A DNA stretch of 64,000 bases. Origin: Calditrichota bacterium (GTDB taxonomy: Bacteria > Electryoneota > AABM5-125-24 > Hatepunaeales > Hatepunaeaceae). This document shows, in pieces, positions 1 to 64,000 of this stretch (the first letter of the stretch is position 1; every line of letters starts with the position of its first letter). The notes beneath the pieces are model-generated. The model ran no database searches and was not told where the DNA came from. It was given only the letters and a program-made list of their open reading frames with translations. The position numbers and the translations under genes are program-made. Location of the stretch: assembly GCA_018644935.1 (NCBI GenBank), contig JABGPL010000004.1, positions 13,741 to 77,740 of the forward strand, written 5' to 3'.

Positions 1-1
1 C

Positions 2-331
2 ATCCTCGAAGAACAGGGCTATGACTACTTCTGGCGTCCCACATGGGGTGATGATACCCCTCCGTTCTATGCCTGGTTTATCAAACGTGATGAGGATGGA
101 AACCGGACACATCACATCCACATGGTTGAAGCAGATTTTGAACATTGGGACAGGCTTCTGTTTCGAGATTACCTGATTGAGCATCCGGACGTTGCCCGAG
201 AATATGGCGAGCTTAAAGAGAAACTATTGAAAATTCACGGGCTTGATCGCGAGGCATACACAGTTGCGAAGACGGAATTTATTGTAAGTGTTACTGATAA
301 GGCGAAACGGTACTATAAAAATTGTGATTGA
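2..331 (+). CDS. GrpB family protein, C-terminal part (5' end lies outside the window)
   Basis: The frame of listed ORF 122..331 stays open back to nt 2 (ILEEQGYDYFWRPTWGDD...RTHHIHMVEADFEHWDRLLFRDYLIEHPDVAREYGELKEKL). The HxH followed by FRDYL..hP..a.eY..lK pattern is typical of GrpB/UPF0157. Confidence 0.6.
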   Translation: MLEEQGYDYFWRPTWGDDTPPFYAWFIKRDEDGNRTHHIHMVEADFEHWDRLLFRDYLIEHPDVAREYGELKEKLLKIHGLDREAYTVAKTEFIVSVTDKAKRYYKNCD

Positions 332-550
332 TAAAGAACATAACGAACTGCCAAAAGTTCCCTCTAAGTAACTATTCTCGTATTTGTTTGAAATACATAA
401 TAAGAGGGAATTGTTGGAATCTATAGAGTTTAGAATTACATTTGAAGAATCATATTCACATTTCGGGTATGCAAACTGTATGTTGATTTGACCTTCATAA
501 TTCGGCAACTTTGAATTTACAAATTTAGAAAATAGAACGAGAGTAAAAAA

Positions 551-1984
551 ATGAAACCTGATAATGCTTTCTCGATCTTAATACTGCTTTTCACTGCCTT
601 TTTCTTGTTGTCCTGTGGAGATAATCTCCCGGTTGGAAATTATGGGGAAGGGAGGATGTGGGATGCACCTTCAAATCCGACTCCTGCTGAAGGTGCAATT
701 GGCAGATTAAACAACACCAAACTTGAATGGCACTGCACTAACCCCGATGGAGATTCTTTAAGATATTCCGTATATCTCGGGACTTCAAATCGAAAAAATA
801 GTCTTAAATTTATTGAACGGGTGAGTGTGAACTCATTTATGCTTGATTCACTTTCTTACAGTCGAACTTACTACTGGAAAATCATTGTCAGCGATGACCA
901 TCGTCGATCAGTCACAGGACCGGTATGGAGTTTCAGGACGGCACACGAGGACAATCATCCACCAGATGATATAACTAATTTCAAGCCAATTGATGGTGCA
1001 ATTAATCAGCCGATTGATAGAAATTTGTATTGGTCATGCGAAGATCCTGATGAAAATGAGTTAACATTTGATATTTATTTGGGAGAACCAGATGATACAT
1101 TACCTTTTGCTGAGGATCAACATTGCAGGCTGAATGGAGAAATGTATTGTTTTGATCCAGGGCCTCTGACCGGCAACACGCAATATTACTGGAAGGTAAT
1201 TGCCAGGGATGGAGCAGGGGGTGTCACAGAAGGACTGGAGTGGGAATTCAGTGTAATCGACGCTATATCAATTGAGCGTGAGTTTGAATTGGCGGATCGG
1301 GTCAATATTGAAATGGTCTGGATACCTGCTGGTTTCTATAAGATGGGTAGCACAAGTGCAAATGAACCGGGGGCTAAAGCCGATGAAATCCCAAGTCATA
1401 ATGTAATTATTGAAAATGGTTTCTGGATGGGAAAGTATGAAGTGACTCAATCACAGTGGGAGGATGTGATGGGGAGTAATCCATCTTATGGGAACATCCT
1501 AAAGCCAGATCATCCCGTTAATCAGATATCATACAACGACATTCCCGCTTTCTTAGAGTCAGTCAATGATGGTTTCCGACTGCCTTCAGAGGCTGAATGG
1601 GAATATGCCTGTCGTGCAGGAACGAATACCCGTTTTTACTGGGGAGATGATCCATTTTTTGATGAAAATACTACATATGCATGGTACGCTGGAAACAGTG
1701 GTGATCATATAAATGCGGTGGGGCAGAAACTACCAAATGCGCACGGATTATTTGACATGATCGGCAACGTAGCGGAGTGGTGTGAAGATGATTACCACGA
1801 TAACTATCAGGGAGCTCCGGAATATGGATTTCCCTGGATAGACGATCCCAGAACGGTATATCGTGTGCTGCGGGGAGGCTGGTGGAGCAGCGAAGCTGTG
1901 AATTGCCAAGCAGCTAATCGAGACAGGGCCTTTCCGAATAGAAGGGAATCCAACTATGGTTTGCGATTGGTGTTAGATCTATAA
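551..1984 (+). CDS. Secreted lipoprotein with two tandem Ig/FN3-like modules and a C-terminal formylglycine-generating-enzyme (SUMF1/FGE-sulfatase, C-type-lectin fold) domain
   Basis: Signal peptide with a lipobox (FFLLSCGD). The module is duplicated (LEWHCTNPDGDSLRYSVYLG...YYWKIIVSD and LYWSCEDPDENELTFDIYLG...YYWKVIARD). FGE-family motifs are present: GFRLPSEAEWEYACRAGTNTRFYWGDD and RVLRGGWWSS. Confidence 0.8.
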   Translation: MKPDNAFSILILLFTAFFLLSCGDNLPVGNYGEGRMWDAPSNPTPAEGAIGRLNNTKLEWHCTNPDGDSLRYSVYLGTSNRKNSLKFIERVSVNSFMLDSLSYSRTYYWKIIVSDDHRRSVTGPVWSFRTAHEDNHPPDDITNFKPIDGAINQPIDRNLYWSCEDPDENELTFDIYLGEPDDTLPFAEDQHCRLNGEMYCFDPGPLTGNTQYYWKVIARDGAGGVTEGLEWEFSVIDAISIEREFELADRVNIEMVWIPAGFYKMGSTSANEPGAKADEIPSHNVIIENGFWMGKYEVTQSQWEDVMGSNPSYGNILKPDHPVNQISYNDIPAFLESVNDGFRLPSEAEWEYACRAGTNTRFYWGDDPFFDENTTYAWYAGNSGDHINAVGQKLPNAHGLFDMIGNVAEWCEDDYHDNYQGAPEYGFPWIDDPRTVYRVLRGGWWSSEAVNCQAANRDRAFPNRRESNYGLRLVLDL

Positions 1985-2030
1985 CTTTGTCCTTCAAGCC
2001 TCCTGATTTAACAGTGCTAAGAGTTATTCT

Positions 2031-2067
2031 GTAAAGAAACATGGGCAACAAGTAGCCCATGCCACAC
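2031..2067 (-). repeat. REP element copy a (minus orientation), stem variant CATGGGC/GCCCATG
   Basis: The reverse complement reads GTGTGGCATGGGCTACTTGTTGCCCATGTTTCTTTAC. It matches the family consensus seen at 22868, 23583 and 27901. It is intergenic. Confidence 0.85.
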
Positions 2068-2160
2068 AAAACGCATGTCTTTCAAGAAACCCAGTAATCT
2101 GTGAAGTTCGGAATCTTCTTGCAAATTGTAAAAGACTTTCAAACCCAACTTATAAACACA

Positions 2161-2196
2161 GAAAACCCGTTCAAATGAACGGGTTTTCTGTGTTTT
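2161..2196. terminator. Bidirectional intrinsic terminator between convergent genes
   Basis: GAAAACCCGTTCaaatGAACGGGTTTTC is a perfect 12-bp stem, followed by TGTGTTTT on the plus strand and a T-rich run on the minus strand. Confidence 0.8.
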
Positions 2197-2212
2197 GAAA
2201 TTATGTAAAATA

Positions 2213-5200
2213 CTACTTGACCAGCATAACCTTACGCACCTGCTGGAAGCTGCCGGATGTCATCTTTATCCAGTAGATTCCGGAAGGTTTGGACCGGGCG
2301 TTCCAGGCTGTGGTGTGTTGTCCGGCTTTTACTGCACCACTGGTCAGAACATCCAGCTGACGACCTGACAAATCGAATACACTGATATTAACATCGGATG
2401 CTTCAGGCATTCCGAACGATAACCTGATTGTCGAATTGAACGGATTTGGGTAACCTTCAGACATATAGTAATTGTCAGGTATTACACCGTTTGATGTGAC
2501 TGAAAGTGCTACTAAACCGTCCGTTTCGTATGCCAAAATGGTGCTGCTCTGGAACGATACCGGACTGAGTTGGATGTTGATCCCGCCCTCTTGTTCGATA
2601 TAAAGCTCGAATGTTTCGCCCGGAACCAAACCATCAACTGTCTCGGTGATTTCATCGTCACCCCAGATTGCAAGTCCACACATGCCATTCTGTGCGGTTC
2701 CGCGTCCAACAATTGCGCCGTCCGAATCCAATGCGATGACAACGTCACCGAATGATACTCGAACACCCTCAAATGATGTCACAAGCAGACTCATATTCTC
2801 ACCGGTACGTTCAGGTGCAAGTACATTGCTCATGTTACCAGAGACAGCCACTCGTTCGTCTTCCTGCTCTGGAGGATAGTTGAGAATCAGATCAGCAGCA
2901 TTGACCTTTACCATGTATCCTTGTCCTGCTGTCCAGGGGAGCATATTTGAGAAATCGAAATCACCCCTCAGCATAAACCTACCTGCAAAATCTTTTGCAA
3001 TTTCAAGGTTATCTCTAATCGACTGAAGGACATAGAAATCCGGGCTGGAAGCGTCGAGCTCATAGTCCGGGAGATATGCAACTATGTTCCAGCCATTGCG
3101 TAATGGGATGTCCGAATCGGGGGGAATTGGCTCACCAACAAATTGCATCTCAACAGCTTCGTCAACAGATATTTGATAACCCTCGGTTAATGACCAATAC
3201 GGAATGTTATTAAATCCGAACGCAGGATTATAGAATCGACCGAACTGATCTTTCATGATTTGGACATGATGATTGTCATCATCGATTCGAAGCTGTTCAG
3301 TCATCCGGATGATATCCGGACCCGCGTCGTCTTCGTTTTCGTACATTTCAAGAGGTGGAACAACGTTTATCGAGATCATGTTCCAGCCATCAAGTAGTTC
3401 TAAATCTACAGGTCGACCTTCATTGCCACCACCATCATCGATAATGTTGAAATTAATCGGAACGACCTGATGACCGACTGCGGCATTGTGGAAGAAGTGA
3501 AGCTCACCCTCAGCGAGCACTTCCGGCATTGAACTCGCATTCAGATGCAATACGAAGTCTTCCGATTCTCCTGTTTCAAGGATTCCTTCAACTGGTTCTA
3601 CAATTGCCCAGTCTCGACGGGCATCAATCTGCCATATGTCAACCCTGTCAGTTGCTCCGTCATTGCTAACGGCCATCCACACCCAGCTGAACACGTCGAA
3701 CGTATTCGTAATAAAGGCCCCGATTGGTGTTCCTCCATCTTCATGTTCAAGGGTAGTAACAAATACGGTTTCACCGGTTTCAGTATTCGCTTTGGAGATA
3801 ATCTGGTCGCCAATTTCATTGTCCTTGTGGAAAATGTAAAGGTTGTGTCCGTCGGGATCAAAGGGCCAATATGCCAGACCATATACTCGTAAACCATTGC
3901 GATCCAAGCTGGTTACCTGCTCTCCTTCACGAGTCACCGCGACCATATCCGAAGTCGTGCTGGACACCCAGAGAACCTCCATATCAGGGTCCCATGCCAC
4001 GTTATTGTTTGGGTTGAAAGGACCTTCAAATTCAACAATAAGCTCGCCTTCGAGTGTGAATCCATAAACAATTTCCCCAGCAGTTCCCCAGATTAACTCG
4101 CCATCATAGGCTAGGTCTTTAAACCCATAGCTTCCACCCAGATCACCCGGCTGGTTATACTGATGTTCCAGTTCTCCGTCGAGGTTGATGACATAAATTT
4201 GCGGATCACGACCATTAGAACCTGACATATAATATAGTCCATCAACGAATACTGCGCCCTGAATCTTAGAGTCTCCTGAAATTTCACTCGCAGGTACAGA
4301 ATTGCGCAATTCCCAAGGTTCAGCATTTGCATCTCCGGGGTTTCGAACTTCATTATGCCACGCTAATTGCCCATTGCCATTGTTAGCCAGCGTGAAATCC
4401 AGGTCAATCCGCTCACCTATAAGTGCTTCAGCAGCCAATTCATCAAGCGACAATTCAAACTCGGGGTGCAGCAATGCGAAGTTGATTTCAATTTCTCCCT
4501 CTTCTTCCAGGAAGAAATCGATCCGGGTTGAATCATTATAGCCCTGAGCAGTTGCAGTCATCGTGAAGTCAATGTCAGTTGGGGCATTATGGATCTCATA
4601 GAAACCATTTTCGTCGGTGATAGCTACAAATCCATGCAGGGTGTAAACCGTTGCACCTTCAATCGGTTCTTCAGTCTCAACGTCAATTACCGTTCCTGAA
4701 ATTTCTCCGTCAGTCGCAAGGATGGAAGACGTAAATTTGATAGCACGACCTTCCTCAAGTGGAGCTGCACCATCAGAAAGCTCATTCCAGTATGTGTATG
4801 TCAGTCCATCTCCCTGATCCGGGCTGCAAATTCCAACAGACGCATAGGGAGTGTCCCATGTCTGAAAACACGAACGATCATCAGTAACATCAAGATACTG
4901 GAAAACAATATCACCATCACCGTTGATGTTTATATAAAACTCTGGATCATAGAGTAAAACCTGGAAAGTCTCTGAGGCTTCATTGTTTCCACGGGGACCA
5001 AGTCTGCGCATTTGTGACCATTCGACGATAAAGATATTCTGCTCTTCGTCGTAAAAGGTATAAATACCACCATCATTTGTGGTCAGAAGATCATCCCAGA
5101 ATGGTCCGATCATACCGGGCGCGCACATCCCTGCCGGGAACTGACGGTTACGACCAGTAATAAGCTCGGAGCAATCACCCATGGCCAACCATCCGTTTGT

Positions 5201-8200
5201 ACAGATGGTGATCTCGTTGAAGTCTTGTCCATAATACTGGAAGGTAAAAGGCAGGTCGACTAAAGTGCTTTCATCGCCCTCTTCTCTTGTATCACTTAGT
5301 TCGGTATCGGTACCCTCGCCTCTGCGATGAGGGTCAATTTCGATCCATTCGTAAACCGGAGCCGAGAACCAGTTTTCATCAGTGTTGTCAAGGCAGATGT
5401 AACCGTAGTTATCAGGACCGAAAGGCTGTCCGTCACCTGCTTCAGCGACTGTGTATGAGAAGAATGCAGTATCAACAAATCCTGCCTCAGAAGTCAGAAC
5501 AAGTGCCAGGTCTGCATCAGAACCACCAAGATGGAAAAGATTCGCAGCCAGACGGAAAGGTTCAAGAGACGCGCCTTCTTCTTCGGCGGGAATATTCTCG
5601 TAATCACCTTCAGCAATAGGCACATCAATGGTTTGTGTCAAGCTTACTAAAGTTGCACTTAAATCACCCGTTTCTTTTGATCCGATATTCCGAATAGTAA
5701 TTGTTAAATCAGCAAGTTCGGCTGGTCTTATCGGTTCATCTTCCCATGCAAGAGAGACGAATTCCAACTCAGGGCCATCAAGAGGTAAACTGACGGAACT
5801 TATCCAGCTTGTTTCACCTACTGTGCATTCCAAATTGAAGATTGCAAGTTGCTCATCAGGGAACCCACCGCCAATATCAACGACGAATAAAACATCTGCT
5901 GATTCACCTGCAGCAGGAGCGGCTTCAAGCTCTACTTCACCGGCTACCACTTCGAGATTTGGAAGACCAGGAGTTAGGGTAATGTTAACAGCACCTTCGG
6001 GTACTTCTTCACCATAATTTATAATTTCGACAGTTAACTCGATTCTCTCAGTTGGATTAGCGATTTCGTCGCCATCACCATTACTCTCACCTTCACCGTC
6101 ATCGTCAACAATAAATTCACCGGCACCAAGGAAGACAGGAGCCTGTGTCACTTCCAATTCAGCCTGATATGGCATTAGATTGTGACCGGTAACTGTTAGC
6201 ATATAATCACCGTCTATTTCCTGAGGATTCAGGTCAAAAGAAACTCTTCCCTCGTCGTCAGTGTATTTGACAATTTGAAGCTCTTCAGGTTGGTAAAAGC
6301 AGACTCTTGCGTTGGCAAGTGGTTCATCCTCATCGTCAAGTACGGTCACCTCATAATGGGATTCACCGCTACGCAGATCTTCTGGATGCTCCACTGAAAT
6401 CAGCATTGGGACGTCTGTATACAGATCAGTTGCGGGGTCACCAATCAGGTTGAAAATATAAAATTCCGTGAGCCAGGCTTCTACACCACGATTTTCTTCA
6501 TGGTCGATGTCACCTCTGTCAAAATAGTGATTATACAGCTCAACCTTGCCGGCTTCTGTAGCCCAACCCTGGTATGGATTATTTGCGCCAAATACCGCTC
6601 GAAAAACTGCGGCTGAAAAGAGATTATTATAAGCCGTATGGGTTGCACCACCAGCACCGATACAACCTATCCCACCGCCACCAGGAGCAAAAAGAAATCT
6701 CTCTGAATAGTAAAATGGGCTGGAAATATGCTCTGAGTAATCGCCGGTGTTACAGGTCGGAAGAATAACAAAAGGCAACATTCTATCATTTCTAAGATTC
6801 ATAACCGCATCAAACCGGAATCCGTTCATAAACGTCCACCCACGGTAAAGGAAGAATGAAATTCCGGTATTAAATACCTGTGGAATCCATCCTGCGCCAT
6901 CCGGGCGAGGATTGCCCGGGCCCCAGTATCTTTCAAAGATCTCTTCGTAATCATTACGAATCAGCAATTCTTTTGACCATTTACATACATCAATGGACGA
7001 AAGACCACTTCGGTCATCACCTGCAAAAAATGCTGCACGTTTTTGCCAGCCCTGTTGATTGCCCTCACCAATGAAAGGATCGCTCTCATATGAAACAATC
7101 TTTTCTACAATATCATTTAGCCGAGCTTCACCGTTGGCAATACCGTCGAAGCAAAACCTTCCAATAGCAGCATCGGGCAAAATATCATCACCATCAAGTT
7201 CGATATAGTCATGGTCACTTTCATATGGATAAGCGTTTTGTCCCCGGTGATCAAAGAATGGCATTGGGTACCCACGGTCAGTATCACCACAAATGATTAC
7301 CATCTCGGGAGGAGATTCTGCTTCATCATACACTTGCTGAATTGCAGCCTTAACCTGCTGGTTGCTTGAGTTATTGGCTACTCGAAGAACACCAACTGTC
7401 CAGCCCATTTGGCGACGCCATTCGATTAACGGCTGCAGAGCATTTTCGACGTCATCCCACTGCTTCATCACATAAAGAATCGAACCGTTTCTCACTCCCA
7501 TGTCTCGCGGTGGTTCTGGTGGGTTAACAACAAGATCAGCAACGATGTTGTAAACGGAATGAGATGCAAGCTTTTTTTGGCGAGTCAGATCAATTGTATT
7601 AACACGGTTCGCGTCCGTTGAAAAATCGAGTTCGATTTCAATCTCGTCCACAACTTCTAATTGACGTGTCTGCCTGTTCCAGCGCATTGGGTGAATATCA
7701 ACAGAAACCATTCTATATCCGCGCATAATCGCGGGTCTACCGATAGTTGCTACTTCAGGAGGCCAAAAACCCTCATAATTTGCAGCTGCATCAGAAATAA
7801 CCAGATTCTCGGGATTCCTGTCAAAGTTGACTGCGTAATTCTCAACACTTTCTATTGGGACTTGACGTGGATAGACATTAACATTTTCTTCGATGTGAGT
7901 TGAAAGGTGCCTAATCCTTAATTCAACGCCGGATTGAGCCGGTATGAGAACCATTCGATTTATGGTAGGTAATTCAGGCCAACCTTCAGGACCTATTGAA
8001 GATTCGTCTTCGATTTCAAACCTTTGGAACCGCTCATCCTGAGCTACGACTTCCTGACCCCGCAATTCGTCTAACTGAAATCCAAGTGCGACTTCAGTCG
8101 GGGTTGATGATTTGAGTTCAAGCCTGATCGTAGATACAGCGTTGTCGTCAGTAGACAGGGCGGCATCGGAAACAATCGGTGTAAGAACGAAAATTAAACT

Positions 8201-8242
8201 TAACAGTGTAGCTAAGCGAGTACATAAGAACAACTGACGCAT
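2213..8242 (-). CDS. Giant secreted gingipain/peptidase C25-like protein with a T9SS C-terminal sorting domain
   Basis: The ORF track gives 2213..8254, but GGAGGA precedes the ATG at 8242. It has an N-terminal signal peptide, a C25-like core with the Cys box LPFVILPTCNTGDY, and CarboxypepD_reg-like, Ig-like and propeller-like modules. The C-terminus YPNPFNSTIRLSF...SGIYWIKM...KVMLVK is a type-A T9SS CTD. Confidence 0.8.
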   Translation of the reverse strand: MRQLFLCTRLATLLSLIFVLTPIVSDAALSTDDNAVSTIRLELKSSTPTEVALGFQLDELRGQEVVAQDERFQRFEIEDESSIGPEGWPELPTINRMVLIPAQSGVELRIRHLSTHIEENVNVYPRQVPIESVENYAVNFDRNPENLVISDAAANYEGFWPPEVATIGRPAIMRGYRMVSVDIHPMRWNRQTRQLEVVDEIEIELDFSTDANRVNTIDLTRQKKLASHSVYNIVADLVVNPPEPPRDMGVRNGSILYVMKQWDDVENALQPLIEWRRQMGWTVGVLRVANNSSNQQVKAAIQQVYDEAESPPEMVIICGDTDRGYPMPFFDHRGQNAYPYESDHDYIELDGDDILPDAAIGRFCFDGIANGEARLNDIVEKIVSYESDPFIGEGNQQGWQKRAAFFAGDDRSGLSSIDVCKWSKELLIRNDYEEIFERYWGPGNPRPDGAGWIPQVFNTGISFFLYRGWTFMNGFRFDAVMNLRNDRMLPFVILPTCNTGDYSEHISSPFYYSERFLFAPGGGGIGCIGAGGATHTAYNNLFSAAVFRAVFGANNPYQGWATEAGKVELYNHYFDRGDIDHEENRGVEAWLTEFYIFNLIGDPATDLYTDVPMLISVEHPEDLRSGESHYEVTVLDDEDEPLANARVCFYQPEELQIVKYTDDEGRVSFDLNPQEIDGDYMLTVTGHNLMPYQAELEVTQAPVFLGAGEFIVDDDGEGESNGDGDEIANPTERIELTVEIINYGEEVPEGAVNITLTPGLPNLEVVAGEVELEAAPAAGESADVLFVVDIGGGFPDEQLAIFNLECTVGETSWISSVSLPLDGPELEFVSLAWEDEPIRPAELADLTITIRNIGSKETGDLSATLVSLTQTIDVPIAEGDYENIPAEEEGASLEPFRLAANLFHLGGSDADLALVLTSEAGFVDTAFFSYTVAEAGDGQPFGPDNYGYICLDNTDENWFSAPVYEWIEIDPHRRGEGTDTELSDTREEGDESTLVDLPFTFQYYGQDFNEITICTNGWLAMGDCSELITGRNRQFPAGMCAPGMIGPFWDDLLTTNDGGIYTFYDEEQNIFIVEWSQMRRLGPRGNNEASETFQVLLYDPEFYININGDGDIVFQYLDVTDDRSCFQTWDTPYASVGICSPDQGDGLTYTYWNELSDGAAPLEEGRAIKFTSSILATDGEISGTVIDVETEEPIEGATVYTLHGFVAITDENGFYEIHNAPTDIDFTMTATAQGYNDSTRIDFFLEEEGEIEINFALLHPEFELSLDELAAEALIGERIDLDFTLANNGNGQLAWHNEVRNPGDANAEPWELRNSVPASEISGDSKIQGAVFVDGLYYMSGSNGRDPQIYVINLDGELEHQYNQPGDLGGSYGFKDLAYDGELIWGTAGEIVYGFTLEGELIVEFEGPFNPNNNVAWDPDMEVLWVSSTTSDMVAVTREGEQVTSLDRNGLRVYGLAYWPFDPDGHNLYIFHKDNEIGDQIISKANTETGETVFVTTLEHEDGGTPIGAFITNTFDVFSWVWMAVSNDGATDRVDIWQIDARRDWAIVEPVEGILETGESEDFVLHLNASSMPEVLAEGELHFFHNAAVGHQVVPINFNIIDDGGGNEGRPVDLELLDGWNMISINVVPPLEMYENEDDAGPDIIRMTEQLRIDDDNHHVQIMKDQFGRFYNPAFGFNNIPYWSLTEGYQISVDEAVEMQFVGEPIPPDSDIPLRNGWNIVAYLPDYELDASSPDFYVLQSIRDNLEIAKDFAGRFMLRGDFDFSNMLPWTAGQGYMVKVNAADLILNYPPEQEDERVAVSGNMSNVLAPERTGENMSLLVTSFEGVRVSFGDVVIALDSDGAIVGRGTAQNGMCGLAIWGDDEITETVDGLVPGETFELYIEQEGGINIQLSPVSFQSSTILAYETDGLVALSVTSNGVIPDNYYMSEGYPNPFNSTIRLSFGMPEASDVNISVFDLSGRQLDVLTSGAVKAGQHTTAWNARSKPSGIYWIKMTSGSFQQVRKVMLVK

Positions 8243-8592
8243 TTTTTCCTCCACAGAGCTGTGGTTTCCGGTTGATTAATTCAAACTTTGTTTGCTGGCG
8301 TTTATCGTAGAATGGGTATCATTTCAAGCCATTAAGCTCAGATGACATTCGAGATCAGCAGGATGGAAATCAGCCCATTGACCCTGCACTTCATCGGAAA
8401 AAGCCAAAAACTTCTAACCAATAAATATAATAAGGAAAAGAATCAAAATCAAAGGTGTTTTCATCAGTTCCCTAATTTTTCACTGGCGAAGTTAAATCAA
8501 AGTTAGAGGTGCAATGCACCTGACAGGTAAAATTTAGCAAATTTTTCTGTTTGGGTAAGTGTTTGTGCCCACATAAACAGAGTTTTCAGTCC

Positions 8593-9354
8593 TTATAAAG
8601 TGATATCGTACAGTCGGTGGAAGTTGTTGGCAATAATAACCTTCAGTTCTTCAATTTGTATGTCCTTCAAACGAGCGACCTCTTCCAGGGCTGTTATCAG
8701 ATTCGCTGGTTCGTTTCTAACGGTTGGTTCTGGGCAAAGAACAGGGCTGTCAGTTTCCAGTAACAGGCATTCCAAAGGAAGTCTTTTTACTAATTTTTGT
8801 TTTTGCCTTGATCGCATCACTGAAGCAGGGATTGAGAAGAAAAAACCGGCTTCAATACCCGGTAGCGCTGTCGATGCTTTGCCGTCGAAAGCATGCATCT
8901 GAACCTTTTTCGCTCCAAGCTCGATTAGTTTAGCGATTGCATGCCTGCCAGCGGAACGGGCATGGACGTTGAGTGGTTTATTTAGCTCGATAGATAATTT
9001 GATGAAAGATTCAAAGATTTTGTGTTGAATATCTCGTTCTTCCGGCTCCTTAATTTTCCAATAATCAAGCCCAACCTCCCCGATAGCAACGATTTTATCC
9101 GCGTTATTTCTGATCAGATCAACCATAGCTTCAGCTTTATCGAAGTCAAGATATGTTGGGTAGAGACCTGCTGCCGGAAGAATAGCATCGTACATTTCAG
9201 CCAACCGGAGATTCTTCAGCGCATCATCCAAAGTCTCGCTGACCGCGACGATACGCCCAACTCCGACAGATTTTGCTCGATCTAAAACGTCTGCAAGATC
9301 CGCGTCAAAGTCAGAATCCGCCAGATGTGCGTGTGTGTCTACCAGAGTTTGCAT
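8593..9354 (-). CDS. TatD-family metal-dependent hydrolase
   Basis: It has the N-terminal DTHAHL motif, is 253 aa long, and carries the GEVGLDY and ETDSP motifs typical of the TatD/YcfH family. Confidence 0.85.
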   Translation of the reverse strand: MQTLVDTHAHLADSDFDADLADVLDRAKSVGVGRIVAVSETLDDALKNLRLAEMYDAILPAAGLYPTYLDFDKAEAMVDLIRNNADKIVAIGEVGLDYWKIKEPEERDIQHKIFESFIKLSIELNKPLNVHARSAGRHAIAKLIELGAKKVQMHAFDGKASTALPGIEAGFFFSIPASVMRSRQKQKLVKRLPLECLLLETDSPVLCPEPTVRNEPANLITALEEVARLKDIQIEELKVIIANNFHRLYDITL

Positions 9355-9815
9355 TAAATGTAGCTCTTTTGTTTTGGTTTATTGTTTTGTGCCTGATGTG
9401 CTCCTCTAAAAGAAACACTCCCCGGGATGAATCACGAGCTATGTCACAATGGTTTATATTTGATACAAATCATTATATAAACCAAGCTGTCACATTATAC
9501 TAAATGACTGTAATGAAAGCAACCAACTTCATCACTCTCCGTTTGTTTCAAGCTTCAACAGATAAACACCAGATATTAGGTTTGAGGATCAATCATCCAC
9601 TGGCGCATGTCAATTATGTGAATGAAGAACTTCGATAATTTTGAATGCAACCAAGTTATGAAACGGCAGGCATACAGGTTCAGAGATATGGAGTTTTTCA
9701 ATCAAAAAATCATGGCTATTCAGGAAGCGAGGTACACTTTTGTTGGATGAACCTACATAGGACAAATTGCCACCATTGGTGAATCAATATGATATACAAC
9801 AAAACGACTCTATTC

Positions 9816-10307
9816 TCAGTAACTGAATTCGTTTTTTCCTACTTTTATCTTTTGAGTCTCTTTTTCGTTTCCTCTTGAGCGCCGTAATTCAATGAGATTC
9901 AGGACATTGTAACCTTGTTTGTGCAAGAGGTCAATTATGGCTTGGTTGTTAGGATGAATCCAGTTGTAGAGTGTAAAATTCCCGTTTTTTTGAGCAAGTT
10001 GTTCTGCTTGTTTAAATAGAGCAGAGCCTATTCCTTTGCGACGACATTTTGGTGAAACAAAAAGAGATTCAGCCCATACTACATCCTCAACAACACGGCA
10101 GACTACATATCCTACGACTTCTTCATTGTCATTTTCCGATACATAAATGGGGAAGTCATTACCTGTATAGTCGCACAATTCCTCATATGCCGCCTCTATA
10201 TTCACCTTGTGGGTCATGTTTCGTAAACCTGCCAGAGCAGAGCGGAATTCAGATATGAGCTGTATTAGGATTTGCTGGTCATCAGGATGGTATATTCGAA
10301 TTTTCAA
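9816..10307 (-). CDS. GNAT family N-acetyltransferase
   Basis: It has the acetyl-CoA motif RRKGIGSALFKQAEQLAQKNG and is 163 aa long. Confidence 0.8.
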   Translation of the reverse strand: MKIRIYHPDDQQILIQLISEFRSALAGLRNMTHKVNIEAAYEELCDYTGNDFPIYVSENDNEEVVGYVVCRVVEDVVWAESLFVSPKCRRKGIGSALFKQAEQLAQKNGNFTLYNWIHPNNQAIIDLLHKQGYNVLNLIELRRSRGNEKETQKIKVGKNEFSY

Positions 10308-10631
10308 TCAATGCTCCGTTAAAATGCTGTTGATATTAGGTTTTGTGTCGTGGATATTTGCTTCACTCATCCTCGCCTTTCTTTTCGGGGCGTAATCGCC
10401 AGCAGGTTATCATTTGTTTGCCAACATAAGACACCCAAGCCTGCCAAGAGCGTTCAACGATTATACGACTATTTAGCCTGCGTTAACACATGACGGATAA
10501 TCACCATGGTCTGGATTTCTGCCGGTTCTTCCCAGATGGGAAGCTCTGAAATTGAGCAAGGCCGCTCTTCCGAACTAGGGATCCGTTTATACGGTCAGAT
10601 TAACGGAATATACTTAGTAAATGACTTAGTA

Positions 10632-11132
10632 TCAATCTATGGTTTTGGGAATGGTTTTACCCAGGGTTAAAACATGATGACACTCACAGTCACCTCGGGG
10701 GATACACCTTTCGATAACGTACTCCAACTCAGGATTAAGACCTTTTACCAATGCGCGTTCCATTGAAGTATGGGCAGCACAGATTTCTGCATGCTCAAAT
10801 GGGTATGGACACTCCGGAACCATTATTGTCACACGGTTGTCAGTGAATTCTTTTACTTCTCCCTCAGAGCGCATGTTATTGAACACCTTCACCAAAAATA
10901 GCCCAACCCGGTTGATATCCCAGGGTTGATCATCCTTCCTCACTGAAGAAGCTATCTCTGACCCATATTCCAAACTCACTTCTCGTATCAGGTCGAGGCC
11001 ATCCTCACCATATCGTGTATAGATGGCCTCATATAATCCCTTAATTCTTCTCAGAAGTCCCTTTAGTACACCACGATATCTAACATCAAGAGGTACTTCT
11101 TCGATCTGAATATCAGATGGTAACTTGATCAC
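10632..11132 (-). CDS. ATC-hydrolase-like (L-2-amino-thiazoline-4-carboxylate hydrolase family) Cys-rich protein; last gene of the operon
   Basis: The C-terminal pattern CPYPFEHAEICAAHTSMERALVKGLNP...RCIPRGDCECHHVL resembles PF14196. This is recognised from memory only. Confidence 0.4.
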   Translation of the reverse strand: MIKLPSDIQIEEVPLDVRYRGVLKGLLRRIKGLYEAIYTRYGEDGLDLIREVSLEYGSEIASSVRKDDQPWDINRVGLFLVKVFNNMRSEGEVKEFTDNRVTIMVPECPYPFEHAEICAAHTSMERALVKGLNPELEYVIERCIPRGDCECHHVLTLGKTIPKTID

Positions 11133-11158
11133 CGTGAATCCCGGGTTTAATTAGATTT

Positions 11159-11572
11159 CTATTCGTGGGAATGATTACATCCATGACCTTGACCAGATCC
11201 ACCACCCCCACAAGCTTCTCCTGGAGTCATCAACGTCAGGTTTCCTGCAATGAGGTTTTGAACTACCGGCTTCACATCCGGACAGACTGTGTCGAGATAT
11301 ACGTCTATTCCAACTTGATTGAATCCCTGTAGTGGACGCATGCCAATCCCAGCTACAATAAGGGCATTAACATTTAATTTTGCGAGAATGTTCACCGGAA
11401 CCATGCAACCACCCTGTGAATGGTCCTGATTTGCAATCATCGAAACATCACACACCTCACCGTCCTTGACGTCAATCAAGGTAAATGCTTTACAATGTCC
11501 AAAGTGCTCTGATCTTTTACTATCCAAACCACCAGAACCATCGGATGGAACTGCTATTCTTCCGTTCTTCAA
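11159..11572 (-). CDS. NifX/NifB-C-terminal-like (dinitrogenase FeMo-cofactor-binding fold) protein with a Cys/His-rich tail
   Basis: RIAVPSDG...SEHFGHCKAFTLIDV...NALIVAGIGMRPLQGFNQVGIDVY is the typical Nitro_FeMo-Co domain pattern. The tail is CGGGGSGQGHGCNHSHE. Confidence 0.7.
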   Translation of the reverse strand: MKNGRIAVPSDGSGGLDSKRSEHFGHCKAFTLIDVKDGEVCDVSMIANQDHSQGGCMVPVNILAKLNVNALIVAGIGMRPLQGFNQVGIDVYLDTVCPDVKPVVQNLIAGNLTLMTPGEACGGGGSGQGHGCNHSHE

Positions 11573-11626
11573 TGTATTTCCTTTGACTTATTTTGGTTTA
11601 ATTCTCTCTTTTTGTGAGAGTGTTTC

Positions 11627-12016
11627 CTATTTCCTGTTCTTTCCTTCCCCTTTTCCGGTACCACATCCTGAATGGACGCTTTTCTTCATTGTTGGGGAGG
11701 ACAATTCATGTATTTCATCGTTCTGGACTCTGCTGACAGCATCAGTGGCTGTCATTCCAATACAACAATATACTTTCCAGCCCATCAATTTGACATCGGA
11801 AAAAGCCCCTGGACCTATGTTTCCGACAATCAAACGTTCGATATTGTATTTGCTGAATTGATCTACCCCATGTCGAGGTTGATCGTGACCGACACCTTTA
11901 ACAGATTCAAATGTCATGTCATCTGAATCAACGATCAGGAAGCAGTTGGAGTGCCCAAATCTTCTCGAGATCGTGGACGCAATTTCTGCTTCATTTACTG
12001 CTACAAGATATTTCAT
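11627..12016 (-). CDS. NifX/NifB-C-terminal-like protein (second paralogue)
   Basis: MKYLVAV...ISRRFGHSNCFLIVD...ERLIVGNIGPGAFSDVKLMGWKVY. The tail is HSGCGTGKGEGKNRK. Confidence 0.65.
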   Translation of the reverse strand: MKYLVAVNEAEIASTISRRFGHSNCFLIVDSDDMTFESVKGVGHDQPRHGVDQFSKYNIERLIVGNIGPGAFSDVKLMGWKVYCCIGMTATDAVSRVQNDEIHELSSPTMKKSVHSGCGTGKGEGKNRK

Positions 12017-12024
12017 TTATTCCT

Positions 12025-12390
12025 CTAAATATAATCGTGTGTGCCTAAAATAACCGGGATATTTAATTTCGCTTCAAGTTTTCCCTTCAATGCATCAAGG
12101 TCGAGAGGGCACTCACCGTGTTCCTTTGCAAGCGTAACGCATGTTCCAAAGTGTATAGCATCAACTTGATTCCCTAATCCCTCAACAACTTTGCATATCA
12201 TAGGCACCCGAGGCATAGCCAATCCCGGGCAGTCACCACAGTCAGTCATTGCAACAACTTCTATTTCCTCTTCGTGATTAGCAAATTTGCCATTCTTTAA
12301 AGGGATTGCTTTGAAACATTTTGCACAAGCAATACATGTATGATCCTTGATTCGTTTGCAGAAGAAAATTGCGATCTTTTTCTTTTTCAT
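12025..12390 (-). CDS. CGGC-domain-like Cys-rich putative metal/redox protein
   Basis: It is 121 aa long with several Cys motifs (CIACAKC, CGDCPG, GTCVTLAKEHGECP), which resembles the CGGC domain (PF08821). Confidence 0.5.
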   Translation of the reverse strand: MKKKKIAIFFCKRIKDHTCIACAKCFKAIPLKNGKFANHEEEIEVVAMTDCGDCPGLAMPRVPMICKVVEGLGNQVDAIHFGTCVTLAKEHGECPLDLDALKGKLEAKLNIPVILGTHDYI

Positions 12391-12402
12391 GGTTCACATC
12401 CT

Positions 12403-12789
12403 CTAGCCTATCAACTCTTTAACTTTTTCCAGCACAGCATCACGATCAATAGGTTTTTCAAAATATCCCGCTGGTGGACTGACCTGCTTTCTCGTTTCAA
12501 TAAATTTCTTAAAATCGCTGCGGTATCCTGTAATCATGATTACAGGGATTTCATTTGTCGTCGGATCATCATGTAGATTACGATACATCCTCACTCCCGA
12601 TTCCTCCGGCATCAATATGTCAAGGGTTATTAAATCGGGATGGTTGGCTTTTGCCTTTTCATATCCTTTTTTACCGTCCGTTGCGGAGACAACATTGTAT
12701 CCATTTGTTGTAAAAAATGTAACCAGATAAGATACTACATCCGGCTCGTCCTCAACTACGAGGATTGTTTTTAATGATTTTTCTTCCAT
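12403..12789 (-). CDS. Single-domain response regulator (CheY-like receiver)
   Basis: ILVVEDEPDV ... DLITLDILMP ... PVIMITG ... FEKP. Confidence 0.9.
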   Translation of the reverse strand: MEEKSLKTILVVEDEPDVVSYLVTFFTTNGYNVVSATDGKKGYEKAKANHPDLITLDILMPEESGVRMYRNLHDDPTTNEIPVIMITGYRSDFKKFIETRKQVSPPAGYFEKPIDRDAVLEKVKELIG

Positions 12790-12802
12790 TATATCTCCTT
12801 AT

Positions 12803-13318
12803 CTACTTGTTTAGTTTACCTTTTAGAACGTCAAGTGCTCGTTGAAGGGCTTCTTTATCTGCACCCTTCATCGCCCTTGAGAGCTCGTTATGTAATTCTT
12901 TAGGTTCTGATTCTTGTGGTTCTAATGGTTCCAATCCAAGCAACTTGCGAACTGCCGAAACATAGGAATGAGGACTAACAGGCTTCTCAAGGTAGACACC
13001 AGGACCAGACATCGTCATCTCGTCAAAGTCTGCTTTGCCCAGTTCATCACGGGCATGCCCTGTTACTGTCAATACTGGTATTTTCGAGAGAGATTTGTCT
13101 TTCTGCAACTCTCGATAACATTTTACTCCTGAATGTTTTGGCATAACCAGATCTAACGATATCAGATCCGGAAGAATACGCCTTGCCGTTTCAAGACCCT
13201 CATTTCCATCTGAGGCTGTTTCAACAATGAAACCAGCATTTTCAAGGGCAGTTCGTAAATAACTCCGAATGTCAGATTCGTCATCAACAACCAGTATTCG
13301 TTTTTTTTCTTCAGTCAT
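12803..13318 (-). CDS. Response regulator receiver protein with a short helical C-terminal extension
   Basis: ILVVDDESDI ... DLISLDLVMP ... PVLTVTG ... LEKP. Confidence 0.9.
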   Translation of the reverse strand: MTEEKKRILVVDDESDIRSYLRTALENAGFIVETASDGNEGLETARRILPDLISLDLVMPKHSGVKCYRELQKDKSLSKIPVLTVTGHARDELGKADFDEMTMSGPGVYLEKPVSPHSYVSAVRKLLGLEPLEPQESEPKELHNELSRAMKGADKEALQRALDVLKGKLNK

Positions 13319-13333
13319 TGTTAATTCTCCAGA

Positions 13334-15151
13334 TCAATCTTCTTTATTTCTTGTGAGTGAATTTCCTGCCAGAGTCTCCAGTCGATCACGAGGTAGCCGG
13401 ATGCGGAATATCGAGCCCTCATCGGGACTGGACTCAACCTCTATGGTTCCACCATGTTCTTGGATAATTTTCCTTGTGGTTAATAATCCAAGACCTGTCC
13501 CTTTTCCACCTTTCGTTGTGAAAAAGGTGGTAAACACCTTTTCTTGGATTTCAGAGTCCATTCCAGAGCCGTTATCAATAGATTCAAAAATGATTTGATC
13601 TTTATCTTCATATGTCCTCAATGTAACACGACCTCCACCTTCTTCCCGCATCAGCGCTGCATCGATTCCATTGGAGATAAGATTCGTCAAACAGGTTTCC
13701 ATCCCACTGGGATCAAGAAACGCCGGCCTGATACCTTCACCAGGCTCTAAAATCAATTCCACACCTTGATTTCTGGCTGTAACTTTGTATAAATCTATTA
13801 TATCTCGGGATATATCATTCGGGTCAACGAGTTTCAATTCGGGAAGTCGACCTTTGGCGAAACTCAGGAAGTCTTTTACAAGTGTAGTTGTCTTTTCAAA
13901 ATTGCGCTGCAATATCTCCCAGCCTTCAAGAATGAGTTCCGAATTTCCCTGCTGAAGTCCCAGATTAGCCATATACATGCCACCTTCCAAACCCATCAAC
14001 ATGTTTTTAATGGTGTGCGCGAGTCCCGCAACAGTTTGACCTACTGCTCCGAGACGTTCAGCATCAAGTTTTTCCGCTTCCAGACGTTTCATATCCCGCA
14101 TATCCTGGAGGAAGGCAGCCTTCCCTAATTTCTTGCCTCTGCTTTTAAGCTCAACCGCCCTGAATCTGACGGGGATTTCTTCGTTACTTTTTGACAATAT
14201 TGATGTTGACAAAAAATCTAATGAATCCTCATTTATCAATCCGGTTCCGCCAAACTCATCTGGCAGCATTTTCAGTAGGCTTTCAACAGATGGCATTCGT
14301 CTTGCCTTCCAGTCCAGCAATTCTCTTGCTGCGGGATTCATGATCTTCGACTCACCGCCGGAATCGACTGCAATTATTCCAGTGGCAGAGTTACTTATCA
14401 AACTTTCATAAAGGTCATGTGCCTGCTTGAGTTGACCCTCTAACTCGCGAATATCAGTAATATCTGTCGCAATCTCAATCACGTGAGCAATGCCATCTTT
14501 CTCTCGTGACAATGGTGATGTTGTCACTACGTAATGTGTCTGAGTCCCATCCTGCCTTATTCCGACTTGATTTGAAACATGCTCGCTACCATCACTGAAT
14601 GTCTCAACAGCTGGACAACTCGGGCAAATCGTTTTCCGTTTTTTGTAAACTTCAAAGCAATGCCGGTTCTGTACATCCTCACCAAATGTTCGCCGGAATT
14701 TTTCATTGGCGCGTATGATGCGAAAGTCATTATCAATTACTGTTATGTAACATGGAACGCGATCAAACAGAAGGTCGTATTCCCGTTGCCAACGGCGGGT
14801 TTCAGTTAGATCGGTGGTCATCTCCATGACATATTTGATCTGCCCGTCGTTATCATACAAAGGAGCAAGATGTGCTACATAGTGACGTGTAATTCCATGA
14901 CGGTCAATTCCAACTCCGTCTACAACTCGAACTTTTCCATCCCGGAATGTATCTAAAGCCTGACAATGTGAGCAAGGTTTATATACACCCTTGTATATTT
15001 CATAGCAGTGTCTGCCTTTCCAGTCGCCAAAGTAATCTTCAAAATTATTATTGGCGGTCATGACGTTAAAATCCCGATCAATTACTGCAAGATTGAAGGG
15101 CATTTGTTCGAATAACTCGCGACCGAAAAATTTCTCCATTTGCTCAGTCAT
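13334..15151 (-). CDS. Multi-PAS sensor histidine kinase (two Cys-motif PAS domains, one further PAS, HisKA, HATPase_c)
   Basis: The ORF track gives 13334..15205. The likely start MTEQMEKFF at 15151 overlaps the upstream stop by 8 nt. H-box GLAHTIKNML. ATPase boxes NLISNGIDA, DNGSGM and GKGTGLGL. The C-x10-C-x2-C motif occurs twice. Confidence 0.85.
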   Translation of the reverse strand: MTEQMEKFFGRELFEQMPFNLAVIDRDFNVMTANNNFEDYFGDWKGRHCYEIYKGVYKPCSHCQALDTFRDGKVRVVDGVGIDRHGITRHYVAHLAPLYDNDGQIKYVMEMTTDLTETRRWQREYDLLFDRVPCYITVIDNDFRIIRANEKFRRTFGEDVQNRHCFEVYKKRKTICPSCPAVETFSDGSEHVSNQVGIRQDGTQTHYVVTTSPLSREKDGIAHVIEIATDITDIRELEGQLKQAHDLYESLISNSATGIIAVDSGGESKIMNPAARELLDWKARRMPSVESLLKMLPDEFGGTGLINEDSLDFLSTSILSKSNEEIPVRFRAVELKSRGKKLGKAAFLQDMRDMKRLEAEKLDAERLGAVGQTVAGLAHTIKNMLMGLEGGMYMANLGLQQGNSELILEGWEILQRNFEKTTTLVKDFLSFAKGRLPELKLVDPNDISRDIIDLYKVTARNQGVELILEPGEGIRPAFLDPSGMETCLTNLISNGIDAALMREEGGGRVTLRTYEDKDQIIFESIDNGSGMDSEIQEKVFTTFFTTKGGKGTGLGLLTTRKIIQEHGGTIEVESSPDEGSIFRIRLPRDRLETLAGNSLTRNKED

Positions 15152-17009
15152 TGCACTTACTGCGGCTGAGGGGAGGCAACACCATTCTTTTACCAACCAA
15201 ATCACTTTTACTCTTTATCAGAACATCTGCATCAACAAGATCGCGTTGTCCCTCATGGCATGTTTCGCATCGAGAAAGAACAGGCTTCTCTTTCTCTACA
15301 GCCACTTGCACGTGACAATCAATACACACCATATGCATTGCTTCAGCATAACTGTTTGCCTCGTATGTTTCGATCTTAATTAATGAGCCCTGTGGGATTA
15401 AATTTTTGTGACAATAATCGCATTTTTTTGCTGAGTCGATATCTCGGATGGATGCTTTATCATGACATTCCACACAGGCAAGTTTGCCTCCATTTGGAGA
15501 TGAATGCCAATCGTGCTTAAAGGCATCGCTCGGAAGATACATATCATTATGACATTGACTACATGCGGTATTTTTATCCCTTGGTTGATTCATGTGGTGG
15601 CATTTGCTGCATGATTTGTCTTCACCATTTCGCCTGATATGTTCTTTGTGGGCAAAGGCGGTCCCAAAACCATCCCGGTTACCGTCTATCCAAAGTGTGT
15701 CGCCACCCCGAGCTTGATGCACAGGGGTTGGGTCCACACCTCTGCTCTCTGCAGGTTCCCACGAGATAAACGCAAAGGCAAATGCTGCGGCAATAATGAA
15801 CCCGAACGAATACTTTGTTCTGGCGGAAATTCCCGGTGTACCAAGCCATGTACCATCAACGGAGTGGAAATGAGGCAGTTGGGTTGGCGAAGCATCTGGA
15901 TCAGTCGGCCGGGTTTCCCAGATATTAAACCTCTCAATCATATATAAAAAAACTAAGGAAGCTCCGGCAATTACAGCAGCGGTAATAGCAATCTCTGTCC
16001 AAGCGGGAAGATATACGGTCTCGCCACGATTTATATGTACAAGCCCACCGACGTTAATCCGGTTAAGAACAATTCCCGTCACACCAGTAATTGCCACAGT
16101 CATTAAACCTGCGGCTTTTGTCCTGACATATCTGAACGACAACATCACCGTCGGGATCACAGCAACCATAGCAAGCTCAACCCAGAACATTTTGACCTGC
16201 CACTGTCCAGATCCTAATTGATCTAACTGACCCCGGATCAATAAATCACTTACTCGAATAACTAAATATGTCATGAACACCCATCTTGCTGCTGATCCTA
16301 TTTTCTCAAGAAGATCAACTTCTGGTTTGCGGCGATATAACCATGCTGTGAAGAGACTCTCAAATGTCACCATCATGAGTCCCAACCCGATAGCAGAGAT
16401 GAAAAAGATCACCGGTAGTATAGGTGTATACCAGAGGGGATGGACGTTGTATGGCATTATCAGAAACAGCGATCCCAGAGATGATTGATGCAGCGTTGAA
16501 AGTGCTATTCCGGCAATAACCAAAGGCAATCTGAGTTTGATGAGAACTTTACGTATCTTTGATAGAAAGCTGAACTCCTCTGCAGGAACAGGAAAAAATT
16601 CCATCAACAACACAGTCAGATACAACATCACACACCAACCGACTTCAAACAGTGGAGAATGAGGATTCCAGAATACAATCATGTGCCAGATATTCCAGGG
16701 CAATCCCAGATCAAACAATAATCCGAATGCCACAGCAATGTAACCAAGAAAGGCAGTAAGAACTGCGGGGCGGACGATTGAATGGAACTTTTCCAGTTTG
16801 AAGATATATACCGTAGCAGTCAGTACGAATCCTCCTGCAGCCAATGCCACCCCGCTCATTACGTCAAATCCAATCCATATCCCCCACGGAGTATTATCCG
16901 AAAGGTTCGTCGTTGATCCAAGTCCGAGCAGAAAACGGGCTACTCCAACGGCAGCTCCAACACCGATAATCATCCAGAGAATCATTTTGAAATTACGGAC
17001 TCTATTCAT
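15144..17009 (-). CDS. NrfD/DsrP/HmcC-like polytopic membrane protein fused to a C-terminal hexahaem cytochrome c domain
   Basis: About 420 aa of hydrophobic helices carry the NrfD-like N-terminus (GLGSTTNLSDNTPWGIWIGFDV). Six CXXCH motifs follow: CSKCH, CSQCH, CVECH, CDYCH, CIDCH, CETCH. The probable start MNRVRNFK at 17009 overlaps the upstream stop (17002) by 8 nt. Confidence 0.8.
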   Translation of the reverse strand: MNRVRNFKMILWMIIGVGAAVGVARFLLGLGSTTNLSDNTPWGIWIGFDVMSGVALAAGGFVLTATVYIFKLEKFHSIVRPAVLTAFLGYIAVAFGLLFDLGLPWNIWHMIVFWNPHSPLFEVGWCVMLYLTVLLMEFFPVPAEEFSFLSKIRKVLIKLRLPLVIAGIALSTLHQSSLGSLFLIMPYNVHPLWYTPILPVIFFISAIGLGLMMVTFESLFTAWLYRRKPEVDLLEKIGSAARWVFMTYLVIRVSDLLIRGQLDQLGSGQWQVKMFWVELAMVAVIPTVMLSFRYVRTKAAGLMTVAITGVTGIVLNRINVGGLVHINRGETVYLPAWTEIAITAAVIAGASLVFLYMIERFNIWETRPTDPDASPTQLPHFHSVDGTWLGTPGISARTKYSFGFIIAAAFAFAFISWEPAESRGVDPTPVHQARGGDTLWIDGNRDGFGTAFAHKEHIRRNGEDKSCSKCHHMNQPRDKNTACSQCHNDMYLPSDAFKHDWHSSPNGGKLACVECHDKASIRDIDSAKKCDYCHKNLIPQGSLIKIETYEANSYAEAMHMVCIDCHVQVAVEKEKPVLSRCETCHEGQRDLVDADVLIKSKSDLVGKRMVLPPLSRSKCND

Positions 17010-17769
17010 TATCGGTACCCTCCTGATCATTCTTCCTGCGTTGATTTTCCATGCGACGACCAATAACCCAACTTACACCTGCCATAACAGATCCCATTCC
17101 GACAAAGGCAAATGGAACGGCTTTCATTGCCGTTGATGTCCTTTCCGGAAGAGGTTTATCGCCCAGATGTTGCCCATAGGATAGGCAAGACAGATCGGTG
17201 TCTGATATGTATAGAACTTGTGAACCTCCAATTTCATGTTCACCCCAAATCCGGTCGATGTATTTATTCGGATTTCCTTTAATCCTTCTGCGAGCTTCTG
17301 CAAGCAGCTCATCCCTGTCACCAAATATTGTAGCCTGCGTTGGACATGTTTCTGTACAGGCTGGTTCTTCACCTTTGGCAACATGTTCAGCACAGAGAAT
17401 ACACTTTCGCACATAAGGAATTTGCTGATCCCAATCATAGCGGGGAATCCCATAGGGACATGCCATCATACAATAGCGACATCCCATGCATTTATCTCCG
17501 TCATATACGACAGCACCATCTTTGTTCTTCCGTAAAGCTCCGACAGGACACGCTGAAACACAGGCCGGTTCCAGACAATGCCGACACTGCTTGCGGATAT
17601 ATTTCTTTTCCGGTTTTTCTACTATTGAAGTCCAATTTCTAGCGGATAAGCCATCATCAGAATTCCATCGTCTTGGGACGGCATTTTCCAGATCATGACG
17701 CTTCTTGCAGGCAACCACACATTCGCGGCATCCCACACATTTTGTTGTATCAGTTAATATTGCTTTCAT
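17002..17769 (-). CDS. Four-cluster [4Fe-4S] ferredoxin subunit (NrfC/DsrO/HmcB-like) with a C-terminal TM helix
   Basis: CVGCRECVVAC, CRHCLEPACVSACP, CMGCRYCMMACP and CILCAEHVAKGEEPACTETCP. The C-terminal hydrophobic segment is AVPFAFVGMGSVMAGVSWVIG. No twin-arginine leader is visible. Confidence 0.85.
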   Translation of the reverse strand: MKAILTDTTKCVGCRECVVACKKRHDLENAVPRRWNSDDGLSARNWTSIVEKPEKKYIRKQCRHCLEPACVSACPVGALRKNKDGAVVYDGDKCMGCRYCMMACPYGIPRYDWDQQIPYVRKCILCAEHVAKGEEPACTETCPTQATIFGDRDELLAEARRRIKGNPNKYIDRIWGEHEIGGSQVLYISDTDLSCLSYGQHLGDKPLPERTSTAMKAVPFAFVGMGSVMAGVSWVIGRRMENQRRKNDQEGTDNE

Positions 17770-18539
17770 TAAACACTCACCTCTTCTTTCTCAGGTGTCA
17801 AATCTTCGTAAACTAAACGTGGTTTTTCCACCCATGTCGGTCGATTTTTCAGACCAAGTGTTTCGATAACCCTGCCGCCAGCACCTTTAGGGAATTTCCA
17901 ACCAATTGCAGTGACAAGTTGTGAGAATGGCATCAGGACGCAATGCGCAATTTTTGTGAATGGTATCATGACCATAATCAAATTTGCAGAATACACGTGA
18001 ATCAACATGAGCAATAGATAAGCATTAGGACTAATTGATCCATTACTGCAGATATATCCAGTCAGGAAAGGTATAATCAGCAGGATTGGCCATAAATAGT
18101 CCTGCTTTCTGCTGATAGCACGAGCGGGTTGATAAAACAGGCGCATCAGAAATAGCAGAATGCTGCAAATGATTACCGTCAGTGTTAAATTATCCGCAAA
18201 CAATTTCGGAATAGCAGAAACGGCAAATCCAGTCACATTCTTCCAAAGGAGAAGGTGTGCTGCCAGAAAAAGGGGAACAATAATCAGTCCAATATGAAAA
18301 ATCAATGATATCAGACTATATACAGGCCGTTTATTAAATAGTCGTTTTAGCGGAAAGAGCCATGAAATAGTTTTTCCAATAAGGTCTTTCCAGGGTATGA
18401 TTTTATCCTCATTACGCCTGAGTGCTTCTATCATGCCTATGATTGTCAGTAGAAAAATCCTTGTCAATCCAAGCAACATCAAAGCAAGACAAAGCCGAAA
18501 CAAAGGTCCCTGTCCAAATCCAATCCATGTCTCCAGCAT
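17769..18539 (-). CDS. NarI/DsrM/HmcE-like membrane cytochrome b subunit
   Basis: About six TM helices, with conserved His pairs in helices (SLIFHIGLIIVPLFLAAH; MLIHVYS...FTKIAH), as in the nitrate-reductase gamma family. Confidence 0.7.
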   Translation of the reverse strand: MLETWIGFGQGPLFRLCLALMLLGLTRIFLLTIIGMIEALRRNEDKIIPWKDLIGKTISWLFPLKRLFNKRPVYSLISLIFHIGLIIVPLFLAAHLLLWKNVTGFAVSAIPKLFADNLTLTVIICSILLFLMRLFYQPARAISRKQDYLWPILLIIPFLTGYICSNGSISPNAYLLLMLIHVYSANLIMVMIPFTKIAHCVLMPFSQLVTAIGWKFPKGAGGRVIETLGLKNRPTWVEKPRLVYEDLTPEKEEVSV

Positions 18540-18558
18540 CAGTTATCCTCCGTTTCTA

Positions 18559-20010
18559 TCAGGTTAATGAATGGTGTATTTCTTTTTCATCTTCGACATT
18601 CTCAAAGATGATGGCTTGGTACAATAGATCATGCAGCCCGACAATTTCGCAATCGACGTTGTTGTCTTCCATCAATTCCTTAAGTTGTTTTTTACAGTTC
18701 GCACAGGGCGCGACACAATACTTTGCTCCCGTTGCGCGAATCTGTTCGGCTTTGGCTCGACCGCCGATTGTTGTTCGATAGGGACGAATTTCATCAATTG
18801 AAACTGTTCCACCACCTCCACCGCAACAAATATTATCACGTCCGCTTGGTGTCATCTCAACATAGTCCTGACAAAATGCTTTGAGCAGCTCGCGTGGTTG
18901 ATCCACTATCCAACCTGAACGAGCGAAATTACATGGATCGTGATAGGTAACTTTTTCCTTGATAACATTCGGTTTGATCTTCAAGCGACCTTCTTTCCAA
19001 GCTTTCCATGAATACTCTAATATGTTAACTACAGGTAGTGCTTCTTTTCCACCACAATAGGTTGGATAGAAATACTTCGCACTGCGGGAAGCATGGCCGC
19101 ATTCACCGATAAGGATAGTCTTAATATTCAGGCGTTTAGTCTCTGCCTCAATTTTATGCAGTACCTCTTCAAGTATGTGATCGCTGTAAAAGAGGCCATA
19201 ATTAATGCCATCGAAATATCCGGTACCGATCGTCCAACTGTCACCCGTTGCTTTGAACACGGCAGCGTTACCCATCAGTGTTTCTGCCTCCATTAGGAAA
19301 TCTGAAACGGCTGGTAGAAATAGATATTCCGCACCGTCCTGATCGATGGGGAAGGGGATATTTATTCCCTTTTCTTCCTCCATATCCTCTGTCAGAAACT
19401 CCAATGTATCTAAAAGCGCAGGAACCGGTATTGCTGATGTATTGCCTGACTTCCCGATCAATTGCTCGCGTGTACTTACTACGAGTGCCCGGGGCGTGAT
19501 TCCAAGCTCAGACAGTATGTACCTTCCCAGATGAGTTATAATGGCATGATCAATTCCCATCGGGCATTCAATGCTACAACGTTTGCATGCGGTACAATTG
19601 TAAAATGACTCCGCCATCTCCTGAATTTGTTCATTCTGTAGTCCGGGATCTCCGAATACTCGACCTCTCAGCATTCCAGAAATGGTAAAGTGTCGTCGAT
19701 AAACCTTTAGCAGAAGTTCGGAACGAAAACATGGGATGTCCTGCTCGTCTCCGGTTGCAAGATATATCTGACAATTGCTTGTGCAGCGAGAGCACTTTGC
19801 ACTGATCCGCACATAATGATCGAGAACTAATCGATAATTTGTATGTTTCAGAATAGCAGCAAATGCTTCAAGAAATCTCTGTGGACGATTTTCAAGAGCA
19901 AAATCTTCAACATGATATCTTACAGACAATTGCTGTTTTTCGATTACATTTTCTTTCTTGGGAGTTTTAAAAGCTCTTTCCCGTTCTTCTTTGTTAATCA
20001 AGAGATTCAT
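18559..20010 (-). CDS. HdrD/DsrK/HmcF-like Fe-S oxidoreductase with CCG domains
   Basis: Ferredoxin motifs CSRCTSNC and CTACKRCSIECP. CCG-domain signatures ECGHASRS, HDPCNFAR, CCGGGGG and APCANCKKQL. Confidence 0.85.
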   Translation of the reverse strand: MNLLINKEERERAFKTPKKENVIEKQQLSVRYHVEDFALENRPQRFLEAFAAILKHTNYRLVLDHYVRISAKCSRCTSNCQIYLATGDEQDIPCFRSELLLKVYRRHFTISGMLRGRVFGDPGLQNEQIQEMAESFYNCTACKRCSIECPMGIDHAIITHLGRYILSELGITPRALVVSTREQLIGKSGNTSAIPVPALLDTLEFLTEDMEEEKGINIPFPIDQDGAEYLFLPAVSDFLMEAETLMGNAAVFKATGDSWTIGTGYFDGINYGLFYSDHILEEVLHKIEAETKRLNIKTILIGECGHASRSAKYFYPTYCGGKEALPVVNILEYSWKAWKEGRLKIKPNVIKEKVTYHDPCNFARSGWIVDQPRELLKAFCQDYVEMTPSGRDNICCGGGGGTVSIDEIRPYRTTIGGRAKAEQIRATGAKYCVAPCANCKKQLKELMEDNNVDCEIVGLHDLLYQAIIFENVEDEKEIHHSLT

Positions 20011-20012
20011 AA

Positions 20013-20834
20013 CTAATTCTCTACCTGGTCAATGTTGATTTTATCATGGTTTTTTATCCTGCCCTTCAAGGGAGGTAATTGTTCTTTTTTGGTCGGGTGT
20101 ACTGCATTAGGATCAGTTGAGGTCGGATCGAGAAGCTCGACTTCGTAATCCTGACATTTTTTGATCATGTTTGAAGTTGAGTTGTGAACAAAAACCCTTG
20201 CATTGTATTCCCTGCTCGTAACATGACTAAATTCCTGAATTTCGGATTCGACCCTATAACTGTGTGCTCCACAACAAATGGCAACTCGAACATTTTTACC
20301 GCAGACAGGGCACTGAATTGTTGCATTGAGATCAATTGGGTAAGAATCAGATTCATTAGCTCGATCTAAGCTCCAACCGTGATTTGTAAATAGGTTTACA
20401 GTCCAGTCAACAAGATCCGAGTTATGGGGCTGAAGTTGGATGTCTCCGTTGTTATTATAAGAGGATTTAATTTGCATTTTACCTGCGAGATATTCATATA
20501 GGGAATCATTTGCAGAACCGGTTGCATTCTCAACCACATGGCACCCTGATGCCTGTAATAGTTGGCGTTCCTGCCCTTCTATCCCATTACAAATTAAAAC
20601 ATTTATGCCTGAATTTTTCAAAAGACGAATTCGTGCCAAACCTCCAGTTTCATCAACATTTAATTCACTGAATGTTATTTTATTGCGAGGTCCTATCTTC
20701 CATATCCGAAACAGTCTTGTGGCAGAGAAGCATGGTGCAACTTCATCTCCAAAGCAGGTGATCGCGATTTTTATTTCCTCACTCAGATTCATATCTGAAT
20801 TAAGCTCATCTTTAATGTGCTTCTCAGTATTCAA
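20013..20834 (-). CDS. First gene of the operon: NifX-like N-terminal domain fused to an uncharacterised Cys-containing C-terminal domain
   Basis: The N-terminus is IKIAITCFGDEVAPCFSATRLFRIWKI...INVLICNGIEGQERQLLQASGCHVV (Nitro_FeMo-Co-like). I do not recognise the C-terminal 140 aa (CPVCGKNVRVAICCGAH). Confidence 0.55.
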   Translation of the reverse strand: MNTEKHIKDELNSDMNLSEEIKIAITCFGDEVAPCFSATRLFRIWKIGPRNKITFSELNVDETGGLARIRLLKNSGINVLICNGIEGQERQLLQASGCHVVENATGSANDSLYEYLAGKMQIKSSYNNNGDIQLQPHNSDLVDWTVNLFTNHGWSLDRANESDSYPIDLNATIQCPVCGKNVRVAICCGAHSYRVESEIQEFSHVTSREYNARVFVHNSTSNMIKKCQDYEVELLDPTSTDPNAVHPTKKEQLPPLKGRIKNHDKINIDQVEN

Positions 20835-20883
20835 TGTTGCAGGTTAAACTCGGTTTGAGTTACGAAATGTAAATAATGCTATA

Positions 20884-20899
20884 TGCTAATAGTGTGCCA
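20884..20899 (-). promoter_or_regulatory. Sigma-54 (-24/-12) promoter of the 12-gene operon
   Basis: The minus strand reads TTGGCACactatTAGCAt, which is GG-N10-GC spacing with one mismatch to TGGCAC-N5-TTGCA. It lies about 50 nt upstream of the start codon at 20834, and a sigma-54 activator gene sits immediately upstream. Confidence 0.8.
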
Positions 20900-20963
20900 A
20901 ATTTCACAAAGATTGTTATACGTTGAAAATATGTGCGATAGGGATTTATAACTTAACTATGGG

Positions 20964-21023
20964 TGTTGCAATGCAACAGTTTGCGACTGTTCATGCAACA
21001 CTATTATGTTGCATGATGCAACA
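20964..21023. promoter_or_regulatory. Cluster of TGTTGCA/TGCAACA inverted repeats (candidate enhancer/UAS for the bEBP)
   Basis: TGTTGCAaTGCAACA (20964-20978), TGCAACA (20994-21000) and TGTTGCAtgaTGCAACA (21007-21023). They lie 65-140 bp upstream of the -24/-12 element. Confidence 0.65.
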
Positions 21024-21178
21024 TATTGTAGCAGTGTTAGAAATGTTGTGGGGTTTGGGAAAATTACAATTGGGAGAGAAATTGAAACCATTTCTGAGAA
21101 TGAAACGATTCAATTCGAGGATGAACTACGTCTTACAAATCTGAATTATTGTGTTATGAATGCTGTATTGATAATCCA

Positions 21179-22600
21179 CTATTGTACATCATATTTGCGC
21201 ATTTTTCTCCATAATGTAGACCGGTTCATACCAAGCATTTCCGCAGCTTTTGTTTTATTTCCACCGGATTGTTTAAGTGCCTGGAGAATTAATGCTCCTT
21301 CATCAACCACTGTTCTATCTAAAAATGAGCTCTGTAAAGAATATTTGTTTTGATCACTCATCTTGTCCTGAGATTGCAGTTCCACCGGCAGGTGTTCTAC
21401 TCCGAGGGTTCTGCCATGACAGATAGCATAGCCATATTCGATGATGTTCTCCAATTCACGGATGTTGCCTGGATATTCATGGTTTATTAATATTGACATT
21501 ACAACAGGAGTAACGCCTACAATATTTTTGCCCTTGCGCGCATTGAAAAGTCTAATGAAGTGATCCACTAAATAGGGGATATCCACTCGGCGATCTTTGA
21601 GTGGTGGTAGATCGAATCGGATGACAGCCAGACGGAAATACAAGTCATTCCTGAAATTGCCTTGCTCGACTAATTCCTTCAGATTGCGATTTGTTGCAGC
21701 AACTATCCGGATATTTGCTTTCACAGTTTTAACACTGCCAAGAGGCTCGTATTCTTTCTGCTGAACCAGCCTGAGAAGCTTAACCTGAGTTGAAAGAGGG
21801 AGCTCGCCAATTTCATCTAAGAAAACTGTTCCGTTCTCTGCAATGGTGAGTTTACCGGGTTTATCCTTCTTGGCATCTGTAAAAGCACCCTTTGTATAGC
21901 CGAACATCTCTGACTCAAAGAGTTGTGGAGGGAGGGCCCCGCAATTGATTACAACATAAGGTTCTTTCTTACGGGGAGATAGATTGTGAATCGCTTGAGC
22001 AAACAGCTCTTTTCCTGAACCTGATGGTCCCTGGATCAAGACGCTACTTTCACTCTCTGCAACATCAGGAAGAATTGATAATATCTTTAGAAGTAAGGGA
22101 CTTTTTGTAATGATATCTTCAAATGAGTAGTTTTTTTCAAGTTGTTTGCGGAGGTCTTCAATTGCACTTAGATCGCGGAACGTTTCAACTGCTCCGAGTA
22201 CATTACCGTCATCATCGCGCAGAACAGCCGTCGAAATTGATATCGGAACACGACGACCGTTGCTATCGAGAATATGTACAGGTATGTCGATCGCTTCCTG
22301 CCCGGTTTGCATACTCTTCTCAAGCAAGCAGCCAGTTTCACAAATGTCAGAATGAAATACTTCATAACATTTTTTTCCGATTGCCTGTTTTGAAGGCGTA
22401 CCGGTGATTCTCTCTGCTGCTGGATTAAAGGATGTTATGCACCTTTGGTCATCGATGGTGAACACACCATCTGCAATTGAACTTAAAATGGTTTTGAAAA
22501 AACGATTTTCCTGGTCTGAGCCATTCATACTTTTGTACTTTTCCAAGTTGGAGGATCGGCTGACGGTTTCAATAAAAGTTAGGTTTAGATTCTCTATCAT
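21179..22600 (-). CDS. Sigma-54-dependent transcriptional activator (PAS, AAA+, Fis-type HTH; no receiver domain)
   Basis: Walker A GPSGSGKELFA, the GAFTDA loop (GAFTGA-type), ESEMFGY, and the C-terminal HTH NKTKAAEMLGMNRSTLWRKMRKY. The N-terminal PAS carries CYEVFHSDICETGC. Confidence 0.9.
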   Translation of the reverse strand: MIENLNLTFIETVSRSSNLEKYKSMNGSDQENRFFKTILSSIADGVFTIDDQRCITSFNPAAERITGTPSKQAIGKKCYEVFHSDICETGCLLEKSMQTGQEAIDIPVHILDSNGRRVPISISTAVLRDDDGNVLGAVETFRDLSAIEDLRKQLEKNYSFEDIITKSPLLLKILSILPDVAESESSVLIQGPSGSGKELFAQAIHNLSPRKKEPYVVINCGALPPQLFESEMFGYTKGAFTDAKKDKPGKLTIAENGTVFLDEIGELPLSTQVKLLRLVQQKEYEPLGSVKTVKANIRIVAATNRNLKELVEQGNFRNDLYFRLAVIRFDLPPLKDRRVDIPYLVDHFIRLFNARKGKNIVGVTPVVMSILINHEYPGNIRELENIIEYGYAICHGRTLGVEHLPVELQSQDKMSDQNKYSLQSSFLDRTVVDEGALILQALKQSGGNKTKAAEMLGMNRSTLWRKMRKYDVQ

Positions 22601-22867
22601 TCAAGCTATTCCAAATACATTTATCCAAGTACAGCATTTCCAGAGTGATTTGAGTCCCAGTTTTCGGTCCAAGACATGACATTGGCTTTGTTCCGGGTTA
22701 TTATAACCAACAGAATTTGATTTGGGATTATGGCATTTCCCGAAAGTATTGGAATATGCCTGTAATTGCGAGGAACGATGCGACCCAAAAAGCGAAAATC
22801 CAAAAGAGCCGGCGTATTTGTAGGTTATTGAGGAGCATTTAAGGTAGGGTTATAAAGCGTTCAGGCT

Positions 22868-22904
22868 GTGTGGCTTGGGCTACTTGTTGCCCAAGTTTCT
22901 TTAC
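22868..22904 (+). repeat. REP element copy b (plus orientation)
   Basis: GTGTGGCTTGGGCTACTTGTTGCCCAAGTTTCTTTAC. It has a 7-bp stem CTTGGGC/GCCCAAG and an 8-nt loop TACTTGTT. Confidence 0.9.
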
Positions 22905-22959
22905 AAAAAATAATTACCTTTTCTTGCGATAGCTTTATATATGATTTATCTTGCAGGAA

Positions 22960-22996
22960 ATAAGGAAGCCCAGGCAATAAATAGCCCGGTCCACAC
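22960..22996 (-). repeat. REP element copy c (minus orientation, degenerate, loop subtype TATTTATT)
   Basis: The reverse complement is GTGTGGACCGGGCTATTTATTGCCTGGGCTTCCTTAT. It forms an inverted doublet with copy b, with a spacer of about 55 nt. Confidence 0.7.
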
Positions 22997-23037
22997 GGGA
23001 ATTCAAGCTTTTTTCGTAAATATTAAATGTTTTCAAA

Positions 23038-23571
23038 ATGCCAAAGAGATATGAAGAACTCAACTACGCCCATTACCTAACATTTTCATGTTACAAGAGG
23101 TATAGACTATTTACGAACGAGGACCTTTGCAACCTTTTTGTGAACCACTTGGATAGAGCTCGTGACCGTCGAAAATTTGATCTGTGGGCGTTTGTAATTA
23201 TGCCTACGCACGTTCATTTACTTATTCGACCATCAGTTGACGATTCAATTAGCAAAATCCTCATTTCCTTAAAGAAATCTTTCAGCTATGAAGCACTTCC
23301 TCGAATTAAGGACAACAATCCTGAACATTTTGCGCGATTGAGTATTTCAGAAAGAGGACATAAGGTCAGAAGATTTTGGCAGGTTGGTGGAGGGTATGAC
23401 AGTAACATATTCACAGCCAATATATTAAAAAGAAAAATCGATTACATGCACATGAATCCTGTCAAAAAAGGTCTTGTTAATGAGCCTGTTGAATGGCAAT
23501 GGTCAAGTGCAAGATTCTGGATTCAGAACATTTGCGATCCCTTAAGCCTGGATGATATCGAGATATTCTGA
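23038..23571 (+). CDS. REP-associated tyrosine transposase (RAYT; IS200/IS605 TnpA-like HUH Y1 transposase)
   Basis: It has the HUH motif VIMPTHVHLLIRP and the catalytic-Tyr motif IDYMHMNPVKKGLV. It is 177 aa long and flanked by REP hairpins. Confidence 0.85.
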   Translation: MPKRYEELNYAHYLTFSCYKRYRLFTNEDLCNLFVNHLDRARDRRKFDLWAFVIMPTHVHLLIRPSVDDSISKILISLKKSFSYEALPRIKDNNPEHFARLSISERGHKVRRFWQVGGGYDSNIFTANILKRKIDYMHMNPVKKGLVNEPVEWQWSSARFWIQNICDPLSLDDIEIF

Positions 23572-23582
23572 AAAAAACACCT

Positions 23583-23619
23583 GTGTGGCTTGGGCTACTC
23601 GTTGCCCAAGTTTCATTAC
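23583..23619 (+). repeat. REP element copy d (plus orientation)
   Basis: GTGTGGCTTGGGCTACTCGTTGCCCAAGTTTCATTAC. Confidence 0.9.
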
Positions 23620-23684
23620 AAATCACATTCACCTCTAACGATATATTCAATGAAAACATTGTCTTATACTAATTGGAAATATTT

Positions 23685-24596
23685 ATGAAAGACGTTAGAT
23701 TTATGTGGCAAAAAAGGCTATCTGAAGCGTTCTCAGATGAAGAACATATAATTGGAAGATCTGTCCTCACTATGAGAGAGATTGACAAGAATATTGAACT
23801 CAGAATCGTTGAAAAATATCAGGGGTACGACCAAACAATACACGCATTTATTGAATATTGGTACCAGACCTTATCTGGTTTCCAAGAATCAGTTCCAGCT
23901 GAAGATGATCAACATCTCCTTCTTTATTTATCTGTCCTTGCACCAAGTTTTGGAAGATTTAGGCAGAGCTGGGAAGTTTTTCTTACCGGACATTATTTTG
24001 ATGCAATATCAATGCTCAGATCGGTGTACCAAACAGTGTTAATAATTGCAGCCGATCAAGATTCGAACTTTGATTTTCTTGGACAAGAGGACAATATCGG
24101 TCAAAATGTAGGACAAGCAACAGAGGAAAAAAGATCAAAAATCATACACAAAGGATTTGTATCCCTTGAAAAAGAGGCATCCAGATTAATTGTGGGTAAT
24201 AAAAGTGATTTGAAACAAGTCACAATCCAAAACCTCGAATATTTCTTGAGGATCATCCATAAAACAGTTCATCCCCTAAATCCACACATATCTTCAAACC
24301 TTCGAGTAGCATTTAATCGAAAACTCTCACTCTTCCCAGAACCTGATGATGATCAACTTTCTCAATACCTGAATATTTCCAACTTCATCGGTTGGATGAC
24401 TCTTAGGGTACTCTCTCTTTTCAATCGACATCAACAACTATTTAATGATGACTGGATGCGAAGAACAAAAGCTCTCGATGAGGCATTCGAGACACTCGTG
24501 GAAGGATTTGCAGAACTTGAAAAACCAATAGGTGAGGCTATTATTGAGTTGATTGATAAGAAATTTTCATTTAATAACTCAACCAAAGAAACATGA
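23685..24596 (+). CDS. Hypothetical all-alpha protein (low-GC cassette gene 1)
   Basis: The ORF track gives 23673..24596 (TTG); the first ATG is at 23685. I recognise no motif. Confidence 0.5.
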   Translation: MKDVRFMWQKRLSEAFSDEEHIIGRSVLTMREIDKNIELRIVEKYQGYDQTIHAFIEYWYQTLSGFQESVPAEDDQHLLLYLSVLAPSFGRFRQSWEVFLTGHYFDAISMLRSVYQTVLIIAADQDSNFDFLGQEDNIGQNVGQATEEKRSKIIHKGFVSLEKEASRLIVGNKSDLKQVTIQNLEYFLRIIHKTVHPLNPHISSNLRVAFNRKLSLFPEPDDDQLSQYLNISNFIGWMTLRVLSLFNRHQQLFNDDWMRRTKALDEAFETLVEGFAELEKPIGEAIIELIDKKFSFNNSTKET

Positions 24597-24690
24597 TTCC
24601 TATTTTTAAGCATTTATAGACATCATATCTTTATGTGATTGCAGAAGATTATGCAAACCAACAAACCTTTAAAAATCATGGAGTCTTAAA

Positions 24691-25371
24691 TTGGATCCAC
24701 AACTTTCAGCAAAATTCCAGCAGAAATTTCAAAATTTAAATAGAAAATGGAACCAAGAACACGGGAAGCGAAACATCGAACTTGCTAGTCGTGGTTCTTT
24801 ACGATCTGGTATTGCGTTGCAAGCAAACCGTGAAGCAATTGCAGAAAATATGCGTGAAATGATTGAAGAACTAATCAATGTTGCAAAACAACATCAGGAA
24901 CTTCGTCAGATACGATATACGAATAAGGAACTAAAGGCAATTGAAGAATCGATTTCATTATGGTTAGAGGGATATCTTAGCGAAACCCAAAGAGGATTCG
25001 AAGCTTCAATGGCAAACCAGGGCATGACTAAACCTGATTATCTTAATATGACAAAAATGCGATTCGCTCTAATTCAGACCGAGTGTATTTCTAGTTTAAA
25101 AACATCACTTGGTGACTTAAAATTGTATAAACCACCTGTTTCACCAGAAATTGTTGTCAATATTATAAATAACATCAACATCGATATGGATGTTGTACTT
25201 CGCGAGATGATTCAAAAGATTGCTGCTTCAAAATGTGAAAATGAAACAGAGAAAACGAAACTCAAGAAGTTGCTTGAATCTCTTCGTAAGAGTACTATGA
25301 TCAAAGAGATTGGGAAAACCGTAATTCAAGAATCAATTCGTTTTGCAGCTAAAAGTGCGATGGGAGTATAG
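24691..25371 (+). CDS. Hypothetical coiled-coil/alpha protein (low-GC cassette gene 2)
   Basis: It has a TTG start with GGAG 7 nt upstream. I recognise no motif. Confidence 0.45.
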   Translation: MDPQLSAKFQQKFQNLNRKWNQEHGKRNIELASRGSLRSGIALQANREAIAENMREMIEELINVAKQHQELRQIRYTNKELKAIEESISLWLEGYLSETQRGFEASMANQGMTKPDYLNMTKMRFALIQTECISSLKTSLGDLKLYKPPVSPEIVVNIINNINIDMDVVLREMIQKIAASKCENETEKTKLKKLLESLRKSTMIKEIGKTVIQESIRFAAKSAMGV

Positions 25372-25419
25372 AACAGGTTAGAGGATTGTCCGGCTATTAC
25401 TATCAGGTAATTGAGTCAG

Positions 25420-25456
25420 GTAAGGAAACCCTGGCAACAAGTAGCCAGGGCCACAC
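25420..25456 (-). repeat. REP element copy e (minus orientation), stem variant CCCTGGC/GCCAGGG
   Basis: The reverse complement is GTGTGGCCCTGGCTACTTGTTGCCAGGGTTTCCTTAC. Confidence 0.85.
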
Positions 25457-25469
25457 ATGTAGGCTCTTC

Positions 25470-25513
25470 AAAAAGCAAAAAGCCCGAGCCATCCAAAATA
25501 GCCCGGGCTTTTC
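25470..25513. terminator. Bidirectional intrinsic terminator (downstream of the flotillin gene and of the cassette)
   Basis: AAAAAGCAAAAAGCCCGAGCcatccaaaataGCCCGGGCTTTTC. The GC-rich stem is flanked by A and T runs on both strands. Confidence 0.75.
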
Positions 25514-25530
25514 AATACCATAATTAAACT

Positions 25531-26961
25531 CTACTCTTCCCCATCATCCTCAACAACATCTTCTTCCACAGGTTCGACCACCTGAGGTAATTCTACCCTA
25601 GGTGCTCCATCCTTGGTAAAAAGATCGGAGAGGTTAAAACCTACCGATTTGAACAGTTCATCCCATTGGGGTAATGCTCCTAACATGCCGGACATGAACT
25701 TGGCTGTGGCTGGTTTACCGTCGCCACCTGCTCCACCGAGGTTATCCCAGACGGTGACCTTGTCAATTTTGATGCCTTTAATCGCGTCAACCTGAATCCT
25801 TGCGAGTTCGGTCAGCTTTTCAGTGACCATCAACAGTGCAGCAGCGTTTGGATCGGTTCCGGATGCATCGACAATTCGTTTCAGTCCTTCAGCTCGGTTG
25901 GACAGTATCTCGTTGATACCACGTGCTTCACCTTCCATCTCGTTGAAGGTTGCGTCACCCATACCTTTTGCTTCACGTCTAAGTTTTTCAGCAGCCGCTT
26001 CCGCTTCGATCTCGATGCGTTCTTTGGCAATCTGCGCCGGGACGATAGTATCTGCTTTCATTGATGCTCGATCACGCTCAGCACGGGTTTTCTCAGCAGC
26101 CTCTTCAGCGACGTATGATTCTTCTTTCGCCTTGGCAGATTGAACACGCTCGGCTGCTTTTGCACGCTTTTCAGCTTCTGCCTCACGCTCACGACGGTCT
26201 GAATTACTGTTTGCAATTGCCACCTTGGCTGAGTTTTCACCTGTAACAGCTTTGGAGTCGGCATCTGCAACCTGGATTCGCTGATCCTGCTCAGCCCTGG
26301 CCTTACCGATGTCACCGTCTCTGTTTCTTTCAGCGACGACCTTTTTCGCTTCGTTGATAGCACGTGCCGCGGCTTCTTTACCGAGAGCATCAATATAACC
26401 GCTTTCATCGGCGATATCCTTGATGTTCACGTTGATCAGGTTCAACCCGATTTTCGTAAGTTCTGTGCCGACACTGACCCTCACATTCTCGAGGAATTTC
26501 TCACGGTCAACATTGATCTCCTCAATTGCCATTGTCGCAACAACAGCACGAAGCTGACCGATAATGATATTCTCTGCTGTATCACTAATTGACTCTTTTT
26601 TCAGTCCAAGCAACCTGACTGCAGCGTTCAACATCGTACCTTCCTGTGTTGAAATAGCTACCGTAAAGATCGAAGGCACATGAATCCTAATGTTCTGCTT
26701 GGAGAGTGCACTCCGGAGGTTGATATCGATTGTGATAGGTTTTAAATCGAGATATTCATAGCTCTGAATCAGCGGCCAGACGAATGCTGCGCCACCATGT
26801 ACACACTTCGCACTACGAGCCGTCCCTTCCGTATCCCGCCCGGTTTTACCATAAATTACGAGCAACTTGTCGGATGGACACCTCTTGTAGCGCCGCATTG
26901 CTCCGATAAGAACGGCAAAAACAATAAAAACTAATGCTGTGATTGGTATTAATAATTCCAT
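25531..26961 (-). CDS. Flotillin / SPFH (band-7) domain membrane protein (YqiK-like)
   Basis: An N-terminal TM is followed by an SPFH core and a long Ala/Glu/Lys-rich coiled coil (AEKRAKAAERVQSAKAKEE...). Confidence 0.85.
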   Translation of the reverse strand: MELLIPITALVFIVFAVLIGAMRRYKRCPSDKLLVIYGKTGRDTEGTARSAKCVHGGAAFVWPLIQSYEYLDLKPITIDINLRSALSKQNIRIHVPSIFTVAISTQEGTMLNAAVRLLGLKKESISDTAENIIIGQLRAVVATMAIEEINVDREKFLENVRVSVGTELTKIGLNLINVNIKDIADESGYIDALGKEAAARAINEAKKVVAERNRDGDIGKARAEQDQRIQVADADSKAVTGENSAKVAIANSNSDRREREAEAEKRAKAAERVQSAKAKEESYVAEEAAEKTRAERDRASMKADTIVPAQIAKERIEIEAEAAAEKLRREAKGMGDATFNEMEGEARGINEILSNRAEGLKRIVDASGTDPNAAALLMVTEKLTELARIQVDAIKGIKIDKVTVWDNLGGAGGDGKPATAKFMSGMLGALPQWDELFKSVGFNLSDLFTKDGAPRVELPQVVEPVEEDVVEDDGEE

Positions 26962-27137
26962 TTCAACTCCTGTTTAACAGGTTGCTTTAACCATAAAGGT
27001 CAGCAGTTCTCTCTGCTCATTCAAGATCCCAGGACTGTTCCTGGTTTTATTGATATTTTCATCCAGAATCTGCCGGGATGAAAAACTATAACCTGCAATA
27101 TGTGTCAAGTGATGACACATGACACCACTCTGAAATT

Positions 27138-27743
27138 CTACTTAGTACCCGAAAATATTCCCGATCCTAATACGAGTACTAGATTTGGTTCAATAACCTC
27201 GATAACCTGAACGGAAGATCCCGACTCAAGCCTCTCTCCGTCTGTCAACGCTTCAATTTCCTGAGTGATCCCCTGTATTACAATCTGAACCACACCATTA
27301 CCCTTTCGCTTTTCAGGGATAGGAAGATAAACTTTCCCAACCTTTCCGATGGCACTGGTAATTTTCGTATTTCCGGTTTCAGTGAGTTTATTCATCAGAT
27401 AGAAGATGTAACCGATGATAACAGTTGTCAATAATCCCGCGATAACACCAATTGGCAACGAGAGAAAAATTGGCATTCCCATCTTTGAACATGCCAGACC
27501 GGTCCAACCGAACATCATCATAAAGTAGATCAGATTACGGACACTGAAAAAACCGAAATGATCAAGGAATCCTCCCCCTCCATGATCAAAGCTTCCGGAA
27601 TCGAAATCAGAATCACCTCCCGAGTGATCGGATAAACCTGTCATTTCAAGTATTAACTGGATAACGGTAAGTAGAGTGAAAGGAAACGCGAAACCCACGA
27701 AGGTTTTCTCGATCGTTGTGAGGGCAGCCCACCATTCCGACAT
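27138..27743 (-). CDS. NfeD/YqiJ-like membrane protein (flotillin partner)
   Basis: It has multi-TM helices, a Gly/Asp/His-rich loop and a C-terminal OB-like segment (GKVGKVYLPIP...GVVQIVIQG). It lies directly upstream of the flotillin gene, as in yqiJK pairs. Confidence 0.65.
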   Translation of the reverse strand: MSEWWAALTTIEKTFVGFAFPFTLLTVIQLILEMTGLSDHSGGDSDFDSGSFDHGGGGFLDHFGFFSVRNLIYFMMMFGWTGLACSKMGMPIFLSLPIGVIAGLLTTVIIGYIFYLMNKLTETGNTKITSAIGKVGKVYLPIPEKRKGNGVVQIVIQGITQEIEALTDGERLESGSSVQVIEVIEPNLVLVLGSGIFSGTK

Positions 27744-27822
27744 GATTTCCTCCTCTTAAAAATATACTTTCTGGCTGAGCGGATTGTCTGGCTGTAATTA
27801 TTGTAACGGTATCGAATGTTTA

Positions 27823-27859
27823 GTGTGCCCCGGGGTATTTATTACCCGGGTTTCTTTAC
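27823..27859 (+). repeat. REP element copy g (plus orientation, loop subtype TATTTATT)
   Basis: GTGTGCCCCGGGGTATTTATTACCCGGGTTTCTTTAC. Confidence 0.7.
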
Positions 27860-27900
27860 TTAGGGGAAAAGCGACTTGACAATCAAGTTGTTTTCACTCA

Positions 27901-27937
27901 GTAAAGATACTTGGGCAACAAGTAGCCCAAGCCACAC
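27901..27937 (-). repeat. REP element copy f (minus orientation)
   Basis: The reverse complement is GTGTGGCTTGGGCTACTTGTTGCCCAAGTATCTTTAC. It forms an inverted doublet with copy g, with a 41-nt spacer. Confidence 0.9.
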
Positions 27938-28210
27938 CTGCAATTTGTATCTCAATAATCTCATCAGACTAAAAGCAAGATAATCATAATCCTGTTCAAG
28001 GTCAAGTGCTCTGGGGCAATTGGAGGGACTTCAATTGTCGGACATGCTGAAAACAACGAATTTAGGGCTTCTGAAGCACTGTAAACACGTACAAAACACA
28101 ACTCTTTAACATCAAATTTTAATGTTTGCAAATTGCGAAGAAATTAATTACGTTACCATTTAACAGTAAAGTGTTTACCGCCCGTCTCTTTTTTGACAAT
28201 GGACAGAACC

Positions 28211-30979
28211 ATGAAATTAACATACCTCACTTTTTCAATTACGTTGATCATGCTGACTATGCTGGCTGCAACTCCCGCCTTTTCACAGACAGAAGTGCGT
28301 GGAGAGGTCAGTGGAGAATGGAATTTAGAAGGCAGCCCATATCTGGTTGTCGGTGAAATTGCAGTACCTAATAACCAAACATTAACCATTCATCCCGGTG
28401 TCGAAGTACTGACAGATCATCGAATTCCATTTCTTGTATATGGTACACTAAGCGCGGAAGGCACCGTAGAGGATTCTATTTACTTCGGCCCCACCGGTAT
28501 TGATGCAGGATGGGGTGGGATACGCTTTTTAGATGCTGACGAAGGTTCACGACTTAGTTATTGCATTGTCGAACATGGCAGACGGGATCAGGGTGAGGGA
28601 CACGGCGCAGAAATTTCAGCCGGTGGAAACATCTTCATCCGGGGCGGTAAAGTCATCATCGAACATTCGAGGATTTCTTTTGGGCAGGCCAGAGGATTTG
28701 GTGGTGGTATCGCAATCTGGGAAGCTGACCCGGTTATTGCAAATTGCCTGATTAATGAAAACACTGGTATTCAAAACGGTGGCGGGATAGAGGTCGTTAA
28801 TGGCTCATCACCGACAATTGTCGAATGTCTGTTTATAGAAAATCGAACAGATTGGTCCGGTGGCGGAATATGCATCGAACAAAACTCCGACCCGCGAATC
28901 GAAAGGTGTGATTTTGTGATGAATACTGCCGGTGGTGGAGGTGGGGGATTTGCCCTGTACTTCGCGTCGAGCCCATTTGTTTCTCATTGTAATTTTACCG
29001 AAAATCGAGCCGGAATGGGTGGCGGGGCATATCTTCGAAATGAAGGCAGTCGACCCCAATTTGAGTGGTGTGATTTTTATCGCAACACTGCTTTAGGCGG
29101 TGAGGGGAATCATGGCGGCGGAATCTTGCTTCGTGATGAGGTCGAAGCCAATATTTATTACTGTCGATTTATCGAAAACGAAGCCCGGGTTGGTGGCGGA
29201 ATTGCTGCGTGGGACATACCGTTGTCTCATATACACCATAACCTGTTCTATGAAAATACTGCAATAGCGGGTGGTGGGATATCCTTGTGGGGAAACTTCC
29301 ATGACCAATGGCTGGAGGTTAATAACTGTACGTTCATTAACAATCACGGTGAACAAGAAGGTGCCAATGTTGCATTTTCGGGTGAGGGTAACCGACTTCA
29401 CATCACAAGCTCGATTATATGGGGTCCAGACCCTCATTTCTGGCACCCCGAGCATGTCCGTGTTGATTTTAGTCATATTAGGTTCGGTTGGGAGGGAGAA
29501 GAAAATTCTGAAGAAGATCCTGGGTTTTTCGGGATGGATTCAAGCTGGTTTTTGCTTTCCGGTGATTCACCATGCGTTGACAGCGGAAATCCCGAACTCC
29601 CGCAGGATCAGGACAATTCCAACAACGATAGAGGCTGGATGCACTTCCCGCATGATGCACTTACAGGGTTTGCTGTTGATACGCTGAGAGCATCTGTTGA
29701 ACCAGGAGAACGCGTTGATGTCTCTTTTGATTTCCGAAATGAAACTACCGTTCCATTCTATGCAACTCCGGTTGAGAGTTGGCGTGAGGGTGTTCGCGTA
29801 GAAGTTGTGGATGTCAGTGCTATAACAAATGACCGTGAAATAGAAGGAGTGGCATGGACATCGGATGGCTATTTCATCTCAGGAGGAAATAACGGCGAAG
29901 ATCCGAATCAGATTTACCACCTTAACGATAACTATGAACTAATTGATCAATTCGATCAACCCGGCGGTTCTGATGGTGCAGGATTTCTCGATCTTGGATC
30001 GGGTGAAGATCGCTTAATATATGGGGGTGACGAAGAAAAGATTGTCGAGTTTTCAGCTCAAGGCGCATTGGGGGAACAATATTTTGATCCGTCCGGTTTT
30101 GATATTTACAGAGCAATTGCTGTCGACCTGACTTTCAGTGAAGGTATGGTTGACGTTTACTTCGGTGGTGATGAAGGCATTGTCATCCGTGGTGACGACG
30201 AAATGTGGGAAACTGATCGATACAATGTCGGATTCCCGATTAAGGCATTAGGTATGAAAGGCAACATCCGAGCTCTATATATTCTGTCACAACCTAATCC
30301 CTCGACTCATTTGTTATCGCTTTTAACCATCGACAATGGTAAGGTTACACCCCTGTTCAAGCTAACACCCCCCGGTGAAGGATATAGCCTTGGCGGGTTG
30401 GAAGTAACCCAAAGGATGGAGAATGGTTCAGGCACATTAATAGGAATCTGGAAGGGTGAAGGAGAGAGACCTGACAGACTTTTTAAGTATAACATCTATG
30501 CGACATGGTTGATTCCAAACCCGGAGCTGGAATTACTTATGCCACTTGATGAAACCGAATGGAACGTCACTTTCGCTGCTGACCAGGTACCGGAGGGTAT
30601 TTACGACGCGGATTTCTATCTTGCTGTGAATGGCTGGGGAGCAGACGGAGAAATCCATGCGAGGATGTATTCTCCGCCTAACTCAGCTCCCGCAATGCCA
30701 GTCCCCTCGATTCCAGAGAGTATTTCTCTGTCACCAGTATTCCCAAATCCGTTTAACTCTATAGCAAAGTTTACCTATACTTTGCAGAATTCAGGACAAG
30801 TAGCGTTAAGCCTGATCGATATGAAGGGCAGAACGGCAAATCGAATATCCGATGATTGGAAACCAGCCGGCACTCACTCCGGTATCCTTGATGCAAATGT
30901 GCTGCCTGCCGGGATGTACTATTTGCAGCTTTCGAGTACTGCTGGAATTAAAATTACTCCCGTGACAATTTTGAAATAG
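28211..30979 (+). CDS. Secreted right-handed parallel beta-helix repeat protein with a T9SS C-terminal sorting domain
   Basis: Signal peptide MKLTYLTFSITLIMLTMLAATPAFSQ. PbH1-type repeats (GGGIAIWEADPVIANCLINEN..., GGGICIEQNSDPRIERC...). The C-terminus is FPNPFNSIAKFTYTL...GMYYLQL...PVTILK. Confidence 0.8.
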   Translation: MKLTYLTFSITLIMLTMLAATPAFSQTEVRGEVSGEWNLEGSPYLVVGEIAVPNNQTLTIHPGVEVLTDHRIPFLVYGTLSAEGTVEDSIYFGPTGIDAGWGGIRFLDADEGSRLSYCIVEHGRRDQGEGHGAEISAGGNIFIRGGKVIIEHSRISFGQARGFGGGIAIWEADPVIANCLINENTGIQNGGGIEVVNGSSPTIVECLFIENRTDWSGGGICIEQNSDPRIERCDFVMNTAGGGGGGFALYFASSPFVSHCNFTENRAGMGGGAYLRNEGSRPQFEWCDFYRNTALGGEGNHGGGILLRDEVEANIYYCRFIENEARVGGGIAAWDIPLSHIHHNLFYENTAIAGGGISLWGNFHDQWLEVNNCTFINNHGEQEGANVAFSGEGNRLHITSSIIWGPDPHFWHPEHVRVDFSHIRFGWEGEENSEEDPGFFGMDSSWFLLSGDSPCVDSGNPELPQDQDNSNNDRGWMHFPHDALTGFAVDTLRASVEPGERVDVSFDFRNETTVPFYATPVESWREGVRVEVVDVSAITNDREIEGVAWTSDGYFISGGNNGEDPNQIYHLNDNYELIDQFDQPGGSDGAGFLDLGSGEDRLIYGGDEEKIVEFSAQGALGEQYFDPSGFDIYRAIAVDLTFSEGMVDVYFGGDEGIVIRGDDEMWETDRYNVGFPIKALGMKGNIRALYILSQPNPSTHLLSLLTIDNGKVTPLFKLTPPGEGYSLGGLEVTQRMENGSGTLIGIWKGEGERPDRLFKYNIYATWLIPNPELELLMPLDETEWNVTFAADQVPEGIYDADFYLAVNGWGADGEIHARMYSPPNSAPAMPVPSIPESISLSPVFPNPFNSIAKFTYTLQNSGQVALSLIDMKGRTANRISDDWKPAGTHSGILDANVLPAGMYYLQLSSTAGIKITPVTILK

Positions 30980-31239
30980 CACATTTTACGGATTTGTTGA
31001 CAGAACGGTGTTGTAGGGGTTGAATATATTCAATCCAAGAAGGGTGAAAGGGCTGAAATTATTCAGCCCCTACATCGTACAGCACGACGCTCGTACCCTA
31101 CTGGTACTAGAGATTCTGTATCCAATAGGTGGTGTCAGGCCTTATCAGATTACACTTATATCGTTATTTATACATCAGTTCAGGACAACTAATGGCACCT
31201 ACAATTTGTTTTCTCAGCAGGCACTAATTTGGAGAAATA

Positions 31240-33477
31240 GTGAGCAAAACATTAAGAATTTCAGAAATGACGATTCTATTGATCATTATATTCATTAACA
31301 ACAGTTTCTGCCAGATTGAAACTCAATGGATCAATCATTATGATTTTGCCAACAGAGGAGAAAATGGGAGCTTTGAGGATATTTTCGCCACCACGGATGG
31401 TGGATATGCTCTTTGTGGTTTTTCAATAAATGAGGGGCGAAACGATCTCTGGGCAGCAAAAATCACTGCTGATGGAGAACTCGAATGGTCTCGTATTTAC
31501 GGTGGACAGGATCATGATCGAGCACTTAGCCTGATCCAGGATGATGAAGGTGGTTATGTCATCGTCGGGTATGTAACTCAGGAGAATGGAAATGCTGAGA
31601 TTGCAGTTCTCAGGACCGATGCTCAGGGAGATACTCTTTGGATGAGGTATTATGGAGATGGAAGTGCATCCGCAGTGATCGAGCTCAAGAGCGGTGAATT
31701 TATGGTCTGCGGCATTCACGAATCAGATGGTTTTCTGCTTCAAGTCGACGCTAACGGTGAACTACTATGGATGGAAATCTATGGCGGGGATAATAGGGAG
31801 GGTCTCACAGCAATGCGTGAGACCGAGGGCGGAATTGTTGCATCCGGTTATGAGTGGGTTGATGGGACTTCAAGTCATTACATTATCAAAACTGATTTTG
31901 AAGGTGAATTACTCTGGGAACATTACTATGACATTGGTCAGGCTGGAAACATAATGGCATCCGGGATGACATCCTGTAGAGTGGGTGGATTCGTTCTTAC
32001 GGGCAAAATATGGAACAATGGGGAGCAAGGCATTCCTTTTCTGCTAAGAATTGATGCCGATGGTAACCAACTTTGGTCACATTATTATCTGATTGATCCT
32101 GGTGAGCAAGTTAATACCGGTTGTGGTGCATATAACGTAATTGAGATGCAGGATGGGGGTCTAATACTGGCGTGCTCTGGTGCAAGCATTTGGGAGGCTC
32201 TTCTGATTCGCACTGACGGTCAAGGTAATGTGGTCTGGCGATTTTCTGAGAATTTTGGTGAGAACCAGAGGTTTTGCCGATTCAGGTCGCTTGTGGTGAA
32301 TGCCAACGGTGAAATCACAGCTGCTGGGGAAGCGAATTATGCCGATACCGGATATGATGGTCTGGTTGTCAAATTCCTTGAGGAAGACCTGCAAAGGCTG
32401 ATTGTCTCCTATTCACCAGAAGATTTATCTCTTGAGGTGCTTCCTGGAGAAAGGATTGATTTTATTGTTCAAGCCGAACCTCTTGTTGAGGATACAATTA
32501 CTTACTTCTGGATGTTAGATAATGATACCGTTGGAGTTGATACTTCATTCACATTTCAATTCGACGAATCTGATGACCACCAATTGACATGCGTTGTCTC
32601 GAACGGAGGATTTATTGATTCTGTGGCATGGTCAATTGGAGTTGATGAGTTTAAAATCAGTGATTTTTTACCAGATGATTTGAACCTTCGCATTCAACGA
32701 GGTTCGACTGTACAGTTCTCTCTGGCGGTCGAATCACTTGAGAACATCAATCCCGAATTTCTCTGGACTCTAACTGACAGATCCGGCAATCAGTCTGAAA
32801 TTGGCACTATGAATTCGGTGGATGTTGAGTTTTTGCAGACTGGCAACCATTCTCTTGAAGGTCGAGTACTACATGGAGAGGACGTTAAATCCATCGTCTG
32901 GACAATAGAATCCCATTCTGTTGTGTGGTGGTGGTGGCCACATGATCTTGAACTTTCAGTTCGACAGGACACAGCAATTGCATTCGAAGTTTATCCGTTC
33001 AATGAAGAATCCGATTCTATTGATTACTCCTGGTATCTCAATGATGAGGTAATAGATAGTGATACTTCAGTTGTTGGCATTCCATTCCCTCATGTAGGCG
33101 CGAATGAGATCTCAGTCTACGTGCGGGAAGGTGCAGAAACTGACACTATTCGCTGGACAGTTGAAGTCGTTGAAATACAATCAGCAGATTACACGGATTA
33201 CGCAGATTTCCCCTCCTCTCCGGTATTGTATCCGGCTGCGCCGAATCCCTTTAATTCTTCTGTGAACTTGTCGATGTATTTGCCCAAAACAAACCATGTT
33301 TTGCTCTCGATATTAGACATTAATGGACGTGAGGTTAAGCGGTTGATTGATGGGAGTGTTGAGGCGGGGAGTCAGGCGTTTATGTGGAATGCGAACGATT
33401 TTCCAGCTGGGGTTTATGTTGTTAGGATGAATGCTGGGGATGTGTCAGAAATTATGAAAGTGGTTTTGGTTCGGTAG
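31240..33477 (+). CDS. Secreted repeat protein (propeller-like N-terminal half, three tandem Ig-like modules) with a T9SS C-terminal sorting domain
   Basis: GTG start with a GGAGAAA RBS. There are three internal modules of about 85 aa each. The C-terminus is APNPFNSSVNLSMYL...GVYVVRM...KVVLVR. Confidence 0.75.
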   Translation: MSKTLRISEMTILLIIIFINNSFCQIETQWINHYDFANRGENGSFEDIFATTDGGYALCGFSINEGRNDLWAAKITADGELEWSRIYGGQDHDRALSLIQDDEGGYVIVGYVTQENGNAEIAVLRTDAQGDTLWMRYYGDGSASAVIELKSGEFMVCGIHESDGFLLQVDANGELLWMEIYGGDNREGLTAMRETEGGIVASGYEWVDGTSSHYIIKTDFEGELLWEHYYDIGQAGNIMASGMTSCRVGGFVLTGKIWNNGEQGIPFLLRIDADGNQLWSHYYLIDPGEQVNTGCGAYNVIEMQDGGLILACSGASIWEALLIRTDGQGNVVWRFSENFGENQRFCRFRSLVVNANGEITAAGEANYADTGYDGLVVKFLEEDLQRLIVSYSPEDLSLEVLPGERIDFIVQAEPLVEDTITYFWMLDNDTVGVDTSFTFQFDESDDHQLTCVVSNGGFIDSVAWSIGVDEFKISDFLPDDLNLRIQRGSTVQFSLAVESLENINPEFLWTLTDRSGNQSEIGTMNSVDVEFLQTGNHSLEGRVLHGEDVKSIVWTIESHSVVWWWWPHDLELSVRQDTAIAFEVYPFNEESDSIDYSWYLNDEVIDSDTSVVGIPFPHVGANEISVYVREGAETDTIRWTVEVVEIQSADYTDYADFPSSPVLYPAAPNPFNSSVNLSMYLPKTNHVLLSILDINGREVKRLIDGSVEAGSQAFMWNANDFPAGVYVVRMNAGDVSEIMKVVLVR

Positions 33478-33817
33478 AGCATTACGTAGGGAGGACGGGC
33501 ACGTGGCAATGTATCGCTATAGAAAGTTTAACATCGAATGCAACATTCTGTCCACAAAAGCCCCTCCGAGACGCCCTTGTGGGTGTGTAAATCATTTAAT
33601 ATCAAATTGAATGACCACTAAAATCGTAACACCAGAAAGCGTTAAATCAACTTTAACAGAGTAAAACAATTCGTGATCGGCATCACGGATTCTTTTTATT
33701 TAATAACATGATTTTGTTAAAATAAGGCTTTGTAAACCTTGCTTAATGAGCATCTTAAACATACATTGCAAGTTGTGGCAAGGTAGACTTCCATTTTATA
33801 TAAACCTTGAGGGAAAA

Positions 33818-36538
33818 ATGATCAAGCGAAGATTTCTTTTGATTTCCGCAGTGACATTTGTTTTTACGATTTGCAGTTCGCTCTACGCAGACATTATAAA
33901 TGTCCCGGGAGATTTCGGGTCAATTCAAGCTGCCATCGACGATGGTGGAACCGATAACGGTGATACTATTCTGGTTGCTGATGGTACATATACTGAAAAT
34001 ATTAACTTTGACGGCATGAATGTTGTATTAATTGGAGATCCCGACAATCCCGGAGATGTCATTATCGACGGAGATGCTCTGGACGCAGTTATAACAATGG
34101 ACTCTGGTGAAGATTCCGGTGCCGAAGTTAACGGATTTACAATCACCAATGGTCGCCGAGACGCGATTATGGGAAATCCGCAAAAGGGAGGTGGAATCCG
34201 GTTGATAAATGCATCCGCTCCTACTCTGAGAAATTTAATTATTACTGATAACCATTGTGTTGGTGGTCAGGCCGGTGGTGGCGGAATTGATATGGATACA
34301 AACTGCGATGCCATTCTTGAGGATATCGTAATATCAAATAACACCTCGACATATATCGGTGGAGGTGTGGGTATGTATCAAAGCGATCCCACTTTTACTC
34401 GTGTTCAGATTATTAACAATACCTCAGATGGCGGAGGTGGCGGGATGTACATTTGGGACGCAGCTGGTAGTTTCCGTTGGTGTGTTATTGCAGACAATGA
34501 GACAGGGGGTGGAGCTCCTGGTGGTGGTGGTGTTCTGGTTCATGACAGCAATCCATCATTTACTCAATGTACAATTGCCAATAATACCGCACCCGCAAAC
34601 ACTGGAGGCGGTTTTGGAGCTGAAACTGGTGGTAACGTAAATCTAAACACCTGCATCCTCTGGGGTAATTCTGATCATGAGATTTATACAAGTGTCGCGG
34701 ATTTCACCACAAATTACCTTTTAGTTGACCCGTTGGACGATGAAACTTTCGAAACAGGTGGTGGGAATATAAGTGTGATGAATTGGGTAAATGGAACCCC
34801 CGATTTTGTAGATGGCGGCAGTGGCGATTACCACCTGGAATTTGGAAGCGATGCAATTAATACCGGGCATCCGGTGTTGGATAATGATCCTGATGATACA
34901 AGAGCTGATATTGGTGCTTTTTACTGGAGTCACATACACCCGGTTGAGGTTGAGGTTATTTATCCCAATGGAGGCGAGCCCTTAATCAGTGGTGAGGATT
35001 ATACAATTACCTGGACAGCTGCTTCGGATTATTTCGATATAGAAGAATCAGATGTCTATTATACAACTGACAATGGCGGAACGTGGGATTGGATAGGATC
35101 GACTGTTGATGATGTCTTTGAGATTGAATGGACAGCTCCCGATTTGTTCTCTCTTTACTGTTACATAAAAGTTGAATGTACCGACGAATGGGATAACGAG
35201 GGTGAAGATCTCTCCGACACGCGTTTCTATGTTGGCCCGGATTTTGTCGAAAATGAATATATACCTGGTCATTATTTGCTATGCACGCCAATTACCCCGG
35301 ATGACAATTCACTTGAAGCATCTTTTGGGGATGATTTTAATGACAACTGGATTATGTGGGGATTCACAATGGCAGGAAATTATTTCAGGACTGAAGAAGT
35401 TGAAATCGGTCATGGGTATTTCTTGTTCCATAATCCTGATACAGTAAATCTTGATATTGATGGTATGTATCACTACCAGAACTGGGAATTTGAAACGGAG
35501 TTTACATGGAATTTATTGGCGAACCCTTTCCCTGGCGATCTTGATCTCGATGATCTGGTGATTCACCATGATGGAAATGAATATACATTAGCTCAAGCAG
35601 CCGCAAACGAATTAGCAATTCCTGCCCTTTACAATCTCGGTGCGCCAGATGAGGGATATCTTGTTGCAAATGAGCTTTCTATGTGGAAAGGCTTTTGGTT
35701 GTGTTTGTTAGATTCAAATATCACGGTTTCAATCTATCCCAGCGCACCAAATCCCGGTCCTGCACCTCCGATTGACGATGCTGATCAAGGTTACCCGGAA
35801 GATTGGAGATTAAATTTCACCGCAAGTACTCAAACCAATATCGACAGGTTAACAACAATAGGTGCAAGTGCGAATGCCACAGATGGTTATGACATGGCTT
35901 TAGATTTGCCAGAACCTCCCGGAAATCCTCAAGGTCAGGCTGTGAAAGCATATTTTGAACATCCCGGATGGAGTGAAATTGTTGGAACGGCATTCAGCTG
36001 CGATGTACGTGCTCCGTTGGGCGATGAAATTGGTGAATGGGAATTGGTCATCGAAACCGCGGAACCTCAAGATGTGACTGTAACATGGGAAGAGATCATG
36101 TTTACGTATGTTGAGGGATATAATTATCGCATGATTGATGAGAACACAGGCAGGATTGTAAATCTTCTGACGAGTGATAGCCATAGAGTGAGTGTTGGAA
36201 ATGAGCCCTACAGATTGATCGTTCAGGTCAGTACTCAACATCTTAAAGCTGAGCCCATAGGTCAGACTATTCCACAAGCATTTGAGATAATAAGCGTTAG
36301 TCCTAATCCCTTTAATAATATTTTACAGATAAAGTACAGTTTATTGGGATCGAGTGCTGCCTCACTGAAAGTACTTGACATGCAAGGACGCAAAATCGCA
36401 GACCTCTCAACTGGCGAAACTGCCGCTGGTGAATACACTACGAGCTGGAACGCTACTAACATCACATCCGGTGTCTACATTGTTCAGTTGGACAATGGTG
36501 GGTATGTCAGTTCTCGCAAGGTTATTTTGATGAAGTAA
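33818..36538 (+). CDS. Secreted parallel beta-helix repeat protein with a T9SS C-terminal sorting domain
   Basis: The likely start MIKRRFLLISAVTF is at 33818 (the ORF track starts at 33746). It has GGGIRLINASAPTLRNLIITDN-type repeats. The C-terminus is SPNPFNNILQIKYSL...GVYIVQL...KVILMK. Confidence 0.8.
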   Translation: MIKRRFLLISAVTFVFTICSSLYADIINVPGDFGSIQAAIDDGGTDNGDTILVADGTYTENINFDGMNVVLIGDPDNPGDVIIDGDALDAVITMDSGEDSGAEVNGFTITNGRRDAIMGNPQKGGGIRLINASAPTLRNLIITDNHCVGGQAGGGGIDMDTNCDAILEDIVISNNTSTYIGGGVGMYQSDPTFTRVQIINNTSDGGGGGMYIWDAAGSFRWCVIADNETGGGAPGGGGVLVHDSNPSFTQCTIANNTAPANTGGGFGAETGGNVNLNTCILWGNSDHEIYTSVADFTTNYLLVDPLDDETFETGGGNISVMNWVNGTPDFVDGGSGDYHLEFGSDAINTGHPVLDNDPDDTRADIGAFYWSHIHPVEVEVIYPNGGEPLISGEDYTITWTAASDYFDIEESDVYYTTDNGGTWDWIGSTVDDVFEIEWTAPDLFSLYCYIKVECTDEWDNEGEDLSDTRFYVGPDFVENEYIPGHYLLCTPITPDDNSLEASFGDDFNDNWIMWGFTMAGNYFRTEEVEIGHGYFLFHNPDTVNLDIDGMYHYQNWEFETEFTWNLLANPFPGDLDLDDLVIHHDGNEYTLAQAAANELAIPALYNLGAPDEGYLVANELSMWKGFWLCLLDSNITVSIYPSAPNPGPAPPIDDADQGYPEDWRLNFTASTQTNIDRLTTIGASANATDGYDMALDLPEPPGNPQGQAVKAYFEHPGWSEIVGTAFSCDVRAPLGDEIGEWELVIETAEPQDVTVTWEEIMFTYVEGYNYRMIDENTGRIVNLLTSDSHRVSVGNEPYRLIVQVSTQHLKAEPIGQTIPQAFEIISVSPNPFNNILQIKYSLLGSSAASLKVLDMQGRKIADLSTGETAAGEYTTSWNATNITSGVYIVQLDNGGYVSSRKVILMK

Positions 36539-36554
36539 GATTTGAGTTAATGGA

Positions 36555-36597
36555 GTAACAAAACCATGCTCAGCATCACGAAGCATGGTTTTGTTAC
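36555..36597. other. Perfect 16-bp hairpin without a U-tract
   Basis: GTAACAAAACCATGCTcagcatcacgaAGCATGGTTTTGTTAC. Confidence 0.6.
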
Positions 36598-36637
36598 TTC
36601 ACTGTATTTAGAGAAGGGATACGTAGCAACGGACCCC

Positions 36638-36683
36638 AAAAAAAAGAAACCCGGGCAAATGACTTGCCCGGGTTTCTTTTTTA
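36638..36683. terminator. Bidirectional intrinsic terminator between convergent genes
   Basis: AAAAAAAAGAAACCCGGGCAaatgacTTGCCCGGGTTTCTTTTTTAT. Confidence 0.85.
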
Positions 36684-36705
36684 TTCTCAAGCTGGGACGC
36701 TTGAG

Positions 36706-37530
36706 CTACTTTATTAGATTGCCTATCCTATCCCAGCGAATTTTCTTATGGAGTTTGTTGAAAGGCATGAATTTATCCCAAGAGAAGTAAATCACTAATG
36801 CCTTTCCTATTACTTTTTCTCGTGGTAAAAATCCCCAATAGCGGCTGTCCTGAGAATTGTCCCGGTTATCCCCCATAACGAACAATTGCCCCTCTGGAAC
36901 TGTAACCGGACCGTAGTTGTCCTTATTGCGCCTCGTCAAATTAGTGGGATAAATCTGTGGATCTATGCTGCCTGCTGGCATTGTAAGCGAGCTGATAAAT
37001 TTTGAATGGGGTGGATTATCAAATGGTGCGCCATCAATATAAACCTGTTTATCGCGAATTTCGACGGTTTGCCCTTCCACCGCAATCAATCGTTTGATAT
37101 AAGAAAGATTTGGATCTCGTGGGTACCTGAATACAATTACATCACCGGGCTCAGGTTCTTTGATTGACGGCATACGGAAAAACGGCACGAAAAAGCCCAT
37201 TCTAGTAAACGGGACGCCTATCCAGTCAGGTGATCTGACGCCATAAACGAACTTATTAACGAGCAGGAAATCCCCTACCAACATCGTGTCTTCCATGCTG
37301 CTCGTGGGAATTCTGAATGCTTCAACCACCGCCAGTCGAATAAAGAAAACGACAACAACAATGGATACAACGAGCTCAACCCACTCTCGAACAGGATTAT
37401 GCTTCAGCATCTCCCTGTGTTGGGTGCGCCAATCTACATATTTCATCCAGAGTGATCTGGAGTCTCCATTTTCGGAATTCGTCTTTATCTCATTTCCGGC
37501 CGGATGATCCGATTTTTCTTGATTTCCCAC
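36706..37530 (-). CDS. lepB: Signal peptidase I
   Basis: Ser box PTSSMEDTML, Lys box YIKRLIAVEGQTVEI, and GDNRDNSQDSRYWGFLP. Confidence 0.9.
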   Translation of the reverse strand: MGNQEKSDHPAGNEIKTNSENGDSRSLWMKYVDWRTQHREMLKHNPVREWVELVVSIVVVVFFIRLAVVEAFRIPTSSMEDTMLVGDFLLVNKFVYGVRSPDWIGVPFTRMGFFVPFFRMPSIKEPEPGDVIVFRYPRDPNLSYIKRLIAVEGQTVEIRDKQVYIDGAPFDNPPHSKFISSLTMPAGSIDPQIYPTNLTRRNKDNYGPVTVPEGQLFVMGDNRDNSQDSRYWGFLPREKVIGKALVIYFSWDKFMPFNKLHKKIRWDRIGNLIK

Positions 37531-37633
37531 TTTTTTTCCTATTTAAATATCTGCCGTTGCAATCACTTTGTATATATTACGATTTACACAAAGTAAAGTT
37601 CCATAAAATTGTTATTTAAATTTCATAGACAGT

Positions 37634-38401
37634 TTATCGCAGGGGCTCTTTGATCGCCTCGACAAACACCCAGACCTGCTTATTTTTTTTATCTAAAGCA
37701 CGACCAACAGTCTTGTAACCTGCAATTGCGACATCTGTTTTATTGACTGTCACATCGACCATTTGATTGTCCATTTTTTGCCGAAAATGGTGGACTTCGC
37801 TGGCGATTGAATATGCTGCGTCAATCCGAGCAGCTCTTTCAGCTTCCTGCCAACTCAGATTTTGATAATATGATGTCCTGCATGTCCCTGAACCACACGC
37901 CTGAAGATCGTTCTCTTCGAGGCATTTCCGTGCTTTTTCAACAGTTGGTGATGGAGTGATTTTGTTGTCAACATCTACCATACCTGTACCGACAAGAACA
38001 ACAATGTATTTTCCACAGCGAACCGAATCAATGTGAATTACGGCTTGAGTAAAGTTATCCAACCCTGTTTCGTTTGTATGAAACTCAGCAACTTCTCCAA
38101 GCGAGAATGAACCGACAGGTCCGGATCCCTGTGCTCGCTCACCCGTAACTCTGCATCCGCGATCTACATAGAGGCGTTTTGCCGCATCAGCAAATGCCTC
38201 TTCATAGCTGGCTTCCATATTCCTGACATAACTCTGAGCGAAACCGATGGCTAAGTGAATTCCACCCACATCTGGTGTCTCCCAAAACCAACGGGGCATT
38301 AATTGGTCATCTCCCCCCACTGCCAGGTTAACCAATGTCAAAGTTATTGTGATAATTACGATAAGGCGACAAACTGAAAGCGATCTTCGACGAATTTTCA
38401 A
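37634..38401 (-). CDS. Secreted hypothetical protein, LPP20-like N-terminal module
   Basis: TTG start with a hydrophobic leader. It carries PRWFWETPDVGG...AIGFA...EEAFADAAKRL, a pattern shared with the two neighbouring lipoproteins. Confidence 0.45.
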   Translation of the reverse strand: MKIRRRSLSVCRLIVIITITLTLVNLAVGGDDQLMPRWFWETPDVGGIHLAIGFAQSYVRNMEASYEEAFADAAKRLYVDRGCRVTGERAQGSGPVGSFSLGEVAEFHTNETGLDNFTQAVIHIDSVRCGKYIVVLVGTGMVDVDNKITPSPTVEKARKCLEENDLQACGSGTCRTSYYQNLSWQEAERAARIDAAYSIASEVHHFRQKMDNQMVDVTVNKTDVAIAGYKTVGRALDKKNKQVWVFVEAIKEPLR

Positions 38402-38634
38402 AATCTAATCCTGCATTAACAACTTTACCCATAAATAAGTAGAAGGGGAAATACACAGAGTAATTCCCCTTCAAAATGTCATTCGTTTTGCAAAATACAT
38501 GGCGGACAAACGCAGTTAGTTTTGGCAATATTATCTGCATTCCCGGCATCCTGCTCTCGCTGGATGGTCAAACAGGAATGTTCAACCTACTGTTAAACAA
38601 TTTGGTTTTATCCATCATCTCAACGGAGTTGGGA

Positions 38635-39213
38635 TTAGTTATTCTGCTTGAATTCCTCGAACTTCTCTACTTCTTTTTCCATTTCCTCGAATGCCTGACT
38701 TGAGCGGAATCGGGTATAGAGCTCCTCTTTTTTCTTGAGGTTGTTCATTAATGCTTCAGCACTTTCACCAATCGGGTATTTGAACAGGACAAAAACCTGT
38801 TTCATCCGACCATCTTGACGGACATCGATTTCCACCTGCTTTATGCCCCTGAGAGTTGTGGCGACAACTTCTTTGGTGGCAGAAGAGAATTGATCAAGCA
38901 TTTGAGATGCGTCGTCAGCACCCATAATCTCTTCCTGGAATCGCTTTGTAAGATTGTTCAATCTCACTTCTTGCTGTTTGGCAATTGCTGTGCGCGCTGC
39001 TGTGTTCGCTTTTTCTTTAGCCATGCCAATATCTGAAGATCTGCCCTCACCCGTTCCCCATAGATGATCCGGGTCATCCGGCGGTGTCAGATACCAATCG
39101 GGAAGATTCATGGAATTGTTCTGTTCCTGCACGGGAGGCGCAGAACCACCACATCCCCACATAGTCATGCTTACAAACAACATTACGACTGCTAAGCAAA
39201 TTAATCTTTTCAT
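38635..39213 (-). CDS. LPP20-like lipoprotein
   Basis: Lipobox MWGCGG, followed by PDWYLTPPDD...WGTGEGRSSDIGMAKEKANTAARTAIAKQQEV. Confidence 0.5.
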   Translation of the reverse strand: MKRLICLAVVMLFVSMTMWGCGGSAPPVQEQNNSMNLPDWYLTPPDDPDHLWGTGEGRSSDIGMAKEKANTAARTAIAKQQEVRLNNLTKRFQEEIMGADDASQMLDQFSSATKEVVATTLRGIKQVEIDVRQDGRMKQVFVLFKYPIGESAEALMNNLKKKEELYTRFRSSQAFEEMEKEVEKFEEFKQNN

Positions 39214-39492
39214 TGTAACTCCTCTTACTTTGAGTGTTGTAAGAACCTTAAAACTTCATTGTGATCTTCACCTGTTGAATGACTCTTATTCAGGTGAGAT
39301 TACGTATTTATTTCAAACTAAAAACTTGTACAGGTTTCACTGCTTCCCGTATAATTAATATATGTATTTATCTATGACAAACCATCATATGCAGGTTACT
39401 GGCGAAAAAATTTTGGTTTCGGTACATCAACAATGCCCTTGAATTTAATCCTCAAAACTACAGCCCTGGATTGTCAGTTACAGCCTGCTTGA

Positions 39493-41007
39493 TCACTCCG
39501 CCAAATGTGATTGCGATTCTCTTATCTTTTTAATTAGATCTTTAGCTGTTTTTAAATCGTTTCCGGTTGTAACCTTCGATAAATGTCTCATAGCTTCACG
39601 GTATTTACCTTTATCATAGTATGCTTTGCCTTTTTTATATTCTTCCTTTGAGGTTTTTGCATTTACCTGATCGAGCTTTTCGCCAGCATCAGCCAGCAAT
39701 TTTGCCATTTGCTTCTTGCCAATTTTCAACTTCTTATAAGATTTTCTAATCGCTTTCTTCTCTGATCTCTTGTCCAGTCCATTCGCTGAGACAGAAATGC
39801 TGCCTACTGACTCATTCGAAGCCTTTACCTTCAGGAATAGGTCAAGTTCGGTTTTTGCCTGATACATCTTCCCGTCAAATCCGTCAATCTCGTTCGCTTC
39901 AATCGGTACCATTTTGCCTGTAAGCAAAAATGGAGCATCTTCATTGATATAATGCCCAAGCTTGGTAACCGATTTGGCTATCGTGCTCTCAGCTTCCTCT
40001 ATTCTCTCACCTTTCTCATCTGTAATATTAATGGTGAAAGAAAGAGGCGTGGACTCAGATATGTCGAATTTGAATGCTACTTCGAGATCACTTAGATCTC
40101 TCTTGAAAACAGGAGGTATTTTGCGAGGGTCAAGTGAAATTGATGCTTTGCCCTTTTTATCCCCGAGAGCCTCAACCCAAAACTCGGTTGATCCGTTTTT
40201 ATCGGTGTACAACCGTTCACCTGTCTTTCGGTCTTCATCTTTAAGTCGTAACCGGACATCTGGCATTACGATTTCATTTTTACCGTAACACACCCTGACA
40301 ACTAACGGTTCTGCCAGAAGAGATCCATTTTTCCCGAGTTGCTTATCTCCAGATATCTTCTCGAGCTTGATTTTTCCGAGCACCTTTCTAACTTCTGAAA
40401 GAATTGCAGGTCCTGAAATGGCTTCGACGCCGTATGGGACAGGGGAGAAAGCATTGTACAGAGATGCTCTGGCAATAAGACCGGCGACAAGTTCGTCTGT
40501 TGTCATCAGCAATTCCAGTGCATCAAAGACTTTACCATCACCGAGCATCTCTTTACTGTCGTCCCTGATCTTTTGAATTACTGACCGCTTCTGATCGAGT
40601 TCGCCTCTCAAGTCGCGGAGGAAATCATCCTTGGAAATGGCGAGCATCACATAGTGATCTCCGCCGTTCTCTGCCTTATCAACGACCTGCGCACCTCGAA
40701 TAGAAACACTTGTGAATGACTTTGTCGCTGATCTAAATGTTTCGACAATATGCTCTCTGTCATCGACAATGTATGATTCAATGAAGGTCTGAGATTCAGC
40801 TTCGATCTTGATTTCAATCTGACCCGCGATATCCGCTCCGGCCTTTTCCTGTGCAGCATCATACGACGATCCTGTGCCGACACCGATAATGTGTGTCATT
40901 GGGTCGGCCCAATCATGTTCATTTGTAGTGAACCAAACAGGTGGTCCAGCTACAACGCAGCCAACAAGAAGAAAAAAAATGACCGCTATCAAACTTTTGT
41001 ATGCCAT
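39493..41007 (-). CDS. Lipoprotein with an LPP20-like N-terminal module and a long C-terminal extension ending in a TPR-like helix pair
   Basis: The likely start MAYKSLIAVIFFLLVGC is at 41007 (the ORF track starts at 41055). It carries VWFTTNEHDW...IGVGTGSSYDAAQEKAGADIAGQIEIKI. Confidence 0.5.
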   Translation of the reverse strand: MAYKSLIAVIFFLLVGCVVAGPPVWFTTNEHDWADPMTHIIGVGTGSSYDAAQEKAGADIAGQIEIKIEAESQTFIESYIVDDREHIVETFRSATKSFTSVSIRGAQVVDKAENGGDHYVMLAISKDDFLRDLRGELDQKRSVIQKIRDDSKEMLGDGKVFDALELLMTTDELVAGLIARASLYNAFSPVPYGVEAISGPAILSEVRKVLGKIKLEKISGDKQLGKNGSLLAEPLVVRVCYGKNEIVMPDVRLRLKDEDRKTGERLYTDKNGSTEFWVEALGDKKGKASISLDPRKIPPVFKRDLSDLEVAFKFDISESTPLSFTINITDEKGERIEEAESTIAKSVTKLGHYINEDAPFLLTGKMVPIEANEIDGFDGKMYQAKTELDLFLKVKASNESVGSISVSANGLDKRSEKKAIRKSYKKLKIGKKQMAKLLADAGEKLDQVNAKTSKEEYKKGKAYYDKGKYREAMRHLSKVTTGNDLKTAKDLIKKIRESQSHLAE

Positions 41008-41142
41008 AAACAACTCCGGATGTGGAGGTGAAGATTTAATAATTCTTGCTAACAAATTTATCAGATATGTTCAGCATCTCGATCGAAGGGACAAGTTCTT
41101 GCTCATCCCACCTTGTTTGTTATCACATCGAAAGGGAGCAGG

Positions 41143-42438
41143 CTACTCCATCTCTACTTTGAACATTAAAAGTTTCCCGGTTCGGTTTACTTCTCGCAGC
41201 ACACCGTCAGAATACTCTTGTTCAAACACTTTTCGGAACTTACGTGCGAGCTTTGAAGGTTTCGCATATTTCTCATTGTCAACCCAGATCAAATAATCGA
41301 GCGTCTGATCAGTCGCGACAACTTCTTTATATCTCTCATTCTTCGTGATCTGGTCAAGTATCTCAGCAAAAACATCCTGAATATCTGTAACTTCATCCTT
41401 ATCAAAATCAGTTGAAATACTTACGATCACTTTATACTGAAGACCATTCCTGATGTCCTCTTTCCAGTATGCAGTAACGAGGCTCAACACCTTATCGATT
41501 CCATCTGCAACAGCGTTCTCAATCAACACCAATTCAGGATCGGTCGTCGATGGTGAATATCCGGTGGCTGAGCCGAGCAAACGGGAGGTTGTTGTCTCGT
41601 AGGCATTGACATTTACAATGGCCTTTTTGGTTCCAAATTTATCATCCGCGACATTGGTCTTAAACGTGATGTATATATCACTGCCAATCGACAAGGCTAA
41701 CTGATATGAGTAGTCTTCCTCAACATCACCCAAAGATTGTTGGGCAGCCGAAATGTCAGCTATCGTTGACATCTGCTCCGGAAGAACGACATCATATTTC
41801 TTTGTAGCAAGATATTCCTTAATTACCGTTGCACTGTGCTGAAGCTTCGGGTCAGATTGAAGAACATCAATGGGATTCTTTCCTTTCTTGACCTCAGGCA
41901 GAACCATTATGTTTGGCAATCCCATTTCATCGACAAGTCCAGCTTTCATGACGCCTCTGGCAACAAGGACTTCCTGAATTGCTTCCCGGTTTACTTTAAA
42001 GGCTTTTTCAATCAATAGCTCATATTTCTTTTTCTTTTTAATTTCACGCTTGGTGCGTTTGAGAAGTTCCGTACCTTCCCAGGTAATAAATTTACGGAGA
42101 TTTTCCAGTTCAAAAAAGGGTTCTTGAATTTCACTAAAGGCGAGTTTTTCTTCTGCTTGAGTCAAAAGTGGAGTTGTTCCCCCGAGGATAACGAAGTATA
42201 CTGCTGTTCTGCGAGCATCATCTTCCGCACTTTTCAGCAGATAATTCTCCCGGTCTCTTGATTTGGAGTCCCCTTTTTCCCAGATCCCAGTTCCGCCAGC
42301 GTAGACCATTAATTCCATCGGGTTAGCGGACTCAATAAGTGTGCCTTGCTTGGAACGAGGCTTGTTACTGCCGTCTATTTCAAATGCCATGCCTGATATC
42401 AGACAGACTATCAACGCAGAAATTATCCACCGAGTCAT
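41143..42438 (-). CDS. Secreted hypothetical protein (431 aa)
   Basis: It has an N-terminal signal-like helix. I recognise no catalytic motif. Confidence 0.45.
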   Translation of the reverse strand: MTRWIISALIVCLISGMAFEIDGSNKPRSKQGTLIESANPMELMVYAGGTGIWEKGDSKSRDRENYLLKSAEDDARRTAVYFVILGGTTPLLTQAEEKLAFSEIQEPFFELENLRKFITWEGTELLKRTKREIKKKKKYELLIEKAFKVNREAIQEVLVARGVMKAGLVDEMGLPNIMVLPEVKKGKNPIDVLQSDPKLQHSATVIKEYLATKKYDVVLPEQMSTIADISAAQQSLGDVEEDYSYQLALSIGSDIYITFKTNVADDKFGTKKAIVNVNAYETTTSRLLGSATGYSPSTTDPELVLIENAVADGIDKVLSLVTAYWKEDIRNGLQYKVIVSISTDFDKDEVTDIQDVFAEILDQITKNERYKEVVATDQTLDYLIWVDNEKYAKPSKLARKFRKVFEQEYSDGVLREVNRTGKLLMFKVEME

Positions 42439-42570
42439 TATATTTCCTCCTGTAGAAATTTACAAATTTCAGAAATATCTCAAAAATCTAATAGTCACCT
42501 CGTCCAGAGTCAACATGAACAGAGTAGCTATTTTTTATTATACTCACCAAATGGTAAGAAGTTCATCACA

Positions 42571-43743
42571 TCACTCCCGTGCTTCCCAATAGCGTTGAAC
42601 GCCTTTAATCGCACGAAACAATCCGAAAATGCCTGCAACATTCATAATGAAAAAATGATACACCGATGTTGCTATAAAAAACCTCTTACCGAGCATATCC
42701 GAAATTCCACCCACCAGAGCGATCAGCAGTACAGAGCCAATTACCTTTACTGAGACCTGATAAAACTGACAATAATCACTCAAGACAAGGCTGGAAATGG
42801 CTGCAAATAGAAATAGAAAAGGACTAATCCACCGCAACACTTTATAGCAAATCACGAGAACGAAATCAAGCATACCCGCTTTCCAACCAAGACGTAAAAC
42901 TCGAGGAATACTTAAGAAATTATATGCAGCCATCCTGATCCTGCGATGATATTCTTCATTTATCGTTGCGAGAGTTTCCTCTGTCGCAATTGCATCGGGG
43001 ACCATGACAACTTTATAGCCTTGCGCCCTAACTTCCAGTGGAATAACGAGATCGTCATGAACAGGAATTTTTCCTAAAGGGCGAAATAATGATTTCCTGA
43101 TCGAATAGAAACCTCCGAATGCACCAATAACCCTACCCAGCTTACTCAATCCAACTTTTATTGATGTCTCGTATCCGACAAATTGACCCTCACCTTCGAC
43201 ATTTTTTCCAGTTGAAGGTGGAATACGTTTTAACACTCCGCATGCAGATCCAATCCGAGAGTCAGCATATGGTTGAATTAGCTTTCTAATAGCATTTTTC
43301 TTGAATTCCACATTTGCATCAGTAATAATCACAATTTCATGTTTTGCCTGGGGAATCAAGGAATCCAAAATGCCGAACTTGCCGCTTCTTTCGGGCATGT
43401 CAATAAGTTCAACACCTCGTTCTGCATATGATTGCACAATTTCTGAAGTTCGATCTGATGATTGATCAGAAGCAACCAAAATTTGAAGACGATTTTTGGG
43501 ATAGTCGCTTTCGAGAAGGTTTTCAATCCTTGCACCGATATACTTCTCTTCATTGTAGGCCGGAACCAGAACTGTGATTGAAGGTAGTTTGTTTTCTTCA
43601 AAAACAGGTTTAGTGGTTTTTGGACCGGAAAACCATGGTGCAAAAATTCTCAGGTATATGAAAGGAATACCAATATATGTGATGAATACACCAAAAAACG
43701 CAATCCAGAATGCGATTGATGCGACTATCTGAATGTTGTTCAT
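42571..43743 (-). CDS. Membrane-embedded family-2 glycosyltransferase (synthase-like topology)
   Basis: It has an N-terminal TM, the GT2 core SITVLVPAYNEE...ASDQSSDRT...ITDANV, a divergent QxxRW-position motif HRRIRM, and C-terminal TM helices. Its start overlaps the TPR gene stop by 4 nt. Confidence 0.8.
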   Translation of the reverse strand: MNNIQIVASIAFWIAFFGVFITYIGIPFIYLRIFAPWFSGPKTTKPVFEENKLPSITVLVPAYNEEKYIGARIENLLESDYPKNRLQILVASDQSSDRTSEIVQSYAERGVELIDMPERSGKFGILDSLIPQAKHEIVIITDANVEFKKNAIRKLIQPYADSRIGSACGVLKRIPPSTGKNVEGEGQFVGYETSIKVGLSKLGRVIGAFGGFYSIRKSLFRPLGKIPVHDDLVIPLEVRAQGYKVVMVPDAIATEETLATINEEYHRRIRMAAYNFLSIPRVLRLGWKAGMLDFVLVICYKVLRWISPFLFLFAAISSLVLSDYCQFYQVSVKVIGSVLLIALVGGISDMLGKRFFIATSVYHFFIMNVAGIFGLFRAIKGVQRYWEARE

Positions 43744-46700
43744 GGCAAAGTATTAACAATCTCGTCGGCTAATTGACCCCAGTGATCGGCACCATGAGTT
43801 GATTTGACTCGCTCAAGTAGTCTTTTCGCATCGGGGGTTTTGTCTTGATCGACCATTAATCGGGCTGCTTCAATCTGCGCATTCGCTATCCAGTCAATAT
43901 AGGCTTCAAACAGATATTGCACTTTCAGATAACCATCAATCGCTTCCTGTGTTCTGCCAGAGCGAGATAAAATCCGACCCGTTTCAAACTGAGCCTCGGC
44001 TCCAACTTCATCTGAGCGCTCAACAGAAATGTGAGTTACGCGTTCCAAAGCCTCTTCATTGCGGCCGAGATCCGATAAAGCTCGTGCAGTTTCAACTACA
44101 GCTCTCGCAGAAATTGGGTCCAATGATTTTTTGTCGATTAGAAGCTTCAGCAGTTCTACCGTCTGCTCTGGTTTCCCAATTTTTCGCAGAATGGTTCCCT
44201 CAAGAAGTCTAGCCTCACGAGCGATCCCAGCTATTGGGTGATCTGTTCGAATTCTCACAAATAAGGGTAATGCAGCTGTTGTGTCCTTGAGTCCCATCTG
44301 AATCTGCCCTGAGAAAAATAATGCCTGCGGGGTCAGCGGGTGATTTGAAAATCGGTTGATCAAATCTGTCCAGGTGAGGAGAGCTTTTGTTGAATCTGCG
44401 GCACCGAGATGGGCTCTACCCTTCCACAGAAATGCAGCCGGAGTCAGCTCACTATCAGGGTATCGCTGAATCAACCTGTCATATGCACCAGCCGCATGCA
44501 GGTAGTCTCCATTATTATACAGAAGATCACCAATACGCATAGCAAGATCATCCACTAATGGACTCTCAGGGTTGTTCTCAGCAAACTGATCGGCAACCTG
44601 CATAGCCCGATCCATATCTCCAAGCTGAACAGCACACCACTGCAATCCACTGATCGCATCTCCAACAATCGGCGAGTTTGGGAAATCGTTTATTACTTTC
44701 TCATACCCATCTGCGGCTTCATTAAATCGCTTCATATTATAAAGTGCATCTGCATAACCATAAGCTGCTTGAGGTAAATATGGAGAAAATGTCTGAGTAT
44801 AGGTTGAAATGAAAAACTCGTAATTATCAGCAGCTTCCTGGAAACGTTCCGCTCTGAAAAGGGCCCACCCTATCATATACATCGCGTCATCCCCAAGCTC
44901 TGACTCGGGATAAGCTTCAGAATGGAAAGTAAAAGCACCTGCAGCTTCGCTGAATCGGCCAAGCTTAAGAAGAGTTACTGCCCATTGATAGTGCGCCCGA
45001 CGTTGCTCTTCTCCTTCCGGATATCTTGTATAAAATCTCCTGTATGCCTCTTCAGCTCGTTTGTAATCCTTTGCACTGAAACGACTGTCGGCAATTCTTA
45101 GCTCAGCATCAAGTGCATATTTACTGGATGGATATTTTTTAATAAATTCGGAAAAAACGTCTGCAGCTGACCCAAAATCACCATTTTTATACAGAGCCCA
45201 TCCTCGACCATATTGGGCTTCTTCAACCATTGCACTTTCCGGGAAACGTTGAGCCAGCGCGCGATAAGCAGACTCAGCACCACGCGGATCACCGGCGTTA
45301 TACCGTGTTTCACCCAACCAGAACAGTGCGTCCTGAATACGGTCTGAATTGGGATATTTCTCAATCAGGTCTTCGTAGTATTTTGCAGCCTGTTTAAATT
45401 CCCCGGTACGGTGAGATAAATACCCGACTGAAAACAACATCTCTTCTTCATCTTCGGGTAATGGGTCTAAACCTAATCCAATTTTGCAGACTTCGAGAGC
45501 CTGGATATCTTCTCCTTCGGACTGTAGTGCTGCTCCCAGAAGCCTATAAACTCTGGCTCGGGATGGTTTATCCATCGGGGCCTGTACTGCAACTTCGAGT
45601 GTCTTTGCTGAGCCTTTATAATCCCCCAACCGATAAAGTTCCCTCCCAACTTCAGTTAATGACATACCCGCTTCGGGTGACAGTGGCCACTCGTTAGCAA
45701 CTCGACGCCATAAATTAAGGGCTCCCTCATCATTCCCAGCTTTCGACATCGTTGATGCAGCCTCATACATTGCCTGAGGTGCGAGATCATTTTTAGGGAA
45801 TTGGTCTGCAACCAGAGAGAACCACCTGCCAGCCTCGGAAAATAGTTCTTCTTTGGATGCAATCCAACCCAGAGCAAACATTGCCTGAGGTGCAGGATCC
45901 GATGTAGAATCGGCTGCAATGACCTTTAAATAATACACTCTGGCTTCGGCGCCATTATTATTCTCGAAATTGATCTCACCAAGGAGGAAATTCGCATGGC
46001 GTTTTATTTCATCCCCAACCCGACTGCTGACAACCTTTTCAAGCAATTCTCCAGCACCTGGTGAATCTCCTGTTTTATGGCGGAGAAATCCTGCACGATA
46101 CAGAGCCGATGGTGTGGATTCTGCATCGGGGTATCGTGTCCAGACAACATAATAAGCAGCAAGGGCTGATTCCGAATCACCACGTTGCTCATGGATAAAA
46201 CCCGTTGAATATGCCGCCCACGGGGTGTAATGATGTTCGGGATATCTTTCAACAAGATTGCGGTAATGTTTTAAGGCTGAGGATGTATCACTCTCTAATA
46301 GAGCGGATTCTCCCATCCAATATACTGCATCTGGTACCAATGGGCTATTTGGGTATTTGGAGTGAAGCGTTGAAAGAGTGTTCAGAGCATCATGAGAATT
46401 CCCTGATTCAAATGAAGCTTGACCTAACCTTAACATTGCTTCATCGACAAGTTCTGAAAAGGGATACTTCGTAATGAAACTGTCCATAGCATTCCGACAG
46501 CCTTGCCAGGCTCTAAGTTGAAAATGACATTCACCCAGCAGGTAAAGAGCCTGAGGAGCCCGATCAGCGTCTTGCCAACGGGTAAGATACTCACTAAACC
46601 GAGAGGCTGCTCTTTCAAATTGACCATCCCGATATAAACCGACACCGTATGCAAATTCTTTGTCTGCCTCAGCATTGGCAAATGCTGAACCAGTAAGGAT

Positions 46701-46784
46701 GCACAGCAATAAAATCATTGCTAAATGCAGACGGACGGAAACAGATATCTTGTGAATATTGTTCAAATTTTGAGAAGGATTCAA
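43740..46784 (-). CDS. Exported 1014-aa tetratricopeptide (YbgF/CpoB-type TPR) repeat protein
   Basis: It has a signal peptide (ILLLCILTGSAFANA). Dozens of units of the type ALYxLGExxxxxGDxxxAxxxFxxxxxxYPxS follow. Confidence 0.85.
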   Translation of the reverse strand: MNPSQNLNNIHKISVSVRLHLAMILLLCILTGSAFANAEADKEFAYGVGLYRDGQFERAASRFSEYLTRWQDADRAPQALYLLGECHFQLRAWQGCRNAMDSFITKYPFSELVDEAMLRLGQASFESGNSHDALNTLSTLHSKYPNSPLVPDAVYWMGESALLESDTSSALKHYRNLVERYPEHHYTPWAAYSTGFIHEQRGDSESALAAYYVVWTRYPDAESTPSALYRAGFLRHKTGDSPGAGELLEKVVSSRVGDEIKRHANFLLGEINFENNNGAEARVYYLKVIAADSTSDPAPQAMFALGWIASKEELFSEAGRWFSLVADQFPKNDLAPQAMYEAASTMSKAGNDEGALNLWRRVANEWPLSPEAGMSLTEVGRELYRLGDYKGSAKTLEVAVQAPMDKPSRARVYRLLGAALQSEGEDIQALEVCKIGLGLDPLPEDEEEMLFSVGYLSHRTGEFKQAAKYYEDLIEKYPNSDRIQDALFWLGETRYNAGDPRGAESAYRALAQRFPESAMVEEAQYGRGWALYKNGDFGSAADVFSEFIKKYPSSKYALDAELRIADSRFSAKDYKRAEEAYRRFYTRYPEGEEQRRAHYQWAVTLLKLGRFSEAAGAFTFHSEAYPESELGDDAMYMIGWALFRAERFQEAADNYEFFISTYTQTFSPYLPQAAYGYADALYNMKRFNEAADGYEKVINDFPNSPIVGDAISGLQWCAVQLGDMDRAMQVADQFAENNPESPLVDDLAMRIGDLLYNNGDYLHAAGAYDRLIQRYPDSELTPAAFLWKGRAHLGAADSTKALLTWTDLINRFSNHPLTPQALFFSGQIQMGLKDTTAALPLFVRIRTDHPIAGIAREARLLEGTILRKIGKPEQTVELLKLLIDKKSLDPISARAVVETARALSDLGRNEEALERVTHISVERSDEVGAEAQFETGRILSRSGRTQEAIDGYLKVQYLFEAYIDWIANAQIEAARLMVDQDKTPDAKRLLERVKSTHGADHWGQLADEIVNTLP

Positions 46785-46931
46785 AGCGTTATGCTATCTG
46801 TTGTTTTTGTTCGGAAAATGTGGATATAAGTGGTACAATTCACAAGAAGAAAAGTTCCACTTTTATACCCGTTGTAATATAGGCTGTCCATAGAGATGTG
46901 TCAAGTAACAGGCCTGTGCAATTATCCACAT

Positions 46932-46951
46932 ATTACACAGATTTCGCAGAG
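46932..46951 (+). repeat. CAGATTAC-type repeat, left inverted copy
   Basis: ATTACACAGATTTCGCAGAG is the perfect reverse complement of 47454..47473. Confidence 0.85.
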
Positions 46952-46994
46952 TATATTTGTCTACATACGCAAACTCACTTAGGCAAATCACAAA

Positions 46995-47024
46995 ATTCTG
47001 TGTAATCTATGTAATCTACGGATC
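46995..47024 (-). repeat. CAGATTAC-type repeat, variant copy at the 3' end of the pseudogene
   Basis: The minus strand reads GATCCGTAGATTACATAGATTACACAGAAT, which is related to the 47454..47484 copy. Confidence 0.7.
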
Positions 47025-47402
47025 TACTTTATAGTGAATATGAAACGCTTTCGCTGAAGCGACTCTGCTCCGAATTTCAGGAGAATACCGGTTTCAAAGT
47101 CCACCGCTTTTAGACAATTCAATACCAGTGCCTCTTCAATACCCCCCCAACTGTTTCATGGCCCTTAACTCAACAACCAGCTATTCATAAAAAATATAAT
47201 CTGCGCGATAATATGTGCTTAGATGATATCCTTTACAAAAGACTGGCAGCTCAACTTCTTTATTAAAAGGAATATCCCGGGTTTCTAACTCAATTGCCAA
47301 TGCTTCCAGATTAACTGCCTCTAGAAACTCATACCCCAATTGCTTATGCACCTCCTGTGCCGTCTCAATAATCTAATAAGTCCTCGAATCTCTAATATCC
47401 AT
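47016..47402 (-). pseudogene. Decayed GxxExxY-family (PD-(D/E)XK nuclease superfamily) gene
   Basis: A single frame reads MDIRDSRTY*IIETAQEVHKQLGYEFLEAVNLEALAIELETRDIPFNKEVELPVFCKGYHLSTYYRADYIFYE*LVVELRAMKQLGGY*RGTGIELSKSGGL*NRYSPEI.... It has four in-frame stops and a degraded GxxExxY motif. GGAGGA precedes the ATG. Confidence 0.7.
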
Positions 47403-47453
47403 ATAATACTCCTCCAAGATTCATCCACAGATTGCGCCGTTTATAAAACTATT

Positions 47454-47484
47454 CTCTGCGAAATCTGTGTAATCTGCGGATTGT
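47454..47484 (-). repeat. CAGATTAC-type repeat, copy at the 5' side of the pseudogene (abuts the ychF stop)
   Basis: The minus strand reads ACAATCCGCAGATTACACAGATTTCGCAGAG. Confidence 0.85.
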
Positions 47485-48563
47485 TAAACATTAAAGCGAA
47501 CATTCATTACGTCCCCATCCTGCATTATATAATCTTTCCCTTCAAGGCGCATTTTGCCCGTTTTTTTCATTTCAGCTTCGGAGCCTGCGTCGAGCAGATC
47601 TTTCCAATTGTACATCTCTGCGCGGATGAATCCTCTGGCTATGTCCTCATGGATTACACGTGCTGCTTTTACTGCTGTCGCGCCTTTTGTGACCGACCAT
47701 GCGCGGGATTCTTTGGGGCCAATGGTCAGGAAGGTGATCATTCCCATCAATTCAAATGTTGCTTTTATAATCCGGTCGAGAGCAGGTAAAGAGAACCCGA
47801 GTTCCTCCATAAAGGGAGCTCGCTCTTCTTCATCGAGCATATTGATTTCCGACTCCATCCCGGCAGCAACAGCCACCCATCTTACGTGATCACGCAGGCA
47901 ATCAACCTTATTCTGCATAGTCCTTAGACGATCATCCGCCTCCGGTGCGTTCTCATCACCCAGATTCAGAATCACCAGCAGTGGTTTCAGACTCAGAAAA
48001 GAGAAACCCCGCAGTTTTTTCTGCTCTTCCTGTGTAAATTCAAGGTCTCGAAGTGAACCATCTTCAGACAAATGCGCCCGGCATTTCTCAAGTAATTCTG
48101 CTTCAGCTTTCGATTCCTTATCATGCATTTTAGAAACTCGATTCAATCGCCTTTCTACAACATCAAGATCGCTGATGATAAATTCAAAGGCTGCATCACT
48201 GAGGTCACGAAGTGGATCTATACTACCAGATGGGTGCGAAACAATCGGATTTTCAAAATCGCGAACTACAATTGCGAGCATGTCTGTTCCGCGCAATTCA
48301 GAAAGATACCAGGCAGGATAAGGCTCAGGCTTATCTGATTTCGCAGCAAACCCCGGGACGTCTACATAGTCAACCGTCGCATGCACGATTTTGCGAGCTT
48401 TTACAATTGCAGCAAGTTCGTCCAGCCTGTGATCGTTGAGCTTTGCAACTCCACGTCGGGTTTCGCGACTGTTACAATCAAAACTTCCAGGTTCTTGATT
48501 TGTCAGTATTGAAAAAAGTGTAGATTTTCCGGACGAAGGTGGTCCGACTATTCCACATTCCAT
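47484..48563 (-). CDS. ychF: Ribosome-binding ATPase YchF (Obg-like)
   Basis: G1 motif GIVGPPSSGKSTLF, 359 aa, and a C-terminal TGS-like end (LRLEGKDYIMQDGDVMNVRFNV). Confidence 0.85.
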   Translation of the reverse strand: MECGIVGPPSSGKSTLFSILTNQEPGSFDCNSRETRRGVAKLNDHRLDELAAIVKARKIVHATVDYVDVPGFAAKSDKPEPYPAWYLSELRGTDMLAIVVRDFENPIVSHPSGSIDPLRDLSDAAFEFIISDLDVVERRLNRVSKMHDKESKAEAELLEKCRAHLSEDGSLRDLEFTQEEQKKLRGFSFLSLKPLLVILNLGDENAPEADDRLRTMQNKVDCLRDHVRWVAVAAGMESEINMLDEEERAPFMEELGFSLPALDRIIKATFELMGMITFLTIGPKESRAWSVTKGATAVKAARVIHEDIARGFIRAEMYNWKDLLDAGSEAEMKKTGKMRLEGKDYIMQDGDVMNVRFNV

Positions 48564-48888
48564 TGTATGTCCTAAAGTTATGTATTTCGGAAGAATTCTG
48601 ACCCGGAAAAATGAAACTGGCTAAGTTTATACACTTAATCTTTTACCGAGTAACCAATTAATATAACACCTAACTTTAATAAAATATAATCTTTCGAGCC
48701 ATTCTATTCACCGGTAAGACTTTTCAGGTTGTAATAAACAGAAATTGGACAAAGAAATTATAGATGAGATTAGAGTAAACAAAAATCAACATATTTTCAG
48801 AACACACTTGACAAGTGAACTTATGTGCAGTATATTTCTCCCAAGAAAAAAATCAGAACCTTTACCAAACATCTACAAGGAGTCAAAA

Positions 48889-49242
48889 ATGAGTAATCCA
48901 GTCGTACACTTTGAAATTGCCACCAAGGACAGTGCTAAGTCATGCGAGTTTTATGGTAAACTGTTCAGCTGGAATATCCGTGTTATGGATACAATGAACT
49001 ATTCTCTCGTCGAAGAAGGTGAAGGCGGAATACCAGGTGGCATCTTTCAAGGTGAGAAGGATGAGTGTCCGCCTTATGTTACAATTTACGTCAAAGTCGA
49101 TGATCTCCAGAAATGCCTTGATCGGGCAATCGAACTTGGTGGAATACAAGTCGTCCCTCCGACACACATCTCCGAGTCTGGTTCTTTCGCCATGTTCAAG
49201 GATCCCGATGGAAACGTAATTGGCTTATGGAAAGAAGCATAG
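48889..49242 (+). CDS. VOC (glyoxalase/bleomycin-resistance fold) family protein
   Basis: AAGGAG precedes the ATG at 48889 (the ORF track starts at 48745). It carries MSNPVVHFEI...FYGKLFSW...FKDPDGNVIGLW. Confidence 0.8.
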   Translation: MSNPVVHFEIATKDSAKSCEFYGKLFSWNIRVMDTMNYSLVEEGEGGIPGGIFQGEKDECPPYVTIYVKVDDLQKCLDRAIELGGIQVVPPTHISESGSFAMFKDPDGNVIGLWKEA

Positions 49243-49359
49243 ATTTTCAATTATTGACAAAGCCATTCTTCAGTTGGAATCTGGCATTGAATCACAAGGT
49301 CCCCGTTCTAAGAAGAAGAATGCGAACACCTGAAGCGAAGTACATTTCGGAAGAGGAAA

Positions 49360-49614
49360 TTGCAATACGAATCTCTCGCAGAACCTATCGAGGTAATAGC
49401 ACATTTCGCCACTAACGGAATAAGACCAATCCGCTTTCTGTGGCGAGGGAATGCACACCGCATTGAAGCTGTAAGGGGAAAATGGACAACTCTCGAAGGA
49501 CAGCGACAATGTCGCCATTTCGCAGTAACAGCGGGGGGTGTCGGCAATTGTGAAATAGTATTTGACCTCGACTCAATGATCTGGAAAATTGAATCCGTTG
49601 CGGTGGTAAATTGA
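49360..49614 (+). CDS. Small conserved-looking ORF (84 aa) immediately upstream of dinB
   Basis: It has a TTG start preceded by GGAAGAGGAAA and ends 19 nt before the dinB ATG. The sequence is non-repetitive (IRPIRFLWRGNAHRIEAVRGKWTTLEG). Confidence 0.45.
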   Translation: MQYESLAEPIEVIAHFATNGIRPIRFLWRGNAHRIEAVRGKWTTLEGQRQCRHFAVTAGGVGNCEIVFDLDSMIWKIESVAVVN

Positions 49615-49633
49615 AAACTACGTTGAGATAAAC

Positions 49634-50998
49634 ATGGGATGGCAAAAAGGACCGGGCAGCAGATATGCGCCCTTAACTCCGGCAGTGCTGGATCCGGGTA
49701 TGGAGGAACATGCTCCGGATGTTGCACGCACATATCTCCATATTGATATGGACGCTTTCTTTGCATCTGTCGAAGAGCGAGACAATCCTTCTTTGAAAGG
49801 AAAACCGGTTGCCGTTGGTGGTGGCCCTGGAAAACGGGGGGTGGTAACCACGGCAAATTACGTTGCCCGAAAATTCGGGCTGCACTCTGGTATGTCAGCA
49901 TGGGAAGCACAACAGAAATGTCCTCAAGCCATTTTTCTTCCCATTAACGGCAGCAAATACATCTATGTTTCTGCTCAGATAATGGCAACACTTGAACGAT
50001 TCTCTCCAATTGTTAGGCCATTATCTGTTGATGAAGCATCGCTGGACATCACGGGATGCGACCGACATTATGGCAACCTCGCCATGCTCGGGCAGGCGAT
50101 AAAGGATACTATTAGCGAAAAGTATGGGTTGCCATGTACAGTGGGAATTGGACCCAACCGACTCATCGCGAAAATGGCAGCAAATCTCGGTAAACCAGAT
50201 GGATTGCTTGTTCTGGATGCAGAGGGTGCTACCAAAGCTTTTGCTCCGCTGCCTGTTAACAAGATGGTCGGTATCGGTAAATCAACCGCAGCTGCACTTG
50301 AAGGTATTGGTATAAAAACACTTGGCGACCTTGCAAACAGTTCCGACTACAAACTGAAAAATCGTTTCGGGATCATTGGTCCTAATATGCGAAAAATGGC
50401 CAGCGGTGAATGGGCAGGTCGAATGCGCCTTGAGGACGAACGGCAACCAGTGGAGAAGTCAATCGGTCACTCCCGCACTTTCGGTGAAAATATTTCAGAT
50501 ATCTTAGAGCTAAGATCAAGATTAGTTGGGTTAGCAGAAATGGTGGCAAGACGGGTAAGACGGTCAGGGGTTGTGGGACGGGTACTGACATTGAAACTCC
50601 GTTATCCAGATTTCCGGACCCCCAGCCATCAACTACGATTGCCCTCACCAACTGACGATGAAGAAACTTTGATAGATTATGCATGGAGATTGCTCAGCGA
50701 ACTATGGAATCCCGGAGCTCCGGTGCGCCTGCTGGGCATATCACTTCGCGAACTTGCACCGAAAAAGGAATGGTCCGGGCAATTGAACCTCTTTTCCATT
50801 CGGAGACAGAGACGGGCATGCGATCTGCATGAAGCATTGGATACACTGCGTGATAGATTTGGTGAAAACGTCGTCTCACGTGCAATGAGTGGTAGATACA
50901 AAGGCCGACCAAAGCGTGGCTCTTCTGGTGAAATCATACCCTTCGGGCACCGACTTTCGATGAGTCGCCAACCTGCAAATACGGAGCAGATTAGTTGA
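49634..50998 (+). CDS. dinB: DNA polymerase IV (Y-family)
   Basis: It carries LHIDMDAFFASVEERDNPSLKGKPVAVGG and SVDEASLDITG. An alternative start, MEEHAPD at 49700, would give a more typical N-terminus. Confidence 0.9.
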   Translation: MGWQKGPGSRYAPLTPAVLDPGMEEHAPDVARTYLHIDMDAFFASVEERDNPSLKGKPVAVGGGPGKRGVVTTANYVARKFGLHSGMSAWEAQQKCPQAIFLPINGSKYIYVSAQIMATLERFSPIVRPLSVDEASLDITGCDRHYGNLAMLGQAIKDTISEKYGLPCTVGIGPNRLIAKMAANLGKPDGLLVLDAEGATKAFAPLPVNKMVGIGKSTAAALEGIGIKTLGDLANSSDYKLKNRFGIIGPNMRKMASGEWAGRMRLEDERQPVEKSIGHSRTFGENISDILELRSRLVGLAEMVARRVRRSGVVGRVLTLKLRYPDFRTPSHQLRLPSPTDDEETLIDYAWRLLSELWNPGAPVRLLGISLRELAPKKEWSGQLNLFSIRRQRRACDLHEALDTLRDRFGENVVSRAMSGRYKGRPKRGSSGEIIPFGHRLSMSRQPANTEQIS

Positions 50999-51457
50999 AA
51001 ACTGTCTATATAAAATTTTATTACCCGCAATTCTTTCGCACGTTTGGCATTAGGACTATATCGGGATTATATTACCACAATTACACACTGGTGTCTTCAT
51101 AATCATTATTTACGAGGTAGTATTAACAGAATAATTAATCTATACCCGGAGAATGGCTTTCAATTCCGGATACTGATTATTATTATTGTTATACTGTTCA
51201 CGCTGATCTAAATTTTTTCCTTGATTCTTAAATCTCAAGCTGAGTTAACGTTGATCAGGATATTACCTCGTGCTTTCAGCCACATATTGTGAGCAATCCC
51301 CGAATGCTTAGTTTTGCAATTACCGAACTTTTTGTTTATCCTTATTCTGCAAATGGGTTTTCGGTTATCATCACATCTGGGCTTGAATAGCACTTGTTCG
51401 TTGCACTAAGTGTATCCCTTCCTGTTACGAAAAATTAGTGCCGATTTCAAGATTGTC

Positions 51458-51473
51458 TGGCATTGAGATTGCT
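51458..51473 (+). promoter_or_regulatory. Candidate sigma-54 promoter upstream of the WD40 gene
   Basis: TGGCATtgagaTTGCT has correct GG-N10-GC spacing. It lies about 200 nt upstream of the ATG at 51676. Confidence 0.4.
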
Positions 51474-51675
51474 ACCAGAGGCTTCTTCTGTATCAATCCA
51501 TCGTAACTGGCATAAACGTGATTGGTTTAAACGTGGTGTTACTTTTTGCTTTTAACTACCTCGAATCAAAAAAACATTAAACTTCCGGTGCTTTGTCGGA
51601 ATAAACTATCCACTTTTGATTTCATGCCTCCCCTCGAAATCACCTTTGACCACAATTTCTTCATCAGAATAAAAA

Positions 51676-53439
51676 ATGAACTTTAAGATGAACTTTAATC
51701 AGAAATTGGTTTTCTGGATTGGCATTTTCTTCTTTGCCTGTATGGGTTTATTCCCACCCTGGTTGATGACAGGGGTGGTTGATGGTGTCGCTTTTTCAAA
51801 AGCCATCGGATACTCATTCATTTTTAACTCTCCAAAAGATGCCAATACCTTAGATTTCTTAAGATTAACCGTTCAGTGGTTTGTTGAATTAATCATTGCT
51901 GTTGCCTTATTTTATACTTTTAAAGACCCTATCACCTTCAAAAGACAGGCATCAAAAGAATCACAAGACGAATCTGATGAAGAAGCAATCAGTGAGAATG
52001 AAATTACATCCCCCACATATGTTGAATCAACCTCTAATTCATCTGACATTTTCTCTGACACAGAAGCCACACTAAATGATAAGAAAGAATTTTTTGGCGG
52101 TTCTGAAGAAATGATGTCGTATGAAAAGAGACAAGCATTTCCAACTCTACAAGAACTGGTAAAAAGAGAAGCTGAACAATCCCATAAAATAGAAGAAGAA
52201 GAAAAGGAGAAAGTAAAAGAGAAAGAGAAAGAAGAAAAACAAATAGAAGCTGAGATCGCCAAGAAAAAGGAAACACCTCTATCGAAAATTATTGTACGAG
52301 TTCAAGGTTTTGCACAAAGTCGAAGCTCAAAATATGTTCCTAAATTCATCCCTCGTAAAGTCTGGATTTGGGTTACGGCTATTGGAGTTATTACCGTATT
52401 AGCGTTTATATTCACGATGCCCCGTTTCAAACAGACCGGAATTTCTATCTTTATGTCAGATAGAAATTCAATCAAAGAAATGGTAGCTGAATCGTCACAG
52501 ACAAAAATGATCCGAGGACATGAGCGATTTATTCGCTCAATTGCATATAGTTCGGACAGCAAGTATCTCGTTACCGGAAGCTATGACAATACCATAAAAA
52601 TCTGGGATGCCACCACCGGTAAAGAACTTAAAACACTATTAGGACATACAGATCGCGTTAGATCAGTAAAGTTCAGCCCTAATGGGAAATGGATTGTAAG
52701 CGGCAGTGACGATAGAACGGTCAGACTTTGGAGTGTTGAAGGCGGTCTTGAAGCAGTTGTCTTTGAGGGCCATACAGACAAAGTTAGAGCGGTTGCATTT
52801 CATCCAGCCGGAAAGATTATTGCCAGTGGGAGTAGCGATAATAGCATAAAGTTATGGAGCACAGAAACTGTTGCTGAGATAAAAACTTTATCTGGTCATA
52901 CATCTGAAGTCTGGACTGTCGATTTCGGTTCAAGTGGCCGCTATCTCGCAAGTGGTGGTGAAAAAAAATCCTCCGAAAGTGGTGAAATCTTTCTTTGGGA
53001 TTATAAGACAAGCAAAATTGTCAGAACTCTCCAACTAAAATATGGCACTCCTATTGCTCTCGAAATAAGTCCGGATGGACAAGTCCTGGCTGCGTGCACA
53101 GGCAACCGTGAGAAGAGTAAAGATGGCTGGATGAACGGAAGAATAGAAATCTGGGAATTGTTTACGGGAAAATTAATAGAGACTCTGAAAGCTGGCCGCT
53201 CTATTACATGTACATCATTGTCCTTTCATAAGAACGGCCGCCTTTTAGCAAGTGGTGATAATCAGAAGAGCATTCGGTTATGGGATATCAAACGTGGATC
53301 CGAAGTCAAAGAGATGAAGGGGCATCTGAACTTAATCAGCTCGATTGCATTCAGTCCGGATGGTGCTCAATTAGTCAGTGGTAGTACGGACAGAAATAAC
53401 GAGAGTGGTGAAATACATATGTGGGGGCCATTTAAATAA
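51676..53439 (+). CDS. Membrane-anchored WD40 repeat protein
   Basis: A two-TM N-terminal module (FWIGIFFFACMGLFPPWL) is followed by a Glu/Lys-rich linker, a third TM, and 7-8 WD40 units (GHxxxVxSVAFSPDGxxxxSGSxDxTIKLWD type). Confidence 0.85.
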   Translation: MNFKMNFNQKLVFWIGIFFFACMGLFPPWLMTGVVDGVAFSKAIGYSFIFNSPKDANTLDFLRLTVQWFVELIIAVALFYTFKDPITFKRQASKESQDESDEEAISENEITSPTYVESTSNSSDIFSDTEATLNDKKEFFGGSEEMMSYEKRQAFPTLQELVKREAEQSHKIEEEEKEKVKEKEKEEKQIEAEIAKKKETPLSKIIVRVQGFAQSRSSKYVPKFIPRKVWIWVTAIGVITVLAFIFTMPRFKQTGISIFMSDRNSIKEMVAESSQTKMIRGHERFIRSIAYSSDSKYLVTGSYDNTIKIWDATTGKELKTLLGHTDRVRSVKFSPNGKWIVSGSDDRTVRLWSVEGGLEAVVFEGHTDKVRAVAFHPAGKIIASGSSDNSIKLWSTETVAEIKTLSGHTSEVWTVDFGSSGRYLASGGEKKSSESGEIFLWDYKTSKIVRTLQLKYGTPIALEISPDGQVLAACTGNREKSKDGWMNGRIEIWELFTGKLIETLKAGRSITCTSLSFHKNGRLLASGDNQKSIRLWDIKRGSEVKEMKGHLNLISSIAFSPDGAQLVSGSTDRNNESGEIHMWGPFK

Positions 53440-53747
53440 GCAAACCACATTATTGAACTACCATCCAGAACACCCGCTTTTTCGTCAAGTCACCACTCTG
53501 CAATATTTACCTCCATGAACCCTCCTCCTAATTGTTAATTTACAGGCGATTAATTCTGTATCCACGCTATTGAAAAAAGTCCGTTGCATAGATTTGGGTA
53601 TTTACGATTATTATCCGTATATTAATAACATTGATGAGTAATACACAGCATCTCCTAATCGTTGTGTTTCAACCGGGAAATGCCAAAATCTTAATCTAAG
53701 CTAGAGTGATGTAAAAGCAATGATATTTATCGGATCAACAGTAGAGG

Positions 53748-54647
53748 ATGATTTATTTGCTTAGTGACCACATCAACAGAAGAGAGCGGATTGTTAGTCT
53801 ACTAAAAAACCTTCCTAAGTTGCCTCAGGAGACAACAGAACTGTTGAAACTTGTTGATAACCCTAAGACAACAGCTCCACAATTGGCTCGTTTTGTAAGT
53901 TCTGATCTTATGCTGACGAATACAATACTTAAACTCACCAACTCGAAATTTTATGGTTTTACGGAACATATAAGATCTATAAATCATGCAATTGTTGTAT
54001 TGGGTTTTAGTTCAATCAAAGACATTGCACTGCTGATTTCAGTATCCAAAGTTTTTACTGCGGTGGAGTATTATAAATGTATTGGTCAAGCAAATTTCTA
54101 TCACCACTCGATTGCAACTGCAGCAGGATGCAAGATAATAGCTGATAAAAGCAGCTTTAAGGTTTCTGGTGAAATATTCTTTTCAGGATTCCTACATGAC
54201 ATCGGAATTCTCGTACTATCTAATAATATGGCCGATAAACTTTTAAGGATTATGGAAGATGCAAGTGCTGAAAGAATTAGCTTACACGATTCAGAATTAA
54301 GGGTATTGGGCTTTTCACATGCGGATGTTGGAGGGTATCTTTTAGAAAAATGGCACATTGCGTTGCACCAGTGCTCTGCCATTCACAATTATCCTGCACC
54401 GTGGTTGTCTCCTAAAATACCAAATGTTGCCATGATGATAAATTTTTCCGATATCCTGGCTCGAAAAACAGGATTCAGCTTAGTCGAATGCGATAATATT
54501 CCAGAAATTCATCCTAAGGTAATCTCATATTTAAATCTCAGACAAAATAATTCAGGTGATGTAGAATGGGGTTACTATCAGGACTTATTGATGAGTAAAA
54601 TGAAACATGCAAAAAGTTTCCTAGAACTCTTAAAGACAAATAAATAA
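53748..54647 (+). CDS. HDOD domain signalling protein
   Basis: It carries LPKLPQETTELLKLVDNPKTTAPQLARFVSSDLMLTNTILKLTNSKFYGF...INHAIVVLGF and, later, LHDIGILVL, which is the typical HDOD layout. Confidence 0.75.
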   Translation: MIYLLSDHINRRERIVSLLKNLPKLPQETTELLKLVDNPKTTAPQLARFVSSDLMLTNTILKLTNSKFYGFTEHIRSINHAIVVLGFSSIKDIALLISVSKVFTAVEYYKCIGQANFYHHSIATAAGCKIIADKSSFKVSGEIFFSGFLHDIGILVLSNNMADKLLRIMEDASAERISLHDSELRVLGFSHADVGGYLLEKWHIALHQCSAIHNYPAPWLSPKIPNVAMMINFSDILARKTGFSLVECDNIPEIHPKVISYLNLRQNNSGDVEWGYYQDLLMSKMKHAKSFLELLKTNK

Positions 54648-54981
54648 TAATTCCCATATTACAAAGTTTCACCCTTTTAATAGTAAAATTTGATCTGTAG
54701 ATTTTACAGACTCGGGTCTTTGATCTTTTGTGTTGGATCATTCCAAATTGAAGGTTTACCTCTGTGTTGAAAAATCTTATTATTAAAGTGTTGGAACTTC
54801 ATAACGACTAAATGTGATTGAAAGGCTATGTTGTTCGATTCAAAATGATTGGATAAAGATCAATCCTCGACAGATATTATTGTGAGTTGATGTGAAGTTG
54901 ATGAAGACCTGTGTGAATGCACCCAAGATTGTGGAAATGCTGCTTAATTAATTTAATTTTCCCATTTCAAAGGGAGGGAAT

Positions 54982-55713
54982 TTGACGATAAAAACATCCG
55001 TGCGGACTTTAGTCAAACCAGCTAATTTTTCAGATAACATTTCTGATTATTGTCTTGGTCTAAGCCGTATTGCAGCTTTAGGCTATATGTCGAGTACGAT
55101 GATGCACGATATAGGTAATGCTCTTACGGTCATTTCAGGAAACTCACAGATTATCCAAATCAAAAAGAATAATCAAACTGTCGATCAAATTCAGGTCCGC
55201 ATCGAAACAATATTAGATCAGATTAATCGAATTCAGAATATTACAGATCGGGTGGGAAGTTTCGGAGCTCGTTTGTCTGGTGACTTTAAAAAAATTGATC
55301 CAACACTTCCAGTAACTAATGCGTTTTATGCCCTCTCAAGACGCTTCAGTTTAGCGGGAATAAGAAATGAAACAAATATAGTCAAGAAGAAGGCTGTCAT
55401 TTTTTGTGATCCTTCAATTTTGGAGTTTATTTTTATCGAATTTCTGTCATTATTCCTCAAGGTACCCGTTAATGAGGGCAATCTGACAGTCGTTTCGTCA
55501 TCTGATAAAAATAATTTTAGTGTCGAAGCATGGCTTAAACCAACGGAAATAGAGCAGAAGCTGTTTGAACACTGGGATGACCCGAACCTTGAGTCGAATT
55601 TATTCACCCCTCTGGCGGGACTTGAAGGCTCCAGAGGAGGTGCAAAATTATTTAAGAACAACGAAGGCGTGGGCTGGTGTTTAACATTTGCTCAAAACAT
55701 AGATGAGGAATAA
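54982..55713 (+). CDS. Histidine-kinase-like protein with a DHp/H-box but no recognisable ATPase boxes
   Basis: TTG start after GGGAGGGA. The H-box is MMHDIGNALTVISGNSQII. The C-terminal half lacks N/G1/G2 motifs. Confidence 0.5.
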   Translation: MTIKTSVRTLVKPANFSDNISDYCLGLSRIAALGYMSSTMMHDIGNALTVISGNSQIIQIKKNNQTVDQIQVRIETILDQINRIQNITDRVGSFGARLSGDFKKIDPTLPVTNAFYALSRRFSLAGIRNETNIVKKKAVIFCDPSILEFIFIEFLSLFLKVPVNEGNLTVVSSSDKNNFSVEAWLKPTEIEQKLFEHWDDPNLESNLFTPLAGLEGSRGGAKLFKNNEGVGWCLTFAQNIDEE

Positions 55714-56767
55714 GGTGAGTAGAGATAGTTTCAGTTCTGGGATGCAGGGGTTTAAATCATTTTCAATCATTTTAATTATCATAGTCTTTTGTTTTGCAGG
55801 ATGCAAAGTTGAAGAATTCCCCGGTTCAGCTGGTGAACCGGAAGGTTCTCTTGCGATAGCTGTTTCAGATACCCTTGACGAATCGGTTGAGGGAGCTGCA
55901 ATAATAATTGATGGTGTGGAAACCCCAGAGAGATCCCCTGCCATTATACACGGAATATCTGAGGGTGAGCACCAACTTGTAATCCGGCAATTCGGTTTTT
56001 GGAATGATACGACACAGGTTGGAATAACCGGTGGAGATACCACATCGGTAATCTCTACTTTGCACGTAGTTCCCCCAAACATGACCGGACAGTTAACGGT
56101 TGAATCATCTCCAGCTGGAGCTTTCTTGCTCCTGAATGGAAGAAAACATTTTGTAAATGATTCGCCTGCACTTACACCTGGAACCTTTGATCTACCTTGG
56201 GGAAGATACAACTTATCTGTTCATCTCCCCGGATATCTAACCGCCTCTCCGATATTACCGGAAATAGAAATTTTTCCAGGAGAATCTCAGAGTCTGGAAT
56301 TTACACTTAATTCGAATGAAATAGGACGCTCCGCAGGGAACTCACCCTATCCATTTACTCTGGAAAACATATCTGGTGATTCTATTTCAGTTTCGGATTT
56401 AACCGGATACGTGGTGTTGATAAACTTCTGGTACGCCGCCTGTGCACCCTGCATAGCTGAATTTCCCGGTATTGAAAATGTCTATCGCAAATACAGTATG
56501 GACGGATTTCGGGTGTTGGCAATTAATCCCATGCGACCGGACAATCGTGAAGCTGTTATCCAGAAGCAGGATGAACTGGATATGACATTCCAATTGCTAC
56601 TCGATTGGGATCAGCACGTAACTCGTGATTTGTATGTAGTCGGAGAATTCCCCCAAAACTTCCTGATTGACAGGACTGGCAAACTCCATGATGTCAGAGG
56701 TGGTGTTGAGGAATCGGAGTTGGATGAAATGGTTAGTGAACTTCTTCAAACAGAAAACGGACAATAA
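55703..56767 (+). CDS. Lipoprotein with PEGA-like domains and a C-terminal TlpA/ResA-type thioredoxin domain
   Basis: Lipobox FCFAGC. PEGA-like segments (AAIIIDGVETP...GEHQLVI; AFLLLNGRKH...GRYNLSV). The thioredoxin motif is VVLINFWYAACAPCIAEFP. The start is uncertain (ATG 55703, GTG 55715 after GAGGAA, or ATG 55742). Confidence 0.75.
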   Translation: MRNKVSRDSFSSGMQGFKSFSIILIIIVFCFAGCKVEEFPGSAGEPEGSLAIAVSDTLDESVEGAAIIIDGVETPERSPAIIHGISEGEHQLVIRQFGFWNDTTQVGITGGDTTSVISTLHVVPPNMTGQLTVESSPAGAFLLLNGRKHFVNDSPALTPGTFDLPWGRYNLSVHLPGYLTASPILPEIEIFPGESQSLEFTLNSNEIGRSAGNSPYPFTLENISGDSISVSDLTGYVVLINFWYAACAPCIAEFPGIENVYRKYSMDGFRVLAINPMRPDNREAVIQKQDELDMTFQLLLDWDQHVTRDLYVVGEFPQNFLIDRTGKLHDVRGGVEESELDEMVSELLQTENGQ

Positions 56768-56768
56768 A

Positions 56769-57488
56769 ATGAAAAATATACTTTTCTCTCTTGTTTCAGT
56801 GTTGGCATTATTATTTGCTGGAAATGTTTCAGGGCAGCAATTTGAGTTCATTCCGGACTCAACAGACGGTATTGGAACCCCCAATGCTGAAAACAAATTT
56901 GAGGGCCCCATTACGAATCTGTGGGATCAGGAGAATAAAATTGAGTGGATCAAGCATGAAGACCTGCCTGACGGATGGTCAGTTCAGATCTGCCAGTATA
57001 CTCTGACCTGCTGGATGGATTGGATTCTCTCAGATACGATTGTACTTCCTCCAGACGGAGCTGATAAGCTACAGGTGAAGTTCTTTACTAATGAAACAGA
57101 AGGTGTTGGATCAGTCACGATCGATCTGACTCCCGTATCAAATCCCGATCTCCATGAGTCCTGGACATTCACACTTGCTCTTGGCGAAAATGACGTTCAG
57201 AATAATAAACCATCATCAAGAAACCGAATAGGGCTTAGCTTCGACATGACGAGTAATTTTGGAATGAACTACAATGCATCATTGACTTCACCAAAAGACA
57301 CACATGCAAAGCTCGTGATGTATGATGTAAAAGGTCGAAACGCCGGTACGATTTGGAGTGGGCATTTAAATGCAGGAGAGAATGCAATTTCTTTCAAACC
57401 TGAAGCCCACTATACTGGAGTGTACTTTATAAGGCTGGAAGCTTTTGATATAGGAAGCGTGACTCAAAGGGTTATCCTCCTCCACTAA
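56769..57488 (+). CDS. Small secreted protein with a T9SS-like C-terminal domain
   Basis: The ATG is 1 nt after the upstream stop. Signal peptide MKNILFSLVSVLALLFAGNVSGQ. The C-terminus is AKLVMYDVKGRNAGTIWSGHLNAGENAISF...GVYFIRL...RVILLH. Confidence 0.55.
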   Translation: MKNILFSLVSVLALLFAGNVSGQQFEFIPDSTDGIGTPNAENKFEGPITNLWDQENKIEWIKHEDLPDGWSVQICQYTLTCWMDWILSDTIVLPPDGADKLQVKFFTNETEGVGSVTIDLTPVSNPDLHESWTFTLALGENDVQNNKPSSRNRIGLSFDMTSNFGMNYNASLTSPKDTHAKLVMYDVKGRNAGTIWSGHLNAGENAISFKPEAHYTGVYFIRLEAFDIGSVTQRVILLH

Positions 57489-58363
57489 TCCTGTGAAGGA
57501 GCGAGATTAACAATGGCAAAAATCCCATCACTGATTTTTGTCGAAGTTTCTAAATGAGAGACCAGCATTGGGGAATGTGTTCCTATCAGGTTGCTGATGT
57601 TGGTCTTAAGATCCAAGAATCCGTTTATAGAATCTAATGCTATCGTGTTGGAGCTATCCGGTACGATGAAATGAGTATGCGATAAAAGTTCATTTGAGGA
57701 ACTTGAGTCACCAGGTGAAGCGTAAAATGCTTGTTTGCGAACGGACAGTCCAACATCCTTACCACCAAAATCCTCCCAAATACCTCCGGAAGGTCTGATA
57801 ACAATGCCAACAACTACATGATTTGTTTGGTTTGGTATTTTGTCCTGTGCAAAAAGCATCTCATAACCAGGTTGGGAGAGTGAAAATGGAATACCTTCTG
57901 AATCAAAGGCTTTGTGTAAGCCTCGGTTTACAGCAGTTGGTGATTTTTTGAGCCGCTTGTGAACAATTGAGCCTGAGTGACACGATATTATACCATAGAA
58001 CCCAATAATTGGCGATTGCGAATCAATTAAATCACTTAATTGAGTGATTATTGAAGAAAATTGTTTGGGTTCTGAAAAATTTAAACGAATCAACAGTTGA
58101 GGGTCATTATTCCACCCTACCAAAAAAGGAGACCAGCATGAGTTATGTGAATCAACCTTAACTTCCGGATAAATTGGTCGAGTGCTCATAAACTTCTTCG
58201 ATATCAGGATTGTCTCGCCAATATCAGCAAGAGCACCAGACTTAGAATCCAAGCCACTTGATGCTCCTAATCCAAATGAAATTCCATCTGATATTTTATA
58301 CAACACTGATTCTTCACAATCAGAACTTATAACGGAATCAATTTTCCCATATGTTTTTAGCAA
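57485..58363 (-). CDS. Hypothetical protein (292 aa)
   Basis: It is an open frame with a TTG start. I recognise no motif. Its stop overlaps the convergent gene's stop. Confidence 0.35.
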   Translation of the reverse strand: MLKTYGKIDSVISSDCEESVLYKISDGISFGLGASSGLDSKSGALADIGETILISKKFMSTRPIYPEVKVDSHNSCWSPFLVGWNNDPQLLIRLNFSEPKQFSSIITQLSDLIDSQSPIIGFYGIISCHSGSIVHKRLKKSPTAVNRGLHKAFDSEGIPFSLSQPGYEMLFAQDKIPNQTNHVVVGIVIRPSGGIWEDFGGKDVGLSVRKQAFYASPGDSSSSNELLSHTHFIVPDSSNTIALDSINGFLDLKTNISNLIGTHSPMLVSHLETSTKISDGIFAIVNLAPSQD

Positions 58364-58432
58364 ACCTGATTGGGTAACGCCTGTGTCAAATATTACCTTG
58401 AACTCTTTTGCTGCTTTCAGTTTAAACCCCTT

Positions 58433-58477
58433 TAAAAAAAAGAACGCAACAGTTATTCACCGTCACGTTCTTTTTTA
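58433..58477. terminator. Intrinsic terminator downstream of fbaB
   Basis: AAAAAAAAGAACGcaacagttattcaccgtcaCGTTCTTTTTT. The stem is short, with A and T runs on both sides. Confidence 0.55.
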
Positions 58478-58494
58478 ATCTGCATATAAACAGT

Positions 58495-59571
58495 TTACGC
58501 TACAGTTACTTCCTTCGAAAGGAAAACATCCTGTATTGTATTAAATATATTAACACCTTCTTTCATAGGACGCTGGAAAGTCTTTCTTCCCGAAATCAGT
58601 CCCATACCCCCACCACGTTTGTTCAACAGTGCGGTTTTTGCGGCTACTACAATATCATTACTTCCAGAGGAACCGCCCGAGTTTATCAAGCCAACGCGCC
58701 CCATATAATTGTTGGCTACTTGATATCTAACGAGATCGATTGGATGATCCGTCATTAAGTCAGTGTACATTTTATCATCGTATTTTCCATAACTGCCGTA
58801 TTCCTTGTTCACCGCGGGATAACCTTTTACTTCATTCGGCAGTTTCTGCTTAACGATATCAGCCTGTATAGTTGCACCGAGATGGTTGGCCTGACCGGTC
58901 AAGTCTGCCGCAGCATGATAATCCACCCCATTAATTTTGAAATCAGAGTTTCTGAGGTAGCACCAGAGTATTGTGACCATGCCTAACTCATGAGCATATG
59001 AGAATGCTTCTGCAACTTCCTCAATCTGACGATTTGATTCATCAGATCCGTAATAAATCGTTGCTCCGATTGCAACTGCTCCCATATCAAATGCCTGGTT
59101 TACTGAACTAAACATTATCTGATCGTAGGAATTAGGATGTGAGAGGATTTCGTTATGATTGATTTTAACGATAAATGGTACCTTGTATGCCCATTTACGT
59201 GACACTGCACCAAGTATACCCAAAGTGGAAGCAACAGCATTACACCCACCCTCATGGGCTAATTCTATGATGTTGTTCGGATCAAAGTAAATTGGATTTG
59301 GGGCAAACGATGCGCCACCGGAATGTTCAATTCCCTGGTCGACCGGAAGTATTGAAAGATAGCCAGTTCCCGCTAAACGTCCGTGGTTATATATTGTTTG
59401 TAAATTCCTTAACACTGCTGGCGGGCGATCAGTATCGATAAAAACGCGTTCAATGAAATCCGGTCCTGGTGCATATATGAGGTCTTTAGGAATCTTTTCG
59501 CACTTATGTTCCAATAATCCTTTCGCTTCGTCTCCGAGAAGTTCGACGATTCTATCTATGTGTTCTGACAT
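58495..59571 (-). CDS. fbaB: Class I fructose-bisphosphate aldolase (DhnA/FbaB type)
   Basis: It is near-colinear with my recollection of E. coli FbaB: [75 protein letters not shown]. Confidence 0.85.
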
Positions 59572-59947
59572 TTAATACTCCTGAATTTGTTTAAAAGCAA
59601 TTCTTGAAGGTAACGTTGGGACGAGCTAATCGATCAATCTCCTAACTCACACAAATGCAAACAGATCGCATCATCTCTTCGTTTTATTGGCAGGACGTAC
59701 ATAAATCATTACTTTCGGAAATGCAATATCCTGAAGCTGAGTACACCCTTTATAATTGATATTATACGAGAATTCAATCAAAAAAGAAACCCTTTGTATT
59801 GCATTGTTATTTAATTCCAGAATCTAATGAACATTTCAATCAGATAAATTCATTGAACTAATGGTAACTTTAAATCTCGAAACCAACAAAACTTGAACAT
59901 TCCCTTGCTTGAGCACGTAATATGTATTAACATATGACTATGCGTTC

Positions 59948-60316
59948 ATGTTTAAGAAAAACCAGATGAAACCAAAATACCAATTGATTAACCCTAAACA
60001 AGCAGAAAGGATCGTGGTGGCTCTCAGCTCATCGGACATTACTGTTCGTATGGCAAACATTTTTAAGATTTTAAGCGATCCATCGCGACTTAAGATCGTA
60101 ATAGCACTACAGGAGGGAGAGCTATGTGTAAATGATTTAGCAAGTGCTACTGAATTCTCGCAATCTTCTGTTTCACATCACCTGAAATCACTCAGAGATT
60201 TGAATCTGGTTCGATTTCGTCGAGAGGGAAAATTGACTTTTTATGCACTGGCGGACAATCATGTTTCTGCCCTCTTAGCAGTGGCGCATGACCATGCGCG
60301 AGAGGTGACTTCTTAG
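59948..60316 (+). CDS. ArsR/SmtB-family metalloregulator with an alpha5-type (CzrA/SmtB-like) metal site
   Basis: wHTH ELCVNDLASATEFSQSSVSHHLKSLRDLNLV. The motif D-x-H-x10-H-x2-E is present in ADNHVSALLAVAHDHARE. Confidence 0.8.
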   Translation: MFKKNQMKPKYQLINPKQAERIVVALSSSDITVRMANIFKILSDPSRLKIVIALQEGELCVNDLASATEFSQSSVSHHLKSLRDLNLVRFRREGKLTFYALADNHVSALLAVAHDHAREVTS

Positions 60317-60320
60317 GCAT

Positions 60321-60353
60321 CATACATGAATAGCGCTTCATGTATGAGTTTTT
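60321..60353 (+). terminator. Intrinsic terminator/attenuator between the arsR-family gene and the DUF302-ATPase pair
   Basis: CATACATGAAtagcgcTTCATGTATG is a perfect 10-bp stem, followed by AGTTTTT. Confidence 0.6.
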
Positions 60354-60502
60354 ACTCGTATTCAAAGCAGTTTGTGTTAAGATAAAGTGCCTGATACACT
60401 TAGCTTTAACAAATAGCTCACCATCGCGAAAAGGCAGCTTTCGAAGATTAACAGCTGCCAAATAGACATTGAGAACCTGAAAAAGAGATTTTAAGGAGAA
60501 AA

Positions 60503-60910
60503 ATGAAAAACGACAATAACTTTTCAATTACAACCGAAACAAAACTAGGGTTTGATGAGGTAATTGAGCTTGCAACAAATCTTTTAGCGGAAAGGGGGTT
60601 TGGAATCCTGACTGAAATTGATGTAAAAGCAACACTAAAGAAAAAGCTCGACATTGATTACAAGCCTTATCGGATATTAGGTGCCTGTAACCCATCCTAT
60701 GCGCACGGAGCTCTTAATCTTGAGCCATACATCGGTGTATTGATGCCATGTAATGTGGTTGTCTGGGACAATGGGGACCACAGAATTGTTACGGCTATGG
60801 ACCCCCGCGCGGTCTTCACAATTGTCGACAAACCGGAAGTGCATGAAGTTGCAAAAGAAGTTTACCAAAAACTGTATGAGGTAATCAAAGGCATCGAGGA
60901 AGCAGGTTAA
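60503..60910 (+). CDS. DUF302-domain protein
   Basis: It is 135 aa long with the pattern GFGILTEIDVKATLKKKL...YRILGACNP...PCNVVV, typical of DUF302. Confidence 0.7.
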   Translation: MKNDNNFSITTETKLGFDEVIELATNLLAERGFGILTEIDVKATLKKKLDIDYKPYRILGACNPSYAHGALNLEPYIGVLMPCNVVVWDNGDHRIVTAMDPRAVFTIVDKPEVHEVAKEVYQKLYEVIKGIEEAG

Positions 60911-60911
60911 T

Positions 60912-63056
60912 ATGCAGAACGCCAACCGGACTAAAGAACTGCATAGACTAAGTATCTCCGGGATGTGCTGCCCGAATTGTGCTGAGAAAATCAAGGGTGC
61001 CGTCTGTAAACTGCCAGGAGTTGAAAAGGCTGATGTCAACTTTATGCAGTCAACATTGTCCGCTGACATCAATGACGTACAACCCGAACAGTTGATTAGT
61101 GCTATTCAATCATTGGGCTATGACGCGAGAGTTATCGATGATGCACATGGTTCAGGAGGAAACCCTGAGGGCAGTAATCCTGCAGAGGAAAGAATTTCAC
61201 GTCTGGAAATAATTGGCGTTGTTATCTCAGCCTTACTTGTCGGACTTGCGGGTATAGGCAGCCTGAATGACTGGTTTTGGGGGATAAGACTCGGTCTTAT
61301 CATTTCTGCAATAGTAATATGTGGCAGATCTCTTGCCTGGAAGGGATTACTCGCCCTCATGAAGTTCCAATTAGACATGAACTTTTTAATGATTGTTGCA
61401 GTGATTGGAGCACTATTCATAGGCGAATGGGTTGAAGGCGGAGTAATTATTGTTCTGTTTGCAATATCAGAATTGCTGGAATCTGCAAGTGTCAATCGCT
61501 CCCGTCGGGCAATTGAAGCTCTGATAAAAGTTGCACCTCAAACCGCAATTGTTATTAGAAACCTTGTTAAAACAACCGTTCCTGTTGATGAAATTAAAGT
61601 TGGGGAGTTAATTCTTGTCAAACCCGGTACAACGATTTCACTGGATGGTGTTATCCGTTCCGGACGCACGACAATAAATGAATCTGCTATAACTGGCGAA
61701 TCACTTCCGGTTTCCAAACAGCGGGAAGACAAGGTTCTCGCCGGCACCATTAACGGTGAAGGGGCAATAGAGGTCATTGTCAGTCGCGGTAAAGGTGATA
61801 CGACTCTTGACAGAATAATCAAACTGGTTCGGCAGGCACAATCCGAACGAGCTCCAGTTCAGTCATTTATAGAAAAATTTGCGAGATATTATACCCCGGT
61901 CGTTGTGGGTCTAGCAACAGTAATTGCCATCCTTCCCCCTATACTCTTCAATGGAGAATGGTCAACATGGATCTATCGATCTCTGGCAATGCTGGTTATT
62001 TCATGCCCATGTGCATTCGTTCTATCGACTCCGGTAACGATTGTATCTGCATTGGCTGGAGCCGCAAGACGCGGAGTGCTGATCAAAGGTGGGGCATATC
62101 TCGAAAACCTGTATAAGATTAGGGCACTTGCTCTCGATAAAACAGGGACAGTTACAGAGGGCACACTTGTTGTACACGATGTTCACAAACTGGACGGCAT
62201 AACACAGGAAGATATTCTGAGGCTGGCAGCAACGGTCGAATCACATAGCGAACATCCTGTCGCTAAGGCAATTATCAACCGCGCCGAGAAGGATGATCTT
62301 GAGATTGGTACACCATCCAACTTTACGGCTCTGCCTGGTCAAGGGGCTCGGGCAAACGTTGGAAAGGATACAGTATTTGTTGGCAATCATGCCATGTTTG
62401 AAGAATTAGAGATTTGCAATGGTGACGTTCACAGTTTGCTCAGCGAAATAGAAAACGCCAGCCAGACTGCGGTTCTTGTTGGATCCCCGGATAAATTGTT
62501 CGGGGTAATCTCTGTCTCTGATAAGATTCGCGCAACAGCAAGCGCAACCATTCGCGAACTGCGAAATTCCGGAATTCAAAAAGTACATCTTTTGACAGGA
62601 GACAATTGGAAAGCCGGACGCACAATCGCTGAATTGCTCGGCGCGGATGAAGTCAGCGCAGAATTACTGCCCGATCAGAAAGTTGACGAGGTGAAAAAGT
62701 TACGAGAAAAATATGGCTCCGTTGCGATGGTTGGGGACGGAATTAACGATGCTCCGGCGTTGGCTGCTGCGGATATTGGCATTGCGATGGGAGCGGCAGG
62801 GACTGACGCTGCTCTTGAAACCGCTGATGTCGTTCTAATGGACGACAGAATTGACAGACTGCCCTGGGTTTTCAGATTGTCGAGAAAAGCAAGGCATATT
62901 ATTATGTCGAATATTGCTTTCGCTATACTTACAAAACTATCTTTTATAATCCTTGCCGCTACCGGAAATGCAACTCTCTGGATGGCAGTATTTGCGGACA
63001 CTGGAGTTTCCTTGCTGGTGATCTTCAACGGCATGCGTGCGTTGAATTGTAAATAG
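60912..63056 (+). CDS. Heavy-metal P1B-2-type ATPase (Zn/Cd/Pb exporter, ZntA/CadA-like)
   Basis: HMA domain GMCCPNC, TM6 CPC, DKTGT, GDGINDAP, and the subtype signatures N-x7-K (NIAFAILTK) and D-x-G-x7-N (DTGVSLLVIFN). The ATG is 1 nt after the DUF302 stop. Confidence 0.85.
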   Translation: MQNANRTKELHRLSISGMCCPNCAEKIKGAVCKLPGVEKADVNFMQSTLSADINDVQPEQLISAIQSLGYDARVIDDAHGSGGNPEGSNPAEERISRLEIIGVVISALLVGLAGIGSLNDWFWGIRLGLIISAIVICGRSLAWKGLLALMKFQLDMNFLMIVAVIGALFIGEWVEGGVIIVLFAISELLESASVNRSRRAIEALIKVAPQTAIVIRNLVKTTVPVDEIKVGELILVKPGTTISLDGVIRSGRTTINESAITGESLPVSKQREDKVLAGTINGEGAIEVIVSRGKGDTTLDRIIKLVRQAQSERAPVQSFIEKFARYYTPVVVGLATVIAILPPILFNGEWSTWIYRSLAMLVISCPCAFVLSTPVTIVSALAGAARRGVLIKGGAYLENLYKIRALALDKTGTVTEGTLVVHDVHKLDGITQEDILRLAATVESHSEHPVAKAIINRAEKDDLEIGTPSNFTALPGQGARANVGKDTVFVGNHAMFEELEICNGDVHSLLSEIENASQTAVLVGSPDKLFGVISVSDKIRATASATIRELRNSGIQKVHLLTGDNWKAGRTIAELLGADEVSAELLPDQKVDEVKKLREKYGSVAMVGDGINDAPALAAADIGIAMGAAGTDAALETADVVLMDDRIDRLPWVFRLSRKARHIIMSNIAFAILTKLSFIILAATGNATLWMAVFADTGVSLLVIFNGMRALNCK

Positions 63057-63295
63057 TACTTGCCTTTCAAGCTCAGCAGTTTGTCCTGAATGCAAGTTCG
63101 GTAGGTCGAACATTCCTGTTCGGACATCCGTCGGCTGACGGATTCATTATAAGTTACAACAACCATTTCACCAGAATGACAAGCAATAATCATGATAAAC
63201 GGGAAATCTTGAACAATTCCACATAAAACACATTGATGGAACGTTTACATTACATATGCGTTTAACTTAGAAAATAACTTTCGGCATCAGACAAC

Positions 63296-64000
63296 ATGTT
63301 TTTTAGATTTGCGATTATACTTTTTATCGGTTTGAGCTACGTCGGTTCTGCAATTGCAGAACAAAACACATCTTACGTTTACCCACCCTGGAAACATACC
63401 TGGGGAGTACGTCGAGCTACTCCATTTAAACTCAGAATGTTTGTTGGTAATAAAACCACTTTTGACGATCCTCAGGGTCTGGCATGCGTCAGGCTCGATG
63501 CATGGGAAGACTCATCAACAACTTCCGACGATGATGAAATCACCGTTTATGGTGTCAATTCGGGCGACAACTGCATAATCTACAACTCTTCCATGTACTC
63601 GATTTCAATATACGGTAAGGAAGAAGATCACACAAAGTTCAACCGCCCCTGGGGGATTGCTGCGAACAATTCAGGCGTAGTTTATGTTGTAGACAGGGGA
63701 AATGCTCGGTTGGTCAAGTTATTTAACAACGGGAAACAACTTAAGTTCGTTGATGAGACTGGTGGTCCCGGCGATGTGCCTGGAAAGTTCATCGATCCGC
63801 GAGGTGTCGCTATCGATAATTTCGGATATGTCTATGTAACTGACGCTGCCCTTGGTCGAGTGACAGTTTTTGACTCTACGCTGAAGCTTACTGACATCTG
63901 GGAAGGGTTTATTGATCCTGACGGCATTTCCGTTTTTGGTCCTGAAGACAAATGGTCTTATTATCCATATTCGTCTTTTGCTGTTGTTACTGATTCTCTT
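63296..64000 (+). CDS. Secreted NHL-repeat (six-bladed propeller) protein, N-terminal part (runs off the window)
   Basis: My own translation from the ATG at 63296 is MFFRFAIILFIGLSYVGSAIA...FNRPWGIAANNSGVVYVVDRGNARLVKL...FIDPRGVAIDNFGYVYVTDAALGRVTVF. The frame stays open to nt 64000, which is why it is absent from the ORF track. Confidence 0.6.
   Translation, partial: MFFRFAIILFIGLSYVGSAIAEQNTSYVYPPWKHTWGVRRATPFKLRMFVGNKTTFDDPQGLACVRLDAWEDSSTTSDDDEITVYGVNSGDNCIIYNSSMYSISIYGKEEDHTKFNRPWGIAANNSGVVYVVDRGNARLVKLFNNGKQLKFVDETGGPGDVPGKFIDPRGVAIDNFGYVYVTDAALGRVTVFDSTLKLTDIWEGFIDPDGISVFGPEDKWSYYPYSSFAVVTDSL

Follow-up and report, generated by a model that had tools for sequence, protein, structure and literature searches.

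Which parts of a twelve-gene block resembling the Hmc and DsrMKJOP membrane complexes of sulfate reducers form a conserved machine, and what might that machine do? The question is raised by a locus within 64 kb of contiguous DNA (hereafter, the window), where a first-pass annotation had proposed a self-contained electron conduit acting on small proteins encoded in the same block. We judge it somewhat more probable than its negation that the locus is an OrpR-type redox-sensed sigma-54 operon for a four-subunit transmembrane electron conduit that belongs to the Hmc/DsrMKJOP family as a paralogous variant. New in this analysis are the OrpR-type signature of the putative bEBP activator, a ferredoxin that has no Tat signal, the frequent location of the core in dsr clusters, and the membership of the small proteins in the orange-protein/IssA family.

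Operon layout and control region

The ORF layout bears out the earlier description of twelve genes, all on the minus strand, that run from 20792 or 20834 to 10632 with intergenic gaps of -8 to +54 nt. Overlaps of 8 nt occur at 17002/17009 and 15144/15151, and g3 and g4 have one base in common at 17769. Judged by position, these genes are a tightly packed predicted operon, upstream of which are a sigma-54 promoter (20884-20899), a TGTTGCAT repeat cluster and the bEBP gene. The features are as follows.

21179..22600 (-): bEBP gene, PAS-AAA+-HTH activator with OrpR-type Cys triad (Pfam, motif)
20971..21023 (unstranded): probable upstream activator sequence, four palindromic TGTTGCAT/ATGCAACA copies (repeat search)
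20884..20899 (-): sigma-54 -24/-12 promoter TGGCACactatTAGCA (consensus match, homologous loci)
20013..20792 (-): g1, fusion of a NifX/orange-protein-fold domain and a Cys-rich C-terminal domain (PF02579, AlphaFold)
18559..20010 (-): g2, cytoplasmic HdrD/DsrK-like CCG iron-sulfur protein (Pfam, NCBIfam)
17769..18539 (-): g3, NarI/HmcE/TmcC-like dihaem cytochrome b membrane subunit (NCBIfam)
17002..17769 (-): g4, HmcB/HybA/FdnH-like 4x[4Fe-4S] protein with C-terminal membrane anchor and no signal peptide (Fer4_11, HmcB)
15144..17009 (-): g5, HmcC/HybB-like NrfD subunit (10 TM) with an extra TM11 and a periplasmic hexahaem c3-type domain (Pfam, topology)
13334..15151 (-): g6, soluble PAS-PAS histidine kinase (PAS_4, PAS_9, HATPase_c)
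12803..13318 (-): g7, receiver-only response regulator with conserved C-terminal helix (Response_reg)
12403..12789 (-): g8, receiver-only response regulator (Response_reg)
12025..12390 (-): g9, Cys-rich CGGC-domain protein, lineage-specific accessory gene (PF08821)
11627..12016 (-): g10, NifX/orange-protein-family protein with Gly/Lys-rich tail (PF02579)
11159..11572 (-): g11, NifX/orange-protein-family protein with Gly/Cys/His-rich tail (PF02579)
10632..11132 (-): g12, conserved 166-aa protein, borderline PF14196 relative (homologue search)

Homologue alignment and the gene calls of locus L001 make ATG 20792 the more likely start of g1, in preference to TTG 20834.

The putative promoter TGGCACactatTAGCA, at 20884-20899 on the minus strand, has one mismatch to TGGCAC-N5-TTGCW. 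Taken alone, this consensus match is weak evidence for a promoter; 41 sites with two or fewer mismatches were found in the window, versus 30 expected. The promoter call gains weight because other genomes have -24/-12 elements at the same position ahead of their g1 homologue, with a perfect example in L090 (TGGCACataacTTGCA) and others close to consensus in L086, L088, L014, L015 and L021. Half of the eight TGTTGCAT copies in the window are clustered at 20971-21023, 72-140 bp upstream, and clusters of TGTTGCA/TGCAACA recur upstream of g1 homologues in L015, L016, L024, L086 and L090. The repeats at 20971-21023 are a probable upstream activator sequence.

The bEBP carries PAS_9, Sigma54_activat, AAA_lid_14 and HTH_8 domains (Pfam) as well as the motif C78-x-E80-x6-C87-x3-C91. 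The spacing of these residues is identical to that of C52/E54/C61/C65 in OrpR, as compared through published OrpR residue numbers (PMC8359166). OrpR was demonstrated experimentally to be a [4Fe-4S] PAS redox sensor (PMC8359166), and its motif is kept in 12 of 18 core-associated bEBPs. The sigma-54 promoter and dedicated sensors described earlier are present, and the description can be refined in that the bEBP is probably an OrpR-type redox-sensing activator based on an Fe-S cluster. At low ambient redox potential its PAS cluster would be intact, and the protein would bind the TGTTGCAT repeats and open the -24/-12 promoter.

Subunits and cofactors of the four-gene core

HMM searches supported the HdrD/DsrK, NarI, ferredoxin, NrfD/six-haem, PAS kinase, receiver, CGGC and NifX assignments of the first-pass annotation, and left the ATC-hydrolase-like assignment of g12 weak. 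The proposed resemblance to DsrMKJOP and Hmc also held, in that the best NCBIfam equivalog scores of all four core proteins (g2-g5) are for Hmc or Dsr models. All of these scores are below the cut-offs, which is why we consider the core to be a paralogous variant of this family to which Hmc or Dsr function is not simply transferable.

The g2 protein has Fer4_8 and CCG domains (Pfam) and scores 304 bits with DsrK (cut-off 400), above TmcB and HmcF. Two 4-Cys cluster motifs, C304, C360, C395-C396 and C436/C439 are conserved among 44 homologues, and no membrane segment or signal peptide is predicted. The g3 protein matches Nitrate_red_gam at 21.2 bits (under the Pfam cut-off of 22.9) and the NCBIfam models HmcE (112 bits) and TmcC (110 bits), with four His (H82, H95, H181 and H199) conserved in 52 homologues. 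For g4, matches are to Fer4_11 (Pfam) and HmcB (247 bits, aligning from profile position 37), the nearest solved structure is FdnH (1kqf_B), and all 16 Cys are invariant among homologues. The g5 protein combines NrfD with a class III cytochrome c domain (Cytochrom_CIII, Pfam), scores 313 bits with HmcC versus a cut-off of 550, and carries six invariant CXXCH motifs; it is the sole ORF in the window with at least two. Hydropathy and the positive-inside rule place its N terminus inside and its cytochrome domain outside, with 10+1 TM helices that agree with a low-confidence structure model.

Cofactor ligands of the core are invariant across 44-53 homologues, and the set needed to form a continuous wire is complete from the outermost to the innermost cofactor. 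The wire would begin with six haems c on the NrfD-fused domain, which is periplasmic by predicted topology, and continue through four [4Fe-4S] clusters on the tail-anchored ferredoxin g4, the NrfD/HmcC-like quinone-interacting subunit, which carries no cofactor, and two haems b on the NarI/HmcE-like g3. Its inner end would be the two [4Fe-4S] clusters and CCG (non-cubane cluster) site of the DsrK/HdrD-like g2. For Hmc and Tmc, a link to a cytoplasmic thiol/disulfide or trisulfide couple has been proposed. The complex described here would likewise connect periplasmic cytochrome c and menaquinone pools to such a couple.

One feature complicates this arrangement. Homology to HmcB/HybA/FdnH, positive charges past the anchor and the canonical orientation of g5 indicate that g4 should be located at the periplasmic face. 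A Tat signal is absent in 51 of 51 homologues examined, in all of which the first cluster lies 10-13 residues after the start (over-extended ORF calls excepted), and no Tat-signal partner is encoded near g4, so the assumed architecture may be wrong as to the placement of this subunit.

Distribution of the core and linkage to dsr genes

The block had been viewed as a single twelve-gene entity, but a neighbourhood survey of homologous loci found the full order in three identical metagenome contigs and not elsewhere. Of 54 species-level loci, 51 keep the g2-g3-g4-g5 order, and they represent about ten phyla, including Acidobacteriota, Ignavibacteria, Zixibacteria, Kapabacteria, Kryptoniota, Gemmatimonadota, Planctomycetota, Eisenbacteria and others. 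The kinase and receivers are joined to the core in 31 of these 54 loci (g7 in 31, g8 in 29), a bEBP is nearby in 18, and g1 in 15; relatives at 69-81% identity keep the order bEBP-g1-core-HK-RR-RR. Based on this gene order, the conserved unit is the four-gene core (CCG protein, dihaem b, 4x[4Fe-4S], NrfD::hexahaem), to which the kinase/receivers and bEBP/g1 are optional additions. As had been suspected, we found no published name for such a complex in the literature searched. Although related to Hmc and DsrMKJOP and very widespread, the core is uncharacterised.

The earlier observation that the window has no gene for a molybdopterin, sirohaem or hydrogenase partner was correct, and no dsr gene was found there either. 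Self-containment does not extend to the family as a rule. The dsrAB genes are within 10 kb of the core in 9 of 54 loci, some dsr-type gene adjoins it in up to 19, and canonical DsrC is encoded nearby in five. In L004, dsrMKJOP-dsrN is directly upstream of the core, and L030 was checked with Pfam. At least 35 of the 54 loci have no dsr gene within 10 kb. Since the core is often located inside dsr gene clusters, DsrC would be its natural substrate in those lineages, where it is the most likely cytoplasmic couple.

The NrfD/ferredoxin/hexahaem part might instead act as an outward quinol:cytochrome c oxidoreductase that oxidises menaquinol and delivers the electrons to acceptors in the periplasm or outside the cell (metal or electrode reduction), with the NarI/CCG pair as a second input or regulatory branch. 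In Melioribacter (PMC3534657) and MBNT15 (PMC9386147), a role as quinol:acceptor reductases has been proposed for NrfCD-type modules that have multihaem cytochromes but lack a molybdoenzyme. The closest relatives in NCBIfam are HmcC and HybB, quinone-interacting subunits that work reversibly (PMC6303296), and many lineages carry the core family without flanking dsr genes. However, the CCG and NarI-like genes are conserved as strictly as the NrfD/ferredoxin pair (51/54 loci) and their catalytic Cys and His are invariant, so they are unlikely to be dispensable. Moreover, the window encodes no further multihaem cytochrome, and the repeated dsr linkage points to a cytoplasmic sulfur substrate. We therefore regard an outward oxidoreductase as unlikely.

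Sensor kinase, g1 and the small-protein tail

The g6 kinase has two PAS domains (PAS_4 and PAS_9) and HATPase_c; HisKA was undetected by Pfam, but inspection by eye shows an H-box (AHTIKN). Both PAS domains carry C-[YF]-E-x8-C-x2-C (residues 49 and 165), which is kept in 24 of 30 core-associated kinases. The g7 and g8 proteins each consist of a receiver domain alone (Response_reg, Pfam), and the best NCBIfam match of both is the DVU0259/DivK-like family.

The N-terminal domain of g1 is Nitro_FeMo-Co (PF02579, 29.7 bits), and in an AlphaFold model of the protein (pLDDT 87.8) this domain matches PH0822, NifX and ORP 2wfb. Among the sequences compared, C68, C161, C164, C173, C174, C213 and H249 never vary, and at least 90% keep H177. 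Only 2 nt separate g1 from g2 here, and the two genes overlap in relatives.

Among the tail genes, g9 encodes a CGGC protein (PF08821, 78.9 bits), and g10 and g11 match Nitro_FeMo-Co (PF02579) at 43 and 64 bits, with g11 also matching the MrpORP C-terminal domain in an NCBIfam search. The NifX-like small proteins belong to the orange-protein/IssA/MrpORP/NifX fold family, of which orange protein, IssA and MrpORP bind metal-sulfur clusters either non-covalently or through Cys ligands (PMC6345978).

The first-pass annotation had the HdrD-like subunit act on the Cys-tailed g9-g11 proteins in a DsrC-like role. In its favor, g11 here ends in C-x10-C, the spacing of DsrC, the small proteins are co-transcribed as judged by position, and the NifX-fold g1 shows translational coupling to g2 in 15 of the 54 loci and in all close relatives. 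The tails themselves are not conserved: the g11 orthologues of L086 and L088 have C-x6-C, and of the g10 orthologues in these two loci, that of L086 has no tail Cys. Outside close relatives, linkage of g9-g12 to the core is almost never seen, with CGGC genes near 4 of 54 cores, g11-type genes near 3, and g10 and g12 homologues near none. A g9 gene is present in L088. Because of the unconserved tails and a family known for cluster binding rather than a disulfide/trisulfide arm, the DsrC analogy is weak, and we consider this role very improbable.

These same cluster-binding proteins might indicate that the complex is non-respiratory and of ORP type, feeding low-potential electrons to build or unload metal-sulfur clusters on NifX-fold carriers. 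The OrpR-type regulation, the three PF02579 genes plus a CGGC gene, and the PF02579 fusion directly before the CCG subunit are consistent with this proposal. It is nonetheless the least probable of the readings considered, given that most cores have no PF02579 neighbour and the subunits are those found in respiratory complexes. What the ORP complex does biochemically is itself not established, and the MrpORP study describes its involvement in cell division as only putative (PMC6345978).

The redox complex, two-component system and ORP-like genes could also be three unrelated adjacent units that are independently transcribed and used. Their phylogenetic distributions differ; in L090 a methyltransferase takes the place of the tail, and in L088 DUF4405 and other genes break it up. 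Such independence appears quite improbable, however, when gaps do not exceed 54 nt, two 8-nt overlaps are present, no convincing minus-strand terminator was found within the block, and the kinase and receivers directly follow the core in 31 loci from several phyla, far beyond chance adjacency.

Returning to the redox-sensed conduit, the CGGC, NifX-fold and g12 genes would be a lineage-specific add-on that encodes orange-protein/IssA-like metal-sulfur cluster binders, co-regulated with the complex and outside its conserved machinery. The CGGC/NifX/g12 tail is confined to close relatives, suggesting that this set of small metal-cluster proteins is particular to the lineage and the rest of the operon is not. 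The g12 protein has no NCBIfam match and no Pfam match even at E<=10; it has 153 homologues, and among the 120 listed, about 10 that share 60-67% identity with it contain PF14196 (ATC_hydrolase). In L088, its orthologue comes after the two NifX-like genes.

The four-gene core and its distribution

The twelve minus-strand ORFs called in the first-pass annotation, g1 to g12 from 20834 down to 10632, were confirmed, with spacings of −8 to +54 nt. Overlaps of 8 nt join g4 to g5 (17002/17009) and g5 to g6 (15144/15151), and base 17769 is common to g3 and g4. However, the twelve-gene block is not what is conserved: in a gene-neighbourhood check, the identical order was found only on three metagenome contigs of the same organism. 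The locus is therefore better described as a widespread four-gene core (g2 to g5) to which two layers of regulatory genes may be added, together with an accessory tail that is specific to the lineage.

The g5 protein, in which an NrfD-like domain is fused to a hexahaem cytochrome domain, is common. A protein search returned more than 8000 clusters at 90% identity, the best 120 of which are approximately 57–81% identical to g5 and all carry both domains. Scanning one genome per species yielded 80 loci, and in 54 of these g4 and g3 homologues lie ahead of the fusion gene. The CCG protein gene g2 is also present at 51 of the 54 loci, invariably in the order g2-g3-g4-g5, and the three exceptions are truncated by contig ends. 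The core is distributed over about ten phyla, the taxa including Acidobacteriota, Ignavibacteria, Kapabacteria, Zixibacteria, Kryptoniota, Gemmatimonadota, Planctomycetota, Eisenbacteria and Fibrobacteria. The closest named homologues come from Calditrichota, Ignavibacteria and Zixibacteria and, with the gene content, assign the organism to the Bacteroidota-related (FCB) group of phyla.

The genes that accompany the core are found less regularly. Kinase and receiver genes like g6, g7 and g8 directly follow it at 31 of the 54 loci, a related sigma-54 activator (bEBP) gene is nearby at 18, and a g1 homologue lies directly upstream of g2 at 15, with the Gemmatimonadota copies consisting of the PF02579 half only. 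CGGC genes occur near four cores and g11-type genes near three, and no homologues of g10 or g12 were found near any of the 54. Relatives with 69–81% identity keep the arrangement bEBP-g1-core-kinase-receiver-receiver and vary in the tail, which comprises a CGGC gene, a 50-aa ORF, a DUF4405 gene, two NifX-like genes and a g12 orthologue in L088, two NifX-like genes and a truncated g12 in L086, and is replaced by a methyltransferase gene in L090.

Profile searches support the proposed module assignments for g1, g2 and g4 to g11. The Pfam matches are an N-terminal PF02579 domain (g1), Fer4_8 and CCG (g2), Fer4_11 (g4), NrfD with class III cytochrome c (g5), two PAS domains with HATPase_c (g6), a receiver domain only (g7 and g8), CGGC (g9) and PF02579 (g10 and g11). 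HisKA was not detected in g6 by Pfam. The g3 protein is just below threshold for Nitrate_red_gam (21.2 versus 22.9 bits), yet it matches HmcE and TmcC in NCBIfam and carries four haem-ligand histidines. The ATC-hydrolase (PF14196) assignment of g12 found no direct support, with no Pfam match at E ≤ 10; about 10 of 120 g12 homologues among the matches listed carry PF14196.

The cofactor ligands of the core are strongly conserved. We defined CCG proteins of the HdrD/DsrK type by two ferredoxin-type four-cysteine motifs and a C-Xn-CC-Xn-C-X2-C set, and g2 carries both (C73/76/80/94 and C139/142/145/149; C304, C360, C395–396 and C436/439), with a Pfam CCG score of 42.9 bits and with these cluster and CCG cysteines conserved in at least 98% of 44 homologues. 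The g3 protein has the four histidines on two transmembrane helices that characterize a dihaem cytochrome b (H82/H95 and H181/H199, present in 96–98% of 52 homologues). Sixteen cysteines of the ferredoxin g4 and six CXXCH motifs of g5 are likewise conserved across homologues.

The g5 protein belongs to the HybB/HmcC/QrcD branch of ten-helix NrfD/PsrC proteins, as indicated by a PF03916 score of 64 bits and by alignments with HmcC and HybB over the full length. From hydropathy and the positive-inside rule, we predict a cytoplasmic N terminus, ten NrfD helices, a cytoplasmic linker of about 35 residues, an eleventh helix and a hexahaem domain on the outside. The AlphaFold model, built from 14 sequences, is poor (pLDDT 54), and its helix positions, the sole part used, agree with this topology. 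Ten-helix NrfD proteins canonically have both termini in the cytoplasm, no cofactor ligands and an Fe-S partner docked on the periplasmic side, and g5 fits this orientation (PMC8076601). The N-terminal NRVRNFK stretch of g5 was considered as a Tat signal and rejected, since its second arginine is not conserved. A sequence search of solved structures gave FdnH-type matches for g4, a weak match for g2, and none for g3 or g5.

Relation to Hmc, DsrMKJOP and dsr clusters

In the textbook view, sulfate reducers use the Hmc, Tmc and DsrMKJOP complexes to carry electrons through the membrane to a thiol/trisulfide site in the cytoplasm. What Hmc does physiologically, and in which direction it works, is still a matter of debate. 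Every core subunit is nearest to the Hmc, Dsr or Tmc families in NCBIfam, and all score below the curated cut-offs.

NCBIfam matches of the core subunits (bits/cut-off)
g2: DsrK 304/400 (best), TmcB 210/735, HmcF 198/750
g3: HmcE 112/275, TmcC 110/240
g4: HmcB 247/420, HybA 210/263, DsrO 116/200
g5: HmcC 313/550, HybB 269/450, QrcD 107/570; cytochrome domain, faint HmcA match, 27 bits

The core shares its module set with Hmc, which combines a periplasmic c3-type multihaem cytochrome, a tail-anchored four-cluster ferredoxin (HmcB), a ten-helix NrfD-like protein (HmcC), a NarI-like protein (HmcE) and a CCG protein (HmcF), and the best NCBIfam matches of g3, g4 and g5 are HmcE, HmcB and HmcC. The hmc operon likewise ends with its own regulators, rrf1 and rrf2 (PMC10924467). 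However, all four Hmc scores are below the equivalog cut-offs and the gene order is reversed (F-E-B-C::A). The core cytochrome has six haems rather than 16, and an additional transmembrane helix connects it to the NrfD subunit in a single fusion protein, whereas HmcA is a separate protein. HmcD is missing, with no small hydrophobic ORF between the genes in the window, g4 lacks the N-terminal signal region of the HmcB, HybA, DsrO and NrfC models, and the family occurs far beyond sulfate reducers.

All five DsrMKJOP functions are also represented in the core, DsrK is the best match of g2, and the core is often encoded within dsr clusters beside dsrAB, dsrC, dsrN and dsrMKJOP. In contrast to the trihaem DsrJ, the cytochrome domain is of a hexahaem c3 type; g3 and g5 have no DsrM or DsrP match, and g4 is below the DsrO cut-off. 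TmcABCD and DsrM2K2 resemble the core in linking a CCG protein and a NarI-like cytochrome b to a periplasmic c3-type cytochrome, but Tmc has no NrfD/ferredoxin pair and has TmcD, and the TmcB and TmcC scores are far below their cut-offs. A fourth comparison is with NrfCD-type modules (Nhc, Qrc, an octahaem three-gene module and Geobacter Cbc6/CbcMNOPQR), in which a ferredoxin and a cofactor-less NrfD protein work with a multihaem cytochrome of the periplasm rather than with a molybdoenzyme (PMC10924467, PMC6303296). These differ from the core in that the cytochrome is a separate protein, the ferredoxin has a Tat signal or a Tat partner (QrcB), and the NarI/CCG pair is missing from most of them. 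Like the core, Cbc6 also includes subunits of the cytochrome b and HdrD-like kinds. The physiological roles of Cbc complexes are stated to be unknown (PMC13591261).

The core is associated with genes of dissimilatory sulfur metabolism. In L004, it immediately follows dsrT-MKJOP and dsrN, and the same upstream pattern is found in L010, L011 and L023. The Kryptoniota locus L030 carries, one after another, the core, an IS-like gene, dsrA, dsrB, dsrN, dsrL, dsrC and dsrT, with the flanks checked by Pfam and dsrC recognized from its C-terminal motif. Similar recurrence in dsr clusters is seen in Acidobacteriota and other groups. Overall, dsrAB lies within 10 kb of the core at nine of the 54 loci and a canonical DsrC (ending ...PTGCV) within about 11 kb at five; counting DsrM-like and DsrN-only neighbours, up to 19 loci are dsr-linked. 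No dsr genes are present in the 64-kb window, and none were seen at most of the 54 loci. The linkage at other loci offers DsrC as an obvious substrate for the DsrK-like g2 in those lineages and weakens the proposal of a conduit that is always self-contained.

One possibility is that the core simply replaces DsrMKJOP. L004 argues against this, because a genuine DsrMKJOP coexists there with the core, and in tblastn comparisons g2 and g4 of the window are only 32–33% identical to the local DsrK and DsrO versus 62–77% to the core's own copies. The core is thus a paralogue and an additional complex, much as Hmc and Tmc are in Desulfovibrio and as are the known DsrM2K2 paralogues. Extra DsrMK paralogues (DsrM2K2, upstream of dsrAB) are a known theme of dsr loci (PMC6018796). 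The legend of Fig. [quoted passage not shown]

The first-pass annotation held that this combination had not been described as a named complex. In agreement, a full-text search, together with reviews on NrfD proteins and on Geobacter and papers on acidobacteria, Melioribacter, MBNT15, ANME and Tat, found no paper naming or characterizing the module; an earlier description may exist. An acidobacterial study sorts NrfD-like proteins into DsrMKJOP, QrcABCD, HydB and DmsC, with no class for such a module (PMC10564751), and an NrfCD cluster that has no molybdoenzyme is noted in work on Melioribacter (PMC3534657). Public databases annotate the fusion as a "Ni/Fe-hydrogenase cytochrome b subunit" or an "NrfD/PsrC anchor". 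The system is not categorically new biology but a well-defined, uncharacterized family that is worth naming, a paralogous four-gene complex far more widely distributed than Hmc, Tmc or DsrMKJOP. Its interest rests at the family level, on its breadth, its signal-less ferredoxin, its dsr linkage and its OrpR-type and Cys-PAS sensors. Handles on when and why such complexes serve are provided by the recurrence in dsr clusters, the Cys-PAS two-component system of its own and, in this lineage, an activator with an OrpR signature directly upstream of the promoter.

Promoter, putative redox sensors and neighbouring genes

The proposed sigma-54 promoter and activator ahead of the operon were borne out. 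The following features precede g1:

21179–22600, minus strand (operon strand): bEBP gene coding for a PAS-AAA+-HTH sigma-54 activator, 344 nt upstream of the operon ORFs
20971–21023: cluster of the repeat TGTTGCAT, holding four of its eight copies in the window, 72–140 bp upstream of the promoter and forming palindromes
20884–20899, minus strand: sigma-54 promoter TGGCACactatTAGCA, with one mismatch to the consensus

A consensus scan of the window yields 41 sites with at most two mismatches versus 30 expected, and a scan hit alone is therefore weak evidence. The element at 20884–20899 is convincing because of the repeat cluster upstream of it and because both features recur in other genomes. 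A −24/−12 element is found at the equivalent place in homologous loci (perfect in L090; close in L086, L088, L014, L015 and L021), as are TGTTGCA/TGCAACA clusters. No convincing minus-strand terminator was found inside the operon or just past its end, and an Rfam search of the window gave no matches. Between 9500 and 23000 there are 23 hairpin-plus-T-run sites, compared with 10.3 ± 3.0 expected, mostly on the plus strand and antisense to the operon. This excess is probably compositional, since the plus strand is T-rich there (negative AT skew).

The bEBP resembles OrpR, a [4Fe-4S] PAS redox sensor for which C52, C61 and C65 are needed for function, an acidic residue is conserved at position 54, and activity is confined to low redox potential (PMC8359166). 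We considered as OrpR-type any PAS-AAA+-HTH protein in which three cysteines of the PAS domain have the spacing C-x8-C-x3-C and the first is followed, two positions on, by an acidic residue. The bEBP carries C78-Y-E80-x6-C87-x3-C91, a spacing identical to that of OrpR C52, D/E54, C61 and C65 when compared with the published residue numbers. By our own estimate from the rarity of cysteine, a chance match is expected in about 2 of 10,000 proteins of such size, and the motif is kept in 12 of 18 core-associated bEBPs. The two systems share a PAS-AAA+-HTH bEBP with the C-x-[DE]-x6-C-x3-C motif, sigma-54 promoters and a target operon with PF02579 genes (PMC8359166, PMC6345978). They differ in that the OrpR regulon of D. 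vulgaris consists of only two orp operons (MinD-like Fe-S ATPases, ORP and MrpORP) and no membrane redox complex, whereas the operon in the window has no Mrp- or MinD-type ATPase. NCBIfam, which holds no OrpR-specific model, gives PrdR as the best bEBP match, below its cut-off. The bEBP has no receiver domain.

Both PAS domains of the g6 kinase contain a related motif, C-[YF]-E-x8-C-x2-C, which is kept in 24 of 30 associated kinases. The receivers g7 and g8 have no output domain and resemble the DVU0259/DivK type.

As claimed earlier, no catalytic partner is encoded nearby: the 64 kb contain no molybdoenzyme, sirohaem enzyme or hydrogenase, and g5 is the sole multihaem ORF. The remaining genes code for type-IX-secretion cargo proteins, a C25 peptidase, TPR proteins and housekeeping functions. 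The peptidase (2213–8254, minus strand) is a 2013-aa protein of the gingipain type with a Por_Secre_tail. Three large proteins are encoded at 28193–36538 on the plus strand; two have beta-helix repeats, the other has a PKD-like domain, and sorting domains for type IX secretion are present in two of them. These proteins, too, point to an organism of the FCB group. An IS200-like Y1 transposase ORF (23038–23571, plus strand; PF01797, E = 1.7e-7) is encoded on the strand opposite to the bEBP gene, some 440 nt upstream of it, and is followed by two ORFs without Pfam matches (23673–24596 and 24691–25371). A perfect sigma-54 consensus, TGGCACTCCTATTGCT, is located at 53043–53058 (plus strand) within the 3′ part of a WD40-repeat gene and some 700 bp ahead of an HDOD-domain gene (53748–54647), and a one-mismatch site at 51458–51473 (plus strand) precedes the WD40 gene start (51676) by about 200 bp. 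Either could be a further sigma-54 target.

The signal-less ferredoxin, the small proteins and a possible electron route

The ferredoxin g4 presents a clear puzzle for Tat and hitchhiker biology. Its alignment to the HmcB, HybA, DsrO, NrfC and TtrB models begins at profile positions 37–45, which indicates that the signal region is missing. All 51 homologues examined (in L004–L072) start 10–13 residues before the first cluster motif, and none of them has a Tat signal, nor has the copy in the window. However, g4 has a C-terminal anchor like those of HmcB, HybA and FdnH, followed by positively charged residues, and these features favour an Fe-S domain in the periplasm. The tail-anchored HmcB depends on Tat, and the only relative described as lacking a signal is assumed to hitchhike with an Fe-Fe hydrogenase that bears a Tat signal (PMC10924467). 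No Tat-signal partner for g4 is encoded in the window, and none recurs near the core. The g4 protein would either use an undescribed export partner or route or be a cytoplasm-facing subunit.

PF02579 domains are recognized in g1, g10 and g11 (29.7, 43.2 and 63.9 bits; cut-off 26.3), and NCBIfam additionally relates g1 and g11 to the C-terminal domain of MrpORP. The AlphaFold model of g1 (pLDDT 87.8) superposes on PH0822 (2yx6), NifX (a chain of 9ian), NafY and the orange protein of Desulfovibrio gigas (ORP, 2wfb). Its Cys-rich C-terminal domain gave only weak RuvC/RNase-H-like fold matches, none of them confident. Among 43 g1 sequences, C68, C161, C164, C173, C174, C213 and H249 are invariant, and H177 is present in at least 90%. 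The g1 gene is translationally coupled to g2 both in the Bacteroidota-related (FCB) lineages and in Gemmatimonadota, two groups that are only distantly related. The g1 protein may be functionally linked to the CCG subunit.

The Cys-tailed small proteins had been proposed to play a role like that of DsrC. The g10 tail is Gly/Lys-rich and the g11 tail Gly/Cys/His-rich, and the C-x10-C of the latter mimics DsrC. However, the g11 orthologues in L086 and L088 have C-x6-C, and the g10 tail cysteine is absent in L086, so that we reject this role. Three characterized types in the PF02579 family bind metal-sulfur species in different ways: Orp8 holds a Mo-Cu-S cluster non-covalently, MrpORP binds Fe-S clusters, and IssA binds thioferrate through a cationic tail (PMC6345978). 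Given this family and the poorly conserved tails, g10 and g11 are more plausibly metal-sulfur cluster binders that are co-regulated by the OrpR-type activator than disulfide substrates like DsrC.

The core sequences contain a complete set of cofactor ligands, from the haems c, which are predicted to be periplasmic, to the CCG site of a protein that has neither a membrane segment nor a signal. In the mechanism that we propose, the activator would work at low redox potential and the g2 to g5 proteins would form one complex. Electrons would be exchanged among the cytochrome pool of the periplasm, the quinone pool and a thiol/trisulfide couple in the cytoplasm, and this transfer might be electrogenic, as proposed for QrcD, HybB and HmcC (PMC6303296).

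We consider it improbable that the NifX-fold proteins, chiefly g1 and in this lineage also g10 and g11, are the real cytoplasmic partners of the CCG subunit. The complex would then serve the membrane-driven reductive loading, unloading or repair of metal-sulfur or persulfide species on dedicated carriers, and the signal-less ferredoxin would imply an undescribed export route or a cytoplasm-facing Fe-S subunit. If true, the system would constitute a DsrC-independent counterpart of the DsrK/DsrC couple, and a cytoplasm-facing g4 would be an architecture not known for the HmcC/HybB branch.

Two further observations concern the related loci. In L088 (69% identity relative), the tail at 11916–17140 is expanded, with the DUF4405 membrane protein and the 50-aa Cys/His/Lys-rich ORF inserted between the CGGC and NifX-like genes, and TauE, DUF364 and a second CGGC gene come next. 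Loci L061–L085 (e.g. L064, 9063–15000) carry a second NrfD family that is about 47% identical to g5, has no cytochrome domain and is preceded by a g4-like ferredoxin. About 3 kb further downstream, the majority of these loci have genes for a receiver and a bEBP. This is a further ferredoxin/NrfD module with sigma-54-type regulators.

Follow-up and report, generated by a model that had tools for sequence, protein, structure and literature searches.

A conserved fusion of an NrfD-type membrane subunit and a hexahaem cytochrome c in an Hmc- and Dsr-like gene cassette of a Calditrichota bacterium

The window, i.e., the whole 64,000-nucleotide stretch of Calditrichota bacterium DNA that was analysed (GCA_018644935.1, JABGPL010000004.1:13741-77740), contains on its minus strand an open reading frame (15144..17063, 639 aa counted from the first TTG) in which an NrfD-type membrane module is followed by a multihaem cytochrome. 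The likely true start of this gene is the ATG at 17009, which has a Shine-Dalgarno sequence (AGGAGGG) 8 nt upstream, shares 8 nt with the 3' end of the preceding Fe-S gene and gives a protein of 621 aa. The fusion is the last structural gene of a cassette with the order DsrK-like, HmcE-like, HmcB-like Fe-S protein, fusion. Features of the locus, from upstream to downstream, were assigned as follows.

21179..22600, minus strand: PAS / sigma-54 activator upstream of the operon, conserved in relatives (Pfam, synteny)
20013..20834, minus strand: NifX-fold (Nitro_FeMo-Co) protein, first gene of the operon (Pfam)
18559..20010, minus strand: DsrK/HmcF-like cytoplasmic CCG-domain Fe-S protein, 483 aa (profile matches)
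17769..18539, minus strand: HmcE/TmcC/DsrM-like membrane cytochrome b, 256 aa (profile matches)
17002..17769, minus strand: HmcB/HybA-like 4x[4Fe-4S] subunit, 255 aa (Fer4_11; profile matches)
15144..17009, minus strand: whole fusion gene, 621 aa and stop (ATG 17009, TGA 15146-15144)
15936..17009, minus strand: HmcC/HybB-type NrfD core with 10 TM helices, residues 1-358 (Pfam, NCBIfam, hydropathy, AF2, Foldseek)
15807..15935, minus strand: conserved linker, predicted cytoplasmic, residues 359-401, 43 aa (homologue conservation)
15744..15806, minus strand: 11th helix or retained signal-peptide-like segment, residues 402-422 (hydropathy, AF2, homologue comparison)
15240..15743, minus strand: class III (HmcA/NhcA/c3-type) hexahaem domain, predicted periplasmic, residues 423-590 (Pfam, motifs, profile)
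15147..15239, minus strand: C-terminal tail of low conservation, in which a V-(V/I)-L-P motif is weakly conserved, residues 591-621
12403..15151, minus strand: PAS histidine kinase and two response regulators, downstream of the fusion

The presence of both modules in a single open reading frame, proposed in the initial annotation, was confirmed by Pfam, by motifs and by homologues. Thus, NrfD (PF03916) matched residues 34-318 with 64 bits (cut-off 25.8) and Cytochrom_CIII (PF02085) matched residues 496-585 with 42 bits (cut-off 22.9), hydropathy indicated membrane helices followed by approximately 200 soluble residues, and the six CXXCH motifs were exactly those listed earlier (CSKCH, CSQCH, CVECH, CDYCH, CIDCH and CETCH). 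The statement that the NrfD-type subunit and the multihaem cytochrome are separate polypeptides in the Hmc, Dsr, Nhc, Qrc, Psr and Nrf systems was also correct, while the interpretation that had been placed on the fusion was partly supported.

That fusions of this kind are a priori rare in characterised systems is all that speaks for an artefact, in which a frameshift from sequencing or assembly, or the loss of a stop codon, would have merged adjacent nrfD and cytochrome genes, and the probability of such an origin is negligible. Three distinct, near-identical 621-aa sequences were found on eight contigs (NCBI, Logan, ENA and JGI), and nucleotide alignment of the gene with that of an 81%-identical relative was ungapped over 1863 nt, with an excess of third-codon-position differences in every segment (12/4/28 in the linker). 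A frameshift or assembly join is excluded by these independent copies and by the third-position bias, which continues through the junction. Also against an artefact are the invariant residues inside the linker and the occurrence of an identical architecture in more than 120 clusters at 90% identity and approximately 50 at 50% identity, from independent projects. The gene is a true gene fusion.

Nor is the fusion unusual in sequence space, since database homologues were common across at least five phyla. The best 120 database matches were all approximately 615 aa in length with both domains present, full-length homologues were noted in Acidobacteriota, Ignavibacteria, Zixibacteria, Calditrichota and Myxococcota, and the fusion was identified at 35 loci from at least five phyla and in about half of 41 genomes of the window's own phylum. 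The window protein was placed in a clade with 98% SH-aLRT support, 28 of the 33 rows of which were six-haem fusions; the number of C-terminal haems among HybB-type relatives ranged from 2 to 14. A published supplementary table lists a fusion protein with both Pfam domains (PMC10564751 supplement), and no paper that discusses an NrfD-cytochrome protein as a fusion was found in a literature search.

Hydropathy of the fusion protein indicated 10 core helices and an 11th at residues 402-420, and the helices of an AF2 model agreed with those of the core. In Foldseek comparisons of the AF2 membrane part, the best match was ActC (6btm_C, E 1e-8) and the top seven matches were all ActC or ActF (E 1e-8 to 4e-4). 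Assignment to the NrfD family follows from the PF03916 score, from the ActC/PsrC fold with 10 helices and from the neighbouring gene for a 4x[4Fe-4S] partner. No CXXCH, as a redox cofactor motif of the membrane part, occurred before residue 467, and residues D49, H109, E122, Y130 and H174, which may mark a putative P-side quinone site, were invariant in the core.

Approximately 19 basic residues were counted in predicted cytoplasmic loops and approximately 4 in periplasmic loops, and in 10-TMH NrfD proteins the N- and C-terminus are both on the N-side (PMC8076601). From this positive-inside count and the precedent of HybB/HmcC/ActC-type proteins with 10 helices, both termini of the core are predicted to be cytoplasmic, with helix 11 crossing the membrane thereafter. 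The proposal that the fusion fixes a periplasmic C-terminus for the membrane domain therefore did not hold, since it is the linker and helix 11 that would make the crossing; the periplasmic orientation predicted for the haem domain, from hydropathy and the positive-inside count, was as proposed. One additional helix preceded the haems in every fusion variant examined. In an unfused relative, the Fe-S gene is followed by a gene for a 400-aa NrfD protein and then by one for a 4-haem cytochrome that is a protein of its own, with a signal anchor at its N-terminus. Helix 11 of the fusion is most simply explained as a signal peptide or anchor kept from a once-separate cytochrome gene.

The CXXCH motifs of the haem domain are at residues 467, 483, 512, 530, 562 and 581 and the six conserved distal His at residues 454, 457, 472, 499, 502 and 559. 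All six motifs were present in 18 of 18 locus-encoded homologues checked, and the 12 motif Cys, the 6 motif His and five further His were all invariant among 46 homologues of 46-81% identity. The best profile match of the domain was 16-haem HmcA (1z1n, E 1.4e-18), and further matches were to Hmc, nine-haem NhcA and c3 (including 2e84 and 1duw). Together, PF02085, the six CXXCH with six extra His and the solved homologues identify a class III cytochrome c with predicted haem attachment; AF2 confidence in this domain was low (pLDDT about 30-65).

The linker, with the consensus RPxDPxADPxKLPEFD..TWLGxP and invariant P368 and P379, ends in a basic n-region (R397/K399), and helix 11 can be divided into an h-region (402-415) and a c-region (416-422) with A420 at -3 and S422 at -1. 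Helix 11 thus resembles a retained, possibly cleavable Sec signal peptide, and with this anatomy the precursor may be cut into a membrane protein and a soluble cytochrome. For this reason the hard-wired link between haems and quinone, as envisaged in the initial annotation, is not established. The gene would then be fused while the mature proteins are not: cleavage by signal peptidase I after Ser422 would free a hexahaem cytochrome of approximately 200 aa, soluble in the periplasm and similar to HmcA or NhcA, from an 11-helix HmcC-like protein, and the fusion would provide co-translational targeting and 1:1 synthesis instead of a permanent tether. In favour of such processing, HmcA and NhcA themselves lose their signals by cleavage and are soluble in the periplasm, and in Bradyrhizobium the cytochrome b-c1 precursor FbcH is cut at an internal signal peptide. 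Among the 46 homologues, the n-region was basic (R397 in 41, K/R399 in 26) and the h-region, which is short for a membrane anchor, was fixed at 14 residues without indels and followed by the helix breakers S/P416, G/P417 and P419. Residues at -3 were A in 19, L in 14, V in 8, I in 4 and T in 1, position -2 varied, position -1 was S in 37, G in 4 and T in 1 (42 of 46), and Pro never occurred at +1. Signal-peptide-like segments were also retained in other fusion sub-families, e.g., KKMSPTLLALFALGTLLMFQANPPAAQSAE in the 12-haem protein P0193. Against cleavage, Leu or Ile at -3 is poor for signal peptidase, the -1 rule is broken in 4 of 46 homologues, the conserved SRG motif could be structural, and residues 392-414 form one continuous 23-residue helix of fair confidence in the AF2 model; moreover, obligate cleavage leaves little obvious reason for a fused state that persists down to 33% identity. 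On balance, cleavage is a tentative reading, with somewhat less than an even chance of being correct.

The best NCBIfam models for the four cassette genes were HmcC, HmcB, HmcE and DsrK/HmcF. The equivalog cut-off of a characterised complex was reached by no cassette subunit, and the function of the cassette is therefore extrapolated. Four module types are shared with Hmc (HmcABCDEF of Desulfovibrio (Nitratidesulfovibrio) vulgaris), including the periplasmic class III multihaem cytochrome, the tail-anchored 4x[4Fe-4S] protein (HmcB) and the 10-TMH NrfD protein (HmcC), although scores against the Hmc equivalogs were below cut-off (HmcC 313/550, HmcB 247/420, HmcE 112/275 and HmcF 198/750 bits). 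In contrast with Hmc, in which sixteen haems are carried by a separate HmcA, the cassette has six haems fused to NrfD, an F/K-E-B-C/A as opposed to A-B-C-D-E-F gene order, and no counterpart of the small HmcD, for which there is no room because its genes overlap or lie 2-19 nt apart. The cassette also occurs outside Desulfobacterota, its cytoplasmic subunit is nearer to DsrK than to HmcF, and its Fe-S subunit, unlike that of Hmc, is without an N-terminal signal peptide. The Fe-S subunit ends in a C-terminal TM helix and an RR-rich tail. No Tat or Sec signal was found on this subunit in any relative examined, and no partner with a Tat signal is encoded in the operon.

Shared with DsrMKJOP, a menaquinol:DsrC-trisulfide oxidoreductase (PMC10861901), are K (CCG catalytic), M (haem b), O (Fe-S) and P (NrfD) subunits and a periplasmic c-type cytochrome. 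The cassette is nonetheless a paralogue and not the canonical complex: a bona fide DsrK (731 bits, on another contig) and DsrP are encoded elsewhere in the window's genome, as are dsrA and DsrC. The cassette DsrK-like protein scored 304 bits against a cut-off of 400, and no DsrJ-like gene was found in the cassette. In place of the trihaem DsrJ, the P subunit, which belongs to the HmcC/HybB and not the DsrP type, carries a fused c3-type hexahaem domain, and the O subunit lacks a Tat signal. In NhcABCD/OhcABC and QrcABCD, too, a 10-TMH NrfD-type quinone module occurs together with an NrfC-type Fe-S protein and a multihaem cytochrome of the periplasm, but these complexes are without the cytoplasmic K and M half and have separate cytochromes and, in Qrc, the cofactor-less QrcB. 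QrcD, HybB and HmcC form one clade for which menaquinone reduction with cytoplasmic protons has been proposed (PMC6303296). Alternative complex III provides, in ActC/ActF, the closest solved fold of the membrane part (10 TMH, termini on the N-side) and also contains a penta-/hexahaem subunit and an Fe-S subunit, whereas sequence identity to ActC/ActF is as low as 14-17%, ActA forms a polypeptide of its own that is anchored by its own helix, and the partners and function of the complex (quinol:cytochrome c or oxidase) differ. Bradyrhizobium FbcH is one of two precedents for a quinone-reactive membrane module and a c-type cytochrome in one open reading frame. The other is CbcL of Geobacter sulfurreducens, a dihaem cytochrome b with a nine-haem c domain (bioRxiv 10.1101/2022.08.31.506072). 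In both, the membrane module is a haem-b protein as opposed to a cofactor-less NrfD protein, and neither is related in sequence to the fusion protein.

The fusion protein goes under the HybB name in most databases, with annotations such as 'Ni/Fe-hydrogenase cytochrome b subunit' or 'HybB-like', the NCBIfam HybB model gives 269 bits and some unfused relatives adjoin hypA, as would be expected of a hydrogenase-2 anchor that holds a periplasmic [NiFe] hydrogenase and passes electrons from H2 to quinone. Such a role is highly improbable. The HybB score is below the cut-off of 450, no NiFeSe_Hases match for a [NiFe] hydrogenase large subunit was obtained in the window's genome (89% complete), hydrogenase genes occurred in none of the cassettes examined, and no accessory hydrogenase proteins were reported by the authors of PMC10564751 for their second hydB entry. 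At the window locus, the sub-cut-off score and the missing hydrogenase genes effectively refute this role.

The cassette almost always accompanies genes for sulfite reduction (Dsr). Thus, dsrA was above cut-off in 29 of 35 genomes with the fusion, present as fragments in four more and absent only in two Myxococcales genomes, and every genome checked with a full cassette contained at least part of dsrA (33 of 33). The cassette co-occurs with dsrAB, dsrC and dsrMKJOP and adjoins them in Acidobacteriota, as on a Bryobacteraceae chromosome in which it directly follows dsrKJOP-dsrN. In Sulfopaludibacter MAG CO124, an acidobacterial sulfate reducer, the four cassette genes were transcribed under anoxic, sulfate-reducing conditions and hardly under oxic conditions, with log2 fold changes of -4 to -5.9 (PMC10564751 supplement). 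The co-occurrence with dsrA and the adjacency to dsrKJOP-dsrN, together with a K-M-O-P/c order that is kept down to 36% identity in the six-haem clade and a DsrK-like protein that is 60-80% identical across phyla, argue against a Dsr-independent quinol:cytochrome c oxidoreductase, in which the Fe-S subunit and fusion would act as an NrfCD-type quinol dehydrogenase, with K and M as accessories, and would pass electrons to periplasmic or extracellular acceptors, e.g., metals or partner cells. NrfCD and multihaem modules are widely proposed as quinol:acceptor reductases, e.g., in Melioribacter, MBNT15 and Methanoperedens (PMC3534657; PMC9386147; PMC7327174), Geobacter CbcL unites a quinol oxidase and a nine-haem domain in one protein (bioRxiv 10.1101/2022.08.31.506072), and a 12-haem fusion has the Fe-S partner alone, without a K or M subunit. 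No DsrK-like gene was detected by tblastn in the two Myxococcales cassettes that lack dsrA, from which it appears that the P/c-O module can work in other contexts. In addition, the cassette of the window's genome does not adjoin dsr genes and comes with sigma-54 and two-component regulators of its own, perhaps a sign of a conditional or non-Dsr role. Dsr-independent function of the cassette is, on this evidence, unlikely.

The explanation considered best, with a probability of about 0.65 as a whole, is that the cassette is a compact relative of the Hmc and DsrMKJOP complexes, additional to canonical DsrMKJOP, for which the direction of electron flow, the use of quinone and the DsrC substrate are presumed. 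The NrfD part of the fusion would be the quinone- and proton-handling membrane subunit, the DsrK-like subunit a cytoplasmic thiol/trisulfide reductase and the DsrM/HmcE-like subunit its dihaem b partner. The periplasmic bis-His hexahaem domain would exchange electrons with periplasmic carriers, electrons from the haems would reach menaquinone, bound at the P-side site of the NrfD domain, by way of the four Fe-S clusters, and the M/K half would link the reduction of a DsrC-type trisulfide or disulfide in the cytoplasm to the quinone pool or directly to the haems. Both halves would then provide a transmembrane route or redox loop in the service of Dsr-based sulfur metabolism. Against this scheme, the proposed electron path needs a periplasmic Fe-S subunit, a location left unexplained by a subunit without a signal.

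A bolder form of this explanation, which is doubtful, makes the cassette the main dedicated electron gate that connects DsrC with the periplasm or quinone pool in sulfite and sulfate reducers outside Desulfobacterota. If so, one complex would hold both a half that reduces quinone, similar to Qrc/HybB (hexahaem, Fe-S, NrfD), and a DsrMK half that oxidises quinol, and would form a self-contained redox loop. Two traits without precedent may be added to this, i.e., delivery of a cytochrome together with its membrane partner as a polyprotein with an internal signal peptide, and entry of an Fe-S subunit into the periplasm without a Tat signal, by an undescribed route.

The NifX-fold gene was conserved in FCB-type loci and was not detected in acidobacterial loci. 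Genes for the kinase and response regulators were conserved downstream of the fusion in many phyla, and the likely ATG of the kinase, at 15151, overlaps the stop of the fusion by 8 nt.

The NrfD-cytochrome fusion is a real, conserved, widespread and uncharacterised protein. An uninterrupted minus-strand frame extended from 17063 to 15144. Translation almost certainly begins at ATG 17009, which has an AGGAGGG Shine-Dalgarno sequence 8 nt upstream and overlaps by 8 nt the stop of the Fe-S gene before it. The two genes are as follows.

15144-17009, minus strand, NrfD-cytochrome c fusion, 621 residues from ATG 17009
17002-17769, minus strand, HmcB/HybA-like Fe-S subunit

Pfam matches were to NrfD (residues 34-318) and to class III cytochrome c models (463-585), and CXXCH motifs were noted at residues 467, 483, 512, 530, 562 and 581 and nowhere in the membrane part. 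The initial annotation, which had described a single frame with an NrfD part and a tail containing six named CXXCH motifs, was thus borne out on each of these points. Concern that the junction might be an artefact was removed by results from independent assemblies, by the pattern of codon-position differences and by invariant linker residues. Thus, the 90%-identity cluster of the fusion contained three distinct 621-residue sequences that differed by one or two residues and occurred on eight contigs from NCBI, Logan, ENA and JGI, together with a contig-truncated fourth member that still spanned the junction. The closest other relative, 81% identical and present on ten contigs, aligned with the window over 1863 nt free of gaps, and in each segment most differences between the two fell on third codon positions. 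Residues that were invariant among 46 homologues were found in the linker (residues 359-401, predicted to be cytoplasmic), which was strongly conserved.

Differences at codon positions 1/2/3 between the window gene and its 81%-identical relative
Core: 46/10/177
Linker: 12/4/28
Pre-haem stretch: 4/3/22

By hydropathy, the protein comprises ten core helices, then 43 hydrophilic residues (359-401), a hydrophobic segment (402-420, hereafter helix 11) and approximately 200 soluble residues. Basic residues numbered about 19 in the predicted cytoplasmic loops versus about 4 in the predicted periplasmic loops, a bias that points to an internal N-terminus and an external haem domain. An inverted NrfD module, for which SoeABC provides a cytoplasm-facing NrfD-type comparison, was rejected because the positive-inside bias was strongly N-in. 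The predicted orientation matches that of 10-helix NrfD proteins (ActC, HybB, DsrP and QrcD), both termini of which are on the N-side; the termini of the 8-helix PsrC are on the P-side (PMC8076601). Hydropathy and basic-residue counts therefore agreed with the initial annotation on a periplasmic haem domain. Its statement that fusion holds the membrane domain's C-terminus on the periplasmic side was inexact, since hydropathy, the positive-inside bias and the 10-helix relatives indicate that the NrfD core ends inside and that an added helix crosses the membrane. An AlphaFold2 model built with 46 homologues (pLDDT 68) reproduced the helices, including one at 392-414, and the only convincing fold matches to its membrane part were ActC and ActF of alternative complex III. 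A reliable model of the haem domain would require haems.

All six CXXCH motifs were invariant in 15 diverse homologues, as were six additional histidines (window residues 454, 457, 472, 499, 502 and 559), which is enough for six predicted bis-His haems. The best match to a profile of this domain was the 16-haem HmcA (1z1n, E 1.4e-18), followed by D. vulgaris Hmc, nine-haem NhcA and tetrahaem c3; a single-sequence PDB search with the whole protein gave marginal c3 matches alone (E 0.07). The profile matches thus assign the haem domain, by sequence, to a predicted HmcA/c3-class module.

The best 120 matches to the fusion among 5.8 billion proteins were approximately 615 residues long, at least 57% identical and contained both Pfam domains; those with names were called 'HybB-like' or 'NrfD/PsrC family'. 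In a scan of species-representative genomes, hosts of the fusion were Acidobacteriota (Bryobacterales, Sulfopaludibacter), Calditrichota, Zixibacteria, Ignavibacteria/Melioribacteraceae, a MAG of the FCB group and Myxococcales, and a full-length orthologue was present in roughly half of 41 genomes in the window's phylum. A domain survey covered the best 150 representatives at 50% identity, of which 107 had a complete NrfD domain. The genome scan gave 35 loci in at least five phyla, and C-terminal CXXCH motifs were noted in 53 of these 107 representatives (six motifs in 31 of the 53, between 2 and 14 in the others). In a tree of NrfD domains, the window protein fell in a clade of 33 rows (98% SH-aLRT), 28 of them six-haem fusions and a few of them haem-less rows that were short and looked truncated. 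Other fusions were scattered among unfused HybB-like proteins, which indicates, from the sequence tree, repeated fusion or fission in this family.

Exactly one extra hydrophobic segment preceded the haems in every fusion variant examined, from 2 to 14 haems. At an unfused relative (L038:5162-7582), genes were noted for an Fe-S protein that lacked a Tat signal, a 400-residue NrfD and a separate 118-residue cytochrome with four haems and an N-terminal signal anchor, plausibly the gene order that preceded fusion. From the constant extra helix and this unfused arrangement, the simplest history is read-through of adjacent genes with retention of the cytochrome signal sequence. Helix 11 of the six-haem family still looks, in sequence, like a Sec signal peptide. 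Thus, it has a basic n-region (R397 and K/R399) and an h-region of a constant 14 residues followed by Pro/Gly breakers; position -3 was A/L/V/I/T in all 46 sequences and position -2 was variable, whereas position -1 was S/G/T in 42 of the 46 and position +1 was never Pro. This anatomy would suit cleavage by signal peptidase I at helix 11 and release of a soluble cytochrome like HmcA and NhcA, an outcome to which we would give somewhat less than an even chance. Cleavage is thus a serious possibility, and a permanent tether between the haem domain and the NrfD core, described in the initial annotation as hard-wiring of the haems to the quinone or proton module, is putative.

The NrfD part was most similar to models of HmcC (313 bits) and HybB (269), and the genes that precede the fusion are listed below with their best models; every score fell short of its NCBIfam equivalog cut-off.

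Genes upstream of the fusion and their best models
Upstream gene 1: NifX-fold protein
Upstream gene 2: CCG-domain protein; best model DsrK 304 bits, HmcF 198
Upstream gene 3: NarI-type cytochrome b; HmcE 112 bits, TmcC 110
Upstream gene 4: 4x[4Fe-4S] protein; HmcB 247 bits, HybA 211

The order K-M-O-P/c (DsrK-like protein, cytochrome b, Fe-S protein, fusion) was kept in all 33 non-myxobacterial loci with flanks and was retained at only 36-40% identity; cross-phylum identity of the DsrK-like protein was 60-80%. A sigma-54 activator, a kinase and two response regulators were often kept around the cassette. By these similarities the cassette encodes a compact system akin to both Hmc and DsrMKJOP and belonging to neither. 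Its nearest known counterparts are Hmc, DsrMKJOP and Nhc/Ohc/Qrc; in fold, the nearest is alternative complex III. The design idea of the fusion recurs in CbcL of Geobacter, where the membrane module is of another kind. NrfD-multihaem fusions were nowhere described explicitly in the literature searched; an earlier description may exist in the most relevant NrfD family survey, that of Duarte et al. 2021 (BBA 1862:148416), and the words 'fused' and 'fusion' are absent from an NrfD review (PMC8076601).

Neither a Tat nor a Sec signal was found in the Fe-S subunit of any relative (window, L001-L030 and L044-L046). This protein begins M..AILTD.TKCIGC, at the first cluster motif, with no space for a signal peptide, and ends with a transmembrane helix and a conserved RR(M) or RR-rich tail, an arrangement that predicts a periplasmic Fe-S domain. 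TatC is present in the window genome, and no partner with a Tat signal is encoded in the cassette. As twin-arginine carriers for the Fe-S subunit, both the N-terminus of the fusion (MNRVRNFK) and its linker sequence SARTKYS were rejected for want of RR. Periplasmic export of this subunit is thus putative and is the main weakness of the electron path proposed below. At L037, a locus on a Logan contig (SRR1313734), a 1091-residue NrfD fusion with 12 CXXCH motifs was accompanied by an Fe-S partner with a classical Tat signal (MKLNRRKFLK...), a 90-residue ORF, a divergent PAS/sigma-54 activator and a Spy/CpxP-like (LTXXQ) gene. No DsrMK-like genes were found at L037, where the fusion idea is put to another use, with two subunits.

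Genome content supported an association of the cassette with Dsr metabolism. In the window genome, dsrA scored 537 bits and a bona fide DsrK, next to an NrfD (DsrP), scored 731; DsrC/TusE-like genes numbered five. The curated dsrA cut-off was passed by 29 of the 35 fusion genomes and by none of 14 control genomes; dsrA was split or truncated in four more and absent only from two Myxococcales genomes, the cassettes of which also contained no DsrK-like gene by tblastn. The cassette lay immediately after dsrK-J-O-P and dsrN in the complete chromosome of a member of the Bryobacteraceae. Genes 670-673 of CO124, a MAG of a sulfate-reducing acidobacterium, are the cassette, on the contig that also holds our fusion locus L006; all four were transcribed in the four samples in which dsr and apr were on and were otherwise essentially silent (log2 fold change -4.1 to -5.9; PMC10564751 supplement). 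The domain combination of the fusion is thus on record in that supplement, although without discussion and without being identified as a fusion or an Hmc-like complex. In this acidobacterium the complex is switched on under anoxic conditions.

Precedents for the electron path are provided by DsrMK, which oxidises menaquinol and reduces DsrC-trisulfide at the non-cubane cluster of DsrK (PMC10861901), and by QrcCD, which reduces menaquinone at a P-side site with cytoplasmic protons through residues that HybB and HmcC keep (PMC6303296; PMC13059093). By analogy, the hexahaem domain would take up or give off electrons in the periplasm, the Fe-S subunit would hand electrons on to the NrfD quinone site, and the M/K half would connect a cytoplasmic DsrC-type substrate with the quinone pool or directly with the chain. 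Electron transfer across the membrane and energy conservation are largely unknown in sulfate/sulfite reducers outside Desulfobacterota, among them Acidobacteriota of peat and Ignavibacteria, Zixibacteria and Calditrichota of sediments. The fused subunit marks a conserved complex that accompanies dsr genes in at least four of the five phyla with the fusion, and the cassette is a specific candidate for the connection still missing between periplasm and DsrC. It also offers natural test cases for the wiring of NrfD-type modules to haem chains, for delivery of a cytochrome beside its membrane partner by an internal signal peptide and for export of an Fe-S subunit that lacks a Tat signal.

Recognition of the fusion also corrects annotations. 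Database names for the family include 'Ni/Fe-hydrogenase cytochrome b subunit', 'HybB-like' and 'hydB'; this hydrogenase naming is a systematic misannotation, and no [NiFe] hydrogenase large subunit was found in the window genome.

In total, the window genome contained five DsrK-like and five NrfD-family genes; a further DsrK-like paralogue (G000:C132:38205-39503, 337 bits; G000 is the window's own genome) was flanked by three DsrC/TusE-like genes (G000:C132:37404-40723). The DsrK-like gene of the 81%-identical relative was called as two ORFs of 291 and 163 residues in one assembly (L047:3646-5109) and was intact, with 487 residues, in a second (L048:3646-5109), so the split is probably a frameshift or assembly error. 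Downstream of the fusion, its stop overlaps the likely ATG of a histidine kinase (aATGACTGA). The kinase very likely starts at ATG 15151 (MTEQMEKFF...), an 8-nt overlap with the fusion TGA that suggests translational coupling of the sensors to the structural genes; GTG 15205, the listed upstream start, is probably not the real one. Some genomes of the window's phylum encode a second, divergent fusion in open frames of approximately 650-690 residues, with identities of 43-48% over the N-terminal and 31-32% over the C-terminal part; these form a paralogous fused family.

Second fused paralogue in the window's phylum (genome:contig, with positions where given)
G037:C445
G039:C203
G049:C54
G062:C1:639854-641773
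G073:C1:123434-125353
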